A stretch of DNA of 64,000 nucleotides, from the NCBI GenBank assembly GCA_046482545.1, contig JAWOEX010000024.1, positions 1 through 64,000 on the forward strand, in the 5' to 3' direction. Source of the DNA: Candidatus Thorarchaeota archaeon. GTDB lineage: Archaea > Asgardarchaeota > Thorarchaeia > Thorarchaeales > Thorarchaeaceae. Every line of letters starts with the position of its first letter. Position 1 is the stretch's first letter. Below the pieces are notes generated by a model. It saw nothing but the letters and a program-made list of their open reading frames with translations, did no database searches and was not told the origin of the DNA. Of this stretch, positions 1 through 64,000 are shown one piece after another. A program made the translations under genes and the position numbers.

Positions 1-176
1 CCGGGTCAGGGCAGGAGACAGAAGCCGAGACCGAAGGAGGGACCGTGTCCTGATGATGGCGGTCAAAGCCCGTGCTTGGCCGGGGGTAGCGCTCCGGTAT
101 GGCGGCGACGCTGGGCAAGGAAAGGGTGGAACACAGGAGTTTCCTCAGTTGGGTTCACTCACTCAACTGTAAGAAA
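1..176 (+). repeat. Dispersed GC-rich structured non-coding repeat, copy 1 (cut by window start)
   Basis: Aligns by eye with 4520-4691 (about 23 mismatches plus a 4-nt indel over ~172 nt); conserved hairpins. Confidence 0.9.
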
Positions 177-180
177 CATG

Positions 181-1116
181 TTATCCAGAAAGCAACCGGA
201 CTTCTTCAAGTCCGATATATCCTGGTACAAGTAAGATACTGGCCACAAGGAATGGATTCTCGCTTTGCAGTCCCTTTTCTGCAAGAATACGAAAGTTGCG
301 TATAACTACATCATTTGAGGTTCCGGTTAGAGCTTTGTAGACTTGGGGTGTCTTTGCCTTCAAATCGAACTTGATTGTTCCACCGGTTTGAAGCACGATA
401 TCTGCTATTTCATCCAAGTACTTCTGTGAAATCTTGCCGTTGGTCTCATAACACACACGAACTTGATGACCTTGATTCAGTAACCGCGAGGTGGTTAGTG
501 AATGCTTTGCATTACAAGAAGGGTCTCCCCCGAAATAGCAGACGCAAGATGTCTTCTCATCAGCGACGGCAGTTAACTCTTGTGGTGACATGAGCGGGCT
601 TCCCTCAACCATCATCCTTCGATAGCTCGTATTCTGACAGAATAGGCAATCAGAATTACAGGACCCGTAGAATACTGCAAGGTTCTTGAGCCTAGAATTC
701 CAATGATAGCTACTATCATTTCTTACCGGGCAGACCCAATCGGCGACACAATTGGTAGGGATAGGATCAAAGTACCAGCGAACAATAGATTTCTCGCCAT
801 GTTTTTCGACGATTATACCGTCCTCCACCCGGCGAAGATGGCAGAATCCTGTCTCTCCCTCGTTCATCCTGCAGTGATTGGCGCATTCTTGACACACCAT
901 CTGGCCATCCGAGGGAATATTTTCCGGAAACCCTTGATTCCGCCGGATTTCTCTATGGTGTTCCATGCTGTGATCTATAGCGTTAGGAATCGTCGCGAGA
1001 CACTCTGGACAATAGCCTATCGATTGGGATACTATTCTGCTCTGATGGTTTGGGCATATCATCATATATCTGTTCTCGACTTGGTGGGATGAATCTTCCT
1101 TTTTCAGAACAACCAT
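181..1116 (-). CDS. Radical SAM protein, PFL-activating-enzyme-like (COG1180-like); probably C-terminally truncated
   Basis: CNSDCLFC (CxxxCxxC) motif, CYFGGDP, ETNG, KFDLKA; stops soon after LLVPGY..EEV, directly against the repeat. Confidence 0.8.
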   Translation of the reverse strand: MVVLKKEDSSHQVENRYMMICPNHQSRIVSQSIGYCPECLATIPNAIDHSMEHHREIRRNQGFPENIPSDGQMVCQECANHCRMNEGETGFCHLRRVEDGIIVEKHGEKSIVRWYFDPIPTNCVADWVCPVRNDSSYHWNSRLKNLAVFYGSCNSDCLFCQNTSYRRMMVEGSPLMSPQELTAVADEKTSCVCYFGGDPSCNAKHSLTTSRLLNQGHQVRVCYETNGKISQKYLDEIADIVLQTGGTIKFDLKAKTPQVYKALTGTSNDVVIRNFRILAEKGLQSENPFLVASILLVPGYIGLEEVRLLSG

Positions 1117-1162
1117 GTAAAAACCGATTTAAGTACTGATACTCCTAAAGGCTGCACAGTCG

Positions 1163-1753
1163 GTGCATGGATTGACAGCTTCCAAAGAAAGCTCTGTTGT
1201 AGATATCGATGAGGTTGACATGGACTTCGTTGATTTGATAAAGAAAGCAGGTGGTCCTAACCTCCAGAGTTGCTACCAGTGCGGTACATGCAGTGGTAGC
1301 TGTCCTGCTGGGGCAAGGACCAACTATCTTGTTCGTGATATCATTAGAAAGGCATTACTTGGACTGAAAGAGGAATGTGTCTCCGTTACGGAGTTGTGGT
1401 ATTGTACTACATGCTATGCTTGTACTGACAGATGTCCGCAGGATGTAAAACCAACAGATGTAATCAAAGCTATTAGGAACATTGCTGTTGCTGAAGGTTA
1501 CATGCTGAAAAACCATCAGAAAGTCGCTGTTAAGGTCATTGAGACAGGGCATGCTGTTCCACTCGACAAGGAGATGTGGCAGCAATTAAGAGAGAAGGTT
1601 GGCTTGGAAGCTATTCCTCCAAATGCAAGTGCCAACCCATGGGCTATAGAAGAGGTTCAAAAATTGAGTGAAATTTGCAAATTTGACAAGCTCATTGGTT
1701 ACCAAGAATTCTTGAAGGCGGAAGAAGAGAAAAAGAAGGAGAAGGAGGGTTGA
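1163..1753 (+). CDS. hdrC: Heterodisulfide reductase subunit C
   Basis: CYQCGTCSGSCP and WYCTTCYACTDRCP ferredoxin motifs; upstream of hdrB. Confidence 0.9.
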   Translation: MHGLTASKESSVVDIDEVDMDFVDLIKKAGGPNLQSCYQCGTCSGSCPAGARTNYLVRDIIRKALLGLKEECVSVTELWYCTTCYACTDRCPQDVKPTDVIKAIRNIAVAEGYMLKNHQKVAVKVIETGHAVPLDKEMWQQLREKVGLEAIPPNASANPWAIEEVQKLSEICKFDKLIGYQEFLKAEEEKKKEKEG

Positions 1754-1757
1754 AGAA

Positions 1758-2669
1758 ATGGCAGATAAACCCGCCTTTATGCACTTCCTCGGTTGCATTA
1801 TCCCTCATAGATATCCTAGTGTAGAGAGTGCCACCCGACTCATTTTTCCAGATTTGGGCATGGACCTACTTGATATGGAAGGAGCAACGTGTTGCCCAGC
1901 TCCTGGGGTCTTTGGTTCTTTTGATCGCGTGACATGGGCTACAGTTGCTGCAAGAAACCTAACCATCGCAGAGGAAAGCGGCAATCCGATAACGACTGGA
2001 TGCAATGGCTGCTTTGCGAGTCTTTGGGAGGCAAATCACGAGCTGAAAGAAGATGAAGAATTCCGGAAAAGAGTAAATGAGAATCTTGCTGAAATCGATA
2101 GGGAGTTCAAGGGCACGATTGAAGTAACACATTACGTGGATGCCCTCTATGATACTGCTGGTTTAGAAAAGATACGAAATCGAGTAAGCAGGTCTTTTGA
2201 AGGTGTCAGAATGGCGTTACATCCTGGCTGTCATTGGATGCGTCCGAAGCTTGTCAAAAAGAAAGATGAAAGCGAACGGCCACATATCTTTAGAGAATTA
2301 TGTGAAACAACAGGCGCGAAGTATGTTCCATATAAGGATGAACTCATGTGTTGCGGAGCCGGTGGTGCTGTTAGGACGGCTGATCTTGAAGTTGCACTCG
2401 ACTTCACAAAGCAGAAATTTGATAGTATTCTAGATGCTGGTGGGGCTGATGTAATAGTCACACCCTGTCCATTTTGCCAGCTTCAGCTTGACCTCGGTCA
2501 GGTTGAAATACAGAAGCATTTTGGCGAGGAATACGTTTTTGACGTGATGCATGTATCTGAGTTTCTTGCACTTGCTTTCGGTCATGAACCCGATGAGTTT
2601 GGATTGGCCACCCACCTTCAATACATGCAGAGGAAGAGTGAGCCCAACTGGGCGCAGATTCTTATGTAG
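1758..2669 (+). CDS. hdrB: Heterodisulfide reductase subunit B
   Basis: FLGC, CCPAPG, GCNGC, HPGCH, CCGAGG, TPCPFC: two CCG domains. Confidence 0.95.
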   Translation: MADKPAFMHFLGCIIPHRYPSVESATRLIFPDLGMDLLDMEGATCCPAPGVFGSFDRVTWATVAARNLTIAEESGNPITTGCNGCFASLWEANHELKEDEEFRKRVNENLAEIDREFKGTIEVTHYVDALYDTAGLEKIRNRVSRSFEGVRMALHPGCHWMRPKLVKKKDESERPHIFRELCETTGAKYVPYKDELMCCGAGGAVRTADLEVALDFTKQKFDSILDAGGADVIVTPCPFCQLQLDLGQVEIQKHFGEEYVFDVMHVSEFLALAFGHEPDEFGLATHLQYMQRKSEPNWAQILM

Positions 2670-2767
2670 ACCCACGCTGATGAGCCTACTAACACACAGC
2701 TAGAATCTGGTAAATCATTGACCGATGGCTTTGTATTGTCAAATGAGTACCCTGAGATGATGTAATT

Positions 2768-3094
2768 ATGACCAAAGTAGATTACGAACTCTTTGTAGCA
2801 GACCCCGGTGATGGATACGGTGTGAAGTTTGCTCTTCGTACTGAATATAACAAACAGCTTGTGAAATCGATTAAGGCAATGGATTGGCAGCTATCCCATA
2901 GGGGATGGGATCAGTATGAGAGTGTTTGGCGATTTGACATAAACGATTACACTATAGATGAGCTTCGCCGATTGGGCGTGGACGTTCCTGATTTAGAAAT
3001 ATGCAAGCAAGCAGTGGACGCTTTGTCAAACGAAGATAGCGATTCTTCAGATGACCCTTTCCCAATTAAGGGAGAGCTTGAAGTCTTCGCATGA
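2768..3094 (+). CDS. Stand-alone HARP-domain-like protein
   Basis: F.L...YN..LV..IK.M....R.WD....VWRF pattern resembles HARP (SMARCAL1/UvsY-like) domains. Confidence 0.55.
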   Translation: MTKVDYELFVADPGDGYGVKFALRTEYNKQLVKSIKAMDWQLSHRGWDQYESVWRFDINDYTIDELRRLGVDVPDLEICKQAVDALSNEDSDSSDDPFPIKGELEVFA

Positions 3095-3177
3095 TGAATT
3101 GCTAGACAGAACCTAATGGAATACTCTATAGGCCCTTAATTACTCTCGTACTCAAGAGAATAATTGAGGTCCTTAGC

Positions 3178-4005
3178 GTGAAGACGCAATCTGCAAAACT
3201 AGCCGAAAGCACAGTCTTTGTTGTTGGACTGGCCGGACGATATAAAGTCGACAAGATAAAACGTCTAGTTTCCGCTCTCAAAGAAATCCTTAGTCATGAA
3301 ATCCACATGAGTGCAACCTCTGTTGGTCTCTCAATCAAGCAGCTTAATCTTGCAAAAACAATCTTAGTTGATGTTGAGATTCCTGAAAATTTTTTCTACC
3401 GATATGAGATTACCGAATCAAGTGGATTGTTTGCAGTTGATGCTCAGAGAATGACAGAACTGGTAGAACAAGCCAATTCAAGGCTAACTTTTTCGCTAAG
3501 GGAATGTAAATCAGAAGTCGAATTGCTATGTGAGTGGAAGGATGGCAGTGCAACTTTACCTGTTTTCGAGGCGGCTGATGAAGCAAAAAGCCCGAGTTTA
3601 AATCCCACAATCAAAGCATCTCTAATCGCCAAGAATCTGAAGACGTCACTGAAGATGATTGATTCCGATTATTTCACACTTAGAGCATCCGCGCCGTTCT
3701 CTGAGCTTCTTCTCATTCAGGATAACGAATCCGGCATTAAGGAGAAACGGATTCGACGTGGTGGCGGTCTTTTGTCTTTAGCGCATCTAAAGAACGGAAT
3801 TCAGGATGATAGGGATGAAAGAGACTCTGAAGATATGGTTGAAGCAAATGTTTCAGCAGTCTATTCAACAAAAGCAGTACTCAATATGCTCAAACTCTGG
3901 CCTGCTGAATCTCGTGTAACTCTTGAGTTTGATACGAATAGACCTTTAGCTTTGAAATTCAGATTCGGAAAATTGATTCTTGCGCCAAGAGTTCTACGAG
4001 AATAA
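3178..4005 (+). CDS. Divergent PCNA-like DNA sliding clamp
   Basis: PCNA length; IKRLVSALKEI..GLSIKQL..LVDVEIPENFF.RY; C-terminal V.L.F...RPL.L...LILAPRV. Confidence 0.75.
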   Translation: MKTQSAKLAESTVFVVGLAGRYKVDKIKRLVSALKEILSHEIHMSATSVGLSIKQLNLAKTILVDVEIPENFFYRYEITESSGLFAVDAQRMTELVEQANSRLTFSLRECKSEVELLCEWKDGSATLPVFEAADEAKSPSLNPTIKASLIAKNLKTSLKMIDSDYFTLRASAPFSELLLIQDNESGIKEKRIRRGGGLLSLAHLKNGIQDDRDERDSEDMVEANVSAVYSTKAVLNMLKLWPAESRVTLEFDTNRPLALKFRFGKLILAPRVLRE

Positions 4006-4282
4006 TGAATGCTACCTATCGTAAGAAATGCTGCTCTGAATCTTACCCCTCTTCAATCAAGAATAAACACATATCTGCCGCTACTCTCTACGAATAGGGC
4101 CTTTGAAGATCTTCACTTTCACCTCGATATCACTGAGATCATCAATCATTTTTGATTTCCGACTTGACTGCTGCTTCAGCCGCGAAACATACATTCGGGT
4201 GAACAAACGTGTCGCCTTCATAACACTGAGAGATTATCTGGGCAATATTAAGTCGTACGTTAACTATTGCCAACAACCTTCC

Positions 4283-4691
4283 ATTTGGCGCGTTCGGGAA
4301 AGGAAAAGTACCCATTCGAATGCAACAGCTGGATAGCCCTCTTGGTATCGCCAGTGAGGCCACTTTGTTTTGGTGTTTCAGCAGGCCCTGGAGAGTTCGC
4401 GGCTATTTGCTTTGTCCAACTGCACCTGCCCAGCTTTGGTGATGGGGCTGGAGAGAGCGATGATAACCCCGCCGTGGCAAAAGCTGTAGAAACACTTACT
4501 GCCTCCGGGGGTGATGTGTCCGGGTCAGGATAGGAGACAGAAGCCAGGACCGAGGGAGGGTACGTGTCCTGATGATGGCGGTCAAAGCCCTTGCTAGACC
4601 GGGGGTGGCGCCTCGGTGTGGCGGCGATACTGGGCAGGGGAAGGGTGGAATACAGAATTTTCCTTAGTTGTGTTCACTCAACTGTAAGAAA
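4283..4691 (+). repeat. GC-rich structured non-coding element, copy 2 (candidate ncRNA or non-autonomous mobile element); left boundary approximate
   Basis: 4520-4691 homologous to 1-176; further hairpins upstream (e.g. CCAGCTTT/GGGGCTGG); no credible CDS. Confidence 0.7.
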
Positions 4692-4760
4692 GGGGTTATA
4701 GCCAAGCTTTTATCATCTTGCTGGAAACTGGCTGATTATCTCCCCGGAGTGAAAAAGGAT

Positions 4761-7700
4761 ATGGGAATGGCAGACTCGAAACCTGTTGTCATCATTGGCG
4801 CTGGAATTGCAGGCATGCGAGCCGCACTAGACCTTGCCGACATGGGAGCTAGCGTGTATCTTGTTGAGAAGGAACCGTCAATCGGGGGCCACATGGCACA
4901 GCTGGACAAGACTTTCCCCACCCTTGATTGCGCGATGTGCATACAAGGTCCTTGGATGGTTGATATTTCCCGCCATCCCAATATTGAACTCCTTGCTTAT
5001 TCTGAAGTCACTGATGTCTCAGGAGAACAAGGCGATTTTGTGGTCAAGGTTCTCAAACATACGCGACGAGTTGACCCTGAGAAATGTACTGGCTGCGGCG
5101 ACTGTATGCGTATGTGTCCGATTGAAGTTCCAAACGAGTATGATCTTGGCTTGAAAATGAGGAAAGCAGCTTACATACCTTTTCCACAGGCCGTTCCGAA
5201 TGTAGCAACAATCGATATCGATAATTGCATTGAGTGCATGACTTGTGCTCGAACGTGCAAGGCAGAAGCAATCAACTTTGATATATCCGATGAAGAAATT
5301 GAAATCAACGCGGGAGCTATCATTCTTGCAACAGGATACAAGCTTCTTGATCCTGCTACCGTTCCTGAGTATGGATATGGCAGACTAGCAAACGTTGTCA
5401 GTGCGCTCGAGTACGAACGGATGGTCTCAGCCAGTGGGCCCACTAAGGGAGTAGTCATGCGCCCCTCGGATGGAAAAGAACCGGAGAACATCGCATTTGT
5501 GCAGTGTGTGGGTTCGCGTGACGTAAATCACTGTGCCTATTGCTCCAGGATATGTTGTACCTACGCCACTAAAGAGGCAATAATTACCAAGGAACATACA
5601 CCAGATGTCAATATTGACATTCTCTACAATGACCTTCGAGCTTTCGGAAAAGGGTTCGAGGAGTTTATCGTACGAGCAGAAAATGAATACGGTGTCAACT
5701 ATGTCAAAGGTCTTCCTAGTGAAATTGTCGAAGATTTGGCAACAACAAACCTCGTAGTCCGCCATAGTAATACAGGTGGGCATGAAGTCTTGGAAGATCA
5801 GTATGATTTGGTTGTCCTTTGTCCTGCGATGCTTCCAAACAACAGCCCCTCACTAGTAAATGCACTGGGTATCAAAACTGACGATTATGGGTTTGTTGCT
5901 GTTAGTAACCCAGATGTTGAAACGGCTGAAACTTCTGTCCCGGGCATCTATATGTGTGGTTCATGCCATCATCCTAAAGACATACCCGATTCAGTTGCTC
6001 ATGGAAGTGCTGCAGCAGCTTTAGCTGCAAACGATATCACTTTACCAAAAGAAGAAACCCAATCTATTCAAGAATCTGATCTTGAACTCATAGCAGAAAA
6101 TCCACGAATTGGGGTCTTCATCTGTTCATGTGGAATCAACATTGCTGGCACGGTTGATGTGGATGAGGTAACCCAGTATGCCGGAACCCTGCCCAATGTG
6201 GTTCATGCTGAGAATCTCCTCTATTCATGTTCTTCTGATTCACAGATCGCCATCAAAGAAGCAATTCACGAACACAATCTTAACCGTGTTGTGGTAGCGT
6301 CATGCACCCCTAGAACTCATGAACCTCTTTTCCGCGAAACAATCGAAGAAGCAGGGTTGAATAAGTACCTCTTCGAGATGGCTAATATTAGAGAACATTG
6401 CTCTTGGATACACCAAACTCAGAAAGACGAAGCCACCTCTAAGGCAACTGATTTGGTTCGAATGGCTGTTGCCAAAGCTTCGTTGCTAGAACCACAAGAG
6501 GAAGAAGTAGTAGAAATCGAGCCTTCAGCGCTTGTTATTGGAGCTGGCATTGCAGGGATGGCTGCTGCCGAAGCAATTGCTGAGAAAGGATTCCAAGTTT
6601 ACTTGGTTGAGAAAGAAGACAAAGTTGGAGGGTTATTGAACGACCTAAGTACTGTGAATTTTGCTCATCAACCGAGTGAGGAAGTTGTAGCCAGGTATGC
6701 AGAGACGGTGACCGACCATCCAAAAATAGAGCTCTTGCTCAGTTCTGAAGTTCTCGATGCCAAGGGTGCAATTGGAGATTTTACCGTTACTGTTCAATCA
6801 GGAGGGGAAGAGCATGAAATCACTGTTGGAGTGGTCATTGTGGCCACCGGTGCTATTCAGCTTGAAGAAAAGGGATTGTATGGTCTGGGTGAACTGCCCG
6901 AAGTGATGACCGAGCTAGAATTCAATCGTCGGGTTCTTGAAGGCGATGGGATTGAAGACGGTGAGACATTCGCTATTATTCATTGTGCAGGTTCACGTGA
7001 GGAAGAATCTTTGGAAGGGGCTAGGACTTGGTGTTCTGGTATCTGCTGTACGGTAGCACTTGAGCACACACTAGAACTGCTTGATGAATACCCTAATTCT
7101 CGGGTCTATCATCTCTACCGCGACCTTCGAGTATCTTATGATGGAGAAGACAAGTACAGGGAGGCTCGGAAGCGAGGTGTTGTCTTTCTGAGATTCAATC
7201 AAGATGCTCCTCCTGAAGTGAAGCAAGGAGAGAAGAGCGAGCTTCGTGTAGAGGTTTTAGATCAAATTCTGGGCGCCAAAATCGCCCTAGATGTTGACCA
7301 TGTCGTGCTTGCAACGGCGATGGTCCCACGAGAATCAAATAAGGATCTCTCAGAGATGTTTAAGATTTCATTGAACATGTCAGGTTTCTTCATGGAAGCA
7401 CACCCCAAACTCCGACCGGTTGATTTTCAGACTGACGGAATATACGTAGCTGGGACAGCTACTGCTCCAAAGTCCATCAATGAGTCCATCGCTCAGGGTC
7501 GCGGCGCAGCTTCTCGCGCGCTGATACCTCTTAGCAATGGTGTTCGAAAGGCAGAAGCCATTGTTTCTGTCGTTGACCCCGAGGTATGCGTTGGGTGTGG
7601 GACCTGTGAAGTGAATTGTTCCTATAATGCCATCGAAGTTGTTCCAGGTGATGGCGGTCACGACTATGCAGTCAGTAACCCCGTGCTCTGTCAGGGATGT

Positions 7701-8213
7701 GGTAAATGTGCCGCCGGCTGTCCGTCAGGCGCTATTACTATGAAGCACTTTACTGACGACCAGATTCTCTCTCAAGTCAGGGCTGCACTGAAAGACATGC
7801 CATCAAACCAGCAAAGAATTTTGACCATAATGTGCAATTGGTGCACCTATGCCGGTGCTGACCAAGCAGGCGTGTCACGATTGCAACAGCCATCCACGGT
7901 ACGAGACATACGGGTGATGTGTACCGGACGGGTTAGTGTAACGCACATTCTTGAAGCGTTTAGAATGGGCGCAGATATCGTGTGGATCTCAGGGTGCCAC
8001 TTCGGTGATTGTCATTACGTTGATGGCAATATCGCGTTTGAGCGGCGTTTCAATATCGCAAAGAAAATCATCGAAAAGGCGGGACTGGATTCAGAACGTC
8101 TCCAGTTCACCCAAATCAGTGCAAGTGAAGGTTCGATATATGCTGATACTGTCAGGGAGCTTACTGAACTGGCGGAGAAGCTTGGACCAAGCCCCCTTAG
8201 AGGAGGACGATAG
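4761..8213 (+). CDS. hdrA: Large tandem-type HdrA with C-terminal MvhD fusion
   Basis: Two GAGIAG FAD motifs, KTFPTLDCAMC, CVGSRD..CSRICC, CSCG, CTPRTHE, ferredoxin motifs; MvhD domain CNWCTYAGAD..RVMCTGR..GCHFGDCHY; start moved to ATG 4761/4767. Confidence 0.93.
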   Translation: MGMADSKPVVIIGAGIAGMRAALDLADMGASVYLVEKEPSIGGHMAQLDKTFPTLDCAMCIQGPWMVDISRHPNIELLAYSEVTDVSGEQGDFVVKVLKHTRRVDPEKCTGCGDCMRMCPIEVPNEYDLGLKMRKAAYIPFPQAVPNVATIDIDNCIECMTCARTCKAEAINFDISDEEIEINAGAIILATGYKLLDPATVPEYGYGRLANVVSALEYERMVSASGPTKGVVMRPSDGKEPENIAFVQCVGSRDVNHCAYCSRICCTYATKEAIITKEHTPDVNIDILYNDLRAFGKGFEEFIVRAENEYGVNYVKGLPSEIVEDLATTNLVVRHSNTGGHEVLEDQYDLVVLCPAMLPNNSPSLVNALGIKTDDYGFVAVSNPDVETAETSVPGIYMCGSCHHPKDIPDSVAHGSAAAALAANDITLPKEETQSIQESDLELIAENPRIGVFICSCGINIAGTVDVDEVTQYAGTLPNVVHAENLLYSCSSDSQIAIKEAIHEHNLNRVVVASCTPRTHEPLFRETIEEAGLNKYLFEMANIREHCSWIHQTQKDEATSKATDLVRMAVAKASLLEPQEEEVVEIEPSALVIGAGIAGMAAAEAIAEKGFQVYLVEKEDKVGGLLNDLSTVNFAHQPSEEVVARYAETVTDHPKIELLLSSEVLDAKGAIGDFTVTVQSGGEEHEITVGVVIVATGAIQLEEKGLYGLGELPEVMTELEFNRRVLEGDGIEDGETFAIIHCAGSREEESLEGARTWCSGICCTVALEHTLELLDEYPNSRVYHLYRDLRVSYDGEDKYREARKRGVVFLRFNQDAPPEVKQGEKSELRVEVLDQILGAKIALDVDHVVLATAMVPRESNKDLSEMFKISLNMSGFFMEAHPKLRPVDFQTDGIYVAGTATAPKSINESIAQGRGAASRALIPLSNGVRKAEAIVSVVDPEVCVGCGTCEVNCSYNAIEVVPGDGGHDYAVSNPVLCQGCGKCAAGCPSGAITMKHFTDDQILSQVRAALKDMPSNQQRILTIMCNWCTYAGADQAGVSRLQQPSTVRDIRVMCTGRVSVTHILEAFRMGADIVWISGCHFGDCHYVDGNIAFERRFNIAKKIIEKAGLDSERLQFTQISASEGSIYADTVRELTELAEKLGPSPLRGGR

Positions 8214-8215
8214 AA

Positions 8216-8734
8216 ATGACTGAAGCATGGGGAACCCTCAAATCATTTGCAGGTAAGACCCTCGAAGCCCTCGACCCCGAATTCACTGAACATGTTTCCC
8301 GACTTATCGGGGGTCAAGACTTGACCGCTTGTTTCCAGTGTGCGAAGTGCAGTGCTGGGTGCCCAGTGAGTGATAAAGTGAATGTACAGATTCACGAAGT
8401 TATGCGAATGCTGGTCATTGGGCTGCCTGAAGTCCTTGATACCGACATGATTTGGCTGTGTACGACATGTTACACTTGCCAAGAACGTTGCCCGCAGGGA
8501 ATCGATATAACCGACATACTCTTCGGGCTGAAGAATATGGCATTCAAGAGAGACAAAGCCCCCCAGGGATATGTTAGTTCAAGACAGCAGCTCTATGATA
8601 CTGGAAAGCTCTATCAGCCAACTGATTGGGAACGAGAAGACCTAGGTTTGGAGGACGTACCTGACTTGGATTTAGATGAAACCAAGAAAATGTTTGAGAA
8701 AACTCGCTTGCTCAAACTAGAGGAGGATGAGTAG
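8216..8734 (+). CDS. hdrC: Heterodisulfide reductase subunit C (second copy)
   Basis: CFQCAKCSAGCP, WLCTTCYTCQERCP. Confidence 0.9.
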   Translation: MTEAWGTLKSFAGKTLEALDPEFTEHVSRLIGGQDLTACFQCAKCSAGCPVSDKVNVQIHEVMRMLVIGLPEVLDTDMIWLCTTCYTCQERCPQGIDITDILFGLKNMAFKRDKAPQGYVSSRQQLYDTGKLYQPTDWEREDLGLEDVPDLDLDETKKMFEKTRLLKLEEDE

Positions 8735-9611
8735 TATGGCTCACGAGTACGAGGTCTTTCTGGGCTGTTCCATTCCCAGTCGGTTCAACAACTATGAAGC
8801 GTCAATGCGTGTCATCGCCGACGAGCTGGATATTAAGCTCCTGGAATTTGACGGTGCATCATGTTGTGGAACTGTCGTTCTCAAGTCGATTGATGCACTT
8901 AGCTGGCTCTCAATGTCAGGACGGAACATCGCGATTGCAGAAAAACGAGGGCACAATATCGTCACTCCTTGCAATGGCTGTTTCGGTTCTCTAAAAGATG
9001 CAGACCACGTTCTGCAAGAGCACGAAGACCAGCGTGACAAACTCAATGAAATTCTCTCTGAAATCGGTTTAGAATATGAAGGCGATACGGCCATTCGCCA
9101 TTTTGTTGACGTCCTTTATGAGCTTAAGGATGAGATTGCGGATAGGATTGTAAACCCCCTTGATGGCCTCAAAATTGCTTTTCATCCGGGCTGTCATCTT
9201 ATACGCCCGTCTAACGTGGCAGAATTTGATGAGCCTGAGTTACCCCGTAAAGTTGACGAGTTGCTGGAACTTACGGGCGCTCGAAGTATTCCGTGGAACT
9301 TGAAGCTTAGATGCTGTGGCTCACCCTTGTTGATTTCCAGCGAGGAAGTAGCTACTGAGATTCTCAAAGAAAAGATGATTGACGCAATAGCCTCCGGCGC
9401 GAATTGTATAGTCACTAATTGTCCTGCATGTCATACACAGTTTGATGTGCAAGTGCTAGGTTTGGAAGACGATGATGGGAACTCCCTTGAATTGCCCGCA
9501 CTTTTTGTAACTCAAGTCCTCGGAGTCGCAATGGGTATCGATTCAAACAAACTCGGATTTGAATTGAACAGAGTCTCACTTGATCCTGTAGCAGATATTC
9601 TCGGCCTGTAG
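8727..9611 (+). CDS. hdrB: Heterodisulfide reductase subunit B (second copy)
   Basis: FLGC, CCG, PCNGC, HPGCH, CCG, NCPAC. Confidence 0.9.
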   Translation: MSSMAHEYEVFLGCSIPSRFNNYEASMRVIADELDIKLLEFDGASCCGTVVLKSIDALSWLSMSGRNIAIAEKRGHNIVTPCNGCFGSLKDADHVLQEHEDQRDKLNEILSEIGLEYEGDTAIRHFVDVLYELKDEIADRIVNPLDGLKIAFHPGCHLIRPSNVAEFDEPELPRKVDELLELTGARSIPWNLKLRCCGSPLLISSEEVATEILKEKMIDAIASGANCIVTNCPACHTQFDVQVLGLEDDDGNSLELPALFVTQVLGVAMGIDSNKLGFELNRVSLDPVADILGL

Positions 9612-9618
9612 ACTCTCT

Positions 9619-10530
9619 TCAAAGTGGAATGTCTGGCAGAGGCTCTCTTCTTTCAATCCAACCGTCCGGAATTCCTTCTCTTCCTACTCTGCTAGCCACT
9701 ATCCCGCCAACCATGGCGCAGGTCGTATCGATATCTCCCAGTCCACTAGCGGTATACCAAAGTGCCTCTTCATAATCGTCTAGATGCAGTCCAGCGCACC
9801 ACAGAACAAACGGAACCGTATCAAAGGTAGTTATCTTCGAGCCATTTCCGATTCTGCTAACGACCTCTCGTATGGGAATATCAGGATTCAAACTCAAGGC
9901 TTCCAAGATTGCTTTACGTGTTATGCTATCTGGTACAGTTTCAAGTATTTGCTCTATGAATTCATGAACATTGGGCGGTCTATCTTCTCTCGTCTGATAT
10001 GCCAATGCAGCACCAGTAGCAACCGCTATTGCTCCGGCTGTTGCTTCAGAATGGGCATGAGTTACTTGCGCGGATTTCGCTGCATTCTCTGCCACCGCGT
10101 CCAAATCTGTGGCAAAATATGCTCCAACAGGGGCAACGCGCATTGAAGCACCATTACCGTATGACCCTTCCCCGCCGAAAAGGCTGTCAGCTACTTTCTG
10201 CCAGTCTTCTCCTTTTGAGATTCTTGGGAGAGCTTCGTGCATTCCCCTACCGTATCCCCTTCTAGGATTATAATTCTCACAAAAGCTTTGGATAAGTGCA
10301 TCTTGATCGATTTCACCATGTTCCTCTAGTATTGAGACTACGGACATCGCCATCATGCTGTCATCAGTATATTGCCAAGGGGCTGGAGGTAGCTTCCTTT
10401 CCTCTATCCAATTCTCAGATATTCTTCGTCGGTCAAAAAACATCTCACCAAAAGCATCTCCAAGTGACAGCCCCTCCAAGGATACCCTTGCTCTCCCAAT
10501 TTGCTCCGATAAGTCATGCTCACTATCCAT
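9619..10530 (-). CDS. ADP-ribosylglycohydrolase (DraG/ARH family)
   Basis: GDAFG, YTDDS, SYGNGASMRVAP, GDIDT motifs. Confidence 0.9.
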   Translation of the reverse strand: MDSEHDLSEQIGRARVSLEGLSLGDAFGEMFFDRRRISENWIEERKLPPAPWQYTDDSMMAMSVVSILEEHGEIDQDALIQSFCENYNPRRGYGRGMHEALPRISKGEDWQKVADSLFGGEGSYGNGASMRVAPVGAYFATDLDAVAENAAKSAQVTHAHSEATAGAIAVATGAALAYQTREDRPPNVHEFIEQILETVPDSITRKAILEALSLNPDIPIREVVSRIGNGSKITTFDTVPFVLWCAGLHLDDYEEALWYTASGLGDIDTTCAMVGGIVASRVGREGIPDGWIERREPLPDIPL

Positions 10531-10633
10531 AGAATTGCACCATGATCCTTTGTTTCAAAATAACCCCATGTACTCTTTTAGTCTTGGGTGCACATCATCA
10601 ATCCAATTGCAGACAGTATGCCGCAAAATGAGA

Positions 10634-11206
10634 TTATTCTTGCATTTCGTTTTCGCCGTAGAAAAGTTCTCCGAGATGTCGCATTGCCTCCTTGACACAC
10701 TCGTCTGATCCGCTAACCTGCAGATGCCTTTCTCCGTCCAAAGATATGAGAACCATACAGCTTTCTGCCAAGTCAGAAATGATCTCGACAGGTATTTCCT
10801 CTGGTAATCGTATTCTGAAGAAGCTGATGTCTTTATCCCGCGGAAGATCAGAGATTTGCGCCTTCGACTCTTCGGGGGCAGGGTCAATGTTGCCGTGTAC
10901 GGCGTTCTGAAACCGTTCTTCCCATGACTCCCTGTATTCTTTTCCTCCTTCTCGTTCCGCCCACATCATGAGGGTCTCTCGCGTGCGGTCGACTTTTCCC
11001 TGCATCTCCTCTTGAAGTGCAGCATCACGTTGTTCCATCTGTCTGATGTCTTCATCAAATGAGCTGAGGTATTCTATTATCATCTTGGAACTACGGAGGT
11101 CTTTGTAGGTTGTATCCGGGGGACTGAAACTATGCTTCGATTTCAAATCTCCAAGCAAGTCATTGAGAACCATCCATCCTGCACGTATGCCCTCGATTGA
11201 TGCCAC
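10634..11206 (-). CDS. DUF2096-like archaeal protein
   Basis: N-terminal WMVLNDLL.DL..K..DLRSSK pattern; co-oriented directly after hdrA. Confidence 0.6.
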   Translation of the reverse strand: MASIEGIRAGWMVLNDLLGDLKSKHSFSPPDTTYKDLRSSKMIIEYLSSFDEDIRQMEQRDAALQEEMQGKVDRTRETLMMWAEREGGKEYRESWEERFQNAVHGNIDPAPEESKAQISDLPRDKDISFFRIRLPEEIPVEIISDLAESCMVLISLDGERHLQVSGSDECVKEAMRHLGELFYGENEMQE

Positions 11207-11212
11207 CTATAC

Positions 11213-14200
11213 TCACTCCCTCAACATTTCTTCAATCTGTTGCAAGAAGCTCTCTTCTCGCCACCAGCGTAGGTCCCGTGCACCTGTTGGACAGATTGCA
11301 CAACAAGCACCGCATCCTTCGCAGCGAAGTTCGTCAGTTCGGCTCTTCTTTACTCCAGGTTCTACTTCAACCATCGATACTGCATCGTATGGACATATTT
11401 CCGAGTAGTTACACAGATCGCAACCTACACACAGATCTTGGTCAACTTCTGCAACCAATAGCTCAATTTCCACCGTACCCAGATTCAATGGAGCACAGGC
11501 TGCACTTGCTGCTCCTCGTGCTTGGTTAATCGAATCTGCAACATTCTTCGCATAGGTTACACCCAAAAACACGCCAGGGATATTAGTCTCAACAGGCTTG
11601 AATTTCATGTGCATTTCTCTCAGGAATCCATCGGCTCCTCGGGTAATGCCTATCGCTTTCACTAGTTCATCCACATCATGAGGTGCTTCAAGGCCAACAG
11701 CTAGCACAACCATATCTGATTTGATTTTCAACGTTTTCTGTGATAATGTGTCATACATGGTGACAATTGCCCTTTCTCCGTCCTCAGTTGGCTCAACTTG
11801 CGGCGGATTTTCCCGCACCCATCGCAGATAGCTGACGCCTTTCTGCCTGTTCTCTCTCCACATCTCCTCCATTCCATTAGCGAATGGTCTGATGTGTTCC
11901 TTGTAGGCTGAGAATACCCTGATATCCGGGAACATTTCCTTCAGCTCGTTCTGCATGGCTATGACAGCAGAACAACAAACCCTGGAACAATATCTGTTTC
12001 CTTCACCCGGGCTCTGTCTTGATCCGACACAATGAATGAATATTGGATTCTTTGGCGGCTCTTCAAGCTCCCCATTCTTCAACATCCGTTCAAGTTCAAG
12101 GGTCGTTATTACCGCAGGAGTTTGTTCCCATCCATATTCACCGTCTTCAGGGTCATAGGTGTCTGTTCCTACGGCAATTACCATGGATCCTATCGTATGG
12201 CTAGTTCGTTCACCGTTCTGATTCTCCAGAGTGATTATATAGTTCCCATATGTTCCATCGCGAGCTACGGGTCTCGAGTTAAGAATCACTTCGATTCTAT
12301 CTTGTTCTTCAACCCTAGCTATCAGATTATCTACGATTTCCTGAGCGTCAACCATTTCTGGGAATAGCCTGTAGAGATCGTTGAGTCTTCCACCTAACCT
12401 ATCATTCTTCTCCACTAGGATGACATCAAAGCCTTTTCGTGCGACATCGAGTGCGGCAGTCATTCCAGACACTCCTCCTCCGACCACCATACAAACCGGT
12501 GTCACCTCGACTGTTTCAATAGGTACCTCTTCATTATTGATTGCCTTGGCCACGCCGCTTCGAATCATATCTTGGGCCTTTTCTTGACGCACTTCGGGGG
12601 GGTCATTTGCGTTAACCAGTGTGAGTTGCTCACGAAGTCCCACTGGACCAACTAGGTAGTACCCCGACAATCCTGCAGCTTCAAGTGCCGACCTGAAGGT
12701 GTCCTCGTGCTGCAATGGTGAACATGATCCTACTACGACTCTGTTTAGATTGTGTTCTTTGATGGCCTCAGTAATAAGCTCCTGACCTGGGTCACTGCAC
12801 ATGAAGATGTAGTCGGTACTATAGGCAACATTCGGCAAATCACCGGCCCAATCAGCCAATGCAGGCGAATCAATCACATCGCCGATAATTCCTCCACAAT
12901 GGCATATGAAGACCCCTACTCGGGGCTCATCGCCCACTTCAATTGGTGGTACTTTCTCTTGAGGCTCTGGTTCCGGTACTGGTAATATGGACTCTGCAGC
13001 CATCGCTGCTCCCTTGCCCTCATTTACTGTATCGGTTCCATCCTTTGGACCATGAATAGTACCAGCCATGAAAATACCTGGTCGGGTAGTTTCGAGTGCA
13101 GCTGAATTGGGATTTTTCTCTTTGACCCATCCAGTCGGTTCGAGTTCAATATCCAAAATCTGTGCGAGTTCCTTGTACCCTTCTGCCGGTCTGAAACTGG
13201 AATTCAAGACTACCATTTCAACACTCAGTTCCTGAATTTCTCCGGCCTCCGTATCCTCAATTTTGACCATCAGATTGTTTGTATCGGGGTCTTCATTGAT
13301 TTCCGCTGCGCGTCCCCGGATGAAGTTGATAGCTTGGTTGTGCTGGCTATCCCAAAGAAACTCTTCAAGGGCTTTTCCACAAGTCCTCAAATCCATGTAC
13401 GAGTAGTAAATCTTGCAGTGATCTTCCGGATAGTGCATACGGGTAACTTGAGCCAGCTTCAATCCAAATGAGCAACAGACTCGGTTACAGTGATTGCTAT
13501 ATCCCTGAATGTTTTCTCGCACATCTCTTGAACCAACACAATTGACGAAGAGAATAGATTCTGGTTCCTTACCATCCGATGGCCGTACCATATGTGCATC
13601 TGTTGGTCCGGTAGGATGTGTCTGTCTATCGTATTCTAATGTTGTGACAACATTAGGAAATACACCATACCCGTACTCCGCATAATCCGTAGGGACGTAT
13701 TCCTGAAAACCTGCTGCGTTGATAATTGCTCCCACATTCAAGTCATATTCCGTGTCTTCATCGTCGTAGATGATACAGTCTTGGGGGCAGACTCCTGCAC
13801 ATGTTCCGCACCCTATGCAGGCATCTTTGTCTATGGTGGCAACAAGCGGAATCTGTTGCGGAAAATTCATGTATATGGCTTTACGAAGTGAAAGTCCGCC
13901 ATCATATTCATTTGGGACCTCTACAGGACACGACTTGATACAGAGTCCGCATCCTGTACACTTGTCTTCATCTACATAACGAGCTTTCTTGTGTACTGTG
14001 ACGGTGAAATCCCCTGCTTCGCCCTCCACCTTTTTTACTTCAGATAAAGCATGAATCGTGATATTCGGGTGCTTTCCAACAAAGGATGTGAGTGGAGTCA
14101 TAACACAAGCAGAGCATTCCAATGCGGGAAAAATCTTGTAGATCGCCACATAAGCTCCACCGATATTAACCGTGCGCTCTATGAGATGAGCGTGATGTCC

Positions 14201-14311
14201 ACCTTCTGCAAGGGCCAGAGCTGCATTGATACCACCCATTCCTGCCCCAATAATGGCCACATCAGTTGGTTTGGACTTGGCAGAATGTTCGTTGCTGTTA
14301 TCGCTGACCAT
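11213..14311 (-). CDS. hdrA: Second large tandem-type HdrA
   Basis: GAGMGG and GGGVSG FAD motifs, KIFPALECSAC, CVGSRD, CNRVCC, CHCG, multiple ferredoxin motifs. Confidence 0.92.
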   Translation of the reverse strand: MVSDNSNEHSAKSKPTDVAIIGAGMGGINAALALAEGGHHAHLIERTVNIGGAYVAIYKIFPALECSACVMTPLTSFVGKHPNITIHALSEVKKVEGEAGDFTVTVHKKARYVDEDKCTGCGLCIKSCPVEVPNEYDGGLSLRKAIYMNFPQQIPLVATIDKDACIGCGTCAGVCPQDCIIYDDEDTEYDLNVGAIINAAGFQEYVPTDYAEYGYGVFPNVVTTLEYDRQTHPTGPTDAHMVRPSDGKEPESILFVNCVGSRDVRENIQGYSNHCNRVCCSFGLKLAQVTRMHYPEDHCKIYYSYMDLRTCGKALEEFLWDSQHNQAINFIRGRAAEINEDPDTNNLMVKIEDTEAGEIQELSVEMVVLNSSFRPAEGYKELAQILDIELEPTGWVKEKNPNSAALETTRPGIFMAGTIHGPKDGTDTVNEGKGAAMAAESILPVPEPEPQEKVPPIEVGDEPRVGVFICHCGGIIGDVIDSPALADWAGDLPNVAYSTDYIFMCSDPGQELITEAIKEHNLNRVVVGSCSPLQHEDTFRSALEAAGLSGYYLVGPVGLREQLTLVNANDPPEVRQEKAQDMIRSGVAKAINNEEVPIETVEVTPVCMVVGGGVSGMTAALDVARKGFDVILVEKNDRLGGRLNDLYRLFPEMVDAQEIVDNLIARVEEQDRIEVILNSRPVARDGTYGNYIITLENQNGERTSHTIGSMVIAVGTDTYDPEDGEYGWEQTPAVITTLELERMLKNGELEEPPKNPIFIHCVGSRQSPGEGNRYCSRVCCSAVIAMQNELKEMFPDIRVFSAYKEHIRPFANGMEEMWRENRQKGVSYLRWVRENPPQVEPTEDGERAIVTMYDTLSQKTLKIKSDMVVLAVGLEAPHDVDELVKAIGITRGADGFLREMHMKFKPVETNIPGVFLGVTYAKNVADSINQARGAASAACAPLNLGTVEIELLVAEVDQDLCVGCDLCNYSEICPYDAVSMVEVEPGVKKSRTDELRCEGCGACCAICPTGARDLRWWREESFLQQIEEMLRE

Positions 14312-14536
14312 CTACGATTACTCCAGGTTTGATGTGCACTATTTTTCGTTTTCCTGTTTGAGATATAACACTTCTGAAATGGGTTGTCTGAATATTTGAT
14401 GGTTAACCTTCAAAGCTTTATAATAATCGGCAACGACTACTTGAAGCTATAGTATAAGTATGCTAATGCTATCAATTGCTCATCATACTATGGAGCCCCT
14501 CAGCAAGTCGGTAGCATATACAGGAGTTGACCTCGC

Positions 14537-15547
14537 GTGAGATACGTCAAAATGACAACTGCAAACACCTTCAAGTTCCTCTCGTATCTGAAGGAAAACG
14601 TGACACTCTACGCTCCCACCAAGATTTCTCAACAATTCTATGATTTCACAGAGATTGATGATGTAGATGCGGTGGAGTTCAACTACAATCGAACGATACG
14701 CCCTCCACGGCGTCTATTTTTTCCGGAGGAGGAAACAATGTTCCGCTTTGATACCGACAAAGTTGAGCTCTATGAGAATACCCCTCGTGAAGGGAGATTC
14801 GTGGTTTTTGGTGTGCATGCATGTGATGTTGTCGGTCTGCGAATACTGGATGCCGAGTTCATTGATGAGCAGCCTGACCCTTACTACATGAAGAGACGAG
14901 AAAAGGGGATTATCATTGGTCTATCATGTTTGCCCGATGAATACTGCTTCTGCAATGTACGCAGGACCGAGTTTGTGGACAAAGGTTTCGATCTCTTCTT
15001 TCATGAGATAGAGGACGGATATTTGGTGCGTGTAGGGACAGTGCAAGGCCACAAGCTTCTGGATCCAAAACCAGAGCTAGTCGATGAGATAACACAGGAA
15101 GATATCGATTACATGGAGGATTTCGAAGAAAAACGGAGTTCCATGTTCACTGTGCAAGGCAACTGGGATTCGTTGAGGTATTTCTTGGAGTTGCGCCTAG
15201 ACCATGCCATGTACAACCGGGAGAGCGAGAAGTGCTTGGGCTGTGGAAACTGCACCCTTACGTGTCCTACTTGCAGGTGCTATGATGTAAAAGATGTCCC
15301 GAGTATCGACGGCAAGACGGGTGAACGTATTCGCTTCTGGGATTCCTGTCAGTTCAGATCACATGGATTGGTGGCGGGACCACACAACTTCCGTCCAACA
15401 AAGGAATCGCGATTCAAGAACAGGTATCAGTGCAAAAATGCTTATTGCGAGGAAGTAACCACGGCCTATTGCGTTGGATGCGGAAGATGTACCTATTACT
15501 GTCCAGCGGAAATTAATTTCAAGCGTAATTTAATGGAGCTATCATAG
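14537..15547 (+). CDS. hydB: Group 3b [NiFe]-hydrogenase (sulfhydrogenase) beta subunit; last codons supplied by the island junction
   Basis: FGVHACD, CLPDEYCFC, CLGCGNCTLTCPTCRC, WDSCQ, CVGCGRCTYYCP. Confidence 0.9.
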   Translation: MRYVKMTTANTFKFLSYLKENVTLYAPTKISQQFYDFTEIDDVDAVEFNYNRTIRPPRRLFFPEEETMFRFDTDKVELYENTPREGRFVVFGVHACDVVGLRILDAEFIDEQPDPYYMKRREKGIIIGLSCLPDEYCFCNVRRTEFVDKGFDLFFHEIEDGYLVRVGTVQGHKLLDPKPELVDEITQEDIDYMEDFEEKRSSMFTVQGNWDSLRYFLELRLDHAMYNRESEKCLGCGNCTLTCPTCRCYDVKDVPSIDGKTGERIRFWDSCQFRSHGLVAGPHNFRPTKESRFKNRYQCKNAYCEEVTTAYCVGCGRCTYYCPAEINFKRNLMELS

Positions 15548-15548
15548 A

Positions 15549-16234
15549 ATGTGTACTGTGTCCATCGAGCATAGCAAAAAAGGCGTTAAGGTAAGAAGAG
15601 AATATGATGAAAAGGTTGAGGAAACTGTTATTGGTGGTTCTTTTTCCGTGAATGCTGGAATTGATTGTATAAACCTTGGAGATTTGCAAAATTGCAAAAA
15701 GTTGTCTGAGAACCGTTACTGTAACAACTCTAAAATCATCGATATAAGTCCGCTAAAGGAATACTCTAACCCGCATGAAGTAAATCTGGGTCGTAACTCA
15801 TCTGAATATGTGAACTTAACCTCTTTTTCCTTCTGCAAAGAACTACAGAGAATCGCATCAAATTGCTGTAATAATCTTAGATCGTTAGTACTACATAATA
15901 ACAAAATTGAAGAATAGATTTGGATTCTCTATCAGTTTGTAAGAAATTACGTAGTCTGGTGTTGGATGTCAATAGACTTGATAATCTTGACCTATGTTCA
16001 TTGAAATATTGTCAGGATTCTGAACGATTTTCTGTTGATAATAACCGCCATTCAATAGATATCTCCCCGCTCGAAAACGGTGATAGAATAAAGGACGTCA
16101 TTCTTGATAGAAACAAATTGCCAGAAATAGGAGAACCATGGTTCCGATACCTGTCGAAAAATCGCGAGCTACATTTATTAGTAGGTTCCCTACCCACTAT
16201 CGCGGCTTGTATATGTATCTGCATTGGAGCGTAA
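15549..16234 (+). pseudogene. Frameshifted leucine-rich-repeat protein
   Basis: IDISPL..NLRSLVLHNNKI / LRSLVLDVNRL repeats; one missing base near 15912 (GAA GAA [A]TA GAT TTG) splits the two ORFs; low GC. Confidence 0.75.
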
Positions 16235-16441
16235 GTAATGCGGTATGTGACGAGCCACACTTGTTCTGAACCAAGTTGTATGTGCAGTCCTCGGGCCGTT
16301 TGTACTTATTCTCCTTCTGAATTCTGTCCGAGGAATAGACATGACTAGACGAATCCACCTAAGAGAAATCGTGATGACTGATATCATCACTGGAATGATA
16401 CCGGCACCAGCACAGGGTGTGCACTCAGGAGGGGGCACAGA

Positions 16442-19084
16442 ATGAGGTTCCATGCCAAACGTGTGAACAAGTTCCTCTCCATAACCCTTGTGCTGACGCT
16501 GTTCTTCATGTCACTTCATGTTGTAACAGCTGCTGGTTCTGCTAACGATGAAGACACCATTTCAACACCTGAGTATATCATGGATTGTTATGATGGTGTC
16601 GGGTTTGCGGATAGACCTGGCGGCATATCCGACCTGCAATCGACCCTTGACGCTGTCACCCTCCTCATGGAAACCGAGGAGAAGTGGCCGTACGGTTTGT
16701 GGCATATGATCGAAAGCGTTGTGACACGCTACAAAAACATGCAATCCCCGTATCTTAACGGTTTTGTACAGGGTAATGTGTCTCGGGATCACCCTGATTT
16801 CCGCACAACTGCCCTTATTCTTGAGACACTTAAGGCATTGGGAAGACTAGATGCAGTTGACCTTGAAAGAGTTAGACGGTATCTGAAGGCTAGTTTCCAT
16901 GAGTCCCTTACCATGGATCTCTGGCTCACAGAGGGCGATTTCGACCAAAAGTACTGGGCACTCAGGACGGCTGCCGCGATAAATAATGTTGAGATTTTGG
17001 GTATCAAGAAGATAGATTTGGGGCGGATTATCGGTCCTGATGCGAACAGGGCTGACTTCCCGGAAGACGAAACCTACCTACGATGGGGTGAGGAACATTT
17101 TGAGGGGAGTATCTACGGAGGGTTCTCCGAGGAGCCGGAAGATAAGCAGTTCAAGATAATCGACTCGTTCAGCATGATGCTCAAGGAAAAGGACTATGCG
17201 AGAACTATCGCACCTCTTTTGGTGGATTCAGAGGCATTTGTTGATGACATCCTTGAGGGTCTGGCTCAGGAAAGTGCTATCATCGAGAATAGTAACGGTG
17301 AGAAGAATCTCCGCCGGACAGCAAGAGTATATGACATACTCAACAAGACAGGATTGTTGGACAAACCCTTCAGTGATGGGACAGGTGCATACAGAGCAGT
17401 ACATACACACGATTATCTAACACAGGCAAAGGCAAACCTCCGAGGTGGTTTCAGCGACAGGACAACCTCACTTTCTGACCTCCTGTATATCCAAATCCTA
17501 CAAGAAGTGCTTGACAGAGCTATCAATAGCAGGGCCGCGGTATTTTCTCCAGTGTTCTCAGACTCAAACGGAGCCATCCTTGCGAGTGGTGACGAGGCAT
17601 CTGAAACCTTGACAACAGGCATAGAAGAATGGAGTGTGGATTATGATGATATCGTTTATGTTCCCGAAATACTGTTGGAGAATCAAACATCGAAAGACAA
17701 CAACCCTTCACCACTCCCGTTCTTGATTCTGATGTGTTCGCTCATTGGCAGCGTGATAGCATCAGGAGTGCTGGGTGAAAGGAACCTTACAATTTTCCTC
17801 TCGATATGCCTCATTATCCTGTTCGTGGTCCAAACAGGGTTCAGTGTAGATCAAGTTCTCAGGGATGTATCCGCCTTCGTGTCTGAATCATTCTCTAAAG
17901 CTCAACAAACACAACTGGAAGATTCGCTTGGAAACAGTATGCTCTCTATTGGAACACAGTGGCTTGACCTAGACTATTCGGGGCCATCAGAACCAAACGA
18001 GGACCACCAGTTAGAAGAAGACACTCCAGAAACGATGCCTAAACAAATGACCCCCGCAACAGTCAAGGCTTTAGACTCAATAGAGGTCGAAGTTGATATT
18101 CGTCTGGAGATATATCCAAATCTCATAAGGTTAGCAAAAAAACTTTCGAATCTGTTTATCCAAACCGATGATGGAAGATATGATCCAAATATGGTTTGGG
18201 ACATGATAAATACTAAAATCAAAGAAACCGAAAGCTCTACCATTACATTTGGAGAGGGGAATGATATGGTAAGTATGAGTGGTGAAGCAGTCAGGGATTT
18301 TCTAAGTTTTGTAGAAGGATATGAGGAAGTTAGAATACGGGACATATTGGCAGTGCTTGAGAGAGTAGCGAATATTGAATTACAGGGAGAAGAACCTGTA
18401 CTCATCCGGAATCTAGCTCATGATATGAGTAAGAACACCGCAAGAAATCTGGATGGTCTGTTGATGTTGCTAGAGGCTATCGAGGACGGAATAGGCTCCT
18501 TAGGTGACAGTGGTGTGACTGTTGAAATTATATATAACGAGAATGCCATGAAAGAAATTAATGCGATGGTTAAAAAAATCCATGGTGTTTTTCCCCTTGA
18601 TAACAAACAACGTAAGGATATTAGAGAACTAGGATTCCGCATTCATGCGCGTATGGAGGCCGCAGACCTATGTGGTGACAAGACGAATCTTCTAATAAGA
18701 ATCGAAAGAGAAGAGGGATCATACCAAATTATCCGCGACAGCTGGGGTATGGAGATACTTCGACAATGTCTTCCGCAGGGAGATTCTATCGCAAACACAT
18801 TACTACAGAATTATGGAAATAATATCTATGAAATTCTCGGGGAACAAATTCCGTTTCATTTGCAACTAGGTGATACAACCTATACCTATGCTTGGATGTA
18901 TTCCGCAGCCGCTATGCTAAAAGATATTGAGCAAGACCCACGTGTTGATTATTCAGCACGATTATCTTTTGGTAATCTTGAATTGCCGGATATTATACGA
19001 GATGCATTGGACATCGTGATAGATGATATAGCGTCGGATGAAGTGAGGAGAAATTGGGAATCACCCTTCCTTCAAGGGGGGTGA
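16442..19084 (+). CDS. Secreted/membrane protein with prenyltransferase/squalene-oxidase-repeat-like N-terminus and two TM helices; probable N-terminal part of a giant protein
   Basis: Signal-like N-terminus, GFADRPGG..DLQSTLDAV and PDFRTT..LETLKALG repeats, hydrophobic segments ~aa 425-470. Confidence 0.65.
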   Translation: MRFHAKRVNKFLSITLVLTLFFMSLHVVTAAGSANDEDTISTPEYIMDCYDGVGFADRPGGISDLQSTLDAVTLLMETEEKWPYGLWHMIESVVTRYKNMQSPYLNGFVQGNVSRDHPDFRTTALILETLKALGRLDAVDLERVRRYLKASFHESLTMDLWLTEGDFDQKYWALRTAAAINNVEILGIKKIDLGRIIGPDANRADFPEDETYLRWGEEHFEGSIYGGFSEEPEDKQFKIIDSFSMMLKEKDYARTIAPLLVDSEAFVDDILEGLAQESAIIENSNGEKNLRRTARVYDILNKTGLLDKPFSDGTGAYRAVHTHDYLTQAKANLRGGFSDRTTSLSDLLYIQILQEVLDRAINSRAAVFSPVFSDSNGAILASGDEASETLTTGIEEWSVDYDDIVYVPEILLENQTSKDNNPSPLPFLILMCSLIGSVIASGVLGERNLTIFLSICLIILFVVQTGFSVDQVLRDVSAFVSESFSKAQQTQLEDSLGNSMLSIGTQWLDLDYSGPSEPNEDHQLEEDTPETMPKQMTPATVKALDSIEVEVDIRLEIYPNLIRLAKKLSNLFIQTDDGRYDPNMVWDMINTKIKETESSTITFGEGNDMVSMSGEAVRDFLSFVEGYEEVRIRDILAVLERVANIELQGEEPVLIRNLAHDMSKNTARNLDGLLMLLEAIEDGIGSLGDSGVTVEIIYNENAMKEINAMVKKIHGVFPLDNKQRKDIRELGFRIHARMEAADLCGDKTNLLIRIEREEGSYQIIRDSWGMEILRQCLPQGDSIANTLLQNYGNNIYEILGEQIPFHLQLGDTTYTYAWMYSAAAMLKDIEQDPRVDYSARLSFGNLELPDIIRDALDIVIDDIASDEVRRNWESPFLQGG

Positions 19085-22000
19085 ATCCTCTACTTGTTTC
19101 ATGTAAACAAACGGGAGAACAAATAGAATCAAATAATATTGAATCCCATGGTTTCGTATGTTCATATGGTCTAAAGGGTGACAAGATTAAAATTGGTATG
19201 CGATTCTACGATAATGGTAGGTATACAAAGGGGTATGACAAATCCGTACGGGAACTTAAAGTACAAAGAAACGATGTATCCTTGAAGGATGTTCTTGATT
19301 CTGCTTCAACTAAAGGATATGCGTCACCAAGTATCTATACTATTGTACAAGGAGAAAAGAAGATTCCCGCAGTTTTCACTCTTAGCGAAATCAATATTGA
19401 TGGAAGTCAGATTGATTTGAATGCCTTGGTGGGTCGGAAATACAGCCAACTCAGAAAACAGGTGACGGATGGTAAGATACCTTCTGGGATTTTGGTGTGG
19501 CTATCAACTAACGGTATAATTAAAGAAGGATCTACAGGAAGACTGGAACCTAATGACGATTTTATTATTGAGTATATCGACAAATATTCCAAAAATAAGA
19601 TTACAAATCTACCGGAAGGTATAAAGAAAATTGAGGATGTGGCGGGAGGACCGTTTAGTTACGACGATAGTGTAGAGTTGGACATCAATTTGGAAGAAGA
19701 AACATTGAGAAGGATTGCAACAAAAACGATTGGACATTCACAAAACAAGCCTGAATTTAAGCGGGTACATGTCTGTAATGACTGGGGTGGTACAGTAGAC
19801 CTAATGTCACAGGGTTCTGCCGATAGACGCACTAATTCATACATGGCGAAGTTATATGATTTTTTGGAATATCTAAGACAAAACAAAGGTAAAACATTGG
19901 AAACAAAAACCGAAAAAGTGTATCAAACATTAACGAGAACACTCATTGAATCACGACCAAAGGGTATAGACAATTATCGAATTGCTAGAGGAAAAGACTC
20001 TTTTCTTCATTCAAATGAATTATTAAATACCCGAGATGAAATTGTCTTTTCTTTAATGGCACTTGGTAATGCCATACCCGGAATGGCATATGATAACATG
20101 GAGATTAGGCATGTTCTGCCAGCACTGGCGGGGGTGAAGCTTAACGCCGATGATTCACTAATAGGCCCGGAGTGGGATTCGGTAATAGATAAAATGAAGA
20201 AATGGGCTCCAGGTGCCTACGCAGATGTAATGTCATCACTCTATGGTGGGGCCAAAACGACTAGAACAGGTACTCGGTCACAACTTCTACTTCAAGAAGC
20301 TCCAATAGATCACAATCTCAAGGTACGTTCATGGGTAATTGGTGATGAGATATATGTACAGGTCGTTGACCACTACTATGTATCTGGGAAAAAAGGTGAT
20401 AATCTCCTCATGGCAGGGGGTGTGGAGGCTCTTGATGGTTTTTCTTTGCAATGTGTCTTTGATGCTTCGAAGATAGAGAGATTATACCTCAAAATATTCC
20501 AAGATTGCGCTTCTTTGAATACATGGATGAATCCTATGTCCCTTAGTGATTGTCAGAACGCAGGTAATAGAATATACTTGCCCCATATAGTTGCATTGGA
20601 TCCTAACATGCAGTACAGAATTGCACTAGAAGTTGTTGCTGGTAACATGGACAGAGAAGAACTATCCGAGTTAGGAGATATCATATATCAAATAATGATG
20701 CGTGTAAATGATTATACGAAAAAGGATATCATAATGGAGGAATTGGGAAAAGAATTTAGCACCGAAAAAAAAGGATGGCATCTACATCATAATGAACCTG
20801 TGTATACGGTAGATGGGCGGGAATTCGTAGGCTATCTGAGAGGGATGACAAAAGATGCATATGAGCTTGCTGCTGTGAAGCTGAAGATACAAATGTTGGA
20901 TGCCGCAATTAGGTCAGGCAAAATTGCTCCTTCTAAAATGGAAGAAACTATGGAACACATAGAGGGCTTGGCCTATGAAGCTATTCAGAGAGAAAGAGTA
21001 CTAAAGTCATATTACGAATCTAACAAAAAGAAATTCGAGGCAGTACAGGGTAGCAAGGGAGGAGATAAGCGAATCAAAATAGGAAATAAGCTTCTTTGGA
21101 ATTTCTATGGTCAAAATGACATTGTTGCACAGAACGCGTTTATTGCCATTAAAGTTATAGCTGATACTGATATTAGTGAAATGGTTTACTTAGAAGATAT
21201 AAACGGCAAACCATTGAACAGAATGGGCAGTTATATCGAACATCCACAAGGAATACATTCGCGTAATCAACTGAAAGGTCATATGGGTCTTGTGACCCAC
21301 TTCAAGCCTGCCGCAGCAAAAATGGTGGGAAGGACCACGATGTTCAGAGGGTATGATATAAGGCACATAGATGAAGGTGATGATAACAAAGACTACCGTC
21401 TTGGGGCATTTAAAGATGATAAACTGGAATATTATGTGGATTGGAGTGTAACAGATACAACTATGCATACTACTGGAAGGCGTTCCAAATACAATGTTGA
21501 AATCGATGGAGTAGTTAGCTACGATTCTCGGTTCCTATTTACCGTGAAGGAACCGATTTCAGAAAACACAATTTGTGGTTTCGAGTTCTATGTATTTGCT
21601 CAATCGCACCAGGCTGGAGGTTGGCACCCTGACTCGATTAATTACGAGTATTTGAAAAACACACCTGCTGGTCTCTTCAGTATATTGATGGATAAAGGCG
21701 GTGCGGCTATGGGAGTATCCCGTCAACCTGCAATCATGACTGAGGGGGGTTTCGAATTACATTCAAGAAATTGGAAAGCACAGAAAGTGAAGAGTCTAGG
21801 TAATATCAAATTCTTCTCGGTAAATTCGATAAGCGAACTATTCGATGCGGGTATTGTTGAAAAGATGGAACTCTGGAAACATATAGTTGAACACTCCAGA
21901 CTCAATCCGGGACCTTACACTTCTGGTGTTGATATTGACCTCCTTCACTCTTGGATTTCATGGTACAGGAATCGCTACGATGACAGTCCCCACCTATTCA

Positions 22001-25000
22001 CACGGAACATCCCAGTACAAGTGGAACAATTCGACACTCTTGGTATCCAAGAAGATCTGCAATCCTCAATAGCATCATGGTTTGCCGAATTACTTCACAA
22101 CGATAGCATGTCTGATACCCTGAAAGAAATCAAGCTTCAATCTGTTGCATACAAACACATGGGCCTAGAAGAGCTCTGTGATGACTGGGCATATCCACCG
22201 TATCAAATTGCAGAATGGCGCTACACCGGCATGGACGAGAAGGCGTGGTACACAGTCGGTGACAAGTCCCAAGCCCTCTACACGGCACGATTCGGAACAA
22301 CCGACATTACTCAGACCGTCAACATAGACATCGAACCAGACCGAACCATGAAGGTTGACAAGATCCAGCTGTTCCTCACAGAGCTGGGCGATATCTACAA
22401 CAATACCGTAGAGTTTCGTGTCGAGGTATCAGACGGTAGTGATGTAGTCACCGGCAGCACGATACTCACAAAGGAAGGCGCAGTTGACATCCCTCTGGAC
22501 AGACAGCTTGAGGTTTCCGATGGTGACACCCTCTACGTTACCATACCCATACAGGATACAACCGGCCGAACGTGGCTCTTTGACAGCAATATGCTCAGCA
22601 GACTGTACAAGAAACGTGCCGGACAGTTCGAGGTAGATGGAAGAGAGCTACCGGGTCACTCCATGTACGTTTCTATCCATGATGCTGAGAAGGCATCGAT
22701 CATCGGTTGGCAGAAGACCGGCACCCGGTTCGAGACCGGCATAGATGATGATGTAAACATGCTCATCGGCGATGGAATAAACTTCCTGAACGCACACTTC
22801 ACAAGCTACCCAGAGGATAAACTCCCCCGGACAATCATCGCAGCAACCAATTTCGACTCGGAGACCAACACGACCTACATCAAGTATGAGGAGTACAAGT
22901 ACGAAGAGACACAGATCTACAGCGATATTCCTGGTAACCGGGCAAAGGAGACACCTATCTACGTCTACGGCAAAGAACTCCCTGTTGATTACATCGGTGC
23001 CGGCCTGAGCATTTCTGGCTACCCGAATGTCAAGAGCATCTCCCATTCACGCGTCATCGAACTAGTCTATGGCGGTGAACCGGGCGTCCTTGTCATAAAT
23101 ACCGAGATGATACCCTCACAACTGCTCGCAGTAAACGACAAAGGCATACCCAAGTTACGTGAATGGATTAACGCTGGCAACCAAGTGGTCTCGGCAGGTG
23201 TCTTACCCTTCTCAGAGACCATCGTCAACGGTGAACTCCACAACACCTACGATTTCCTGTTCCACACAGAGACATCAACCGTTGGAACCGACCGACTTGT
23301 AGAATTATCATATCAGGACGAAGCCGCAGCCGTCTGGTCTGACCCGATTCAAACCTACCAGTGTGAGAACCCGGGAGAGGCCAACGAGACTCATGTCTTG
23401 GACCTTGATGGTGAAAACGACGACTGGATATCCCTCAGCGGTAACAAGCGCAACGAGGATGGAAGTGTCACCTTTGTCTTCGCGATGGCACTCGATGACA
23501 TAAATGGCACATCAAAACAGTACCAGACCTTTGACCTGTTTGTTGATGGCATACCGATATTCTCCAACTTCGCAACAGATCAACTCTGCTATCTTGATGG
23601 TGGTCTCGATGCTGGCTCAAAGGTATTCTATGATGAATACATGAACAACCGGATGTTCGTACAGCATATAGAGAACGTGCCACGATCAACAACCAGTGAT
23701 GTGGTCTATCCCAATTACCTCTGTTACCTGACAGTACGTGAATCACTCAATGCCGGTCCGCATACGGTCACCATCGCAGACAATCCTGATAACAAGGGCT
23801 CACAAGAACTGCGGATCCTTGACCTGAACAATATCCTTGCCTACGAGTACAAGCATCACAAGGAGACCCTGCTTGCTATCGAATCACAGTATCAGGGCAT
23901 GCCGGAAATCGGTGCGGGTGTCTATGCTGTTACAGGCAAGGATATGGTGAGATGGAGCGAAGATGTGGGCCGAGAATCCTTCACCATGCAGAGTATGGTG
24001 GGCCTTGAACCAACCCGAACCGTCCTAGGTGTTGACCTCTCAGAAGCTCATCCGTACCGCACCTATGCAAAGGACATCACCAACAGCTACGGTGAGTGCT
24101 CGGTAAAGGTGGGTGCAGGAATGTTCACGATGCTTGACCTCTATACCTACGGTCTTGACTCGTACTGGCATACCCTTGCAGAGCTCAACTATGTCCTGAC
24201 AGGCGTGGTTGCCGACTGGTATAAGATGCACGACCAAGACACCGAGACCGACTTTTCACCGGGAGCAGGTGATGATTTCGAAGGCTTGCTTGTGGATGTG
24301 GGTGTTCCGTCTATTTCAGAAAACGTTCCGGGTGGCCTTGTTCCAGAACAGGATGCCAAGGCCAACGGCACATACGCCAATTCATTCGAGGAAACCGAGC
24401 CCTTGGAAACAACCAATGCTGACCTTGTATGGGATGATGGGCGTCTCTTGGTCAACTCGACAACGCAAGATACCTTCTCAGTTGACCTTGACACAGCGGT
24501 GGAAGGCTACGACTATCTCATGTTCGATATCTCCATGTTCAACTGTACGGTTTCACTCAATTCCACACAGGTCTTGGGCGAAGCTCAACCCGGACTCAAT
24601 ATCCTCAAGCTCCCCGAAGGACCGTACGATAACATCACTCTCGTAGCAACAAGGAACACAGGAAGTGCTTCTGGGTGGTTCAGGATCGAATGGATCTCTA
24701 CTTCTGAAGTGCCTGCCCTTGCTGGACCTTCGCAACTCTACATCCAGCAATTCACAACCAGCACCAACCTTACAACTACAGGTTTCGAAGATGATACACT
24801 CACAATTGCAGATGGCAACATGATACTCACGCACGGTCATGATGGCGACTCGGAAGACAATGATTCTGTCCACTTCAACCTCGCCGAACCAGTACATGGT
24901 GCTGGCCTGCTGCTCGACATGAAGCACCACATCAACACAACAAGTACAACAGGTGTGGAGCTTCAGGCAACACTCTACTCTCAAGCAAGCCGGGAGGGCA

Positions 25001-26748
25001 ATCAACAGACCATCTCTCTAGATATGGCCACGACAAGTATAATCGACAGGAATTCTCTCACGCTTGAAACAGTATCCTCTATCGAACTTAGCGTGGTATC
25101 TCAGATCTCCTCCTTGCCGCTCAACTGGACTGTTGATTATCTTGAGATCGTAGAGGATGGTGACGTGGCTCTGGATACTGTGTCGCCGTTATACACTGAA
25201 ACTACTGGTGCCGTGGAAACCATAACGGATGAAACCCTGACCATACGCAGCGATGGAACAACAACCGCAGAGGTTTACATCCCTGATATCGAATTCGACC
25301 TTGGTTTGTATCCCTACACCCATGTGAGAGTATCAAACCTGAATCTGACAAGTGCCAGTATCAGGCTCTGTACCTCAAACGGTAACTACACCCACATCAT
25401 CACTGATAACGAAACGACCGTGTTCACAGATGATGTGGATTCAGGAACGATTGTATCAGGCATCACGTTACTTGTCGGTTCTGATGGTCTCAATAGGACC
25501 ATGACCATAGACGACCTTGTGTTCTCTCCCATACAGGAGCCGATAGACGAACGTGTAAGTGTCCAACTGGAATATTCTACACAGAACGGTGACACCCTCA
25601 TAACCCTGGATGATTATCTCATGGACTGGGGTACGGGTACGCTCGCACTTTCCAATGATACCGAATCTGTTACGCGTGCGGAAACACAGATTGTGGAGTG
25701 GAATACCGAGTACATAGCACTCAGGCAAGATGTTGTCAACAGGAACGTCTCCGTCAATGCCGTATTCCACTTTGATGGCATCGTTGATGTCTCGGTTACA
25801 AGCGCGGACTATGGCATGACCTTTGCGCTCAACAAAAAAGCCACCAAGTACTCTGACTCCTTTGGTGTTATGCCCAACAACGTAACAGAGGAAATCCTGC
25901 GCTCACCAACCTTTGCCGCTTTGTACAGCTATGGCATAGGCTTTGGTGTTACAGGAATCAGTACAGAGCAGGTATCGGCATTCGTGGGCCAATCATCCTT
26001 TACCGTCAGTGCTATGGCAAACGAGAGTATCATGCTCCTGCCGGTACTGGCAGAGCGGTTCGAGCTCATCGATGGCGTGGAGATAGATCCCAACTTCGTT
26101 GTCGATTTCGAGGACATCGACATCACAGGCCTTCTGGACAACTGGGATGGCACCCTTGAGAGTCTTGATGTGGCTTACTGGCACGGGGCCTTCAAGGAGA
26201 ATTACGCACTAAAGCAGACCTTTCTGGATACGTCATACTGGATAGTGGATAACACTGGCCATGACATGACCACTGATGAGGCCCTTGACAAGACCAAGAT
26301 GGGTTGCACGAACGGCAAGATGAACATCACAGTCAATGCAAACCAGTCTGCTCTTGCAGAGACCGTTGTATTGAACCTCAACTATCTCTCTATCGATTCC
26401 TCTGCGTTCCCGTTCATGCGCCTTGTGCTTGACGGCACAGGCCACATATCCGTGTCTGTAAAACTCAATCTCACGGATGGCACAACATCTCACATCTTCC
26501 ATGTCACAAGCATCACACCAGAGGAACCAACAAGCGATGAGCGCAACCTCTACGTCCAGCTTATCGATGATGGTTGTGGCTACGAAGAATGGACCATTCA
26601 AGGCATCGAACTGTGGATGAATGAAACTGATACAAGCACGGTTATGAACAAGTCACGCGTCTCGCTCTCGTTTTCGAGGGATAAGCCGCTCGTTCTTATG
26701 TCAAGCTTCGGGGAGCTTGTGCTTGCCCCACGGGTGGTGAGGAGATGA
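19054..26748 (+). CDS. Very large hypothetical protein (2564 aa): AT-rich basic N-terminal region, acidic T/S-rich beta-type surface-protein-like region, PCNA-like C-terminal ~31 aa
   Basis: Uninterrupted 7.7 kb ORF; overlaps the upstream ORF in the -1 frame at a G6 tract. Confidence 0.75.
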   Translation: MGITLPSRGVNPLLVSCKQTGEQIESNNIESHGFVCSYGLKGDKIKIGMRFYDNGRYTKGYDKSVRELKVQRNDVSLKDVLDSASTKGYASPSIYTIVQGEKKIPAVFTLSEINIDGSQIDLNALVGRKYSQLRKQVTDGKIPSGILVWLSTNGIIKEGSTGRLEPNDDFIIEYIDKYSKNKITNLPEGIKKIEDVAGGPFSYDDSVELDINLEEETLRRIATKTIGHSQNKPEFKRVHVCNDWGGTVDLMSQGSADRRTNSYMAKLYDFLEYLRQNKGKTLETKTEKVYQTLTRTLIESRPKGIDNYRIARGKDSFLHSNELLNTRDEIVFSLMALGNAIPGMAYDNMEIRHVLPALAGVKLNADDSLIGPEWDSVIDKMKKWAPGAYADVMSSLYGGAKTTRTGTRSQLLLQEAPIDHNLKVRSWVIGDEIYVQVVDHYYVSGKKGDNLLMAGGVEALDGFSLQCVFDASKIERLYLKIFQDCASLNTWMNPMSLSDCQNAGNRIYLPHIVALDPNMQYRIALEVVAGNMDREELSELGDIIYQIMMRVNDYTKKDIIMEELGKEFSTEKKGWHLHHNEPVYTVDGREFVGYLRGMTKDAYELAAVKLKIQMLDAAIRSGKIAPSKMEETMEHIEGLAYEAIQRERVLKSYYESNKKKFEAVQGSKGGDKRIKIGNKLLWNFYGQNDIVAQNAFIAIKVIADTDISEMVYLEDINGKPLNRMGSYIEHPQGIHSRNQLKGHMGLVTHFKPAAAKMVGRTTMFRGYDIRHIDEGDDNKDYRLGAFKDDKLEYYVDWSVTDTTMHTTGRRSKYNVEIDGVVSYDSRFLFTVKEPISENTICGFEFYVFAQSHQAGGWHPDSINYEYLKNTPAGLFSILMDKGGAAMGVSRQPAIMTEGGFELHSRNWKAQKVKSLGNIKFFSVNSISELFDAGIVEKMELWKHIVEHSRLNPGPYTSGVDIDLLHSWISWYRNRYDDSPHLFTRNIPVQVEQFDTLGIQEDLQSSIASWFAELLHNDSMSDTLKEIKLQSVAYKHMGLEELCDDWAYPPYQIAEWRYTGMDEKAWYTVGDKSQALYTARFGTTDITQTVNIDIEPDRTMKVDKIQLFLTELGDIYNNTVEFRVEVSDGSDVVTGSTILTKEGAVDIPLDRQLEVSDGDTLYVTIPIQDTTGRTWLFDSNMLSRLYKKRAGQFEVDGRELPGHSMYVSIHDAEKASIIGWQKTGTRFETGIDDDVNMLIGDGINFLNAHFTSYPEDKLPRTIIAATNFDSETNTTYIKYEEYKYEETQIYSDIPGNRAKETPIYVYGKELPVDYIGAGLSISGYPNVKSISHSRVIELVYGGEPGVLVINTEMIPSQLLAVNDKGIPKLREWINAGNQVVSAGVLPFSETIVNGELHNTYDFLFHTETSTVGTDRLVELSYQDEAAAVWSDPIQTYQCENPGEANETHVLDLDGENDDWISLSGNKRNEDGSVTFVFAMALDDINGTSKQYQTFDLFVDGIPIFSNFATDQLCYLDGGLDAGSKVFYDEYMNNRMFVQHIENVPRSTTSDVVYPNYLCYLTVRESLNAGPHTVTIADNPDNKGSQELRILDLNNILAYEYKHHKETLLAIESQYQGMPEIGAGVYAVTGKDMVRWSEDVGRESFTMQSMVGLEPTRTVLGVDLSEAHPYRTYAKDITNSYGECSVKVGAGMFTMLDLYTYGLDSYWHTLAELNYVLTGVVADWYKMHDQDTETDFSPGAGDDFEGLLVDVGVPSISENVPGGLVPEQDAKANGTYANSFEETEPLETTNADLVWDDGRLLVNSTTQDTFSVDLDTAVEGYDYLMFDISMFNCTVSLNSTQVLGEAQPGLNILKLPEGPYDNITLVATRNTGSASGWFRIEWISTSEVPALAGPSQLYIQQFTTSTNLTTTGFEDDTLTIADGNMILTHGHDGDSEDNDSVHFNLAEPVHGAGLLLDMKHHINTTSTTGVELQATLYSQASREGNQQTISLDMATTSIIDRNSLTLETVSSIELSVVSQISSLPLNWTVDYLEIVEDGDVALDTVSPLYTETTGAVETITDETLTIRSDGTTTAEVYIPDIEFDLGLYPYTHVRVSNLNLTSASIRLCTSNGNYTHIITDNETTVFTDDVDSGTIVSGITLLVGSDGLNRTMTIDDLVFSPIQEPIDERVSVQLEYSTQNGDTLITLDDYLMDWGTGTLALSNDTESVTRAETQIVEWNTEYIALRQDVVNRNVSVNAVFHFDGIVDVSVTSADYGMTFALNKKATKYSDSFGVMPNNVTEEILRSPTFAALYSYGIGFGVTGISTEQVSAFVGQSSFTVSAMANESIMLLPVLAERFELIDGVEIDPNFVVDFEDIDITGLLDNWDGTLESLDVAYWHGAFKENYALKQTFLDTSYWIVDNTGHDMTTDEALDKTKMGCTNGKMNITVNANQSALAETVVLNLNYLSIDSSAFPFMRLVLDGTGHISVSVKLNLTDGTTSHIFHVTSITPEEPTSDERNLYVQLIDDGCGYEEWTIQGIELWMNETDTSTVMNKSRVSLSFSRDKPLVLMSSFGELVLAPRVVRR

Positions 26749-27101
26749 AGATGATACCGGATGCGAGATCTACCGGGAAGCAGAACGATATCGAGTATAA
26801 CGGTTTCTGGAAGCCAGCTAACAACAAGCCTGTAGGGGAATATGTCCTTGTCTGGGTTTCGGACTGGCTCAAGCAGGACTGGGGCTTCTACTGCTACATT
26901 GCTCTTGATAGGCATAGGCAGGACCTCAAAGGAATCCACGCCCTGATTTACAAGCTCAATTGCCACGGGGTCGATGTATACGTTGAGCTGGTTGACCATT
27001 CGCTGGGATTGAGGGAGTTCTACAGCGAGCAATACAACAGGAACAGGATATCACACTATCATATCCTGAAGCCGGAGACATGGACGGGTGCTATCAGATG
27101 A
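26745..27101 (+). CDS. Hypothetical protein (island)
   Basis: ATGA overlap with the giant ORF; SD-like GAGGAG. Confidence 0.55.
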   Translation: MKMIPDARSTGKQNDIEYNGFWKPANNKPVGEYVLVWVSDWLKQDWGFYCYIALDRHRQDLKGIHALIYKLNCHGVDVYVELVDHSLGLREFYSEQYNRNRISHYHILKPETWTGAIR

Positions 27102-27221
27102 GATTACACGAGATTGGTGGGAGGTAAAGATATGCGAGGAAAACTAACGAAGAAACAACTAGATGAACTGAAGCATAACATCAAAGAAGCATTGAGTTTC
27201 ATAGGTTTCGCGGCAGATGAA

Positions 27222-27297
27222 ATCATCACCATCGGAAAGACTATATAATTAAGACCCACGCCCATCATCACCATCGGAAAGACTATATAATTAAGAC
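27222..27297 (+). repeat. Exact 34-bp tandem direct repeat, each copy with a BRE/TATA-like motif
   Basis: ATCATCACCATCGGAAAGACTATATAATTAAGAC at 27222-27255 and 27264-27297, 8-bp spacer. Confidence 0.9.
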
Positions 27298-27306
27298 TCC
27301 TGCTAC

Positions 27307-27351
27307 CGTAATTTGATGGAAATAGGTGGCTATCAGGGGGTTAGTAAGTAA
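27307..27351 (+). pseudogene. Displaced original 3' end of hydB (RNLMEIGGYQGVSK*)
   Basis: Same RNLME peptide as the hydB end; stop overlaps the hydG start (TAATG). Confidence 0.8.
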
Positions 27352-28208
27352 TGACCAGTGAACACGAAAACATCTATGATACTTCCAAGTGTCGACTTCT
27401 CAGAGAATATGACCTTTCAGATGTGGATAAACTCTTCCTCTTCAGGTTCGAGGATCCTGAGAAAGCACAAAATTTTCGATTCAGGCCCGGTCAGTTTGTT
27501 GAGGTATCGATTCTTGGAGTGGGAGAAGTCCCGATCTCGATATGTTCTTCGGCTCGTCGAGTTGGTTTTTTCGAGCTCTGCATTCGGAATGCTGGAAGGG
27601 TAACATCTGTTATCCACCATCTGAAACCGGGAACCCTCATTGGCATTCGGGGTCCATATGGTAATGGTTTTCCGATGGAGAAATTTCATGACCGCGATTT
27701 ACTTCTGGTGGCCGCTGGGCTGGGGATGGCTCCGTTGCGGTCGGTATTCCTCTATGCCCTCGATAATAGGTGGTTGTTTGGCGATATTACTATCATCAAC
27801 AGTGCGAAATATGCTGACGGTCTGTTATTCCGGAAGGAGCTCGAAGCGATGAAAGATATTGCTACGGCTGAGAACATCTCCATTGTTCAGACAGTTACTC
27901 GCGATTCTGATTTTGATGGACTTCATGGGCGTGTTAACACGCACTTCGATAAGGTCAACGTCGATTCGGAAAACTGTACTGTGGCGATGTGCGGCCCCCC
28001 GGCGATGTACGCTGGTATGTTCGAAGAATGCATCGAGAGGGGATATGACCCCCGCTATATTTTCGTCACCCTTGAGCGCAAAATGAAATGCGGTGTGGGC
28101 AAATGCGGTCATTGTAATGTTGGAACTGCTACATCATGGAAATACATCTGCAAAGATGGCCCTGTCTTTGATTACTACGATGTGATGAGTATACCCGGCC
28201 TGATATGA
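27351..28208 (+). CDS. hydG: Group 3b hydrogenase gamma subunit (FAD/NAD-binding, 2Fe-2S)
   Basis: PGQF, GEVPISICSS, RGPYGNGF, AGLGMAPLRS, MKCGVGKCGHC..ICKDGPVF. Confidence 0.93.
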   Translation: MTSEHENIYDTSKCRLLREYDLSDVDKLFLFRFEDPEKAQNFRFRPGQFVEVSILGVGEVPISICSSARRVGFFELCIRNAGRVTSVIHHLKPGTLIGIRGPYGNGFPMEKFHDRDLLLVAAGLGMAPLRSVFLYALDNRWLFGDITIINSAKYADGLLFRKELEAMKDIATAENISIVQTVTRDSDFDGLHGRVNTHFDKVNVDSENCTVAMCGPPAMYAGMFEECIERGYDPRYIFVTLERKMKCGVGKCGHCNVGTATSWKYICKDGPVFDYYDVMSIPGLI

Positions 28209-29068
28209 TGGAGGAAGTCGAGATGGTAACAATAAAGCGGGAAAAACTGGCGATTGTCGAGGAGTGTCGGGGAGACGAATGTAAACCACGAGTTGGAGTT
28301 TATGCTCTTACTTCGTGCTATGGCTGCCAGCTGAAATTGGCAACTGTAGAGAGGATTTTGGATATAGCGAATGCAGTCAACATAGAAAGCTTCTACATGC
28401 TTTCCAGCAATAGCACCATTCCTGCAGATGTCGACGTAGCCTTCGTTGAAGGTTCGGTATCAACAGAGAAGGACTTGGAGGATCTTCTTGAGGTCAGAAA
28501 ACATTCGAGAATTCTCGTTGCTCTGGGTGCTTGTGCAGTGAATGGCGGTGTCCAAAGTTGGGTTGAATGCGAGATGGACTATGAACAGCTCTATGCTGAA
28601 GTCTATGGCGACAAGACCATTGGTATGCAAGGACGTCAGGCTACGCCTATTTCTCATCACGTAGAGGTTGACTACTCCTTGCCTGGCTGCCCACCAGAAG
28701 AAGCCGAAATCATGTATTTCATATCCAGCTTCCTGTTTGGTACGTTTCCAGAGCCTAAGGATTATCCAGTATGCGCAGAGTGTCGATTGGCTGGAAATCC
28801 CTGTATTCTTATCGAACGTGGTGAACCTTGCCTTGGTCCCGTAACTACTGCTGGGTGCAAGGCTCGCTGTATTTCCTTTGATGTGCCCTGTATTGGCTGT
28901 AGGGGCCCGGTTCCACATGATACCGCTTGGTTTGATTCACTCGCTCTCACCTTTGAAAAGAAAGGCTTGGACGAAGATGTCGTGAGGGCTCGCATGCGAA
29001 TTTTCGGTGCACATAATCCCGACTTGGAAGAGATGCTGAACAAAGTGTATGGAAGTGATAACGAATGA
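28205..29068 (+). CDS. hydD: Group 3b hydrogenase small (delta) subunit
   Basis: LTSCYGCQ, EGSV, GACA, PGCPP, CLGPVTTAGC.A.C..CIGCRG. Confidence 0.93.
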   Translation: MMEEVEMVTIKREKLAIVEECRGDECKPRVGVYALTSCYGCQLKLATVERILDIANAVNIESFYMLSSNSTIPADVDVAFVEGSVSTEKDLEDLLEVRKHSRILVALGACAVNGGVQSWVECEMDYEQLYAEVYGDKTIGMQGRQATPISHHVEVDYSLPGCPPEEAEIMYFISSFLFGTFPEPKDYPVCAECRLAGNPCILIERGEPCLGPVTTAGCKARCISFDVPCIGCRGPVPHDTAWFDSLALTFEKKGLDEDVVRARMRIFGAHNPDLEEMLNKVYGSDNE

Positions 29069-30399
29069 CTCCATCGAAGAAGAAAGAGAGTAAACAGAAA
29101 ATCACTCGGGAGATATCCATAGATCACATTGCTCGAATCGAAGGAAAGGCTGGAATTGAAGTCACTTATGACGGTTCTCAGGTAGAACTCGTCCGGGTGA
29201 ATGTCTTTGAAGGTCCTAGATACTTTGAGGCTATAACTAAGGGGAAACCCATTGAGGAAGCTACCGCAGTCTTTCCAAGAATTTGCTCTTTCTGTGCTGC
29301 AGCACACAAAGTGACTGCTCTACAGGCCGCGGAAAACGCTATTGGGCTCAAACCAACAGAACAGACCCGAGCCCTTCGCGAGCTGTTGTATACTGGCGAT
29401 TACATAGAAAGTCACGCCCTTCACTTATTCCTGCTTGCTTTACCTGACTTTCTTGGGTATCCTGATGCATTCTCCATGGCCGAGGATCATCCCGATGTAG
29501 TCAATGCTGCCATAGCTCTCAAGGATATTGGAGCAGACATACAGAACGTTATTGGTTCTCGCTACATCCATCAAGAAAACGCGATATTGGGTGGTTTTGG
29601 CAAAATTCCATCAAAGCAGTCCTTGGAAACATTGGCTAGACGTCTAAGGATGTTGCAGTGTGAAGCTGAGGAAGCCCTGGAGCAGCTTGTCAGCTATCCC
29701 AACTGGCCGGAAGTGGACGCCAAAAGAACGCACTTGGCCCTTGAACCTCATGATGGTTCATACACCATGCTAGGTGATACAATAAAAGCGAGCGATGGTA
29801 ACGAGTTCAAGGTCGATGCTTATCAGGTTAGGATGGCTGAAGAGGTTGTCCCCTATTCCTTTGCAAAGCATGGCACATACAGTTTCAACCCCTTCATGAC
29901 CGGAGCTATTTCACGTTTTTCACTGTTTGGCCACGGAATTAGTGCTCGAGCCGCCGAACTCGCAGAGACATATGCATCCCACCTTGACCCGAAGAACCCC
30001 ATGAGTAACAATTTCGCACAGTCTGTAGAGCTTGTGCACTTTGTCCACCGGGCCGAGAAGATTGCCGAGGACCTAGCTAGTGACCTGAAACCATACGAAA
30101 AACGAATCGAGCCAAAGGTGACGAAAGGCGGTAAGGGGGTAGCAATCACAGAAGCTCCTCGAGGCCTTCTTGCTTATACCCTTGAGGTCGACAAGAATGC
30201 CAAAGTAGTATCTGCGGACATCATAACTCCTACTGTAATGTTTCTACCCATGATGGAAACTGATCTACGAAGGATGGCTGAGGGTCTTGTTTCAGATGGG
30301 ATGAAGGAGCCTACTGAAATCGGTAACAAACTAGAGACCGTTGTTCGAGCTTATGATCCCTGTATTTCATGTAGCGTTCATGTAGCGGATGTCAGATAG
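29065..30399 (+). CDS. hydA: Group 3b [NiFe]-hydrogenase large (alpha) subunit
   Basis: ARIEG, RICSFC (L1), DPCISCSVH (L2) with short cleavable tail. Confidence 0.95.
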   Translation: MTPSKKKESKQKITREISIDHIARIEGKAGIEVTYDGSQVELVRVNVFEGPRYFEAITKGKPIEEATAVFPRICSFCAAAHKVTALQAAENAIGLKPTEQTRALRELLYTGDYIESHALHLFLLALPDFLGYPDAFSMAEDHPDVVNAAIALKDIGADIQNVIGSRYIHQENAILGGFGKIPSKQSLETLARRLRMLQCEAEEALEQLVSYPNWPEVDAKRTHLALEPHDGSYTMLGDTIKASDGNEFKVDAYQVRMAEEVVPYSFAKHGTYSFNPFMTGAISRFSLFGHGISARAAELAETYASHLDPKNPMSNNFAQSVELVHFVHRAEKIAEDLASDLKPYEKRIEPKVTKGGKGVAITEAPRGLLAYTLEVDKNAKVVSADIITPTVMFLPMMETDLRRMAEGLVSDGMKEPTEIGNKLETVVRAYDPCISCSVHVADVR

Positions 30400-30549
30400 C
30401 ACTGCGTCATTCTGACTGGGAAAGCCACCTGTATATCAGGAAAGATAGTATTTACATTTGCAGTATTCCCTCGCAGACATGAGATACTAACAGCAGTTAT
30501 TTCGCTAATGATTACTAGGCTGTTGTTTTTATTTCATAGGTGAAACACA

Positions 30550-31191
30550 TTGTACGAAACTAAGAAGCAGATTATGCTTGAAACTTGTGCAGAAATGCTC
30601 GAGCGGGACTTAGTGGTGGGCTCCTCCGGCAACGTGAGCCTGAGGATAAAAGACCACATCATCATCACGCCAAGTGGAGTGGAGTATCGCGTGATGACCC
30701 CCTATGATCTGATTGTTCTGGATCTAAACGGCAATAAGATTGAAGGCAAGAAGGAGCCAAGCATCGAGACTCAGATGCACCTTGAAGTGTATGGAATACG
30801 TAGCGATATCCAATCTACCGTGCATACGCACAGTGTTTACGCAACCGCCATGGCTCTACTCTACAAATCGCTTCCGCCCATAGTTGATGAGCTTGTGCCC
30901 GCCCTTGGTGGGGAAATCACAGTTACCGATTATTCGAAGGCGGGAACGCGTGGTCTCGCTGACGCGGTCGCCAAAGCAATACAAGACCGTGATGCTGCGC
31001 TGATTGGTAACCATGGCGCCTTGTGTGTTGGAAAGTCGCTTCGAGATGCCCTTGATTCAGCCATTCTTCTTGAACGGGCATGTAAAATCTATATGATTGC
31101 GGCCCAAGTCGGAAAGCCTTCTCAGCTTCCTGAAAAAATAGTTACAGATGAAAAGCGCAAATGGGTCAAGAGACATGAATCGAAGGCTTGA
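30550..31191 (+). CDS. Class II aldolase/adducin family (FucA-like)
   Basis: GNVS.R, ITPSG, PSIE..MH, VHTHS, NHG. Confidence 0.88.
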   Translation: MYETKKQIMLETCAEMLERDLVVGSSGNVSLRIKDHIIITPSGVEYRVMTPYDLIVLDLNGNKIEGKKEPSIETQMHLEVYGIRSDIQSTVHTHSVYATAMALLYKSLPPIVDELVPALGGEITVTDYSKAGTRGLADAVAKAIQDRDAALIGNHGALCVGKSLRDALDSAILLERACKIYMIAAQVGKPSQLPEKIVTDEKRKWVKRHESKA

Positions 31192-31248
31192 TTGTCAAGC
31201 CGTTATCACTGTTCAATTACAAACAAGTGGAATTATGAGGTGGCTAGC

Positions 31249-32181
31249 TTGCAAATTTCTAGTGATTTGGTTCTTAATCTCTCCGTGTTCTATCTTCTCA
31301 TACTGGTTGGTTTTTTGATATCCAAGAGGGCTGGTTATGGTGAAGCAGTTAGTGCGTATCTCAACCCCCTGCTGATCAACTTGATGCTTCCTCTTCTGAT
31401 AGTCAGTAACCTCATTGGCACCACTTTTAATGCATTGACCGAATTACCGCAGATTGTTGTAATTACCATAATGATGCATCTCGCTGGGGCATTGCTGTTA
31501 TCCCTTTACCTGAGAACAAGTGATATCGTACCCAAGAAGAAAGGTGCTCTACTTCTCTGTGCCACATTTCATAATGCTGTCTTTTTGCCTATTCCAGTAT
31601 CTCTGGTGTTTCTTGGTGAAACCGTGGTACCTCGTATCGCAGTACATTCGCTGACTCAGATGATTCTACTGACAACGCTCGGAACCTTCATAGGCTCCTA
31701 CTACAACGAACAAGCGATAGACCGTAAGACGGTTACAAGAAAGGCTTTACTGTTCCCTCCGCTGTTGGCTACTATCGCTGGATTTGTTCTATCAATTCTA
31801 GGAGTATCTCTTCCATCGGCTGGAGACGTATTTTTTTCTTTCAACAACACAGCTACGACCTATCTTTCGCTTGTTGTTGTAGGTCTTGCTCTGGGCAAGC
31901 AATTTTCTGTATCTGACTCAATGCAGGCATTACCGGTTGTTACAGTCAGACAAGTCGCAATTCCACTACTGGTTTGGGTCCTTCTTGGATTTACCACTCT
32001 CACTTCCATAACAAAATCAGTCCTTTTCATAGAATCCCTGATGCCTTCTGCAGTTCTTACGGTGGTCTATGCATCTGATTTCAGGTTGGATGCGCAGATT
32101 GCCGCTACGATAGTGACAATCGGCACAGTTCTCTTGCTGCCCTTTCTACCATTGATTCCTTTCATACTCTCATTCATTTAA
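31249..32181 (+). CDS. AEC (auxin efflux carrier) family transporter
   Basis: ~10 TM; F.NAVFLPIP and MPSA motifs; start chosen after SD GAGGTG. Confidence 0.8.
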   Translation: MQISSDLVLNLSVFYLLILVGFLISKRAGYGEAVSAYLNPLLINLMLPLLIVSNLIGTTFNALTELPQIVVITIMMHLAGALLLSLYLRTSDIVPKKKGALLLCATFHNAVFLPIPVSLVFLGETVVPRIAVHSLTQMILLTTLGTFIGSYYNEQAIDRKTVTRKALLFPPLLATIAGFVLSILGVSLPSAGDVFFSFNNTATTYLSLVVVGLALGKQFSVSDSMQALPVVTVRQVAIPLLVWVLLGFTTLTSITKSVLFIESLMPSAVLTVVYASDFRLDAQIAATIVTIGTVLLLPFLPLIPFILSFI

Positions 32182-32252
32182 TCAGTAGGAGTATTTCCAC
32201 TATGCGCTCCATCTCAAAGCTAATATCCGATGCCCGTAGAGATTAAATTGCG

Positions 32253-32576
32253 GTGAAGAAATTGCCAGACGAGAAGGAAAAAGATTCGGTCCGGATAAAG
32301 CGGGAACTGGATGAAACAGTAGCAAAACTCGAGCAATCTCACCCCTCAAGTGAAGATTGGGAAGAGACAATGGCTGCCAACCGCAAAAAATGGGAGAAGA
32401 TGAAGAAGAAAATACACGAGCGCCAAACGGCGCTGAAACGACTGGTAAAGGAGAAACGAGCCGGTACCATCGGTGAAAGAGAATTCAGAGAAAAGTATAG
32501 AAAAATCCAGGACGAGTTAACAGCCTTGGAGTTTGCTGTATACAATCTTCGACTAGGTACTGACATTGCTGTTTAA
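32253..32576 (+). CDS. Hypothetical charged coiled-coil protein
   Basis: ORF with K/E-rich helical pattern. Confidence 0.6.
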   Translation: MKKLPDEKEKDSVRIKRELDETVAKLEQSHPSSEDWEETMAANRKKWEKMKKKIHERQTALKRLVKEKRAGTIGEREFREKYRKIQDELTALEFAVYNLRLGTDIAV

Positions 32577-32625
32577 GACGGCCGAATCATATAGTTTCGT
32601 CACTTTCTTGTGGCCACTTGAGCTT

Positions 32626-33666
32626 CTAGTCTGCTTTTGACTTCTGATAAAGCAGTATTCCTTCGGTTAAGGAGATAATACCAAGCACAGCTACAGCAGC
32701 TAAGAGTATGAGATTGAGGGCATTCGGTCCGAAGGGAGAATCTGTATTTTCAAGCCCTGACGTTACTGCTCCAAGATTATATGTCATAATCGAGAGATAA
32801 TCCGAGAGACCCTCTACAAAAACCCCACGAACCCAGATGAGGGGAGTACCGTAATCCTCTGCGAGCTGCTGTGCAAATTCTCCCGCATTTTGAAGACGAG
32901 CCACATCTGAACCGATAATGACATCAACGCTCCCATTCGCAAGAGCATTTTGGACTTGGACAAGCTCCGTCCCCGAAACGAAGGTCCCTTCTTCTTGCAG
33001 AATAGTCACAATTTCTATATCAAATGCTTCAGCAACATACGCTTCCGCTGGAAAAACTCCTATTGCCCTGATGGATGCAAAGCTGTATTCTTCCTTCTGT
33101 GTGTCTACGAAATTCACGAAGGCCTGCAGATCGGAAAGGAATGTGTCTAACTGTAGGTTCCAGTATTCCGAATAGCTAGGTTCAATTCGATTTAGAGCTG
33201 CAACTGTGGTATTAGCTATAGATGCGGCATTACTCGGAAGGAGCCACCATGCATGTGGATTCTCTCCCCCCTCTTCTTCTATTCTTGGGATCGGAGAAAG
33301 TTCTGCACCATAATCTGAATATCTCTCAAAAGCGTTTTCGTCGTGGAGTGTTATATACCGTACGTCCGTCTGGCTGACCAAATCATCTTCAAAAGCAAAG
33401 TGGCCTGTAAGGGCCAGTAAATCTGCTCGATTTGCCTTCTCCACAGCTTCTGTCGGCAGCTGTGAAGCATGCGGTTCAACGCCCTCCGGCAGTATGACTG
33501 AGATATCCAAGTATCCACCCCCGACTCTTTTGATAATACCTCCAAGTGGTGCGATTGCAACTGCAATTTCTAGGTTGGGTTCTTGAGCCCTGACTGCTGG
33601 TGGAATGAACGAGACAACCAACAACGAGAGCATCAACATTACTACCAGATAACCCTTCTTTCTCAC
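32626..33666 (-). CDS. znuA: Metal ABC transporter substrate-binding protein (ZnuA/MntA family) with C-terminal anchor
   Basis: PEGVEPH, NPHAWWL; signal peptide; C-terminal TM; start uncertain. Confidence 0.85.
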   Translation of the reverse strand: MRKKGYLVVMLMLSLLVVSFIPPAVRAQEPNLEIAVAIAPLGGIIKRVGGGYLDISVILPEGVEPHASQLPTEAVEKANRADLLALTGHFAFEDDLVSQTDVRYITLHDENAFERYSDYGAELSPIPRIEEEGGENPHAWWLLPSNAASIANTTVAALNRIEPSYSEYWNLQLDTFLSDLQAFVNFVDTQKEEYSFASIRAIGVFPAEAYVAEAFDIEIVTILQEEGTFVSGTELVQVQNALANGSVDVIIGSDVARLQNAGEFAQQLAEDYGTPLIWVRGVFVEGLSDYLSIMTYNLGAVTSGLENTDSPFGPNALNLILLAAVAVLGIISLTEGILLYQKSKAD

Positions 33667-33711
33667 CGCGTATCGCCTCTTGTTAATAAAGAAATGAAAC
33701 AAGGTTTATAA

Positions 33712-33728
33712 CATGTATCGGATACATG
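33712..33728. promoter_or_regulatory. Perfect palindrome next to a TATA box in the divergent znuA/nikR-like promoter (candidate operator)
   Basis: CATGTATC-G-GATACATG immediately after TTTATAA (33705-33711). Confidence 0.5.
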
Positions 33729-33822
33729 CGTAAATTATTAAGGTTTTCGGCATGAATATTAATCAGAAAAATACAGTTAGCTGGAAGGAAACTACCCGCT
33801 GACTAGATGTTGATGTGATTAT

Positions 33823-34215
33823 ATGCCAATTGTAGCTGTTTCGATGTCAGAATCCCATCTGCACACACTTGAAAACCTTCAGAAGCAAGGCGGATTCTCC
33901 AATCGGTCCGAGGCGATTAGACATGCTATCCAGTCGCTTATGGCCGAGCATGAGGATCTTGAACAGGAGACGGGTGAAGTCACTATTGTTTTGACTGCAG
34001 TATACTCCGATAAGGGTAAGAACAACCGATGCAGTCGCGTGCAGCATGAGTATAGCCATATGATTAGTTCTATGATGCATTCTCACTCGAATCGTGGTGA
34101 ATGCGTTGAAGTGATGGTTCTCAAGGGTGATGCCGAGGAAGCTAGAAAATTCATTAAGAAGATACGTTCACAGAACCGGGTTGTTCACGTACAAATCAGC
34201 GTTGTGGGGCGATAG
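33823..34215 (+). CDS. NikR-like ribbon-helix-helix metal-responsive regulator
   Basis: NRSEAIR RHH motif; QHEY..HSH..CVEV. Confidence 0.85.
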   Translation: MPIVAVSMSESHLHTLENLQKQGGFSNRSEAIRHAIQSLMAEHEDLEQETGEVTIVLTAVYSDKGKNNRCSRVQHEYSHMISSMMHSHSNRGECVEVMVLKGDAEEARKFIKKIRSQNRVVHVQISVVGR

Positions 34216-34241
34216 CTCTGATAGAACAACAGCTCTCCAAT

Positions 34242-35033
34242 GTGCTATTGCATGCAGAAGATTTGGCTGTGAAATATCCGAACGGGGAACTTGCTCTTTA
34301 TGATGTAGATTTCAAGATTGATGCACCTTCGTTTACCGCTATCATCGGGCCTAATGGGTCCGGGAAAAGCACTTTACTGAAGACTATTCTAGGGTTGCTG
34401 GAACCGCTCCGCGGCTCAATTGAACTGTTCGGGTTTGATTCTGCTGAAGAAAAAGACGACATCCGCAAGCTCGTACGTTACGTGCCGCAGCGAGATCGTA
34501 TTGAATTCAACGTGCCTATGAAAGTAAAAGATATCGTGCTTATGGGGCGGCTGCTGAAAAAATCGCCCCCTCGATTTACGTCAACGGAAGATAAGGAACG
34601 GGCACACGAAGCATTGGAACAGGTAAACATGAATCACCTTTGGAATCGTCCTTTTCCGGAGCTATCGGGGGGTCAGTGGCAACGAGTTTTGGTAGCCCGT
34701 GCTCTTGCGAGTGAGGGGCCTGTGCTGATGCTTGATGAACCCCTAGCCGGTACTGATATAGCGAGCCAAGATATGATTGTCGAGGCCTTAGATAGATATC
34801 ATAAGGAACATGATGTCAGCGTGCTTATCGTTACCCATGACCTCAATCCGATTCACACAATGGTAGATGACGTACTTCTCCTCAAGAACACAGTTGTTGG
34901 TATTGGAGAGCCGTGTAGCATAATGGATCCAGATCTCATGAAGAAGGTGTACGGTCGCTCCGCCAGAATCATCGAACACTCAGGCCACAGATACTGCGTA
35001 ACAAGAGATTCGGGGCTTGATAGACATGCTTAA
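34242..35033 (+). CDS. znuC: Metal ABC transporter ATPase (ZnuC-like)
   Basis: GPNGSGKS, YVPQ, LSGGQ, LDEP. Confidence 0.9.
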   Translation: MLLHAEDLAVKYPNGELALYDVDFKIDAPSFTAIIGPNGSGKSTLLKTILGLLEPLRGSIELFGFDSAEEKDDIRKLVRYVPQRDRIEFNVPMKVKDIVLMGRLLKKSPPRFTSTEDKERAHEALEQVNMNHLWNRPFPELSGGQWQRVLVARALASEGPVLMLDEPLAGTDIASQDMIVEALDRYHKEHDVSVLIVTHDLNPIHTMVDDVLLLKNTVVGIGEPCSIMDPDLMKKVYGRSARIIEHSGHRYCVTRDSGLDRHA

Positions 35034-35961
35034 CATACTACAAACTATATTGCAGAGTCCTTTTCTACAGCGGGCTTTGATTGGAGCTTTCCTAATAGCC
35101 ATACTAGCATCTGCATCAGGGACCTTCCTCGTCTTCAGGGGACTCTCGTTCATGACCGCAGGTGTTGCCCATGCGGCCCTAGGTGGTGCAGCTCTGGGAT
35201 TGTTTATGCAGGAATCCGGGCTTGTGCCGTGGTTCGATCCTATTTTGGGGGCTCTCATGTTCAGCATTTTCGTAGCCATAGTGACTGGATATGCTGGTGA
35301 GTCGGGTATTGCTCAGAAAATGGAAGTTGCAGTGGGTGTCTCGTTTGCGTTATCTATGAGTCTTGCTGTTTTCCTGATGTACTATATTCCACCAACAAAA
35401 GTACCCCAGATTTGGGGCTATTTGACCGGTGACATCCTTCTACTCGATAACCTTGACATAATCCTGCTAGGAGCCACTACAGTAGTGCTGGTCTTTCTCA
35501 CTGCACTCTTTCGACAGGAATTCGTGTATGTTAGTGTTGATATGGAAGGGTCAACAGCTCATGGCCTAAATACCAAGGCATATCATTACTTGATGTTGAT
35601 TATGGCGGCGTTAGCTATATCGCTTGCAACAAAGGCCGTCGGAGCTATCCTTGTATATGCTATAGTGGTTGCACCAGCAGCTGCCTCAAATGAGGTGTTC
35701 AATTCTGTGAGGGCTGTGATGATTGCTGTCTTTGCAATTGCGTTGATATCTCAACTCATCGGGATTACGGCCTCATTCACATTCAGGACTTCTCCTAGTG
35801 CCATTGCTGGTATTCTGGCTGCTCTATCTTATCTTGTTGCGGTGCAAATCAAAAAGATTCGTGACAGAGCCAGAATTGAAAAACAGATAGACCGGAGGAA
35901 AGGCCAAGTAGTAGGTAGGTCTCCGAAAGAAATGTCTACCTCGGGGGAAACTGATGTTTAG
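35026..35961 (+). CDS. znuB: Metal ABC transporter permease (ZnuB-like)
   Basis: FLQRAL, AHAALGG, YLTGDIL. Confidence 0.88.
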   Translation: MLNILQTILQSPFLQRALIGAFLIAILASASGTFLVFRGLSFMTAGVAHAALGGAALGLFMQESGLVPWFDPILGALMFSIFVAIVTGYAGESGIAQKMEVAVGVSFALSMSLAVFLMYYIPPTKVPQIWGYLTGDILLLDNLDIILLGATTVVLVFLTALFRQEFVYVSVDMEGSTAHGLNTKAYHYLMLIMAALAISLATKAVGAILVYAIVVAPAAASNEVFNSVRAVMIAVFAIALISQLIGITASFTFRTSPSAIAGILAALSYLVAVQIKKIRDRARIEKQIDRRKGQVVGRSPKEMSTSGETDV

Positions 35962-36054
35962 CGGCTGATTCCTATCTTCATACAACCCTGAGCTCGTCGG
36001 TATCTTTAAGTGGGGACCTCAGATTTTCCAAATCCAAGGTCGGTGTGAAGAGTA

Positions 36055-36450
36055 GTGAGCCAAGAAATTGATCGTAATGAGATGATTCGGTCAACAGTGA
36101 TTACAGTCGTACTTGCGGCTGTTCTCTTGAGTCTCGGGCTTCTTTTCTGGGCGTGGTCATCTCCTGATGTTGTAGATTCCACCTTCGTTGGAACATTAAA
36201 TGACATCAACCCATTTTTGGTAACCGTCATAGAAATCGCACTGATGTTCGGCTTCTATGTTTTCCTGACAGTCACACTGGTTAATCTTCGATTATTCATA
36301 ACCAAAATCCGTGCAGGTTGGCTGGAAATTCTGGCCCCCCTTATTCTTGTTACTGTGATTAGCTACTTTATGTTTCAAGAATATGTTGCAGCTGCGACTT
36401 TCGTACTATCGCTCGGATTTGTTGTCTATCTCTACTTGCTGCAGGAATAG
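36055..36450 (+). CDS. Hypothetical membrane protein
   Basis: Four hydrophobic segments. Confidence 0.65.
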   Translation: MSQEIDRNEMIRSTVITVVLAAVLLSLGLLFWAWSSPDVVDSTFVGTLNDINPFLVTVIEIALMFGFYVFLTVTLVNLRLFITKIRAGWLEILAPLILVTVISYFMFQEYVAAATFVLSLGFVVYLYLLQE

Positions 36451-36648
36451 ATAGCAGTCCTTATTAGGGTCACCAGAAGGTTTATCACAACTCACCAATT
36501 AGCCAATTTGAGCAACCTAATGGCGTAATTGCTAGTAGCTGGCATTATTGAAGATCACAGCCAGCACCGTAGAACTTTCAGGGACTGCATAATTCTGAGG
36601 TTCTGATTTCTGGCAACTTGCGGTTAGGCTTATTTGGAGGAATACTTG

Positions 36649-37383
36649 ATGTTTGGAATGTCCCGCAAGGGATATGATAGGTCGACTAGCATATTTAGCC
36701 CGGAAGGTCGTATTTTCGCTGCCGAATATGCGAAGAAGGCTGTCGAACAAGGTGCCACATCTATTGGCACACGTTGTGAAGAAGGAGTGGTCCTGTTGGC
36801 TGAAAAGAAAGTCATGCCTTTACAGGAGCCTGACAGTGTCGAGAAAATCTCTAAAATTGATGAACATATAGGAGTTGCGACTTCCGGTTTCATGGCTGAT
36901 GCCAGAACCTTGATACAAGAGGCGAGGGTCAAAGCGCAGTCCTATTGGTTGACCTACGAAGAGTCAATACCTGCAGAAGCTCTTGCTGACCATATTTGTG
37001 ATATCAAGGCGCAGTTCACTCAGGGTGGCGGTGCCAGGCCTTACGGAGTTGCGATGATAATTGGTTCCGTTGATGACAATGGTATCCCACAACTCTTTGT
37101 CACGGACCCTGTGGGAACTTACTGGGGCTTCTTTGCTGCTGTCATTGGCAGGGGCAATACAGACGCAGGAGAATATTTGCAGGAGCATTACGAAGAAGAC
37201 TTGAACATCACTGAATCAACAAATCTGGCCCTCAATGCTTTGAAGGCGACTACTGAGTCCGGGTTGACTGCTGACAATGTTGAAATTGCTCAGATTCCAG
37301 TTAGCACCAGCAGATTCACGAAACTATCAAACAATGAGGTTACAACGTTATTGGAACAGAATTCAGAAGCCGAGAAGAAATAG
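36649..37383 (+). CDS. psmA: Proteasome alpha subunit
   Basis: GYDRSTSIFSPEGR..EYA, RPYGV; SD GGAGG before ATG 36649. Confidence 0.96.
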   Translation: MFGMSRKGYDRSTSIFSPEGRIFAAEYAKKAVEQGATSIGTRCEEGVVLLAEKKVMPLQEPDSVEKISKIDEHIGVATSGFMADARTLIQEARVKAQSYWLTYEESIPAEALADHICDIKAQFTQGGGARPYGVAMIIGSVDDNGIPQLFVTDPVGTYWGFFAAVIGRGNTDAGEYLQEHYEEDLNITESTNLALNALKATTESGLTADNVEIAQIPVSTSRFTKLSNNEVTTLLEQNSEAEKK

Positions 37384-37395
37384 TTACCACGTGGG

Positions 37396-38124
37396 GTGTA
37401 TGGGAGATTGCAACGAAAATCAGGTGAAGAATGGCTAGACCTTGATGCAGTAGTTGTTGGATTGAAGAAGGGACACCTCAACTTCGAAATCTTCGTCGAC
37501 CCCGACTTGGCATTCAAGTTCAGACGTGGCGAAGACATTCCGCTCGAATCTGTTTTGAAATCCTATGACCTTTATGAGGACGCTCGAAGAGGAGAACATG
37601 CTTCTGAAGACTTGGCAGAGGATTTCTTTGGAACTAGCGAAATCTTTGAAATAGCATCAGAGATAATCAAACGTGGCAAGTTCAAGCTAACTCATGAGCA
37701 ACGAAGACAGCTGAAGGAAGAGAAAACCGAAAAAATCATTGAGAACATATCCAAGAAAGCAATGAACCCTAAGACCGGTCACCCACATCCTCCTGATAGA
37801 ATACGTCAAGCAATGGAAGAAGCTAAAGTGAACGTAGATCCATTTGTCCGAGTTGAAGAACAAGTACCTCGGATTGTCAAGGCATTGCGAGTTATCATTC
37901 CAATATCCTTTGAAAGCGTCAAGCTGCGAATTATGATACCTGCAGCATATGTTGGAAAGGGCTACAATGTGGTTGCTAACACCGGAGTCATTACCGAGGA
38001 GTCTTGGGACCGGGATGGGTCGTGGAACGGCCTTGTTGAGATTCCAGCCTCTCAGAGGCAGGATCTGTACGACGAGTTGAACAAGCTCACGAAAGGTCAG
38101 GTCAGGATAGAATTAGTCAGATAG
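37396..38124 (+). CDS. Ribosome maturation protein SBDS/Sdo1
   Basis: FEIFVDP, NPKTGHPHPPDRI, IPISFE. Confidence 0.95.
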   Translation: MYGRLQRKSGEEWLDLDAVVVGLKKGHLNFEIFVDPDLAFKFRRGEDIPLESVLKSYDLYEDARRGEHASEDLAEDFFGTSEIFEIASEIIKRGKFKLTHEQRRQLKEEKTEKIIENISKKAMNPKTGHPHPPDRIRQAMEEAKVNVDPFVRVEEQVPRIVKALRVIIPISFESVKLRIMIPAAYVGKGYNVVANTGVITEESWDRDGSWNGLVEIPASQRQDLYDELNKLTKGQVRIELVR

Positions 38125-38201
38125 ATCTTGCACTACTACATCACTCTTACAATACTAATCACATGAATTAACTAAAGTAAATTGAATTGAGGAAATACAT
38201 A

Positions 38202-39020
38202 ATGGCAACATTTTTCGAGAATCGCGAAGTAGTTGTACCTGGGCAGCTTTTGGCCGAGGGAAGATACAAATCATCTTTTGGCACATATGTGTCTGCAGAT
38301 GACGAAGTTTTCTCGGCTCTTGTCGGATTGGCAGAGCTGCGCGGTAACACAGTACGAGTTGTCCCTCTCCATGGCGTATACATTCCAAGAGAGGGTGACC
38401 GAGTTATCGGTACCATAACTTTTGTTGCCGGTAACAATTGGAAAGTAGATATCGGGGGCCCATATGGTGCCTCATTGCATGCTAATAACGCTCTGAGAAA
38501 ACCCTACGATGATGATATCTCCAAGTACTATGACGTAGGAGATGTCATAGCTGCCGAGGTTGCAACCTATGACAGGACAACTGGTCCATACCTTTCAATG
38601 AAAGGCAGAGGATTAAGAAAACTCGAGGGTGGACTACTTGTCGAGATAAGTCCTGCAAAAATCCCTCGCATCATTGGACGCAAGGGCTCTATGATTAACA
38701 TGATAAAGAGTAAACTCGATATCCAAGCTATGGTTGGCCAGAATGGTCGAATCTGGATACGAGGGGCTGAACTCGATTCCTTACAGATCGCTAAGAAAGC
38801 TTTCAGAATGGTTGCTGAGCAATCTCATACCACGAATCTAACAGATAGAGTTGCTCAGATGATTGATGAGAAACTAGTAGAACTGCATGAGGAAGAGAAA
38901 GATAGTGTTGCTGAACAAGAAGTAGAGAAATCTAATGAAAGTGAAGAACCCTCGGAACCCGGAGACGGTGAAGAGGACGAAGATAATGAAGAAGAAATGG
39001 AGGAAGTGAACGAAGAATGA
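38202..39020 (+). CDS. rrp4: Exosome RNA-binding subunit Rrp4 with acidic tail
   Basis: VVPGQLL, YIPREGD, PRIIGRKGSM, GQNGRIW. Confidence 0.95.
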   Translation: MATFFENREVVVPGQLLAEGRYKSSFGTYVSADDEVFSALVGLAELRGNTVRVVPLHGVYIPREGDRVIGTITFVAGNNWKVDIGGPYGASLHANNALRKPYDDDISKYYDVGDVIAAEVATYDRTTGPYLSMKGRGLRKLEGGLLVEISPAKIPRIIGRKGSMINMIKSKLDIQAMVGQNGRIWIRGAELDSLQIAKKAFRMVAEQSHTTNLTDRVAQMIDEKLVELHEEEKDSVAEQEVEKSNESEEPSEPGDGEEDEDNEEEMEEVNEE

Positions 39021-39820
39021 GCGGAGGAGAAAAGAAGCCGGACTATTTAATAAATCCGGAAGGTCTTCGGCTGGACGGTAGGCGTCCAGACGAAATGAGA
39101 CCCTTAGAACTGAAGGTGGGCGATGTAATTCGAACCGCTGACGGTTCAGCATCAATCAGACAGGGTAACACCTACATCATAGCAGCTGTTTACGGTCCCC
39201 GGGAATTACATCCGCGGCATCTTGCCCTCCCTGATAGGGCATACTTGCGATGTAACTACCGGATGGCGACATTTTCAGTTCCTGACAGGAAACGGCCAGC
39301 TCCATCCAGAAGAGAGCGAGAAATTTCTATGGTTATTCGGAACGCACTGGAGCCATCGCTGTTCCTGGAAGAGTTTCCTGAAGCCGTCATAGATGTCTAT
39401 GTTTATGTTCTTCAGGCTGATGGCGGAACTCGATGTGCTTCAATTAATGCCGCATCACTGGCATTAGCTGATGCAGGAGTTCCGATGAGAAGCTTGGTAC
39501 CATCAATAGCCGTTGGTAAGGCTGATGATACTTTGATAGTTGATTTGGGCGATAAAGAAGACAAGTATGGCGGAGGAGATATCCCAATGGCCATCATTCC
39601 CCAAACAGAATCAATTACCCTTCTCCAACAAGACGGATCCTTTAGTCGTGAAGAATTGATGGAGGCGATGCGCATGGGAATAAATGCTTGTAAAGTGTTA
39701 CATGAACGTCAAAAGGATGCAATAAAGCGGGCATATGTTAGAGAGCCCGGTGAAGATGATGACTACGAGGACGACCTCGAGGCTGACCTCGGGGACGCAG
39801 CAATTCCAGGGGAGGACTAG
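39017..39820 (+). CDS. rrp41: Exosome exonuclease Rrp41
   Basis: RLDGR, YGPRE, SRREREIS, QADGGTR. Confidence 0.96.
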   Translation: MSGGEKKPDYLINPEGLRLDGRRPDEMRPLELKVGDVIRTADGSASIRQGNTYIIAAVYGPRELHPRHLALPDRAYLRCNYRMATFSVPDRKRPAPSRREREISMVIRNALEPSLFLEEFPEAVIDVYVYVLQADGGTRCASINAASLALADAGVPMRSLVPSIAVGKADDTLIVDLGDKEDKYGGGDIPMAIIPQTESITLLQQDGSFSREELMEAMRMGINACKVLHERQKDAIKRAYVREPGEDDDYEDDLEADLGDAAIPGED

Positions 39821-39822
39821 AA

Positions 39823-40650
39823 ATGGGAGATTTTAGCTCAGAAATTATCAGTCAAGTAGACCGAGGATGGATTTCGAAATTATTGGATAATGGCAAGAGA
39901 GTAGATGGACGGAAATTTGATGAGTACCGCCCGATCGAAATTGAACTTGACCCAATAGCTGAGAAGGCGGAAGGTTCCGCTACCGTTCGCATGGGTGAAA
40001 CTACAGTAATTGCCGGTGTAAAAATAATACTCGGCGAACCATATTCAGACAAGCCCGCAGACGGTGTCACAATGGTTACAGCTGAAATGACACCCATAGC
40101 CTCTCCCATGTTTGAACCTGGACCACCACGGGAAGACGCTATTGAACTAGCAAGGGTTGTTGACAGAGGAGTCCGTGAAAGCGAGACAGTGGACACTTCT
40201 GCGCTTTGCATTGAGCCCGGCAAAAAGGTCTTCTTGGTCTTTTGCGATGTTTATCCGCTAGAATATGACGGCAACCTCTTCGATGCTTCGTCTCTTGCAG
40301 TCAATGCGGCCTTGAAGAGAACCGAATATGAGGACTACACCTGGGAAGATGGCAAAGCCGTGGCAACCGGTGAGAAGAAGAAATTACCACTGAACAACAT
40401 GGCTTTAGAGCTTACTGTGGCCAATATTGGTCCACATATGGTAATTGACCCGGTACTAAAGGAAGAGTTTGTAATGGACTCACGGCTTACTATGGCCATC
40501 GATAAAAACAATCATTTTGCCGCCATACAGAAAGGTGGTGGTATTGGCCCCATCACACTGGATCAGATTGACCGAGCCATGGGGATGGCACTAGATAGAG
40601 TCGAGGATCTGCGTGATGTATTGAACGCAACCCTTGAAGAAGTTGAGTAG
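39823..40650 (+). CDS. rrp42: Exosome subunit Rrp42
   Basis: RVDGR, FEPGPP, ELARVVDRGVRES, DGNLFD, IQKGG. Confidence 0.96.
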   Translation: MGDFSSEIISQVDRGWISKLLDNGKRVDGRKFDEYRPIEIELDPIAEKAEGSATVRMGETTVIAGVKIILGEPYSDKPADGVTMVTAEMTPIASPMFEPGPPREDAIELARVVDRGVRESETVDTSALCIEPGKKVFLVFCDVYPLEYDGNLFDASSLAVNAALKRTEYEDYTWEDGKAVATGEKKKLPLNNMALELTVANIGPHMVIDPVLKEEFVMDSRLTMAIDKNNHFAAIQKGGGIGPITLDQIDRAMGMALDRVEDLRDVLNATLEEVE

Positions 40651-40815
40651 AGCAATTGATGTGAGCCATGTGTAACACAACCGCATGGTTCCCCTCATGG
40701 ATTCTACCAGAACTCTAATAAGTAGAGTTGAGGGGCGAAAACCAGACTCCAGTTGTCCCGAGTGACTATAATGCATGGGAGTCAAATTTGATACATACAT
40801 AGGAGACCACAGAGA

Positions 40816-41316
40816 ATGGCGAGAAGAACAAAGAAAGTTGGCTCAACCGGTAGACTTGGCGCACGATATGGTTCACGACTTCGTCGAGCTGTCTATGAAA
40901 TAGAAGCCAGAAGGGCCGAGCCCCATCGTTGTCCTTCTTGTGCTACTCGTGCATTGAAGCGGAAAGCAGCTGGTCTCTGGATTTGTAGGAAATGCGGTCT
41001 CCGGTTTGCAGGTGGGGCCTATGTCCCATTCACTGATGCTGGGAAAGCTGCACAACGTGCTATTGCTCAGCGGATTAGTGGTGATTTCTTGACGTTGAAA
41101 GAAGAAGGCGAAGAGGAACTTGACTTCTTGCCCAATGTTGAAAGCGAGGAGATGACTGCCATGGAAGAAGCTATTGCTGCCAGTATCGAAGAAACTCCTG
41201 CAGCAGTTGAACCTACTCCTCTTCGAGTTGAGGAAGAAACGGTAGAAACCACCGAAGACGAGGAAGAAGAGGAAGACGAAGAAGAGGAAGTCATTCCTGA
41301 AGTTGGCGAGCTTTAA
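40816..41316 (+). CDS. rpl37ae: 50S ribosomal protein L37ae (eL43) with long acidic extension
   Basis: TKKVG..GRLGARYG, CPSC..GLWICRKC..FAGGAY. Confidence 0.95.
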   Translation: MARRTKKVGSTGRLGARYGSRLRRAVYEIEARRAEPHRCPSCATRALKRKAAGLWICRKCGLRFAGGAYVPFTDAGKAAQRAIAQRISGDFLTLKEEGEEELDFLPNVESEEMTAMEEAIAASIEETPAAVEPTPLRVEEETVETTEDEEEEEDEEEEVIPEVGEL

Positions 41317-41340
41317 GTTTGAATAGCCAAGTGACCTAAT

Positions 41341-41895
41341 TTGACATCAGTTCTGATTACCACCTCACGTAGAACTTGTAATCGTGTTCGTAGTTTTGTT
41401 AGTGACCTGGCAGTTGCTTTTCCTGATAGCACCAGATTCAACAGGGGAAGTATGAACCTAGCCGAATTAGCAGGCCGAATCAGGGCTTCTGGAGCGAATG
41501 CAGCTCTTGTAGTCACGACCTACAAGGGGAACCCAGGCGAGATTCAGGTCTATGATTCCGACGGGAATCGTACTCACGTTATCAGAATTGACGGTGTGGT
41601 TCTGCGTAGAGATGTTGCACCCTCGTACAAGAGCAGAATCAAGGCTATTCATGAGCTGAGAGCCAAGAAGGATTCATCTCATCAAACGTCTTCTCTAGCT
41701 GAGCTTGTTGCTTCCTGGATTAATCGAGATGTTGTAGAAGCGGATTCAGCTCTACCTGTGGGTGCCTCTTCGAAAGGAGAGGTAATCTACTGGTTTGAGG
41801 ATCTCCCTGCTGGTGAAACACTCTGGACACTTCATCATGCCGCCAGCGGTATTGAAGTAGGCCCCAGAATCCGCATAGACCAAATCAAGACCTAA
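41341..41895 (+). CDS. Brix-domain ribosome biogenesis protein
   Basis: LITTSRR..RVRSF..DL..NRG, GNPG, GPRIRI. Confidence 0.88.
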   Translation: MTSVLITTSRRTCNRVRSFVSDLAVAFPDSTRFNRGSMNLAELAGRIRASGANAALVVTTYKGNPGEIQVYDSDGNRTHVIRIDGVVLRRDVAPSYKSRIKAIHELRAKKDSSHQTSSLAELVASWINRDVVEADSALPVGASSKGEVIYWFEDLPAGETLWTLHHAASGIEVGPRIRIDQIKT

Positions 41896-41964
41896 TGCTT
41901 TCTACATCATTACGGTCAAACACAATGCTCTTTTTGGCTAGTTGCTACAGTATATTGGCTGTCT

Positions 41965-42243
41965 GTGATGGACTCTGAAGTATCTGAGATTGATGCTGTT
42001 TTTACCATGGATTTTAAGACTGAACAGCTTGCGCAAACGATAGCGGGGGCCTTGGAACCTGAAACTCGGTCTATTGAATCCGAACGTGCCAACACAACAG
42101 TCAGTGTGGAAGGTTCAACACTACGGATTCATGTTTCTGCTGAGGATGTAACTTCTCTGCGTGCCGCTATGAACTCCTTTCTAGCTTGGGTTTCCAGCTC
42201 TACAAAATCGATGGATCTAGTTTTGTCTGACACTTCTCTCTAA
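41965..42243 (+). CDS. pcc1: KEOPS complex subunit Pcc1
   Basis: ALEPE..A.D..SLRAAMNSFL.W. Confidence 0.9.
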   Translation: MMDSEVSEIDAVFTMDFKTEQLAQTIAGALEPETRSIESERANTTVSVEGSTLRIHVSAEDVTSLRAAMNSFLAWVSSSTKSMDLVLSDTSL

Positions 42244-42337
42244 TTACACCGTAGAGTATCCATGCCAAAATCCTTAAGTTCCTACAAAGGTGCCGCACAT
42301 TGAATACCCCCTAGTTGTACTTAGGGAGAGAAATGTT

Positions 42338-42700
42338 ATGGCCCAGACTTTACCGCCGCAACTTGAAGACAAGCTCCGGAAATTTGAGAATATGCGCAAG
42401 AACCATGAGACGTTGCAGGCAATGGTTCAACAGCTCCAAGCACAGTTGAATGAGACCGAGGCAACACTTGACGAGCTGAAGGATCAGCCTGATGATACAA
42501 TCACATACAAGAATGTAGGTCAAGTTATGTTTCGTGTGGATAAGGCCGAGATTGTGGAAGAGCTCTCGGATAAGCAAGAGACACTCAGTATGAAGCTAAA
42601 GTCAACAAAGAAACAAAGAGATACTCTTCAAGAGAAACTCCAATCTCAGCAAGAAGAGATTCAACTTGAGCTTGGTAAGCACAATCTCCAGTTACAGTGA
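42338..42700 (+). CDS. pfdB: Prefoldin beta subunit
   Basis: LPPQL..coiled coil..YKNVGQVM. Confidence 0.92.
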   Translation: MAQTLPPQLEDKLRKFENMRKNHETLQAMVQQLQAQLNETEATLDELKDQPDDTITYKNVGQVMFRVDKAEIVEELSDKQETLSMKLKSTKKQRDTLQEKLQSQQEEIQLELGKHNLQLQ

Positions 42701-43005
42701 GTGACATGAGTGCAGTTCTTCGCATAGGTCTGCCGGAGCTAACAGAAGAGGATATAGCTAGCTTGGCAGAACTTTGTGAAAAACAAATTACCGGCTATAT
42801 CTTTGAAGAACTTGGCAGTAAGAGCATTGAAGAAATGACCGTTACTTGTATTCTCGAACTGGAGGATGGGTTACAGCTAGATGTCCAGATAGATATCGCG
42901 CAGAAATTTGAGACAGGACATGATTTGGATACTCTACTGGATGAAGCAACCCAAAATGGGGTCAAATGGTTGGAAAAACAATTGATGGAGATGAAAGATG
43001 ATTGA
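42697..43005 (+). CDS. DUF3194-like hypothetical protein
   Basis: IGLPELTEE start; usual position after pfdB. Confidence 0.65.
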   Translation: MSDMSAVLRIGLPELTEEDIASLAELCEKQITGYIFEELGSKSIEEMTVTCILELEDGLQLDVQIDIAQKFETGHDLDTLLDEATQNGVKWLEKQLMEMKDD

Positions 43006-43982
43006 GCATAAAGCCGCTGCTAGAGGGTGCAGACTCAGTCCTCATCATAGGCCATCAGAATGCTGATCCTGACGCAGTTGCATCAGTGATTGCTTTTAGC
43101 GAACTCTATAAGAACGTGAATCCTGCTGGAACTTCTGTTCTGGCGTGTACTGATGTCAGCAAATTATCACAACAAGTCATTGATACCTTTGCTCCTGAAA
43201 TCGAGATTCTCAAAGAGCCCGATACAGAACCAGACCTGGTTGTCCTTCTTGATACTAATAGTCGGGAACAAGTCAACGGAGTGCTAATGAACTACCTGAG
43301 TGAGCCATCAAAAACACTTGTCGTCGACCATCATGAGCCTAATCCAGCAATCGACGAGTTAGCCTCTCACGTTATTCAAGAGCCTGACAGCTCATCGACC
43401 TGTGAGCTTCTTGTGGGCATATTCTACGAGATGGAAGTCGAACCGTCGAAGATGGCGGCGAATCTTCTTCTAGCGGGTCTTCTCTTCGACACGCGCCGCT
43501 TCTTTTACACGGACAAGAAGACACTATTAGCTGCTATGGATTTGATAGAAGCAGGGGCTAACTATGAAGCATGTGTATCCTCTCTCATTATACGACCAGA
43601 ACGCTCTGAACGGATAGCTCGATTGAAGGCGGCTCAACGTACAAAAATCCATAAGATAGACGAATGGGTACTTGCTACATCAATAATCGGGGCCTTTGAG
43701 GCTAGTTCTTGTCGCGGACTAATCAGTTTGGGGGCTGATGTGGCTATCGTGGCTGGAAAACAGGCGAAGGATTCAGTGAGATTGAGCTCACGATCCACCA
43801 AGGAATTCTACAATAAAACTGGCGTGAATCTGGCGTCAGATGTCATGGAACCGGTAGGTCAAATTATTGGCGGGAAAGGCGGTGGTCACCCCAATGCGGC
43901 AGGAGCAAATGGAACGGGCCACCTCAAAAGGGCACTGAATAAGTCGGTAGAACTAATTAAGAAGGCAATACATACCGATTAA
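43002..43982 (+). CDS. DHH/DHHA1 phosphoesterase
   Basis: HQNADPDA, DT, VDHH, GGGH..AAG. Confidence 0.92.
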   Translation: MSIKPLLEGADSVLIIGHQNADPDAVASVIAFSELYKNVNPAGTSVLACTDVSKLSQQVIDTFAPEIEILKEPDTEPDLVVLLDTNSREQVNGVLMNYLSEPSKTLVVDHHEPNPAIDELASHVIQEPDSSSTCELLVGIFYEMEVEPSKMAANLLLAGLLFDTRRFFYTDKKTLLAAMDLIEAGANYEACVSSLIIRPERSERIARLKAAQRTKIHKIDEWVLATSIIGAFEASSCRGLISLGADVAIVAGKQAKDSVRLSSRSTKEFYNKTGVNLASDVMEPVGQIIGGKGGGHPNAAGANGTGHLKRALNKSVELIKKAIHTD

Positions 43983-44007
43983 CATAACGGGAAGAGGACT
44001 GTTCTGA

Positions 44008-44850
44008 ATGCCGATTGTTTCGTTCAAGAATTTCAGCTTCAGGTATCTAGGATCCGAAGTTCTGGCATTACATGACATATCCCTGAACATAGACCAAGGA
44101 GAATACATTCTCGTTTCTGGTCCTTCTGGATGCGGTAAGACGACCTTCTGCAGGGCAATAAACGGTCTTATCCCACATTTTCACCGGGGGTACCTGTCAG
44201 GAGATGTTTTCGTTGCCTCTCAGAATACCAAGGAAAAATCGGTAGCGGAACTTGCGAAAACCGTCGGGATGGTTTTTCAGAATCCCAGCAATCAGCTGGT
44301 AACGCTTAACGTTGAAAAAGAGTTGGCTTTTGGTCCGGAAAATCTAGGTGTTCCCCCTGCTGAAATCCGGAAGAAAGTTGATGAAATGATTGAGCTACTT
44401 GACCTTGACCACTTGCGTGAAAAACATCCACACGAAATGTCCGGTGGGGAGCAACAGGCTGTGGCTTTGGCTGCAACACTTGCATTAGAGCCCGACATAC
44501 TGATAGCTGATGAGCCAACATCTAATCTTGATCCACAAAGCGCAGAACGAATCCTCGGAATTATTTCCTCGCTCAATAAGCAGGGGCTGACTGTAGTCTT
44601 AGTAGAGCACAGATTGGACATTGTCTCAAGTGATGCAACAAGGTTACTCCTCATGAATGATGGAGAAATTGTTGCAGATGGACCGCCAAGACAGGTGCTC
44701 GTTTCTGAGATATGTGAGGAGATTGGAGTTGGTATTCCAAAGGTTGTACAGGTCTACAAGCGGTTACGCAATCATGGTATCGATCTAGATAGAGTCCCCC
44801 TAAGCGGTGATGAATTAGCACGGTTGGCTAAGGAGGTATATATTTCATGA
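44008..44850 (+). CDS. ecfA1: ECF transporter ATPase A1
   Basis: GPSGCGKT, VFQNP, FGPEN, SGGE, DEPT. Confidence 0.9.
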   Translation: MPIVSFKNFSFRYLGSEVLALHDISLNIDQGEYILVSGPSGCGKTTFCRAINGLIPHFHRGYLSGDVFVASQNTKEKSVAELAKTVGMVFQNPSNQLVTLNVEKELAFGPENLGVPPAEIRKKVDEMIELLDLDHLREKHPHEMSGGEQQAVALAATLALEPDILIADEPTSNLDPQSAERILGIISSLNKQGLTVVLVEHRLDIVSSDATRLLLMNDGEIVADGPPRQVLVSEICEEIGVGIPKVVQVYKRLRNHGIDLDRVPLSGDELARLAKEVYIS

Positions 44851-45671
44851 TACTAGTGGATAATGTTCATTATGCCTATGACGGCATCTACACAGCTCTA
44901 CAAGGTGTCTCACTTCAAATAGACTCTGGAGAGCGCATTGCCATTATGGGGGAAAACGGAGCTGGCAAAACAACCTTACTTAAGCATCTCAACGGTTTGC
45001 TTCGCCCGCAGAAAGGACACGTTTACTTGGACGGTAAAGATACCTCAAGGAGCTCAGTAGCCGAGCTTTCGAAAAAGGTCGGGTTGGTGTGGCAAAACCC
45101 AGATCTTCAGCTCTTTCTTAACAGCGTGGAGGAAGAGGTCATGTTTGGTCTGAGGAATTTGGGTTTAGATGAGGACGAATCCAAAGCCCGGTGTGAAGAG
45201 ACATTGGAATACCTGTTATTGACCCCTCTTCGTAATCGATCGCCCTTTTCCTTATCTGGTGGTGAACGAAAAAGAGTTGCACTTGCATCAGTTCTTGCGG
45301 TGGAGCCGCAGATTCTTGCGCTTGATGAACCAACTATTGGACAAGATGCCCGGCAGAAAGAGAAACTGGCTGAACTAATTATCCGCCTTAACAACAAAGA
45401 AAAGACCGTTATTGTGGTAACGCATGATACGGAATTTGTTATTGAACACTGTCCCAGAACTATCGCAATGGCGGACGGGAGAATTATTGCAGATGGCCCC
45501 ACTAGTTCGGTTTTGAGCAATTCTAAGGTTTTGGATTACTGCTCATTGTCTCCTCCTGAAATGACGAGAGCCGCCCGAGCTCTCAGTTCGATATTCGACC
45601 AAGTTCCTGACCGTTTGACCCAAGTTCCAGAGATAGAAGGGGCATTGTTGAGACTACTCGGAGGTGCCTGA
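44847..45671 (+). CDS. ecfA2: ECF transporter ATPase A2
   Basis: GENGAGKT, SPFSLSGGE, DEPTIGQD. Confidence 0.9.
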   Translation: MILVDNVHYAYDGIYTALQGVSLQIDSGERIAIMGENGAGKTTLLKHLNGLLRPQKGHVYLDGKDTSRSSVAELSKKVGLVWQNPDLQLFLNSVEEEVMFGLRNLGLDEDESKARCEETLEYLLLTPLRNRSPFSLSGGERKRVALASVLAVEPQILALDEPTIGQDARQKEKLAELIIRLNNKEKTVIVVTHDTEFVIEHCPRTIAMADGRIIADGPTSSVLSNSKVLDYCSLSPPEMTRAARALSSIFDQVPDRLTQVPEIEGALLRLLGGA

Positions 45672-46446
45672 GTTGGCATCAATGCTAGATGTCTTCCAAT
45701 ACACGAAGAAAGATTCGCCCATCCATAGACTTGATCCTCGTTCCAAGATGGTTTTCTCCATTGTATTTTCGGCGATTTCTCTCATGTTTCTCAACATTCT
45801 CCCTCTTCTTCTTCTCATTATTGTCCTCTTGCCTATCATCGCAGCGGCTAAATCATTGCAGAGATGGAGCAAGAGCATGCGGGGTCTTGCAGTTCTTATC
45901 CTATTTATTGTGGTTTTCAACACCCTCTTGTCAGCAGTGGACAATCCTTTCTCCCGCTCACTTGCTCTAGCGACTAGACTAGTTGCCCTCATGACTGCAT
46001 TCTCAGTATTTTTTCTCACAGTTCATCCTGATGAGCTCTCTCAGGCGCTCATTCAGATGCACGTGAAATTCGAGTTCGCGTTCGCTATGAGTATGGCCAT
46101 GCGATACGTCCCAACGCTTACACAAGAAGCCTATGCCATAATGGACGCTCAGAGGGCTAGGGGTGTTGAGCTTGATAAAGGAAACATCATCACGCGCGTT
46201 AAGAACACAGTACCCATAATTGTCCCGCTTATTATTGTGTCAATCAGAAGAGCTCTCTCGATAGCGGAGAGTATGGAATCTAGAGGTTTTGGAGCGTCTC
46301 AGAATCGTACATATTTGGAACGCCTCACTTTTGATACTCGAGACTGGGTTATCTCTATTCTTTCTGTGAGTCTCCTCATCCTAAGTGTGTATTTCAGATT
46401 CTTTGTAGGTTTACCTGAGTGGATGCTGTGGGGCTTCCCCTTCTGA
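45664..46446 (+). CDS. ecfT: ECF transporter T component
   Basis: LDPRSK, RYVP, AQRARG, MESRG. Confidence 0.92.
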   Translation: MPELASMLDVFQYTKKDSPIHRLDPRSKMVFSIVFSAISLMFLNILPLLLLIIVLLPIIAAAKSLQRWSKSMRGLAVLILFIVVFNTLLSAVDNPFSRSLALATRLVALMTAFSVFFLTVHPDELSQALIQMHVKFEFAFAMSMAMRYVPTLTQEAYAIMDAQRARGVELDKGNIITRVKNTVPIIVPLIIVSIRRALSIAESMESRGFGASQNRTYLERLTFDTRDWVISILSVSLLILSVYFRFFVGLPEWMLWGFPF

Positions 46447-46788
46447 TTACTAGATAATCATATTTCAGGTTCACTGGAACAAATCCTATTCTCGCTCTAC
46501 TGTTCATTCTGAAAGGGGCTAATTTCAGAGAAATGGGTAAAGGGTGTAACTGATGCAAATTTTCCCTAGTGAGTATGTGCTATATCGGATGCAGTAATCC
46601 CAGTGTTCCGAGAACAACCGAGTGCCAAACACCTAAAGCGCAAACTCGACATAGAACAGTTTATTCGCCACATTCTTGGCTGGGCCTTAATTGAATGGTG
46701 ATTCAACTGCTCAACTTCATGTGCATACTATTTATGAATTAAGAGGCTGTATTATATACAAAGATGAAAGTCGTCTTGGTGATCAATT

Positions 46789-47370
46789 ATGACTGACTTA
46801 CTTGACAAAATGCCGATGAGGTCCCAGTACACTATAGAGCAGTTCTTGGAAGATTTAGAAAAAGTTGAGCCGACCCCAGGTACCGTTTATCGAGTTGGGA
46901 CAGAGCTGATATACTATGAATGGGCTAGTTGTAAGAGAGTCCGCGGAGAGGATGACCCGCTTACAAGGGAATTCAAGGAACTCCTTGACTTCTTCGAAGA
47001 AGATTATGAAGAGAAATTGATTAGAGGTGAATTGACTGAAAATGAGGAGACCCCGGCGTCTGTCATTGATGGTCTTATCGATCAGTTATCATCAGATTTA
47101 GCCAATACGGTGATTGGGCGGCCCGGTGATTACATCTATGACCTGCTTTTGGCTACACATAAGGCACGTCAAAAAGAAATCGTGGAATATTCCAACTTAG
47201 AGGAAGATGTACGTAAGGAAGTCAAAGAACACCCAGAGGATCCTGATGCTTGGAATGAGCTACGATTAGTTCTTTGGGTCCTAGCCGAATATGATGCAGC
47301 TAAGAAGGCCATGAAAAACGCACGGAAGCTTGGCTGGAATGCAGAGACATCCGAAATTGTTGCTCTCTAG
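46789..47370 (+). CDS. Hypothetical protein with C-terminal TPR-like helix pair
   Basis: PEDPDAWNEL..L..EYDAA. Confidence 0.55.
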   Translation: MTDLLDKMPMRSQYTIEQFLEDLEKVEPTPGTVYRVGTELIYYEWASCKRVRGEDDPLTREFKELLDFFEEDYEEKLIRGELTENEETPASVIDGLIDQLSSDLANTVIGRPGDYIYDLLLATHKARQKEIVEYSNLEEDVRKEVKEHPEDPDAWNELRLVLWVLAEYDAAKKAMKNARKLGWNAETSEIVAL

Positions 47371-47441
47371 TATCTGATTTGGATGAGTGGTATATCATAC
47401 CGTAGGATATCTTATCCTAAGAGCTAGGTTGGGCATAGCGT

Positions 47442-47798
47442 TCAGCAATTGACCTCAGGCACCTCATGTAGGAATGCCTGAAACTCCAAAGCACGCCCTT
47501 CCGGGTCCTCAGCGAACCACTGATAGATTCCGTACTTCTGATTCTCCTTCGGCTCTGTGTCTGCAATATCCTTCAGCTGATAATACATCTTGTCAACTTC
47601 TGCCTTGCTGTTGTAGTAGAAGGTTATCATACCCTCAGTTTCGGCTCCTTCTCGCTGACAAAAACCCAATAGCAGATTATGGTGACTGAGTATGGTACAG
47701 CCTGCTTGGTCTAGCCATATATTCATACCAATTCTACTTTGGTAGAACTCCACTATCTCATCGAGCATCTCTGTTCTGAAGAAAACAATGCCACCCAT
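47442..47798 (-). CDS. VOC/glyoxalase family protein
   Basis: FY...G, EVD, DPEGRALE. Confidence 0.85.
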   Translation of the reverse strand: MGGIVFFRTEMLDEIVEFYQSRIGMNIWLDQAGCTILSHHNLLLGFCQREGAETEGMITFYYNSKAEVDKMYYQLKDIADTEPKENQKYGIYQWFAEDPEGRALEFQAFLHEVPEVNC

Positions 47799-47815
47799 AG
47801 TATCCTCCCTCTTTC

Positions 47816-49876
47816 CTACTCCCTAAATTCTTCTTTAACGATGTTTTCGATAAGTCCTTCTTCTGGTACATATGGAATAGTAATCTGTCCTTTATCCGCT
47901 GACGCCTCATTCCAATTAATCGCAGTTTCAATAGCGTGAGAGTTGCGGGCCCAAGCTCTGCGCGCAATGCCTCCTGTAACGTCCCAATCTATTGCGGATT
48001 GGATGATTTTATCGACTCGTTCACTACCGTCCAGAACCAAACCAAATCCTCCGTTGATTGCTTTTCCTGTGCCAACGCCTCCGCCATTCGAGAGAACACA
48101 CATGGTCATGCCTCTAGCCGCATTTCCGGCCCAGCTCTGGTGTGCCATATCGCTTGTAATTCGGCTCCCGTCATAGATATTCGAGGTCTCTCGGAAGGGC
48201 GAATCTGTGGCACCGGTGTCATGGTGGTCCCGACCTAGCATAACCGGACCTATCTCACCCTTTCTGACAAGATCATTGAATTTTAGTGCAATCTCCTGGC
48301 GCCCCTGTCCATCTGTGTACAAGATCCGAGCCTGCGATCCTACAACCAAGTCGTTTTCATCGGCATCTCTGATCCAAGCGTAATTATCTCTGTCCTGTCC
48401 TCTGCGTTCGGGATTAATGAAAGACATCGCGGCTTTGTCCGTCTTAACTAAATCCGCGTGTTCTTGGCTCAGACACACCCATCGGAAAGGTCCATAGCCA
48501 TAGTCAAAGCACACTGGACCCATGATATCTTCAACGTAAGATGGGAAAATGAAACCGTCACTCGTATCTTCGCCGTTTTTCGCGATTTCTTTGACCCCTG
48601 CATCGAAAACAGCCTTCATGAAGCTGTTTCCATAATCCCAGAAATGCGTACCGCGCTCGGTCATTGTCTTTATGAATTCAAATTGTTTCCGAAGTGATTC
48701 ATTGACCAGTTGCTTGAACCTGCTGCGGTTAGCTTTGAGCAGTTCTCGTCCTTCCTCAAAGGACAGTCCTTGCGGAGTATACCCTCCATCGTATACTGCA
48801 TGACAGGAGGTCTGATCTGAGGCCAGTTCCACTTCGATGTTGTTTTTGACTACATATTCCCATAGGTCGACTATGTTGCCATAATAACCGATTGATACAG
48901 CTTCTTCCGACTTACGATATTTTCCCACCCAGTCGAAGATTTCATCCAAGTCATCAGACCACTCGGATAACCAGCCCTGTTCGCTGCGGGTATCAATTCT
49001 GCTCTTGTCTACTTCTGCAATGACACCAACGCCACCAGCAATTTCTACGGCTTTTGCTTGAGCACCACTCATGCCACCGAGACCGGAGGAAATGTACAGC
49101 TTACCAGCCAAATTCTGATCTTCTGGAACTCCAAGGTACAATCGTCCTGCGTTGAGAAGAGTGATGTAAGTTCCGTGAACTATTCCTTGGGGGCCTATAT
49201 ACATCCATCCCCCTGCAGTCATCTGACCATAATTCGCCACTCCCATTTCAGTGGCCCAGTGAAAATCCTCAGGCGTGTCGAACATGCCAACCATCAGCCC
49301 ATTGGTTAGAATTGCTCGCGGTGCATTTCGATGCGAGAGAAACAGGCCTACTGGATGGCCAGAGCTAACTACAAGTGTCTGTTCTTCAGTCATATTCTCT
49401 AGGTATTCCTTGATGAGTCTGTATTGTAGCCAGTTTTGACACACTTGGCCTGATTCACCATAGGTAACGAGCTCATATGGATAGAGAGCCACATCAAAAT
49501 CTAGATTGTTGTCAATCATGGCTTGGATTGCTCGAGCTTCTAGGATTCCTTTGTATTCCTCAACAGATTTCGCCTTAATTTCACCTGGTGGTCGATAACG
49601 GTATGCGTAGATTCTACCGCGTGTTTTCAACTCCTCAAGAAACTCTGGAGCGAGTTTCTCGTGGAGACTCTCGGGCACGTATCTGAGAGCATTTTTTACG
49701 GCAGTGACCGTATCCTCATAGTTGAGGTTGTACCCTCTATTAGGGGCACGTCTGATTGAAGGGTTGAACTCAGGGTATTCAGGAAGATCGTCTGGTAACC
49801 TAATCTTCATCGCTTTTGATGCATCGAACTCCAAAGGCTTCACCTTTCCAGCTTGTATCTTCCGTTCGTTGGTCAT
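47816..49876 (-). CDS. hutU: Urocanate hydratase (long form)
   Basis: ELVTYG, YGQMTAGGWMYIGPQGIVHGT, GLGGMSGAQ, SDQTSCH, GRDHHD. Confidence 0.96.
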   Translation of the reverse strand: MTNERKIQAGKVKPLEFDASKAMKIRLPDDLPEYPEFNPSIRRAPNRGYNLNYEDTVTAVKNALRYVPESLHEKLAPEFLEELKTRGRIYAYRYRPPGEIKAKSVEEYKGILEARAIQAMIDNNLDFDVALYPYELVTYGESGQVCQNWLQYRLIKEYLENMTEEQTLVVSSGHPVGLFLSHRNAPRAILTNGLMVGMFDTPEDFHWATEMGVANYGQMTAGGWMYIGPQGIVHGTYITLLNAGRLYLGVPEDQNLAGKLYISSGLGGMSGAQAKAVEIAGGVGVIAEVDKSRIDTRSEQGWLSEWSDDLDEIFDWVGKYRKSEEAVSIGYYGNIVDLWEYVVKNNIEVELASDQTSCHAVYDGGYTPQGLSFEEGRELLKANRSRFKQLVNESLRKQFEFIKTMTERGTHFWDYGNSFMKAVFDAGVKEIAKNGEDTSDGFIFPSYVEDIMGPVCFDYGYGPFRWVCLSQEHADLVKTDKAAMSFINPERRGQDRDNYAWIRDADENDLVVGSQARILYTDGQGRQEIALKFNDLVRKGEIGPVMLGRDHHDTGATDSPFRETSNIYDGSRITSDMAHQSWAGNAARGMTMCVLSNGGGVGTGKAINGGFGLVLDGSERVDKIIQSAIDWDVTGGIARRAWARNSHAIETAINWNEASADKGQITIPYVPEEGLIENIVKEEFRE

Positions 49877-50002
49877 AAAGCCTCTGTTCTAGAGATTGAG
49901 TCGTCACCGGTAGAAACTTCTGAAGACAACTATCCTACCTTTGAACTGCCCAAGAGAATCTACGGTTCTAGCTTGCTTCTTCTATGACTCCTAGTACCCC
50001 TC

Positions 50003-50443
50003 CTACTGGTTCTGGTCTTCATCTTCCCCTAATCCATTCCTTCGATTTGGAGCCATTTTCCCTTCCAAAACTTGATAATCCACGTGAAGTCCCTCGGTTT
50101 TCCACCAGATTTCCTGCAAATACTGCACATAGCCGCGAGTTACCTTGTCTTCTTTGAACTTGTTGTCGCTAACACAATCATACTCTTTTGTCAGACATTT
50201 TACACACCATCGACAATCTGACCAGAGTGTAACATGCTTATCGTCTAGATCAAGCGATTTGACCCTATCCAACGCCCTCAGAATAGCCATTAGCTTCATC
50301 TGTCTGCCTGTCGTTCCGCTGGAAGTGCCCTTGTCTGAAATCTTGAGCGGTTCTTGGGTGATTAAATCATCGTATTCGATGTGGTAGACCCATTTGCCAT
50401 ATCCTGCGGTACAGTCACCACTCGTCCACACTTTGACAACCAC
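50003..50443 (-). CDS. RNase HI-like fold protein, probably catalytically altered
   Basis: VWTSGDC..G.W, TGRQMKLMAILRAL, LWSD. Confidence 0.65.
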   Translation of the reverse strand: MVVKVWTSGDCTAGYGKWVYHIEYDDLITQEPLKISDKGTSSGTTGRQMKLMAILRALDRVKSLDLDDKHVTLWSDCRWCVKCLTKEYDCVSDNKFKEDKVTRGYVQYLQEIWWKTEGLHVDYQVLEGKMAPNRRNGLGEDEDQNQ

Positions 50444-50602
50444 GGTACTATCACCCTTAACGCAATAATACCACCTATCTACATGAGTATTGTTTCTTTG
50501 CGTTTTAGTGAGACTGAACGATTAGCCATCAGAAATAGACTCGTTGAGCACACTTACCTATGCTGAGGTAAGATGCTGTCCCCTTCCTACTGTAGGAGCC
50601 AC

Positions 50603-50977
50603 TTACTCCTCCTCTTCTTCGCTAATGTTTTCATAGTAGAAAACCATGCTATCAGTGTCATACCCTGCTAGCTCATATTCTTGACTCATCGTAATCGCGT
50701 CTACTGGGCAAGTATCCGCACACTGGCCACAGAAGAGACAGTGATGCTGAAGATAGATTATCGTTGCTTCATCACGTCGCCCTTCCATCTCAATAGCCGC
50801 ACCAGGACAGATTCTCTCACATGCGCCACACCCTATACAGGTCTCCATATCCCATACCGGGCGCCCTCTGAAACCCTTCGGGACTTCCCTACGCTCGAAG
50901 GGATACTTCAGTGTTGCTGCTTTTTCGAAGAGTTCTTTCAATGCATCTCTAAGGATCTTTATTTTATCCCCCTCCAA
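50603..50977 (-). CDS. NuoI/HycF-like 2x[4Fe-4S] subunit
   Basis: T.KYP..GFRG, CIGCGACERICP, CLFCGQCADTCP. Confidence 0.9.
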   Translation of the reverse strand: MEGDKIKILRDALKELFEKAATLKYPFERREVPKGFRGRPVWDMETCIGCGACERICPGAAIEMEGRRDEATIIYLQHHCLFCGQCADTCPVDAITMSQEYELAGYDTDSMVFYYENISEEEEE

Positions 50978-51929
50978 TGCTTAACTGTATGAGAATTATT
51001 TGTAGGACCGCCATTGGAATGACATATTTCCACATTCCCGATACCATTTGCTCTATTCGGGACCGAGCAAATGCTGCTCGTATAACTGATAACAAGATAA
51101 TGACAAAGATTGTCTTTATAAGAAAGATGAAGACGGGAGGTATGAACCAGACTCGGTGGGCACCGCCAAGGTACAGGGCAGCAGCTATACCCGACCCTAG
51201 AACGAGTTGTAAATTCTTTCCTAGCTGAATCAGAGCGAGCTTTCTACCACTGTATTCTGTCTTCCAGCCTGCCACAATCTCCGTATTAGCATGCGGCATA
51301 TCAAAGGGGACAAATTCCAATTCTGCAAGTAAAGATATGATTAGGACTGCAAAGCCGATTGGTTGCAGGAGGATGAACGAGGCTTCGTGTCCTAACTGCC
51401 ATTGTGCAATACCACTAAATGACAGGCTTCCCGAAGCGATTGCGGGCCCAATCATAGCAAGTCCCAATGGAATCTCGTATCCTACCATCTGAAGAGCGGC
51501 TCGGGCGCTGCCGATGGTAGCGAATCTACTCCTTGAAGAAAACCCTGCGAGAAATATCACAATCATAATAAGACTGAACAGGAACAGCATGAATATCACA
51601 TCACCCTCAAATGCTATCATGCTGGTTTGTGCTGCGATAGGAATAAGGAATAGCCCTGAAAGCGGTACAGTAAGCAATACTATCGGTGCAAGATTGAAGA
51701 CATGGCTATCGGCCGCATCGGGTGTAAGATCCTCTTTTTGCAACAGCTTGAGAAAGTCTGCAAAAGGCTGTAGAATACCTGATGGGCCTGTATACAGAGG
51801 ACCGACTCTCTTCTGGATTCTTGCAACTACTTTCCTATCAATCCATTCATAGAAGAATGCTAGGATAATTAAGAAGAGTGCTCCGGGGAAAATCAAGAAC
51901 TGAATCACTAAGATAAATTCTTCCATCAT
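50964..51929 (-). CDS. NuoH/HycD-like membrane subunit
   Basis: RKVVARIQKRVGP..QPFAD..KL..KE, PFDMP. Confidence 0.92.
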   Translation of the reverse strand: MMEEFILVIQFLIFPGALFLIILAFFYEWIDRKVVARIQKRVGPLYTGPSGILQPFADFLKLLQKEDLTPDAADSHVFNLAPIVLLTVPLSGLFLIPIAAQTSMIAFEGDVIFMLFLFSLIMIVIFLAGFSSRSRFATIGSARAALQMVGYEIPLGLAMIGPAIASGSLSFSGIAQWQLGHEASFILLQPIGFAVLIISLLAELEFVPFDMPHANTEIVAGWKTEYSGRKLALIQLGKNLQLVLGSGIAAALYLGGAHRVWFIPPVFIFLIKTIFVIILLSVIRAAFARSRIEQMVSGMWKYVIPMAVLQIILIQLSIGGG

Positions 51930-51945
51930 CTATGTTCTACTCCCT

Positions 51946-52419
51946 TTAGTTCTCGAGCTCTGGAATCCGCTCCGGTGCCTCATCCTTTTCGGCGGAATCT
52001 CCCCGCTTTAGCTTCGCAAGGAGTTTTGAAACTCCATCTATTATTGCCTCGGGCTTTGGTGGACATCCGGGCACATATGCATCCACAGGAATCACCTTGT
52101 TTACCCCGCCACATATACTGTAACACCTTTGGAAGGGTGCACCACTGCTTGCACAGGCCCCGATTGCTATCACGAATTTGGGCTCAGGCATCTGCTCGTA
52201 GATACGTTTGAGTCGTTTCTCATTTTGGAGGGTAACAGGACCTGTTACAACTAGAATATCTGCATGTCGTGGACTTCCCTTCAGTACTGCCCCGAATCGC
52301 TCTAAATCGAATCTTGGCATAAGAGCTGCTACTAGTTCTATGTCACAGCCGTTACATCCACCACTTGGGAAATGTAATAGCCAAGGACTAGATACTTGTG
52401 CCCATTTCAAGATTCCCAT
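51946..52419 (-). CDS. Group 4 hydrogenase small subunit (NuoB-like)
   Basis: GGCNGCDIE (hydrogenase-type), SPRHAD, GACA, PGCPP. Confidence 0.92.
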   Translation of the reverse strand: MGILKWAQVSSPWLLHFPSGGCNGCDIELVAALMPRFDLERFGAVLKGSPRHADILVVTGPVTLQNEKRLKRIYEQMPEPKFVIAIGACASSGAPFQRCYSICGGVNKVIPVDAYVPGCPPKPEAIIDGVSKLLAKLKRGDSAEKDEAPERIPELEN

Positions 52420-52420
52420 T

Positions 52421-52759
52421 CTAGGAAACCCTCCTAGAATATACGAGCAATGAGGTCGCTGCTAGTAAAATCATCGAATAGATGGCTGGCCTAAATCCCG
52501 CTGATGGTGGGCTTATTACCAGCATGAAGATGAGCACATCAAAAATCAACAAGTAGACTGCAAAGATGTAGAAGTACCTCATCTCAATCTGAATATCCTC
52601 GGTGGGAAAATCTTCTCCACAAGCATAGAGGCTTCTCTTAGCTTCAATATCCTCGGAGGTGGCATCGGCTGAAATCCTTCCACCATACGAGTAGATAAGC
52701 AAGGCAATGGCAATTGAAAGTCCAAAAACTACGGGTAAGAGATGTACGAGAGTCGACAT
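52421..52759 (-). CDS. NuoA-like subunit
   Basis: YACGE, LLIFDV; start reassigned to ATG 52759. Confidence 0.8.
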   Translation of the reverse strand: MSTLVHLLPVVFGLSIAIALLIYSYGGRISADATSEDIEAKRSLYACGEDFPTEDIQIEMRYFYIFAVYLLIFDVLIFMLVISPPSAGFRPAIYSMILLAATSLLVYSRRVS

Positions 52760-52953
52760 TGCACACCCTGATGTTAGAGCAATTCCGTAGTATCTTAAAG
52801 TTGGCGGTCTATCACTCACCAGAAATCCTTTGCCCTTGCCCTTGTTTGATTGTGGTACTTCACTGACTTTCTTCAGGGAGACCCCCTTTGAGAAGGTTTT
52901 TATCCTACTCCTTGGGTCTGCAAAAGCGGCGGTCTGTAACGCAGGAGTTTGCC

Positions 52954-53208
52954 TTGACACTCGGTGATATCCTCATTATTCTTCTAATGCTTTTGATTTT
53001 AGGGCTTGCATTGGCAACAGTAGAGGTAAGGGACCCTCTTTATAGTATTCTCTCATTCTGTGGAATGAGTATTGGGATAGGGATGTTATACTGGCTTCTT
53101 ATGGCTCCGTACGTAGCACTTTACCAACTTCTCGTCTATGCGGGAGCTGTTGTAGGACTATATCTTGCTGCAATCATGCTGACAACTCGAAAGGAGGCTA
53201 TAGAATAA
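52954..53208 (+). CDS. NuoJ N-terminal-like subunit
   Basis: APYVA..QLLVYAGAV; TTG after AGGAG. Confidence 0.8.
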   Translation: MTLGDILIILLMLLILGLALATVEVRDPLYSILSFCGMSIGIGMLYWLLMAPYVALYQLLVYAGAVVGLYLAAIMLTTRKEAIE

Positions 53209-53209
53209 T

Positions 53210-53497
53210 ATGAGCTATGATAGAATGCAGATTATAGGTTCAGTCTTAGTTCTGCTGGCAATCGTGACTTTGAGTGCACTTCTTATCCAAGTTCCTTTTC
53301 CAGCGTTCGAATATGCACTCTCCGATGATAGTTTGATTGAGATAACGAGACCAATTGGCGAGGAAATGAGCGAATTCATGTGGAGCGTAAGAAACATTGA
53401 CTTACTGGCTCAGGCGTTTGTTCTCTTTAGCACTGCTGTAGGATCCTTAGCTGTTCTTTTCGAAATCGAACACATGAATGCGGAGGAAACCGAATGA
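53210..53497 (+). CDS. NuoJ C-terminal/MnhB-like small membrane subunit
   Basis: W..R.IDLLAQAFVLF. Confidence 0.65.
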   Translation: MSYDRMQIIGSVLVLLAIVTLSALLIQVPFPAFEYALSDDSLIEITRPIGEEMSEFMWSVRNIDLLAQAFVLFSTAVGSLAVLFEIEHMNAEETE

Positions 53498-53808
53498 TTC
53501 CTCTATCGTACTTTCTAGCCTTCTCAGCAGGCCTATACATCATTGGCATTTATTGCTTGGTATCTAAACGAAATATGATTCGGCTTGTTTTAGGTATAGA
53601 GATTATACTTAATGCTGCAAATATCAACTTCATTACTTTTTCAATATTCCGGAGTGACGGTTTCGTTGACCCCTTTGCTCAATCCTTGGTGGTCATATCA
53701 ATAACCTTGGCGAGTTGCGTGAGTGCAGCAGCGCTTTCCTTGGTTATCTACGCTTACCGACATTATGAAACCTTGGACGTACGAGAACTTCGCAGACTTC
53801 AAAAGTAA
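53494..53808 (+). CDS. NuoK-like subunit
   Basis: IGIY...KRN.IR..LGIEI.LNA.NIN. Confidence 0.88.
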   Translation: MIPLSYFLAFSAGLYIIGIYCLVSKRNMIRLVLGIEIILNAANINFITFSIFRSDGFVDPFAQSLVVISITLASCVSAAALSLVIYAYRHYETLDVRELRRLQK

Positions 53809-53824
53809 CGAGGGAGAAATAAAG

Positions 53825-55282
53825 ATGTTCACGTTGCCACTTAACCTACTTTTCATCTTTGCAGTAACGACTCCCCTTATTGACTATTTGATTACGAAAT
53901 ATGAGCAGAAGTATCTGTGTGGAGTCTATCCTCTGATAGGAATGACACTCACAGGATATGCAGTGTACAGCCTATGGCTATCTGTTTCCGCAGGCGCATA
54001 CGTGTTTCCACTTGATGCCACCCCTTTCTTCGCATGTTTCAGAATTGATACACTCAGCTTTTTTATGGCATTCATTCAAATTGGTTTGGGTTTCTTTATT
54101 ACCCTCTATTCCATTCGTTATATGGAGAAGGATTGGCCCATACCTCTCTACTATTCCTTACTATTGTCCATGGTTGCCGGCATGGTTGGTGTGGTCTTCG
54201 CCGGAGATTTGTTTACGCTCTTTGTCTTCTGGGAGCTGATGTGTCTTAGCTCGTACATGCTCGTTGCTTTCAGAAGGGAGAGATGGGAGGCTATTGAAGC
54301 TGGATTGAAATACCTCCTAATGAGTTCTGTAGGGTCCGCAACTTTCCTATATGGTATATCCCTCATCTATGGATTCACTGGTTCACTACACTTTACTACC
54401 ATAGCCGCAACTATGGGGCAAGCTCCGACAAACATATGGTTCAACTACACCTTCTTGCTCATTTTCATCGGTCTTGGAATCAAGGCTGCAATCGTTCCTC
54501 TGCATACTTGGTTGCCAGATGCTTACTCTGCGGCTCCTACACCTATATTGGCCTTAAGTTCAGGCATAGTCATTGAGACTGGTCTCTATGTCATGTTTCG
54601 TGTTTTCTTCATGGGTTTCCCTCTAGTTCGTGCAGAATGGGCACCCATCTTCGCACTTTTTAGTATCGCCACCATGACTATAGGCAATATCTCGGCCCTT
54701 TTACAGACTGACTTGAAGAGACTACTGGCATACTCCAGTATCGCGCACGTTGGGTACATGCTCGTTGGTTTAGCAGCAGGTAACGAATCGGGGCTGACAG
54801 GTACCTTTTTACATATCCTCAACCATGGTTTGATGAAGAGTACCGCTTTTCTCTGTCTTGGTGCCATTATATGGAGGCTAGGAGAGAGAGATATAGAGCA
54901 TCTAGAGGGTGTAGGAAAGAAAATGCCCTTTACAGTCACAGCTTTTTCGATATCGCTTCTTGCACTATTAGGTATGCCTGGTCTGAATGGATTTGTAGGC
55001 GAATTGATTTTATTCTTTTCAACTATTCAACAGAACCTATTCTGGTTAGGGATTGCAATGATTCTCAATACCGCCATATCCGCAGGATACTACTTGAGAA
55101 TAATGTACAGAATGATGCAAACGACTCCTTCGGAGTTGGTTGAAGAGGCTGAAGAAGTGCCAGTCAGCATGCTGGTACCTATTTACGTGATGACTGTATT
55201 CATTGTGCTGTTTGGTATTTGGCCTGATTTAGTACTCGACTTAGCGAGACAAGCTGCAGCAGGACTTCTGTTTATGATTTAA
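53825..55282 (+). CDS. Antiporter-like subunit (MrpD/NuoN-like)
   Basis: FVFWELM, EAGLKY, K..IVPLHTWLPDAY, LKRLLAYSS; start at ATG 53825. Confidence 0.88.
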   Translation: MFTLPLNLLFIFAVTTPLIDYLITKYEQKYLCGVYPLIGMTLTGYAVYSLWLSVSAGAYVFPLDATPFFACFRIDTLSFFMAFIQIGLGFFITLYSIRYMEKDWPIPLYYSLLLSMVAGMVGVVFAGDLFTLFVFWELMCLSSYMLVAFRRERWEAIEAGLKYLLMSSVGSATFLYGISLIYGFTGSLHFTTIAATMGQAPTNIWFNYTFLLIFIGLGIKAAIVPLHTWLPDAYSAAPTPILALSSGIVIETGLYVMFRVFFMGFPLVRAEWAPIFALFSIATMTIGNISALLQTDLKRLLAYSSIAHVGYMLVGLAAGNESGLTGTFLHILNHGLMKSTAFLCLGAIIWRLGERDIEHLEGVGKKMPFTVTAFSISLLALLGMPGLNGFVGELILFFSTIQQNLFWLGIAMILNTAISAGYYLRIMYRMMQTTPSELVEEAEEVPVSMLVPIYVMTVFIVLFGIWPDLVLDLARQAAAGLLFMI

Positions 55283-55295
55283 GGAGAAAGAAGAA

Positions 55296-57323
55296 ATGCT
55301 ACTTGATATCAACCTACTTGCTTGGCTTTGTTGGATATTTCCCTTGGTGGGTGCAACAACCTCTCTGCTCATGTCACGAGTGAAGGAACAGACTCGCGGA
55401 TATGCGGCTGTTCTGTTTTCTTTCTTGGGCTTCCTCATGGCACTTCTTATGCTTCCGGAGGTATTTTCCCCTCAAGCCATTGATAACACTGCATTCTGGG
55501 TAATCCTGCCCGGTGGTATCTCTGTATCTATTGGCATGCTCATTGATCCACTTGCAATCATCTTTGCGAACATCGTCAGTTTTCTGGCCTTTCTGATAAT
55601 GGTCTACTCTGTCAAGTATGTTGAAGATGAGCCTAGCAAGACTCGCCTCTGGTTCTTCATGTCTCTTTTCATCGCTAGCAAATTGCTACTCGTGCTGGCA
55701 GATAACTTCATTCTGCTCTTTGTAGGCTGGGAGCTGGTTGGTGTGTGCAGCTATGCACTTGTCGGTCACTGCTATAGCGACAAAGACGAGCAGTTGATTG
55801 ACGGCTCCTCTCCATTCCTGAAACCTTCAAGGGCAGGATTGAAGGTGCTCCTTTTCACAACGTTCGGAAATATTTCCCTTCTTGGCGGGATGATCCTCAT
55901 CTATACGTACTCGGGAACATTGAATTTCATTCAGCTCTATACGACTGTGTCTGTATGGCTTCCTGCTATGGCTGCTAATCCGGGAATACTGACGCTTGCG
56001 TCGGTCTTGGTTCTCGGTGGTCCTATTGCCAAGTCAGCTCAATTCCCTCTGCACGAATGGTTGCCAGATGCAATGACTGATCCCGCTCCTGTTCCAGCGC
56101 TGCTACATGCCGCAACGATGGTGGCAACCGGTGTATACTTTATTGCTCGGATGGTTCCAATTTTCTTCTATGGTTATTGGGTTGGTGGTTTCCCTGAAGC
56201 GGGTACCTTCTTCTTGATAACTGCAGCAGTTGGAGCATTTACTGCATTTCTTGCTGGTACGCAAGCGATGGTAGCTCTTGAACTGAAGAAGATACTCGCC
56301 TTTTCCACTATGAGCCAGATTGGCTACGTGACACTTGGTCTAGGAGTAGCAGGTTTGACCCCTCAAGCATTTACTGGTGGCCTTACCGCGGGCATCTTCC
56401 ACTTGGTGAGCCATAGTATTTTGGAGGTGACACTATTCCTTTCAGCAGGCTTCATCCTTCACGCCACTGACACAATCTACATATCTGAGATGAACCTTTC
56501 AAGGACGCGACTGAAGCTCACTTGGGTAGCCATGTCGATAGTCACACTCTCGTTGATGGGTGTACCACCGCTTTCAGGATTCTGGAGCAAGGAAGAGATC
56601 TTGACCGTTTGCCTTAATAGTGGTCATTTCATCCCATTTGCTTTTGCTCTATCTACGGTTGCCATCACTGCGTTCTATTCAGTCCGCTTTGTAGGGATGG
56701 TCTTTCATGGTCCACAAGAAGAGAGCTCTTCTCATGATGAGGCGCATCCGATAATGCTTGCTCCATATGGCATTCTTGCCATCCTTACCATGGGTTTTGG
56801 CATAATTGGTCCTTGGTTCGGTGAGAGCCTCCATCATCTATTCGAGGAGTACTTTGTTCATACACTGGGCTTCGAAGTAGTTGCAGAAGCTGCTACCATT
56901 ACCCCCTCCATGGCCCTTTCCGAATCAATACCGTTTTTGGTGCCTATCCTTTCGCTTTCTATGCTTCTTCTTGGTGCCATTCCTGCTTACAGGTTGTATA
57001 TATCTCGGCAGAACCACCCTGAGGATGTAATTGGAACTGAAGGTGTACTCAAGAAGATACACTCCTTCCTCTGGAACCGCTGGTACATCAATACAGCCTA
57101 TCTGGCAATAGTTGATGGGGTATTTTCTATGCGAGAACCATTGAAGAAGTATGTAGAACGCCCCATGGACCGTGCTTTGAACGATGGTATTCCTAATCTC
57201 TTCTCTGCGATAAGCAAGAAGGTGGGGAAAATTCAAACGGGCATCTTCTCAATTAATATGCTTTACATGTTCATTTTGTTAGTGCTGGCTGGAATCGTGA
57301 TTCTAGTAACGGGGGTGCCCTAA
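55296..57323 (+). CDS. Antiporter-like subunit (NuoL/MrpA-like)
   Basis: GWELVG, KSAQFPLHEWLPDAM, HAATMV, STMSQIGY, GFWSKE; long C-terminal region. Confidence 0.9.
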   Translation: MLLDINLLAWLCWIFPLVGATTSLLMSRVKEQTRGYAAVLFSFLGFLMALLMLPEVFSPQAIDNTAFWVILPGGISVSIGMLIDPLAIIFANIVSFLAFLIMVYSVKYVEDEPSKTRLWFFMSLFIASKLLLVLADNFILLFVGWELVGVCSYALVGHCYSDKDEQLIDGSSPFLKPSRAGLKVLLFTTFGNISLLGGMILIYTYSGTLNFIQLYTTVSVWLPAMAANPGILTLASVLVLGGPIAKSAQFPLHEWLPDAMTDPAPVPALLHAATMVATGVYFIARMVPIFFYGYWVGGFPEAGTFFLITAAVGAFTAFLAGTQAMVALELKKILAFSTMSQIGYVTLGLGVAGLTPQAFTGGLTAGIFHLVSHSILEVTLFLSAGFILHATDTIYISEMNLSRTRLKLTWVAMSIVTLSLMGVPPLSGFWSKEEILTVCLNSGHFIPFAFALSTVAITAFYSVRFVGMVFHGPQEESSSHDEAHPIMLAPYGILAILTMGFGIIGPWFGESLHHLFEEYFVHTLGFEVVAEAATITPSMALSESIPFLVPILSLSMLLLGAIPAYRLYISRQNHPEDVIGTEGVLKKIHSFLWNRWYINTAYLAIVDGVFSMREPLKKYVERPMDRALNDGIPNLFSAISKKVGKIQTGIFSINMLYMFILLVLAGIVILVTGVP

Positions 57324-58811
57324 GTGGAAATTCCATTCTTGCTTCTGCAAACGGTGCTCATCCCAGTACTATCCATGCCAGTCATGGCATTGCTTGGCAG
57401 AAAAATAGGCACACGTGTCGGCTGGGTTGCTGCAGTAGTCCTATCGTATACCACGATTCTTCTCCTCCTCGGTGGTATTGATTTTTGGATTAGCGGGTCA
57501 CCTCTCATTGAGCACTATTCTTGGAGTACAGCAGTATTGAATATCGAGTTCGGATTCTTGGCCGACGGCCTCAGCTATCCAGTTGCCATTCTCATGAATA
57601 TCATCTCAACCGTGGTCGTCGTCTATTCCATTCGATATGTTGAGCATCCCATAGAGGAGATTCACGACGAGAAAGAGAAGGGCCTAAATGAGCTCTATTT
57701 TTCCCTCTTTATGCTTTTTCCCACAGGACTCCTAGGGGTATCATTTGCAACTAACTTGGTAGAGATTTACCTATTTCTCGATATCCTTCTGATACCTCTC
57801 TATTTTATCATAAGCTACTTTGGACTTATCCAGCGAAATCGGATTGCAACAATGGTATTCATGTGGGGTTTCATAGGCGGTTCGCTGTTTCTCATCGGAT
57901 CAGTAGTCGTTTATTCCCAAATAGGAAGCCTAATGGTTTCGGATTTGCCCGCTCTCGTGGGGTCCCCTCTTGCCCTCTGGGCAACCGTTTTCATGCTTGT
58001 AGGCATACTCATGAAGATGGCTGTTTTTGGTTTTCATGTATGGCTACCTTGGGTGCATTCAGGAGCTCCGACACCGGTATCTGCCATACTGACAGTTTTT
58101 GTTGGTATCATGAGCTATCTACTGGGTAGGATTTTTGTCCAGAATCTTGCGGTCATCATCCAGTCGTTTTCTAGACCGCTTATGATTTGGGCATTGATTA
58201 CTATGCTTTATGGGGGACTTCTCACCCTTGCTCAGGACGATATCAAGCTCGTGTATGCTTGCTCTACGATAAGCCAGACCTCGTATTCCCTCCTTGGATT
58301 GGCAAGTCTTACAGCTACTGGAGCCGCGGGTGGTGTGTTCTACTTCCTGAGTCATTCTCTCGGGAAGGTCATCCTATTCTCGTGTGCTGGTATGGTCATA
58401 CTCAGGACAGATGTCAGAAATATCAACAAGATGGGCGGCCTTGCAAAGAAGATGCCGGTGACGGCAATACTTTGTGTGATTGGCTCTCTTATCCTGTCTG
58501 CTATTCCTCCATTCAGCGGACTACCAGCAGAATGGATTATGTTCATGGGTATTTTCGAATATGGCATTACAGCTGGCTCCCTTCTGGACATAGTGATACC
58601 GATTGCAGGCATATTCATCACCTTCATATCTACCGTCTATACATTCTGGCCTGTGATGCGAATATTTTTTGGTCCTCTACCTGAGTCCATGAAAGATGTA
58701 CGAGAAGCGCCACTTCAGATGATTATACCCACTGCAGTTCTTGCCCTGATATCTCTCCTGATTGGTGTCTACCCTGAGTTGGTTATGCGTTTTCTGTCTA
58801 CTGCATTCTAA
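57324..58811 (+). CDS. Antiporter-like subunit (NuoM-like)
   Basis: DGLS, K..FH.WLPWVH..AP, MGGLAKKMP, GLPAEW. Confidence 0.88.
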   Translation: MEIPFLLLQTVLIPVLSMPVMALLGRKIGTRVGWVAAVVLSYTTILLLLGGIDFWISGSPLIEHYSWSTAVLNIEFGFLADGLSYPVAILMNIISTVVVVYSIRYVEHPIEEIHDEKEKGLNELYFSLFMLFPTGLLGVSFATNLVEIYLFLDILLIPLYFIISYFGLIQRNRIATMVFMWGFIGGSLFLIGSVVVYSQIGSLMVSDLPALVGSPLALWATVFMLVGILMKMAVFGFHVWLPWVHSGAPTPVSAILTVFVGIMSYLLGRIFVQNLAVIIQSFSRPLMIWALITMLYGGLLTLAQDDIKLVYACSTISQTSYSLLGLASLTATGAAGGVFYFLSHSLGKVILFSCAGMVILRTDVRNINKMGGLAKKMPVTAILCVIGSLILSAIPPFSGLPAEWIMFMGIFEYGITAGSLLDIVIPIAGIFITFISTVYTFWPVMRIFFGPLPESMKDVREAPLQMIIPTAVLALISLLIGVYPELVMRFLSTAF

Positions 58812-58941
58812 GTCACTAGCTACATACTCATAGACCGTTTCTTTCCAATAAACCATTCCTTCGGATGTTTCCATAGAACAAGTCTTTTATCTCGTTGCTC
58901 TCCTAGGACAATTGTCGGATAAATAGGTCTGAGGAAAAGTC

Positions 58942-59784
58942 ATGACCCAAGCACAAACTACTCTGAAGCATCCTATGGCGAAATACATACGCGAAGACCG
59001 TCAACCGTGGATATATTGCCCTGGCTGTAGTATTGGCATCGTCACCAATATGGTTGCACGGGCAATCGATAATCTTGGTCTAGATTACCATGACGTGGTA
59101 GTAGTCTCAGGTATTGGTTGTACTGGACGCACTTCTGGATACTTTGAAACAGGTTCTTTTCATACCACTCACGGTCGTGCTATCGCCTTTGCAAGCGGTG
59201 TGAAGATTGCTAACCCGGATTTGGAGGTCATTGTTGTATCTGGAGATGGTGATATCGCAGCTATTGGAGGGAACCACCTAATCCATGCCTGCAGGCGAAA
59301 CGTTGGCATAACTGTTGTTTGCGTCAATAACTTCAACTATGGTATGACTGGTGGACAATTCGGACCAACTACTGAACACGAAAGATACACTCAGACATCA
59401 CCAAGGCCAATTGGCAATATTGAGCACCCCTTCAACCTTGTCAAGCTAGCGGCTTCGTCAGGAGCGACTTTCGTGTCTCGTTGGACTGCAGTCCAGGCAC
59501 GCAGAGCCACAAAATCCATACAGAAAGGCATAGCAAAGGATGGCTTTTCCTTTATCGAAATTGTCGGTGCTTGTCCTACTGCGTATGGTAGGCGGAACGA
59601 TATGGGTACCGGCCTTAAGATGCATCAGCATCTCCTTGAAGTAGCAGAAATACAGAATGGGCTCCCAGCCCATGAAGCAGAACTGGATTATGATAACAGA
59701 ATTGTGTGCGGAGAATTCCTAGACATAGACAAACCTGAGTATACTGCGATATTGAAGGCCGCGCGTCAGAAGGTAACGAGGTGA
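58942..59784 (+). CDS. korB: 2-oxoacid:ferredoxin oxidoreductase beta subunit
   Basis: YCPGC, SGIGC, HTTHGRA, GDGD, YGMTGGQ. Confidence 0.93.
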   Translation: MTQAQTTLKHPMAKYIREDRQPWIYCPGCSIGIVTNMVARAIDNLGLDYHDVVVVSGIGCTGRTSGYFETGSFHTTHGRAIAFASGVKIANPDLEVIVVSGDGDIAAIGGNHLIHACRRNVGITVVCVNNFNYGMTGGQFGPTTEHERYTQTSPRPIGNIEHPFNLVKLAASSGATFVSRWTAVQARRATKSIQKGIAKDGFSFIEIVGACPTAYGRRNDMGTGLKMHQHLLEVAEIQNGLPAHEAELDYDNRIVCGEFLDIDKPEYTAILKAARQKVTR

Positions 59785-60356
59785 TTATCTTGGCACGTTT
59801 CGAAGTACGCATGGGTGGTTTTGGAGGACAGGGTATAGTCACTATGGCTGTTGTGCTTGGTGAGACAGTATCATTAATCGAAGGAAAAGAGTGCGTACAG
59901 ACACAATCCTACGGTCCCGAGGCCAGAGGAGGAGCAAGTAAGAGCGAGGTGGTAATCAGCGATAAGTCGGAGGTTGATTATCCGAAAGTCATTGCTCCTG
60001 ATGTCTTTATCGCCCTGAGCAGGGCTGCCTATCTGTCCTACAAGGATGACCTGAAGGATAATGGAACACTCATCGTTGACGAGGACCTTGTTGAGATCGA
60101 GGGTAATCTTCCAAAGGGCGTCAAGGTATACAAGATTCGTGCTACCCATATTGCCGACAACGAAGTGGGCTCCAAGCTGGCCACGAACGTCGTTATGCTC
60201 GGGGCTTTCTCAGCGATTACAGGCGAAGTCACACTCGATGGCCTAAGGGAGCGAGTAGCCCAGCGCTGGCCTCGTTTCAAGGATACTAATCTGAAAGCTC
60301 TTGAACTTGGTTTTGAAGCTGGTAAGAAGGCAGTAGAAAAGGCAGGCAATGCTTGA
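59781..60356 (+). CDS. korC: 2-oxoacid:ferredoxin oxidoreductase gamma subunit
   Basis: GFGGQG, QSYGPEARGG, NVVMLGA. Confidence 0.93.
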   Translation: MIILARFEVRMGGFGGQGIVTMAVVLGETVSLIEGKECVQTQSYGPEARGGASKSEVVISDKSEVDYPKVIAPDVFIALSRAAYLSYKDDLKDNGTLIVDEDLVEIEGNLPKGVKVYKIRATHIADNEVGSKLATNVVMLGAFSAITGEVTLDGLRERVAQRWPRFKDTNLKALELGFEAGKKAVEKAGNA

Positions 60357-60513
60357 GTCCTTTATTTGGGTGACGGCTGATGTATCTGGTTTGACTACAT
60401 CTTAATTTGACCGTATGTCGAACAAGAATTCTGAAACACAAAGAAACTACGAGTGGATACCATGTGACTTCTGGACGGAATTGCCGCTCAGGTTGATAGG
60501 ATTTCTTCTTCCT

Positions 60514-61734
60514 TTACTGGTGCTCATCGTACCATTTGTTTGCCCTCACCCTGAGCTGCTCCTTTGATACAATTTCGATTGAATCGTCTTCTGCATCAAC
60601 AAGGGCAATCCGGTCTGTGCAGCTGTAGCATGGGTCTATTGCGGCCAATATGATTGGTGCGTCTGCAATCTGGTAGCCTTTCAAGGTATGCTCCATCGAT
60701 ACCCAGTTGGCATGTGTTGGGGCGCGTATCTTAACTCTTTCTGGCTTACTTGTGCCATTAGTGATCAGGTAGTGTATGAGTTCCCCACGTGGAGCCTCGT
60801 GTCTAGCCAGTACCTCGTTTGGTTGAATCCTTGCACCCATTTTCTTGCTTATAGGTCCATCAGGCAGGTTCTCAATAAGCCATCGTGACATCTGAATTGC
60901 CTGAACAATTTCCTTCAATCGTACAATTGTCCTTCCCGCGACGTCACAACGTTTTGACAGAATCACGTTAAAATAGTCGATATCATTGAGATGGGGATAA
61001 GCTTGTGTAGGATCGGTGAAGCGTACGTCTGTGGGGACGTTACTTCCTCTAGCTGTAGGGCCTACAGCTCCATGGCTTCTTGCCACGGCAGTCTCAAGGA
61101 TACCGACGTCCTCAACACGATTCAGTAGGCTTCTGTCGTTCATTGCTGTGTTAAGGTAATAGTCCATCCGCTCCTCAAGCTTATCTAGACGCTTGATGAG
61201 ACTCTGTGCCAGCTCGTCTGAAATATCTCTTCTGACTCCACCAATGGTATTCATATCATGATGTATACGTGCTCCGGATAAATCCTCCAGCATATCAAGA
61301 GCTAGTTCACGATCTCGCCAAGCGTACATGAACAACGTTTCGAATCCAATTTCGTGACATGCAACGCCGAACCAGAGCATATGTGAGTGAATCCGGTCCA
61401 TTTCCCATGTCAATGTTCGGATGAACTTGGCGCGTTCAGGAGGCTCCTCCTCAGCAGCGAACTCAACTGCTTGGGCGTAGTTGCCATTATGTGTTGCAGA
61501 ACAGATACCACAGATTCTCGCCAGCAAGTACAGATTCTGAGTGTGAAGATTCCCTTCCGTTGCTTTCTCGATACCTCTGTGGTTATAGGAGATATTGACT
61601 TCTGCATCCACAATACGTTCACCCTCCAACGTGAGCTTGAACATGCCCGGCTCTTTCAGAGCCGGATGTTGTGGTCCGATTGGGATGGTAACCCGTGGCG
61701 GTACGATGGTCTTTCGTTGTTCACTTCTGGTCAT
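60514..61734 (-). CDS. Group 4 [NiFe]-hydrogenase large subunit
   Basis: GPQHP, HRGIEK, RICGIC (L1), EAPRGE, DPCYSCTDR (L2) plus C-terminal extension. Confidence 0.93.
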   Translation of the reverse strand: MTRSEQRKTIVPPRVTIPIGPQHPALKEPGMFKLTLEGERIVDAEVNISYNHRGIEKATEGNLHTQNLYLLARICGICSATHNGNYAQAVEFAAEEEPPERAKFIRTLTWEMDRIHSHMLWFGVACHEIGFETLFMYAWRDRELALDMLEDLSGARIHHDMNTIGGVRRDISDELAQSLIKRLDKLEERMDYYLNTAMNDRSLLNRVEDVGILETAVARSHGAVGPTARGSNVPTDVRFTDPTQAYPHLNDIDYFNVILSKRCDVAGRTIVRLKEIVQAIQMSRWLIENLPDGPISKKMGARIQPNEVLARHEAPRGELIHYLITNGTSKPERVKIRAPTHANWVSMEHTLKGYQIADAPIILAAIDPCYSCTDRIALVDAEDDSIEIVSKEQLRVRANKWYDEHQ

Positions 61735-61735
61735 C

Positions 61736-62299
61736 TTATTGCTTCTCCCTTTTTCCTACCGGTGGTCTCTTTGCCCTCTCCATAACTCCTCTCGGATCAT
61801 CCCAGTCTTTCCTGAGAGGATGCTCATCCTCGGGCCAATCTTCGGGAAGCTCAACCCTGTGCTTCTTTTTAAGGCCCACAGGAATTATCCCATACATCTC
61901 ATGAAGCTCATTTTCAACATACTCGAAACCAGGAAAGAGGTCAGTAATTGATGGATATTCGGGATTGCTTCGCGGCACATTTACCCGAACTGTTAGGGCA
62001 ATCCTCTTGTTCCTCAGAAAGAAATGATAACAAGCTTGGAGGTCATCCCCCAAATCCCTACCCGAAACCGTTGAACATTGCCAAACATTGAGTTCTTCCT
62101 TCAGGTATTTTGCAAAATCTCGGAATTTATCCTTTCTTACCTGAAGAAAAATCCTGCCTGGTTGCTTGTGAACATATGAACCCTCTTCAATCGTAGCTTC
62201 TGGATTATCATTTACCAAGGTCTCAAAAAACTCGTATTCTCTTTCGTGACTTTCCCTATCAGCGGGGTGGTGTTCATCTTGTTCTTCCTTTTGACTCAT
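61736..62299 (-). CDS. NuoC-like subunit
   Basis: PSITDLFP...ENELHEMYG..LPEDWP..HPLRKD. Confidence 0.9.
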   Translation of the reverse strand: MSQKEEQDEHHPADRESHEREYEFFETLVNDNPEATIEEGSYVHKQPGRIFLQVRKDKFRDFAKYLKEELNVWQCSTVSGRDLGDDLQACYHFFLRNKRIALTVRVNVPRSNPEYPSITDLFPGFEYVENELHEMYGIIPVGLKKKHRVELPEDWPEDEHPLRKDWDDPRGVMERAKRPPVGKREKQ

Positions 62300-62530
62300 A
62301 GCTTAGCAGCCTCTTTGAGCTAGCTAGATTGTGCCGTCAACTTTCAGCACTGGAGAGTCGTTGTGGGCTGCACCCGTTGCTTCCTCTCTCTCATATAATT
62401 AATTTGGTTCATTACTAATCAACTCATGGATATGCCTCTGTAGAAATTTCCATAGGACGATCAAAATGCTCAAAGCACCAACCATTGGGATGTATCTGCT
62501 CCACAATAACAGCAGATTGCACCTATCTAC

Positions 62531-63304
62531 TCACTTGAGCGATAACAAAGCTGCGCCCAGAGCTCCTGTAAATTGAGCTCTCTGTGGTACCAGTACCTTT
62601 TCCTCAAGTGACTGCTCCAGATACTGAACGAATGCTGGATTAAGGGCAACTCCACCTGTTGCCACGACTGGAGAGACAATACCAACTCGCTTTGACATGT
62701 TTGCAATCTTGCTTGCCATGGATAAGTTAACTCCCGCTGCTATATCCTCCGGAGTTTCACCTGAACTTATCTGACTGATGACCTCACTCTCAGCAAAAAC
62801 GGTACAGGTGCTGCTGATTGAACACGGATTTTTGGACCGAAGAGCTAGTGGTCCCAGATCCTCGATTCGTACATCCAACACACTTGCCATAACTTCAAGA
62901 AAGCGACCCGTTCCAGCTGAACATTTGTCATTGAGTTCAAAATCGATGGGCCTCCCATCTGCTCCAACTCGTATTGCCTTTGAATCTTGTCCACCAACAT
63001 CTATAACGAGCTGTACTTGTGGGAACAGATGATGTACTCCGAGACTGTGGCATGTGATTTCAGTCACATTCCTGTCTGCAAGTGAAATGAGCCTGCGTCC
63101 ATAGCCGGTACTGACAATTGATTCATCTACGGTTCTGCCATATTGATTCTCTATTTCATCCAAAACAGTTTGAACTGCTTTGTTTGCAGATGCACCAGTG
63201 GGGTGAATAGATGAAGCTAGAATCTCGCCGTCACTGTTAATGATGACCCCTTTCGTGGTAGTGGAACCAACATCAATACCGATGCCTATTTGCTCATGGC
63301 TCAC
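62531..63304 (-). CDS. 2-hydroxyacyl-CoA dehydratase activase (HgdC/HadI, ASKHA ATPase)
   Basis: GIDVGSTTTK, TGYGR, DVGGQD, NDKCSAGTG, CTVFAESE. Confidence 0.93.
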   Translation of the reverse strand: MSHEQIGIGIDVGSTTTKGVIINSDGEILASSIHPTGASANKAVQTVLDEIENQYGRTVDESIVSTGYGRRLISLADRNVTEITCHSLGVHHLFPQVQLVIDVGGQDSKAIRVGADGRPIDFELNDKCSAGTGRFLEVMASVLDVRIEDLGPLALRSKNPCSISSTCTVFAESEVISQISSGETPEDIAAGVNLSMASKIANMSKRVGIVSPVVATGGVALNPAFVQYLEQSLEEKVLVPQRAQFTGALGAALLSLK

Positions 63305-63314
63305 GCGTTTTCAC

Positions 63315-63998
63315 CTACTCAACCATCTCAATCAGGGCATCGATTCTTGTCTGTATCTGGGCGTCATTGAAGAGCCGACTGTCAACCATGTCTCCTTCTA
63401 TGACCACACCCGGAACTCCTGTTCTTTCCGTCACCAAGTCCTTTGACACAAGCTGACCGAGGGAATACCTCTTACATGATCTAACTGAAAACATGACAAA
63501 ACCGTCCAAGTCATACTCCTCGATTAAACCACACATTTTGCTTACTTTCGCTCGTAACCCTTTGTTGAGATAAACGTTGGAATAGATGTCTACCAATCGG
63601 TCTAGAATCTCATCACCTTCCAATGAACCCGTCCATGCATGTGTGTATGTATCAGCAGGAAAAACTACCCCTCTCTTCGCTAGGCCATTGAAGAATTTGT
63701 AAATGCTGAACCAAGGTGGAATATTATCCCAGAGCAAGCGAATACTTTCGTCTCGAATGGCTCCAATGCCTTCTGCTACCCGATTTTTGACCTCATCAAG
63801 AAGTTCCTCATAATACTCTAAGATATGCTTCTTCCCCCGCATGGAAACTACTGGAGCCATTGCGAGAAACCTGTCGGCACAATTGAGTGGTGATGGCTTA
63901 TTCTTGCATGCTTCAAGGGACTTGGTCCAAAGATCGATTGCTCTCGTGGAATTTGATGCTACATCTTGAAGTTTCTCTTCTTCGAGACTGGTATCGAA
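63315..63998 (-). CDS. 2-hydroxyacyl-CoA dehydratase subunit (HgdA/B family), 5' end beyond window
   Basis: Frame open to the window edge; RLLWDNIPPW, RSCK, EGDMVD.R..TRIDA. Confidence 0.85.
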   Translation of the reverse strand, partial: FDTSLEEEKLQDVASNSTRAIDLWTKSLEACKNKPSPLNCADRFLAMAPVVSMRGKKHILEYYEELLDEVKNRVAEGIGAIRDESIRLLWDNIPPWFSIYKFFNGLAKRGVVFPADTYTHAWTGSLEGDEILDRLVDIYSNVYLNKGLRAKVSKMCGLIEEYDLDGFVMFSVRSCKRYSLGQLVSKDLVTERTGVPGVVIEGDMVDSRLFNDAQIQTRIDALIEMVE

Positions 63999-64000
63999 CT

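Follow-up and report, generated by a model that had tools for sequence, protein, structure and literature searches.

A Thorarchaeota aCas1-TnpB transposon, its covarying omega-RNA and its gene-less derivatives, probably moved by a giant Cas1-like protein

The window, that is, the whole 64,000-nucleotide stretch of the Candidatus Thorarchaeota contig JAWOEX010000024.1 analysed here, contains two copies of a repeated element (copies 1 and 2), and both are the 3' part of a TnpB omega-RNA joined to the right end of a transposon (Table 1). The RNA and its parent are almost certainly those of an aCas1-TnpB transposon. We further propose, with a probability of roughly 0.7, that the window copies are gene-less derivatives of this Thorarchaeota transposon, that they are moved by a giant protein encoded in the parent elements, and that the RNA guides TnpB; the transposition chemistry and the expression included in this proposal are deduced from sequence comparisons. 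A previous, sequence-only reading of this DNA had pointed to a mobile element that is non-autonomous and contains a structured RNA, and had guessed at a relative of omega-RNA, correctly on both counts. It had also considered the element undescribed, a view superseded by its derivation from the aCas1-TnpB loci already reported from computational work in PMC10691335.

Table 1. Features of the two element copies in the window
Feature	Position	Strand	Remark
Copy 1, comprising the 3' part of the omega-RNA scaffold and the right element end	1..183	+	5' side cut by contig start
Subterminal TGTAAGA box of copy 1	168-174	+	
Radical SAM gene truncated by copy 1	181..1116	-	311 aa left
Right junction hexamer of copy 1, TCCAGA	184..189	+	TCNNGA type
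Left copy of the duplicated target ATAGCC	4333..4338	+	single in empty sites
5' part (37 nt) of the copy 2 insertion	4339..4375	+	no clear homolog
Copy 2, comprising the 3' three quarters of the TnpB omega-RNA scaffold (∼430 nt) and the right element end	4376..4699	+	
Decayed tnpB tail frame overlapped by copy 2	4378-4530	+	recognisable tail peptide still readable
Multibranch domain, consensus helices 7-10	4397..4477	+	many two-sided changes
Pseudoknot 5' strand, ATAACCCC	4463..4470	+	
Large domain, helices 12-17	4484..4655	+	closed by long-range helix 4484-4488/4651-4655
Terminal hairpin	4660..4691	+	variable arm 4660-4671; GTTCACTCA 4672-4680; TGTAAGA end box 4683-4689
Pseudoknot 3' strand, GGGGTTAT	4692..4699	+	last eight bases of the element; inferred scaffold end
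Right copy of the duplicated target ATAGCC	4698..4703	+	from empty-site comparison
Host flank, would-be guide if copy 2 is transcribed	4700..4719	+	putative; same sequence as the empty site upstream of hdrA

Copy 2 is a 360-bp insertion (4339-4698) located ∼60 nt upstream of an hdrA-mvhD fusion gene. The insertion is not present at the orthologous locus of two congeneric genomes (G001 and G002), where window position 4338 is joined straight to 4698 and ATAGCC occurs once, not twice, and this empty locus therefore identifies copy 2 as an insertion. Homology to the other copies begins at ∼4376 and ends sharply at 4699. The element start had previously been set at 4283; as positions 4283-4338 are host DNA in the empty sites of G001 and G002, neither the proposed helix ACAGCT/AGCTGT (ACAGCT at 4325) nor the bracket at 4265 and 4697 is part of the element, the real duplication being ATAGCC. 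The 37-nt head of copy 2 takes the place of the left end together with the first ∼110 nt of the RNA, and may possibly have arisen by a local inversion. This head is collinear in length with the segment of the element that it replaces and contains complement-like motifs (AGTGAG, TTTGTTT). Lacking both a left end and the 5' quarter of the RNA, copy 2 is most likely an immobile relic; its 8-bp pseudoknot is perfect, yet several other pairs are broken. Elsewhere in the window, two neighbouring open reading frames of 880 and 2564 aa (16442-26748), almost without Pfam assignment, are unrelated to the element.

Copy 1 interrupts a radical SAM gene whose intact open frame measures 384 aa in two congeners. 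The missing C-terminal part of this gene is found at C14:23995-24213, beside the left end of another element, whose left junction (C14:24187) carries a TCCAGA matching that of copy 1 and which is now joined to a different right flank. The distribution of the two gene halves over two contigs (window 184-1116; G000 C14:24187-24756) reflects either inter-copy recombination or a chimeric assembly, and this rearrangement may also account for other mismatched hexamers. The two window copies, previously said to be ∼87% identical over 1-176 and 4520-4691, share 149 of 172 aligned positions (86.6%), and both do end in GTAAGAAA-N4-TTAT.

The element is multicopy, as had been suspected. A 324-position model gave 85 matches in the genome, and an HMM built on the full miniature had 107 hits, which together cover 34 kb (about 1.1% of the genome) and fall into 32 full copies, 43 copies with an intact 3' end, 24 5'-only copies and 8 internal fragments. 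The genome thus contains 32 gene-less miniatures, about 75 fragments and two complete parents. Most copies are gene-less miniatures of ∼550-590 bp (∼560 bp), and the 32 full ones keep both ends and the entire RNA. Empty orthologous sites were found for copy 2, two miniatures and one complete parent, and some copies are chimeras resulting from recombination or misassembly. Retroposition was rejected as the origin of the 5'-truncated copies, since no reverse transcriptase was found and most of them show no duplication at the 5' edge. At G000 C20:181316-182444, C41:25041-25600 and C28:231783-232128, elements are inserted back to back, beside or into each other's ends. Of 60 family genomes, 39 contain the omega-RNA, whose common boundaries span ∼400 nt, and a scan for the RNA end motif returned almost only Ca. 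Thorarchaeota and archaeal MAG records.

The omega-RNA follows each of six TnpB genes (PF07282) in the genome, and these six TnpB open reading frames extend 100-154 codons past RuvC-III into the RNA. The longer, TnpB-linked copies whose existence had been envisaged are therefore real, and two of the parents are complete (8.2-8.3 kb; C28:133390-141692 and C20:228522-236754). Their ends are those of the miniatures, with matching hexamers at both ends of each parent, and their open reading frame maps show tnpB, a divergent giant gene (1410-1655 aa), a ∼210-aa frame and nothing else. The order is left end, giant gene, divergent tnpB with its 3' tail overlapping the ∼430-nt omega-RNA, and right end; the small frames belong to no family and have 3 close homologs only. 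The orthologous site of the C28 parent is empty in G001, a genome that has a copy at 83% identity elsewhere. The earlier description of the element as non-coding fails as to a wholly non-coding origin, given the overlap with the tnpB 3' tail and the tail peptide that is still readable. A bridge RNA of IS110 type, also envisaged, does not fit, as no DEDD recombinase gene is linked and the gene content of longer copies is limited to tnpB and the giant gene. The C20 parent is composite (L010:7345-8755), its left ∼500 bp matching the C28-type left end and giant-gene tail before a different giant gene follows, and in G001 C133 the same ends and tnpB type accompany yet another giant gene.

With respect to its catalytic residues, this TnpB retains the aspartates of RuvC-I and RuvC-III, while the RuvC-II glutamate is replaced by glycine and a substitute glutamate is found before the zinc finger, the same rearrangement pattern as described for the rearranged group RIIr-5 in PMC10691335. 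Because the D-E-D site of the rearranged type is kept, TnpB looks, from its sequence, like an active nuclease and not like a dead targeting module. Two TnpB groups occur beside the giant gene. Members of the second group (L282-L290, L049, L061) measure ∼700-760 aa, with a canonical RuvC-II and a short tail, and at their loci the giant gene often converges with a gene for an IS607-type serine recombinase.

To characterize the RNA, 41 copies from 13 genomes were aligned (67% mean column identity). The + strand consensus comprises 90 pairs, 68 of which show changes on both sides. The alignment energy of -84 for the + strand, compared with -45 for the antisense strand and -10.6 ± 3 for column-shuffled alignments, and the 95.9% of paired cells, compared with 36-44% with slid partners, place the structure-preserving + strand changes announced by the sequence-only reading far beyond chance, with a significance that is overstated because the shuffle and slide controls ignore relatedness. 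A copy folded singly is not remarkable (z -0.31 for the window copy). Among the individual helices proposed from the window alone, CCAGCTTT/GGGGCTGG and the subterminal hairpin are supported by the consensus, the hairpin at 4599-4616 is retained weakly (2 consensus pairs), and the GGTC helix is upheld with GACC at 4548 as its partner; TCAGGATA/TGTCCTGA and AGGGGA/TTTCCT are absent, those strands taking other partners.

In addition, the last eight bases of the element form a pseudoknot with the multibranch domain, a helix that nested folding programs cannot add. Among its 68 distinct combinations, the pairs covary across subfamilies: one position appears as T-A (34), A-T (8) and C-G (6) and the neighbouring one as A-T (36) and C-G (6), and the pairing as observed was reached in 0 of 5000 shuffles. 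At ∼430 nt, the RNA is roughly twice the usual omega-RNA size. A search of Rfam at gathering and permissive thresholds, which had been proposed beforehand, gave no match to a curated model at the gathering score (best E 3), and the family may simply not be curated. A group I/II intron or IStron was rejected, in view of the lack of an Rfam hit and of an element that does not end in G. Overall, the overlap with the 3' end of tnpB on the same strand, the + strand covariation, and the pseudoknot at the right end followed by a variable flank are the features that identify the RNA as a TnpB omega-RNA.

By analogy with other TnpBs (PMC10055086), the guide would correspond to the host 3' flank, the scaffold ending at GGTTAT. 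The argument for the 3' flank, and against an internal hypervariable stretch, is that the covarying pseudoknot reaches the last bases of the element; this places the scaffold end ∼30-40 nt further 3' than the variable stretch, and the flank sequence is variable beyond the hexamer. That the guide is instead the internal stretch between the conserved T and GTTCACTCA, as conjectured in PMC10691335, appears unlikely. The stretch is indeed variable (82 variants), lies 3' of the most conserved helix and marks the point where family-wide DNA matches fade. However, the pseudoknot is situated 3' of it, and the stretch pairs more strongly with the bases downstream of it in the same element (-8.9 kcal/mol) than with the corresponding bases of other elements (-6.2 kcal/mol), 41% of the self-pairings beating nine tenths of the crosses. 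Moreover, neither the internal stretch nor the bases after GTTCAC yielded convincing targets, or any beyond chance, in the genome or at their own loci. In one subfamily, a near-constant ∼12-nt sequence directly follows the pseudoknot in many genomes (L001, L054, L122, L129, L137, L149, L153, L154, L163, L184, L188, L189, L195, L207, L209 and, twice, L213), and the guide or target of that subfamily would therefore be fixed.

Each end of the element carries one of a pair of inverted boxes (TYTTACA/TGTAAGA), set 8-10 nt inward from a hexamer. Two additional inverted boxes, at a spacing of 11 bp, are present at the left end, whose terminal bases are not conserved. Together with the duplicated hexamer, these boxes take the place of the IS200/605-type ends that had been postulated. 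The junction hexamer is TCNNGA in 26 of 27 paired cases, it occurs at both junctions of filled sites and once in empty sites, and the two hexamers are identical in 17 of the 32 full miniatures (nine different hexamers); ATAGCC of copy 2 does not fit this motif. When each copy was compared with its nearest neighbour by left-end sequence, the left NN was shared in 64% of cases (16% after shuffling) and the right NN in 45% (14%), and for nearest neighbours by right-end sequence the NN was shared in 33% (13%). Sister copies have no flank bases in common beyond the hexamer. Plain duplication is expected to be blind to ancestry, and the tracking of lineage by NN therefore suggests that the core undergoes a homology check, most simply via a circular intermediate; a lineage-specific target preference or gene conversion are possible sources of the same link. 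No clear TAM was seen upstream of the targets, where a purine bias at -3 (24 of 27, never T) was the sole feature. This bias could reflect a weak TAM or a preference of the integrase, and the filled right junction carries T at -3.

Several observations on related elements concern tRNA genes. A subfamily combining the giant gene and TnpB at tRNA-Gly(TCC) forms tandem arrays whose boundaries are ∼42-47-bp repeats of the 3' half of the tRNA (L050:6185-6231 and 12898-12944; L052:3837, 10541, 13654; L053:4239, 10976, 14142; L011:8429-8503), which are much longer than the 6-bp duplication of the elements of this genome. Other elements of this composition adjoin tRNA-Lys, -His or -Ala, and an element of G001 (L047:5816-5855 and 13314-13353) lies between tRNA-Ala and a diverged repeat of its 3' half in inverted orientation. 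Four to five spaced TCAGTGGAAGG-like boxes are found beside tRNA-Gly (L011:397-415 and 8524-8903; L050:12987-13306; L053:3941-4192); in G000 C23, an inverted partner of 19 nt is located at a distance of 8.5 kb. These boxes may belong to the ends of a larger element enclosing the tRNA.

The giant protein (1400-1960 aa) has four homologs in this genome, which are 24-28% identical to the first. Its gene was detected in 26 of the 36 host-family genomes and in none of the 24 from outside this family; in most of the loci fetched it is arranged head to head with a TnpB, and the protein family counts 206 representatives among 1.8 billion proteins. Searches of Pfam, NCBIfam, PADLOC, PDB sequences and ESM Atlas features left the protein unassigned, profile HMMs (PF01867 included) detected no Cas1 in it, and Foldseek and the Atlas shape search recovered the RecA-like domain alone. 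In an AlphaFold model of 1000 residues (pLDDT 84), the best matches of residues 6-242 are Cas1 catalytic domains and the casposase of M. mazei, which make up the top eight rows (Z 13.1 to 10.4; best Cas1 Z 13.1, rmsd 3.4, 178 aligned; casposase Z 10.5), for a mostly helical domain in which Z near 13 is at the edge of chance. Casposons are reportedly due to Krupovic et al. 2014. Residues E101, H174, D181, D184 and R187 are invariant in the giant family, an order which we take to follow the E-H-D site of Cas1. Residues 300-575 match Cas4 best (Z 7.7, a middling value), followed by AddA, MGME1 and RecB, with nuclease motif residues invariant in 58 sequences, and residues 598-887 match RecA/KaiC folds. 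The model thus predicts a Cas1/casposase-like catalytic domain, a Cas4/RecB-like nuclease and a degenerate RecA-like domain. In the 98.9% complete genome, PF00589, PF00239, PF00078 and PF01867 (tyrosine and serine recombinases, reverse transcriptase and canonical Cas1) had no match.

We propose a model in which the giant protein would bind the end boxes and move parents and miniatures in trans, with a Cas1-type strand transfer at TCNNGA and with a circle containing one hexamer as the probable intermediate, such that targets would tend to share the central dinucleotide of the donor. The + strand RNA would load a TnpB supplied in trans, the guide would be formed by the ∼20 nt of host flank that follow GGTTAT, and cleavage of empty alleles by TnpB would favour retention of the element, as for IS200/IS605 TnpB. 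Movement by the giant protein is the probable part of this model, and a donor-matched core obtained through a circle is a tentative one, with the odds somewhat against it. Equally conjectural, and on balance doubtful, is the stronger version in which the giant Cas1-fold protein is a polymerase-free transposase acting like a site-specific recombinase, producing a TCNNGA-bearing circle that integrates at a matching dinucleotide, the filled site being guarded by TnpB and the 430-nt RNA. If true, this would represent a new chemistry for the Cas1 family, within one mobile unit in which Cas1-like, Cas4-like and Cas12-ancestor parts are already combined.

The same RNA and parent could alternatively be moved by an IS607-type serine recombinase, acting in trans or now lost, with the giant gene as cargo. 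A symmetric site whose 2-bp core follows the donor is characteristic of serine recombinases, and the arms here are symmetric about an NN that tracks element lineage; furthermore, the 11-bp spacing of the left-end boxes resembles the helically phased end motifs of IS607, and in relatives, 10 loci have a serine recombinase next to the giant gene. All ten of these loci, however, carry the other TnpB group (∼720 aa, short tail) and none carries the present one, a search for PF00239 found nothing in the three genomes of this genus or in the five from genera g2 and g7, which contain TCNNGA miniatures as well, and IS607 elements, which consist of a serine TnpA and a TnpB and have phased end motifs, use a GG core and make no duplication (PMC6188088). 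We consequently regard this scenario as distinctly improbable.

The inherited NN would also be explained if TnpB and its guide helped to choose the insertion site in a CAST-like manner, the guide seed CNNGA carrying the NN of the donor into its progeny. The guide would start exactly at CNNGA and TnpB is tightly linked to the giant gene, but guide-directed site choice is not seen in the sister copies, whose flanks share nothing beyond the hexamer, and the D-E-D site is that of an active-looking nuclease, which makes this possibility very unlikely. Still less credible is that these are ordinary PATE-like miniatures of the IS200/IS605 type, moved by the single Y1 TnpA of the genome, with the giant gene as a mere neighbour. 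Y1 transposases use end hairpins and TAM/TEM pairing and are not known to duplicate their targets, whereas the empty sites show duplication; in addition, no element end is found at the Y1 locus, and the ends of the parents enclose the giant gene. Besides the presence of that Y1 TnpA, the existence of omega-RNA-bearing PATEs (PMC10055086) speaks for this scenario.

Among known systems, the element belongs to the Asgard aCas1-TnpB loci described computationally, as Cas1H-Asgard-1/-2, by Altae-Tran et al. 2023 (PMC10691335). Common features are the Asgard host, a diverged Cas1-like gene next to tnpB, repeats at the flanks and, downstream of tnpB, the conserved T followed by a variable stretch and GTTCACTCA (window 4659-4680). 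Ends, target motif, miniatures and RNA structure, which the main text of that paper does not give, are supplied by the present genome. As in IS200/IS605 omega-RNAs and PATEs, where TnpB takes its guide from the flank (PMC10055086), the RNA overlaps the tnpB 3' end, reaches the right end and is kept in gene-less copies; unlike in these systems, the end boxes are inverted, a hexamer is duplicated, the parents contain no Y1 TnpA and the RNA has no Rfam match. Casposons (6OPM, PMC6977970) resemble the element in having a Cas1-fold catalytic domain, here a modelled one, as the only candidate integrase, and in their inverted end motifs and duplicated target, and related Thorarchaeota copies are located at tRNA 3' ends, as casposons are. 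The element differs from them by the absence of PolB from either complete parent, a 6-bp duplication instead of the 14-15 bp of casposase (PMC6977970), short imperfect inverted boxes, an integrase fused in a 1400-1960-aa protein with predicted Cas4-like and RecA-like domains, TnpB, and miniatures. With IS607 it shares short phased motifs near the ends, loosely conserved terminal bases and a dinucleotide core; unlike IS607, no serine recombinase was found in the genome or genus, the NN within TC..GA is variable and six bases are duplicated. Membership was accordingly rejected for casposons (no PolB, 6-bp duplication), IS200/IS605 (no TnpA, duplication) and IS607 (no recombinase, TCNNGA).

No publication joining Thorarchaeota and TnpB was found, and a single one joining aCas1 and Asgard; some of the details given here may be contained in the supplement of PMC10691335 or in Makarova 2020. 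The covarying pseudoknot at the last bases of the element, the TCNNGA at both junctions that is single in empty sites, and the tracking of lineage by NN were not found in the literature examined. The RNA itself is of a known kind, a TnpB omega-RNA. Asgard aCas1 proteins, reportedly going back to Makarova et al. 2020, have so far been transposases by computational prediction, and this genome supplies exact ends, a 6-bp target rule, empty sites, two complete parents and dozens of natural mini-substrates, along with a scaffold boundary as a basis for reprogramming the TnpB. Taken together, these results bear on how Cas1 integrases and Cas12 ancestors joined, and they show miniatures that break genes and take part in rearrangements in Thorarchaeota.

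Follow-up and report, generated by a model that had tools for sequence, protein, structure and literature searches.

Integrase islands can reside in a protein-coding gene, as do e14 and phage 21 in icd, and a circle that carries host DNA integrates by insertion-duplication, as in F-prime formation, specialised transduction and plasmid integration. Protein-coding genes are common targets of islands that rebuild them (TIGER/Islander type; PMC12884075), and islands with an intragenic attB are known in archaea (PMC8371274). IntpTN3, an archaeal recombinase of low specificity, acts on shared homology in pairs of ~100 bp or more (PMC5495485). As to mobile DNA of Asgard archaea, the Aloposons of Heimdallarchaeum carry giant genes in tandem, and tandem giant genes were mentioned in Thorarchaeota as well (Wu et al. 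2022, PMC8813620), and the Asgard viruses Opia, Nidhogg and Skoll encode PCNA (PMC11529989). Our literature search for a natural integrase-free family of the kind described below returned nothing relevant, which we take as weak evidence.

Exploring a window of 64,000 nucleotides from Candidatus Thorarchaeota archaeon (the whole stretch that was analysed), we found an island of 11.8 kb that separates hydB from hydGDA; the features of hydB, the island and hydGDA given below lie on the forward strand. Profile match and alignment to P. furiosus SHI beta identified hydB (14537-15547) as the gene of the beta subunit of group 3b sulfhydrogenase (336 aa), and hydG (27351-28208), hydD (28205-29068) and hydA (29065-30399) are intact and identical in the same-species genome. 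The best models for the four genes are HydB, HydG, HydD and HydA, in agreement with the identity and order given in the first-pass annotation, all of them scoring under equivalog cut-offs that we take to have been built on Thermococcales. Close homologues bear labels of MAG proteins from Thorarchaeota or Lokiarchaeota. The hydB-G-D-A order, the subunit families and the Ni-binding motifs of a group 3b NiFe hydrogenase operon are all present, and the cofactor motifs are kept in all four ORFs, so that all four subunits are retained as annotated, HydB being shortened though. The end of hydB occurs twice, where it had been annotated. The right copy (27307-27351) is the displaced native hydB tail; it matches the same-species empty allele exactly from 27314 onward and its stop overlaps the hydG ATG at 27351. 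The left copy (15524-15547; RNLMELS followed by the stop) differs from the right one by one substitution and an 8-nt deletion, which shifts the frame and leads to a new hydB stop (TAG). The island had been said to repair the gene end; instead, the 9-residue native tail is swapped for 2 new residues, giving a HydB of 336 aa versus 343 aa in the same-species allele. The shortened protein keeps all (Fe-S) cysteines and the whole stretch aligning to P. furiosus SHI beta (residues 1-333). The direct repeat at the island borders is 8 bp long if exact and 14 bp long with one mismatch. Both this 14-mer and the 7-mer GCTATCA that follows the two copies are genuine; at one mismatch or less, ~0.003 copies of the 14-mer are expected in 11.8 kb and none occurs inside the island, and the shared 14-mer thus exceeds chance.

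Related genomes do not share the separated arrangement. hydG comes directly after hydB in 31 of 32 related loci, the remaining locus ending before the downstream sequence, and the empty hydB-hydG site that the annotation had expected was seen as well in the two congeners and in one genome of the same species. In the congeners, hydB continues directly into hydG and ends with the tail found at the right edge of the island; their empty sites contain the core sequence and their alleles agree with a join of the two copies in the window. The same-species genome (GCA_051748335.1; L206) lacks the island and matches the window without a difference over 10903-15504 and 27314-31958. The empty sites of the congeners and of the same species therefore indicate that the annotated insertion in the 3’-end of hydB is real and that it is polymorphic within one species. 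Given that the genome is metagenome-assembled, we considered a misassembly or a chimeric bin. This would require two independent misjoins at overlaps of 8-14 bp, and the island is only 83% identical to its other copy; furthermore, a Logan contig of run SRR31818008 covers 23285-27108 at 100%, and a second one from this run starts precisely at 27314, one base past the last difference between the alleles. An assembly artefact is thus extremely improbable. The same contigs, one covering 23285-27108 and one from 27314, suggest that both alleles are present in one sample.

Comparison of the alleles revealed that the same-species empty allele and the window differ at 9 positions in 15505-15532, all synonymous except for one Q/R exchange, and at 3 positions in 27308-27313, with no SNP outside this tract across ~9.2 kb. 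The empty allele is therefore not the join of the two copies, at odds with the precise excision that had been assumed. As for the 14-mer in its proposed role of site core, it is present in the window copies and in the congeners but missing from the same-species empty allele. The ten patch codons of the empty allele are unusual: 7-8 of them differ from the congeners (94th-100th percentile of upstream windows) and only 1 differs from genus g12 (upstream mean 7.7, minimum 3), at p 0.002-0.02 by a rough binomial estimate allowing for 32 comparisons. The window version of 15505-15532 is ordinary for the genus. By these codon counts it is the empty allele that looks foreign, carrying a patch of 30 bp whose limits coincide with the island junction. 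In the simplest history, the ancestral codons would survive in the island allele, homeologous recombination having either taken out the island or brought in and removed a related element. The reverse assignment, with the window tract as the foreign one, was given up as the empty version is atypical of the genus and near g12; an extension of the patch to the left of 15505 was also dropped, as 3 of 9 codons differ there, within the range of other genera. Separately, three genera share an identical stretch of ~20 bp close to the hydB end (L206 4623-4652; L222; L228), with 5-9 of 10 codons differing in all others, and this identity may be the mark of repeated short-patch exchange at the hydB end.

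The allele comparison can also be read in the opposite direction, with an ancestral empty allele into which gap-repair gene conversion recently copied the island, decayed by then, from a congener, the flanks being very short (15505 to 27313). The absence of SNPs outside the tract agrees with a recent import, as do the decayed state of the cargo and the empty Q-type end found in four other strains, some of them more distant. However, the foreign-looking tract belongs to the empty allele rather than to the window, the ends of the imported flanks would have to fall exactly on the borders of an older patch, and the first insertion would merely be shifted to another lineage. We regard such an import as unlikely.

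To judge what had been inserted, we analysed the genes of the island. A broken LRR gene, in pieces of 122 aa and 104 aa (15549-16234), begins 1 bp past the new hydB stop. A 32-bp motif that opens with a 12-bp palindrome (16133-16164) is the exact start of homology to two other element copies, and the block from 16133 onward shares 83-84% identity with a second copy, on contig C20 of the window’s genome, and with the copy in G001. The 5’-part of a giant gene (16442-19084; 880 aa) follows, with a signal peptide-like start, a prenyltransferase-like toroid and a membrane hairpin. At a frameshifted G run near 19076-19081, through which the C20 copy reads, it is split from the second part (19054-26748; 2564 aa). 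Compared with the C20 copy, the 5’-part shows pS of 0.48 and pN of 0.11, a ratio indicating that it evolved under purifying selection. Residues 949-2534 of the second part align to residues ~1700-3300 of ~10,000-aa proteins in Thorarchaeota of other genera, the window gene covering the first ~3,300 residues of these relatives. It closes with the last ~33 codons of the PCNA gene that the element itself carried, which continue the giant ORF in frame (26646-26748); given this ending, we infer that roughly 20 kb was deleted between the giant gene and the PCNA tail. Downstream lie a conserved element gene of 118 aa without a family (26745-27101), which occurs in several copies and is confined to this genus among 86 family genomes, and a truncated 38-aa copy of the element’s 79-81-aa gene (27132-27248). 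Fuller relics carry the giant gene, four or five small genes, PCNA, the 118-aa gene and the 79-aa gene in this order, often with an LRR gene, and LRR genes adjoin the giant gene in most related loci. The broken LRR gene, the frameshifted giant gene and the truncated small gene bear out the annotated decay of the element, and likewise no integrase is visible inside the island. Judged by the identity and the decay of its cargo, the island is what remains of a large mobile element of Thorarchaeota, which carried an LRR gene, a ~10,000-aa surface protein, PCNA and small ORFs.

No integrase, transposase or viral hallmark (capsid, terminase) was found in any element piece recovered, the small genes of the element matched no Pfam or PHROG family, and scans of IMG/VR and JGI with PCNA or giant-protein queries gave no match. 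An intact element was not among the recovered copies, the full-length giants running to contig ends. The 32-bp motif was considered as a terminal inverted repeat of the island and rejected, as the window has one copy of it, inside the island; in other copies, an inverted copy of it sits ahead of the element PCNA gene, and an exact scan found none in other species. Three of the giants have open frames of 9,975 aa (L065-L066 = G054 C28 148-30075), >10,134 aa (L063-L064) and >9,743 aa (L067-L068), nearly without Pfam match; in these ~10,000-aa proteins (L063-L068) the N-terminal ~500 aa and the residues from ~1,700 are conserved, and the intervening part is variable and A+T-rich. As to homology with the Aloposons Otus and Ephialtes, one 460-column giant profile, covering one region, gave three weak matches outside the family among 400 phylum genomes. 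A 14,437-aa ORF in another Asgard family (L182-L185, G221 C5 999860-1043173) has weak similarity to the giants; it was dismissed as a member of the same element as only weak patches, and no neighbours, are shared. Fragments that by eye, and without family match, are radical-SAM-like recur beside the small genes of the element (L109 500-2037; L104 1-474). Elsewhere in the window, a second, divergent PCNA gene (3178-4005) shares 40-43% identity with the element PCNA and occupies the same site in both congeners; it is possibly a settled copy from an older element. A multicopy repeat of ~320 bp (4377-4699) touches the start of an hdrA-like gene; G001 and G002 contain many copies of it at 67-82% identity and none at their matching site. 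Positions 1-200 hold the end of another multicopy repeat, common to several places in G001 and G002.

The same cargo family was found at six unrelated loci in the genus, hydB and five others, between duplicates of 24 to 439 bp; the cargo is ~80% identical between sites and no common core was seen among the six loci. The C20 copy sits in the end of a gene that we take, from its motif, to be a DUF1015 gene. A different, genus-typical end completes this gene, the native end is displaced by 8.3 kb, and the site is empty in G002. The duplicates at the other loci are of ~333 bp in an acyl-CoA ligase gene, 361 bp in a hydroxyacyl-CoA dehydrogenase gene and extending into the next gene, 439 bp in cbf5, and 56 bp, perfect, in a gene of 508 aa (G002). 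Left and right copies differ with pS/pN of 0.78/0.14 at the ligase, 0.51/0.00 at the dehydrogenase and 0.67/0.06 at cbf5, and this mostly synonymous divergence indicates that the copies evolved as working genes in separate lineages. By this measure, the two copies at the ligase, cbf5, dehydrogenase and DUF1015 sites appear to derive from different lineages. At the ligase and at cbf5, it is the displaced copy that is more native. The displaced copy at cbf5 is less native over its first ~120 bp (73-82%) than further on (89-98%), a pattern predicted by a crossover within the duplicate. Beyond this cargo family, the end of an acyl-CoA dehydrogenase-like gene (L189; G000 C26, gene end 257393, copy near 259101) has a perfect 40-bp duplicate with 1.7 kb of unrelated cargo between the copies, and similar displaced gene ends occur at G000 C12 84520 and C38 1269. 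A duplicate of a nucleotide-sugar dehydrogenase-like gene on C43 was not retained as a further case, as G002 holds the same two copies.

One cargo at six unrelated genes, each time between duplicated ends, points to homologous recombination rather than to a site-specific integrase, and the very different lengths of the duplicates do not fit the fixed att core that had been annotated. Nevertheless, the hydB site has the geometry that integrases leave, i.e. a replaced end and a displaced native end. A classical integrase island would have entered with the hydB end in its attP by crossover in the 8-bp core, the integrase being deleted later, and would have reached the other genes through swaps of integrase-attP modules. 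That protein-coding targets are commonly reconstituted by islands, in archaea too (PMC12884075; PMC8371274), makes this conceivable, and it agrees with the core sequence at the empty site of the congeners, with the loss of ~20 kb in which an integrase might have lain, and with the ~20-bp stretch common to three genera, which could mark a recurrent target. On the other hand, at least six specificities would be needed for cargo that is ~80% identical, no integrase or fragment of one occurs at any site or elsewhere in three genomes, the duplicates reach 24-439 bp and one runs across two genes, the orientation of the cargo relative to its target is unlike between hydB and DUF1015, and the empty allele of the same species departs from the precise product. 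A former integrase island is thus rather unlikely. Searches for a recombinase were in line with this. PF00589, PF16795 and PF07508 had no match in G000, G001 and G002, genus genomes that are 96-99% complete and in which the controls were positive, and the resolvase family PF00239 had none in G000, the sole genome scanned with it. Tyrosine recombinases are present in 19 of 46 family genomes, and the three genus genomes are without any such match, XerA-like included. Support for the annotated alternative of mobilisation in trans was thus lacking among the tyrosine and large serine recombinase families searched in these three genomes. No tRNA was detected in the window or in seven related loci, the downstream ends of the full giants being contig ends, and no tRNA or ncRNA was found as insertion target.

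If the target was instead duplicated at insertion, by break repair or by an unknown transposase, both copies would be native, the left one mutated later, and no foreign hydB DNA would be involved. The left copy can be derived from the right one by one substitution and the 8-nt deletion, perfect duplicates do exist (56 bp in G002; 40 bp on G000 C26, with other cargo), and the 32-bp motif, inverted within other copies, resembles a terminal repeat. Yet this motif lies away from the island borders, the length of the duplication is not constant, and the synonymous-rich divergence at the ligase, cbf5, dehydrogenase and DUF1015 sites is left unexplained. Target duplication is accordingly quite improbable.

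We favour insertion-duplication by homologous recombination via captured gene ends, to which we give a slightly better than even chance. Elements of this family would carry a piece of a relative’s chromosome, often a gene end, and a circle with the carried piece would pair with the resident copy and integrate by a single homology-driven crossover. The incoming copy would then finish the gene, and the resident end would be pushed beyond the cargo. The agent may be host RadA-type recombination or a homology-tolerant recombinase from the lost part of the element. At hydB, the duplicate would initially have been short (at least 8 bp, probably ~29 bp) and was then eroded by the 8-nt deletion, leaving HydB 7 aa shorter. 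In the later collapse, the LRR gene was presumably broken, the giant gene frameshifted, ~20 kb deleted and the right end trimmed, which would have left a duplicated TATA-like motif ahead of hydGDA and a relic no longer able to move by itself. The 30-bp patch in other strains of the species may have been left as a scar when homeologous recombination later took out the island. The circular intermediate, the enzyme, the order of events and the sharing of the sister-site route by hydB are what we infer from the comparison of the loci. Several points weigh against homologous recombination. A lost integrase is still conceivable, given that no intact element was recovered and that tyrosine recombinases do occur in the family. 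The hydB duplicate is too short to show a foreign left copy, and a mutated native duplicate fits equally; moreover, 8-29 bp is short for RadA, so that erosion of the duplicate must be assumed. The ligase case crosses a contig break and relies on synteny with G000, the dehydrogenase site does not tell which copy is native, and the six sites, from one genus, are non-independent samples of the mechanism.

The right edge of the island bears on the expression of the downstream genes. It contains two exact 34-bp copies (27222-27297). Each copy bears a BRE-TATA-like motif formed where the truncated gene meets unique filler, one TATA-like motif lying at 27284, and this duplicated 34-mer is unique to the hydB island site. 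On a BRE-TATA matrix that was trained on 597 upstream regions and is weak, the 34-mer scored at the 93rd percentile of upstream regions and the 99th of coding windows, and the same place in G001 scored at the 29th and 54th percentiles. It is plausible that the island edge forms a new candidate promoter for hydGDA. Since all island genes point towards hydG, read-through is possible as well. A sigma-70 promoter scan, a model not suited to archaea, gave no match.

Extending the favoured route to the genus, we tentatively suggest, and with considerable doubt, that these relics represent an undescribed family of large Thorarchaeota elements, encoding surface proteins of ~10,000 aa, that has no fixed attachment site and integrates wherever a captured piece of a relative’s chromosome matches. 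On entry and exit, core genes (hydrogenase, Cbf5, ligase) would trade their ends across species and even genera, with chimeric proteins and short patches of foreign DNA as the result. If true, this would be an Asgard route by which giant genes, LRR genes and extra PCNA copies spread while the C-termini of core proteins are exchanged, and much of the Thorarchaeota mobilome would be missed by integrase-based island finders. As the site is polymorphic in the species, and apparently in one run, the direction of change, excision and the effect on hydrogenase expression are testable from existing reads.

Compared with the systems described above, the element shares a divergent, element-borne PCNA with the Opia, Nidhogg and Skoll viruses; unlike these, the pieces recovered are without capsid, terminase or other hallmark, and IMG/VR contigs gave no match. 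Like the Aloposons, it is Asgard mobile DNA with giant proteins that leaves fragmented giant-gene relics, and some of its relatives are split into tandem giants. The Aloposons, however, have tandem genes of 3,000-6,000 aa, whereas here single ORFs of ~10,000 aa occur in three genomes, tandem giants at two metagenome loci and a relic in the window; there is also no tRNA target in the window or the seven related loci and, in the loci read, no MinD/ParA four-gene block upstream, the upstream gene being LRR in most. With insertion-duplication systems it has in common a target set by carried homology, a variable duplicate length and many possible targets. It differs from them in being natural, in acting between species with partners that are 70-85% identical and in recurring with one cargo family, and, unlike for IntpTN3, no such enzyme was found here. 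Integrase islands of the TIGER/Islander type resemble it in inserting at a gene end, with the replacement end on one side, the displaced native end on the other and the gene kept open, but here no integrase was found, six loci are occupied, the duplicates vary from 24 to 439 bp, the gene is shortened and the empty allele is imprecise. Because islands that replace gene ends are well known, the single hydB site is ordinary in kind. Less so is that, in the absence of a recombinase, one cargo family resides at many unrelated core genes between duplicates that are alleles of other species.

Follow-up and report, generated by a model that had tools for sequence, protein, structure and literature searches.

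Several Asgard viruses and mobile genetic elements are known to carry PCNA homologues, namely Opia virus, the Nidhogg and Skoll viruses (PMC11529989) and the 10H_0 and 7H_42-like elements (bioRxiv 10.1101/2021.07.29.453957). The elements described here, one of which lies in a 64,000-nt stretch of Thorarchaeota DNA (referred to as the window), likewise combine a divergent full-length two-domain PCNA with Zn-finger-type small proteins. They differ from those viruses and elements in that their visible parts hold no capsid, terminase, integrase or replication gene, that no sequence relative was found in IMG/VR, that their family was found in one genus only, and that in the window just 33 codons of the PCNA are left. 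As in archaeal elements bounded by att repeats, the island in the window carries a 14-bp repeat at both ends, has replaced the 3′ end of a gene, and is matched by unoccupied sites both among sister species and within the population, although it has no integrase gene and its contents are mostly decayed cargo.

The 33 codons form the tail of a giant ORF. With reference to the canonical archaeal PCNA (Pyrococcus abyssi, PDB 6T7X/6T8H), this tail is equivalent to the two final beta-strands together with the LAPR terminus; the canonical copy in the window's genome ends in LAPRVERR, and the giant protein is otherwise without PCNA similarity. Thorarchaeota giants annotated as "DUF2341 domain-containing" or "carbohydrate binding domain-containing" (P0006, P0019) are homologous to it in the module spanning residues 2083–2534 (27–48% identity) and, as in the window protein, have signal-peptide-like N-termini. 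Unlike these giants, the window copy ends one third of the way along some 10,000 aa, and it is without the hydrophobic C-terminus of the complete G054 protein.

The tail of the giant ORF and its PCNA relatives

The features compared were the following:
16442–19084, plus strand: 880-aa ORF, N-terminal part of the giant gene, which starts like a signal peptide and weakly matches an alpha/alpha-toroid
19054–26748, plus strand: giant ORF of 2564 aa (P0003), middle part of the same gene, a truncated member of a family of secreted proteins of ~10,000 aa
26647–26748, plus strand: PCNA-derived tail of the giant ORF, 33 codons (NKS...LAPRVVRR) and the stop
26745–27101, plus strand: ORF118, a 118-aa gene whose ATG overlaps the TGA of the giant ORF; multi-copy marker of the element family
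3178–4005, plus strand: divergent PCNA paralogue P0004 (275 aa), a relative of the donor family but not the donor

The original prediction was that the giant ORF ends in a PCNA-like C-terminus matching the divergent PCNA upstream. Comparison of the two peptides bore this out: their C-termini share 17 of 31 residues, ungapped and with the same stop position, and BLASTP of the 2564-aa against the 275-aa protein aligned the last 31 residues alone (E 2e-7), with no similarity outside the C-terminus. The start of the PCNA-like end, however, had to be moved two codons upstream, to the N-K-S codons at 26647. The reading of LAPR as a PCNA C-terminal signature was upheld, because LAPRVER[RK] is the C-terminus of the canonical PCNAs in this family. 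Among the six-frame ORFs of at least 30 aa in the 3.05-Mb genome, only three have a convincing PCNA-type "...LAPRV.." end, these being the canonical PCNA (on contig C28), the divergent PCNA at 3178–4005 and the giant ORF.

An intact relative of the tail was found in a sister species, where contig C141 of G001 carries a 270-aa PCNA paralogue directly upstream of an ORF118 homologue. Alignment of window positions 26646–27083 with this contig by blastn revealed 81.3% identity over 438 nt, running through the tail into the ORF at 26745–27101, and no similarity upstream of 26646. This intact gene pair supports the earlier proposal that the tail comes from an element-borne clamp gene, with DNA-level homology by descent between the tail and the paralogue terminus. 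Of the 33 residues, 29 are identical in the C141 paralogue and 30 in each of P0020 and P0023, these three being the known variants of the element-borne family, and one residue differs from the family consensus. Correspondingly, phmmer matched the giant protein to P0020 over the last 34 residues only. The tail has the LAP[RK]-ending C-terminal beta-hairpin of a PCNA; the giant protein as such does not contain a profile-detectable two-domain PCNA (~245–275 aa), and Pfam found no family in its 2564 residues. Judged from these alignments, the tail represents a relic of an element-borne PCNA paralogue, comprising its last two beta-strands and C-terminus.

The donor paralogues (P0020 and the C141 protein) and P0004 are recognisable as PCNAs by full-length profile and by match to a solved structure (PDB 6t7x, E 2.6e-10 for P0020 / the C141 protein). 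P0020 matched NCBIfam NF002219 (E 1.2e-16, profile positions 10–244 of 247) and P0004 matched NF002221 over its full length (E 7.5e-15); because these scores are far under the curated cut-offs, both proteins are regarded as divergent paralogues and not as equivalogs. Pfam PCNA_N exceeded its gathering score for the G001 paralogue only (32.6 bits). The donor paralogues are 23–28% identical to canonical PCNAs, with a shorter terminal hairpin loop, and the element-borne family is 41–44% identical to P0004. Their divergence from canonical PCNAs is based on these pairwise identities and not on the PCNA tree, in which two divergent groups stood roughly apart from the canonical PCNAs, with weak support and with three wrongly extracted rows.

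These comparisons point to a third, element-borne PCNA paralogue family, and not to P0004, as the donor of the tail. The original prediction was thus right about the relatedness to P0004 but not about the type of the donor. The same holds for its proposal that P0004 and the giant gene lie on related islands: the PCNAs are related, but P0004 is not in a variable island, its site between hdr genes being shared by the three species of the genus (with synteny in G001 and G002). An intact third PCNA paralogue was not found in the 98.9%-complete genome, nor were relatives of P0020 in metagenome contigs, and a scan with the divergent-PCNA alignment (A4), in which records near the window's genome were possibly left out, returned nothing from genome contigs or IMG/VR.

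Upstream of the element-borne PCNA lies ORF175, which, like a 78-aa ORF, contains Cys-rich motifs; PHROGs, NCBIfam and Pfam yielded nothing for ORF175 or the small ORFs. A two-gene module shared by both PCNA loci was rejected, the 108-aa HARP-like ORF upstream of P0004 being unrelated to ORF175.

The fusion junction and the truncated giant gene

The breakpoint was located by base-by-base alignment with C141 of G001, in which similarity is random to the left of 26646 and identity is high to its right:
26646–26655, plus strand: fusion junction, a sharp switch from giant-family to PCNA-paralogue sequence, with N-K-S codons in both parents

At this point the giant homologues have a conserved NK[ST], after which those that are not cut short continue with a conserved V-x-F-D-E-L-x-I-Y...RIFQWRERVGYSS, and the PCNA paralogues read WPNKSRVS. 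The codons N-K-S, common to both parent families, would constitute a microhomology at the junction.

The giant gene is truncated here. Residues ~940–2534 of the 2564-aa protein are colinear with residues ~1750–3300/3400 of frames of 9,749–10,138 aa from four other genera, and every alignment of giant homologues to P0003 stops at residue 2534, beyond which the homologues run for up to ~6,800 aa more. By this measure the window gene covers only the first third of the giant family length, being colinear with the family but devoid of its native distal domains and C-terminus. The gene is furthermore split between the 880-aa and 2564-aa ORFs at a G6 tract (19076–19081), where one extra G would yield a single ORF of 3,435 aa. 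Logan contigs with an extra G at 19075 were present in runs X1 and X2, and a 1435-aa paralogue on contig C20 of G000 aligns continuously over the split. In the fused protein, residues 1–539 and ~1804–3405 align to residues 5–536 and ~1723–3295/3408 of the G042, G054 and G096 proteins. The fused giant protein and its ~10,000-aa relatives, whose genes in other genera end at contig ends, have a signal-peptide-like N-terminus; the window protein is therefore probably exported, and would not meet clamp partners.

A phmmer search of 1.84 billion representative proteins revealed 13 giant-module homologues besides the window's own, matching to about residue 2536. None of them has the tail, of which the PCNA paralogue P0020 was the sole other match. 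The idea that the giant family has this motif as a native or convergent C-terminal signal, unrelated to PCNA, is refuted by these tail-less homologues and by the DNA homology to the PCNA paralogue locus, which runs unbroken into ORF118, and it deserves next to no credence. In keeping with an in-frame fusion, every giant-family homologue found continues beyond the breakpoint.

The junction could also be an assembly chimera in which a full-length giant gene was joined to an intact PCNA gene of another molecule or strain, as the genome is a metagenome assembly and multi-copy ORF118 modules coincide with contig ends elsewhere (position 1 of both C20 in G000 and C141 in G001). However, the spanning sequence that the original prediction called for was found in per-run Logan contigs: an X2 contig of 3,824 nt (23285–27108) crosses the junction, with a left arm of 3,361 nt and a right arm of 463 nt, and so does a 689-nt contig of X1 (26029–26717), both with 0 differences. 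Among the loose ends listed for the Logan contigs, none lies at 26646, and the ~10 nt common to both sides of the joint are too short to mislead a k=31 assembler. Moreover, besides an intact third PCNA paralogue, a second copy of the giant module is also missing from the window's genome. A chimera is thus highly improbable, and the junction is real. X1 and X2 belong to one study and probably represent the samples from which the assembly was made; they therefore rule out an artefact of binning or scaffolding without constituting independent biology. The donor gene pair, the giant homologues and the bridging contigs thus agree on the core of the original prediction, an in-frame fusion of the giant gene to an element-borne clamp tail, which withstood both challenges put to it: no chimeric junction was found, and no homologue natively ends with the motif.

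The island and its sister elements

The giant gene is part of an 11.8-kb island (15524–27320) with the following features:
15524–15537, plus strand: left 14-bp direct repeat (CGTAATTTAATGGA), in the 3′ end of an Fe-S subunit gene (14537–15547) and at the synteny break with G001 and G002
15549–16234, plus strand: two ORFs of 122 and 104 aa, fragments of a frameshifted, shortened LRR-protein gene
27307–27320, plus strand: right 14-bp direct repeat (CGTAATTTGATGGA), where host sequence resumes

The 14-mer occurs only twice in the whole genome, at 15524 and 27307. G001 and G002 are colinear across the site and lack the island, and an empty-site joint (15514 to 27310) was found in runs X1 and X2. 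The island is therefore an insertion that is polymorphic for presence and absence. Like a site-specific element, it combines direct repeats and an uninterrupted target in relatives with multiple copies at different sites; Pfam revealed no recombinase or integrase domain in the island ORFs or in the visible ORFs of the sister elements, which end at contig ends. The original suggestion that the deletion also took away an integrase or replication module is speculative, no integrase being visible in the sister elements either.

The LRR fragments yielded weak Pfam LRR matches and, with blastx, matched the LRR proteins of C20 and C141 in two different frames, intact LRR relatives being 483–521 aa long. 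With this gene frameshifted and shortened and the giant gene split at the G6 tract, the island is in general decay. A 32-nt stretch of the window (16133–16164) recurs in inverted orientation at L013 2088–2119.

In C20 of G000, an LRR gene, a giant-N-terminus paralogue, small ORFs and ORF118 follow one another in one orientation. The paralogue is 53% identical to the window protein over 1,334 aa (83.5% at the nucleotide level over 1,855 nt). The cargo of this element consists of the LRR and 1435-aa proteins, and that of C50 in G001 of a 543-aa protein and a NosD/beta-helix protein. These two elements and C40 of G001 have no PCNA and are missing exactly L013 2213–3018, and in all of them the PCNA N-terminus MTDG.VNTAV forms the start of ORF118; PCNA loss thus recurs among elements. 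The search for intact elements in the predicted gene order was partly successful: the PCNA–118-aa pair is present on C141, but an ancestral element in which PCNA and ORF118 follow a full-length giant gene was not recovered, nor was ORF118 found in the genera with ~10,000-aa giant genes. Because the giant genes of those genera reach contig ends without an ORF118, we infer the gene order before the deletion from the sister elements.

The same scar might in turn have been formed by another route, either recombination between two elements or insertion of LRR-giant cargo in a resident PCNA gene. Cargo between the conserved ends varies at homologous sites (C20 of G000 versus C50 of G001), which indicates frequent cargo exchange, and the inverted 32-nt match hints at further recombination points. 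However, a giant-N-terminus paralogue already occurs together with ORF118 in a single element, C20, arranged and oriented as in the window, making a single deletion the simpler route, and the window lacks the small ORFs that separate the two in C20, as expected after a deletion. Both variants of this other route are thus unlikely.

ORF118 and the origin of the fusion

The ORF118 module occurs at two sites in G000 and at four to five in G001, with one remnant in G002. The copies at C20 of G000 and at C50, C40 and C141 of G001 are 71–78% identical, and broken copies are present at C99 of G001 and in G002. Among 86 genomes of the family, ORF118 was found in this genus only. Pfam, PHROG and NCBIfam assigned it to no family, ESM Atlas returned no usable neighbour, and alignment A1 revealed no relatives in JGI metagenome contigs or IMG/VR (records near the window's genome possibly being left out). 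Run X3, from a hypersaline-lake study, yielded only two 151-nt pieces, both of ORF118. The start of the gene coincides with a conserved stretch:
26707–26756, plus strand: 50-nt invariant block with PCNA C-terminus codons, the Shine-Dalgarno-like motif GGTGAGGAG and the ORF118 start

This block is 100% identical between G000 and G001, against 81% in the surrounding region (chance of such a run ~0.01), and may serve translation initiation or coupling of ORF118. The 33-codon PCNA relic thus probably survives for the ORF118 ribosome-binding region and the ATGA stop/start overlap that it contains.

Taken together, the fusion is very probably the scar of a deletion or other illegitimate recombination at the N-K-S microhomology in a decaying integrated element. 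The element is inserted in the 3′ end of the hydrogenase Fe-S subunit gene, flanked by the 14-bp direct repeat, and its ancestor would have carried, in one orientation, an LRR gene, a giant gene of ~10,000 aa, some small genes, a divergent PCNA paralogue and ORF118, the start of the latter overlapping the PCNA stop. A single illegitimate recombination, most simply an internal deletion, at the common AAC AAG TC (codons N-K-S) would then have eliminated roughly the distal two thirds of the giant gene together with the small genes and PCNA codons 1–237. The join happens to preserve the frame, so that the truncated giant ORF reads on through the final 33 codons of the PCNA gene to its stop. As ORF118 is the one gene intact in every element copy and its start region lies in the relic, the relic would have been kept, and this constraint would also favour an in-frame join.

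The tail could alternatively be a selected functional module, acting as a beta-hairpin that caps the last beta-sandwich domain or pairing with a PCNA-like protein. In favour of this, the fusion preserves the reading frame of a long, unbroken ORF, the tail scarcely departs from the consensus of the intact paralogues, and the native segment that it replaced also has an alternating hydrophobic, beta-strand-like pattern. AlphaFold2 on giant residues 2235–2564 (10-row alignment) gave a mean pLDDT of 57.9, with ~30 for the tail, in which one short strand was predicted at RVSLS with very low confidence. However, only a single instance of the fusion is known, 33 residues are too few for a clamp, and the signal-peptide-like N-terminus makes the protein probably extracellular. 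The rest of the island is decaying and an in-frame join has a one-in-three chance anyway, and the conservation of the tail is accounted for by its history in a working PCNA together with the ORF118 start region inside it. A functional module is therefore very unlikely, although the still open 2564-codon frame and the near-consensus tail would fit continued selection or a recent event too. Under the deletion scenario, the relic presumably has no clamp function, which agrees with the original view that a functional fusion is less likely.

The mechanism behind the fusion is an ordinary one, acting in a Thorarchaeota element family that is new, and the fusion involves no new molecular mechanism or protein function. 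For annotation, it serves as a warning against treating a "PCNA-like C-terminus" of a giant protein as a domain. The scar is unusually clean, since the breakpoint is defined to the base, both parents are identified and an intact donor is present in a sister species. It suggests that integrated elements of Asgard archaea (Thorarchaeota) lose genes via short-homology deletions, including some two thirds of a giant gene of ~30 kb.

On a broader level, we tentatively propose, at somewhat less than an even chance, that the divergent PCNA, ORF118 and small Zn-finger ORFs mark an undescribed, integrase-less element family of one Thorarchaeota genus, which is polymorphic in the population and reshuffles giant secreted cargo (LRR proteins, beta-helix proteins and ~10,000-aa giants). 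That the PCNA tail is a working part of a surface protein is much less likely than this, and very improbable in itself. If the proposal of such an element family is true, the fusion would be a snapshot of cargo trimming by microhomology deletion, with ORF118 expression preserved, in a genus-restricted family that would have its own PCNA lineage and a cargo of giant surface proteins differing within one sediment population.

PCNA-like termini and the donor of the tail

The giant ORF was predicted to end in a PCNA-like C-terminus matching that of the divergent PCNA upstream, and this was borne out: the two ends are identical at 17 of 31 positions without gaps (BLASTP of the 2564-aa against the 275-aa ORF, E 2e-7), and no BLASTP alignment between the two proteins was found outside their C-terminal ends. 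Scanned in six frames, the entire 3.05-Mb assembly contained only three real-looking ORFs with a PCNA-type LAPRV terminus:

19054-26748, the 2564-aa giant ORF; 26653-26748 translates to SRVSLSFSRDKPLVLMSSFGELVLAPRVVRR, then stop
3178-4005, the divergent 275-aa PCNA ORF (P0004); 3910-4005 translates to SRVTLEFDTNRPLALKFRFGKLILAPRVLRE, then stop
contig C28, the canonical PCNA, ending in LAPRVERR

P0004 matches archaeal PCNA profiles along their full length (NCBIfam E 7.5e-15, far under the curated cut-offs), and its identity to canonical PCNAs from related genomes is 23-30%. In the other searched genera of the family, this query matched a single PCNA, at 21-30% identity, besides two weak hits in G024. 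The original prediction had assigned P0004 to an island as well, but the gene does not lie in a variable one: window 184-15544 is colinear with contigs of the genus's two other species (G001:C141 and G002:C28), and this stretch takes in P0004 and a 108-aa ORF 5′ of it, between hdr genes. With the 108-aa ORF, which matches HARP weakly (E 0.004), P0004 forms a pair (2768-4005) whose place, between hdrB-like and hdrA-like genes, is conserved throughout the genus's three species.

The G001:C141 contig of a sister species carries a third PCNA paralogue of 270 aa, whose Pfam PCNA_N match exceeds the gathering score; directly after it comes a homologue of ORF118, the 118-aa gene (26745-27101) that follows the giant ORF in the window. 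Window 26646-27083 aligned to this locus at 81.3% over 438 nt (blastn), and base-by-base alignment revealed random similarity before 26646, then high similarity from GAACAAGTCACG onward. The third paralogue ends in WPNKSRVSVSFSKDKPLILTSSFGELVLAPRVVRR, and two more variants from metagenomes (P0020 and P0023) have slightly different termini; the giant's last 33 residues are identical to each of the three variants at 29-30 of 33 positions, and just one of the differences (M for T) is common to all three comparisons. P0020 itself matches the solved PCNA structure 6t7x (E 2.6e-10) and NCBIfam PCNA profiles (E 1.2e-16). Judging from these alignments, the tail donor is this third, element-borne type of PCNA paralogue, intact in G001:C141. 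The proposed fusion to the tail of an element-borne clamp gene is therefore supported, with the donor being of the third type and not of the P0004 type. P0004 was rejected as donor, being a relative only, 41-44% identical over the full length to the element-borne paralogues.

The joint and the truncation of the giant gene

The contiguity at ~26640 that the fusion presupposes was upheld, as Logan per-run contigs from two sediment sequencing runs bridge it with 0 differences (3,824 nt, 23285-27108, in run X2; 689 nt, 26029-26717, in run X1). Among the loose ends of Logan contigs that were listed (all but 15), none lies at 26646, and the sequence common to both sides of the joint is far below assembler k-mer length. 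Neither an intact third PCNA paralogue nor a second giant module was found in the window's genome. The contigs across 26646 exclude a binning or scaffolding chimera, without amounting to independent replication, since X1 and X2, both of a single study, probably represent the source samples.

Further upstream, the giant gene is split:

16442-19084, 880-aa ORF
19076-19081, G6 tract, between the 880-aa and the 2564-aa ORF

Adding one G to this tract merges the two into a 3,435-aa ORF that begins with a signal-peptide-like sequence. Both runs have contigs with the additional G (in X2 the only one that spans the site; in X1 accounting for 2.9 of a depth of 7.1), and a 1,435-aa paralogue on contig C20 of the same genome aligns without a break across the split. 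The two ORFs belong to one gene, which the homopolymer divides; the G6/G7 difference reflects phase variation or else an error in the consensus.

A HMMER search with the last 600 residues of the giant protein against 1.84 billion representative proteins yielded, apart from the window's own protein, 13 giant-module homologues. None of their matches extends past query position 572, with the tail starting at 568, and P0020 was the only other match to the tail proper. The homologues, aligned at the breakpoint, share the pattern ...ELW.-E-....NK[ST]; where neither sequence nor match is cut at this point, V-x-F-D-E-L-x-I-Y-R-I-x-G-W follows, then another conserved domain (RIFQWRERVGYSS), with 130 to >3,000 more residues beyond the breakpoint. 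Rather than natively ending in the PCNA-like motif, full-length homologues thus run on, without the tail. N-K-S/T occurs at the joint in both parent families, and provides ~10 nt of microhomology.

Module-bearing open frames in four other genera span 2,781 (contig-cut), 9,749, 9,987 and 10,138 aa. All but one of these frames terminate at a contig end or next to one. The ~10,000-aa frames, each with a signal-peptide-like N-terminus, are:

G042:C81 1016-31429 (L034+L035), with an LRR protein 5′ of it, as in the window
G054:C28 151-30111 (L036+L037), minus strand
G096:C25 2-29248 (L038+L039), minus strand

The 880-aa ORF aligns to the first ~540 residues of the other genera's giant frames, and residues ~940-2534 of the 2564-aa ORF align to their residues ~1750-3300/3400, with every alignment stopping at residue 2534. 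The one complete relative (G054) has a hydrophobic stretch as its C-terminal end, and all these giant proteins, the window's included, start with a signal-peptide-like N-terminus. From the common stop of the alignments, the length of the relatives and these N-termini, it follows that the window gene is the first third of a ~10,000-aa secreted protein.

The island and its element family

15538-27306, stretch missing from both sister species (G001 and G002), where the flanking genes abut
15524 and 27307, island ends, CGTAATTT[A/G]ATGGA, the only two genome occurrences of this 14-mer
15514 to 27310, empty-site joint, with 12 other letters between (contigs from X1 and X2)
27132-27248, 38-aa ORF, conserved in sister elements
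27222-27297, two tandem copies of a ~34-bp sequence with GGAAAGACTATATAA, immediately inward of the right repeat; copy one overlaps the 3′ end of the 38-aa ORF

The empty site holds 12 nt instead of 11,795 nt, lies in a hydrogenase Fe-S subunit gene, and has a k-mer depth of 14.5 and 9.4, versus 2-9 for most of the island. Its absence from the sisters, the flanking 14-mer and the empty-site contigs together establish the island as a genuine insertion, polymorphic in the sampled population. In its LRR gene a frameshift goes with a length about half the normal; its giant gene is split and truncated, its PCNA gene is down to 33 codons, and ORF118 alone is intact. No integrase domain was found in the island.

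ORF118 was confined to this genus in a search of 86 family genomes, with two copies in the window's genome, 4-5 in G001 and one remnant in G002. Run X3 of another study, labelled hypersaline lake metagenome, contains two 151-nt ORF118 pieces (26758-27085, 1 difference each), a match too small to interpret.

The second element of the window's genome (G000:C20) encodes, oriented as in the island, an LRR protein (483 aa), the 1,435-aa paralogue of the giant N-terminus, ORFs of 131, 78, 78 and 175 aa, and ORF118; a segment of this element matches window 16132-17984 with 83.5% DNA identity. None of its small ORFs occurs in the window, in line with the prediction from an internal deletion. The G000:C20 (L025 1-8584) and G001:C50 (L026 7037-14378) elements occupy the same host site and have a common ORF175-ORF118 end, with the LRR and 1,435-aa proteins as cargo in the former and a 598-aa NosD/beta-helix and a 543-aa protein in the latter, which suggests cassette-like exchange of large secreted-protein genes. 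Small element ORFs at L025 1215-1742 and 1853-2089 (minus strand) matched no known family; their Cys-rich motifs (CPFC...CSCG, CPHW...CAHC) suggest Zn-ribbon proteins.

Comparison of L013 2183-3345 (G001:C141) with L025 747-1742 (G000:C20), L026 and L027 revealed that the PCNA-less elements lack exactly L013 2213-3018 (~806 nt), and that their ORF118 starts with the PCNA N-terminus MTDG.VNTAV (MTDGRVNTAVTET...). In these copies the PCNA gene appears to have been deleted in frame, so that PCNA has been lost at least twice in the element family while ORF118 was left translatable.

Retention of the PCNA 3′ end

A 50-nt block (26707-26756) is exactly identical between the window's genome and G001 in an alignment otherwise 81% identical, the chance of such a run being ~0.01. 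It spans the final codons of the PCNA gene, GGTGAGGAG and the ATG of ORF118, which overlaps the upstream TGA. We infer that the PCNA 3′ end carries translation-initiation and coupling signals for ORF118. Because of these signals, the deletions that persist would be those sparing the PCNA 3′ end, with the upstream frame closing at the native stop. A clamp-related function is unlikely for a tail of 33 residues on an exported protein; the AlphaFold2 model of the tail (pLDDT ~30) offers no usable structure. The fusion is a scar left by microhomology deletion or recombination in an integrated element undergoing decay.

PCNA genes have been described on the Asgard viruses Opia, Nidhogg and Skoll (PMC11529989) and on the Asgard 10H_0 and 7H_42-like MGEs (bioRxiv 10.1101/2021.07.29.453957). 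The elements of the window-type paralogues carry no recognisable virus genes, and IMG/VR held no relatives of these divergent paralogues. The element family, like its giant cargo, adds a new member to a known kind, and the mechanism of the fusion is an ordinary one.
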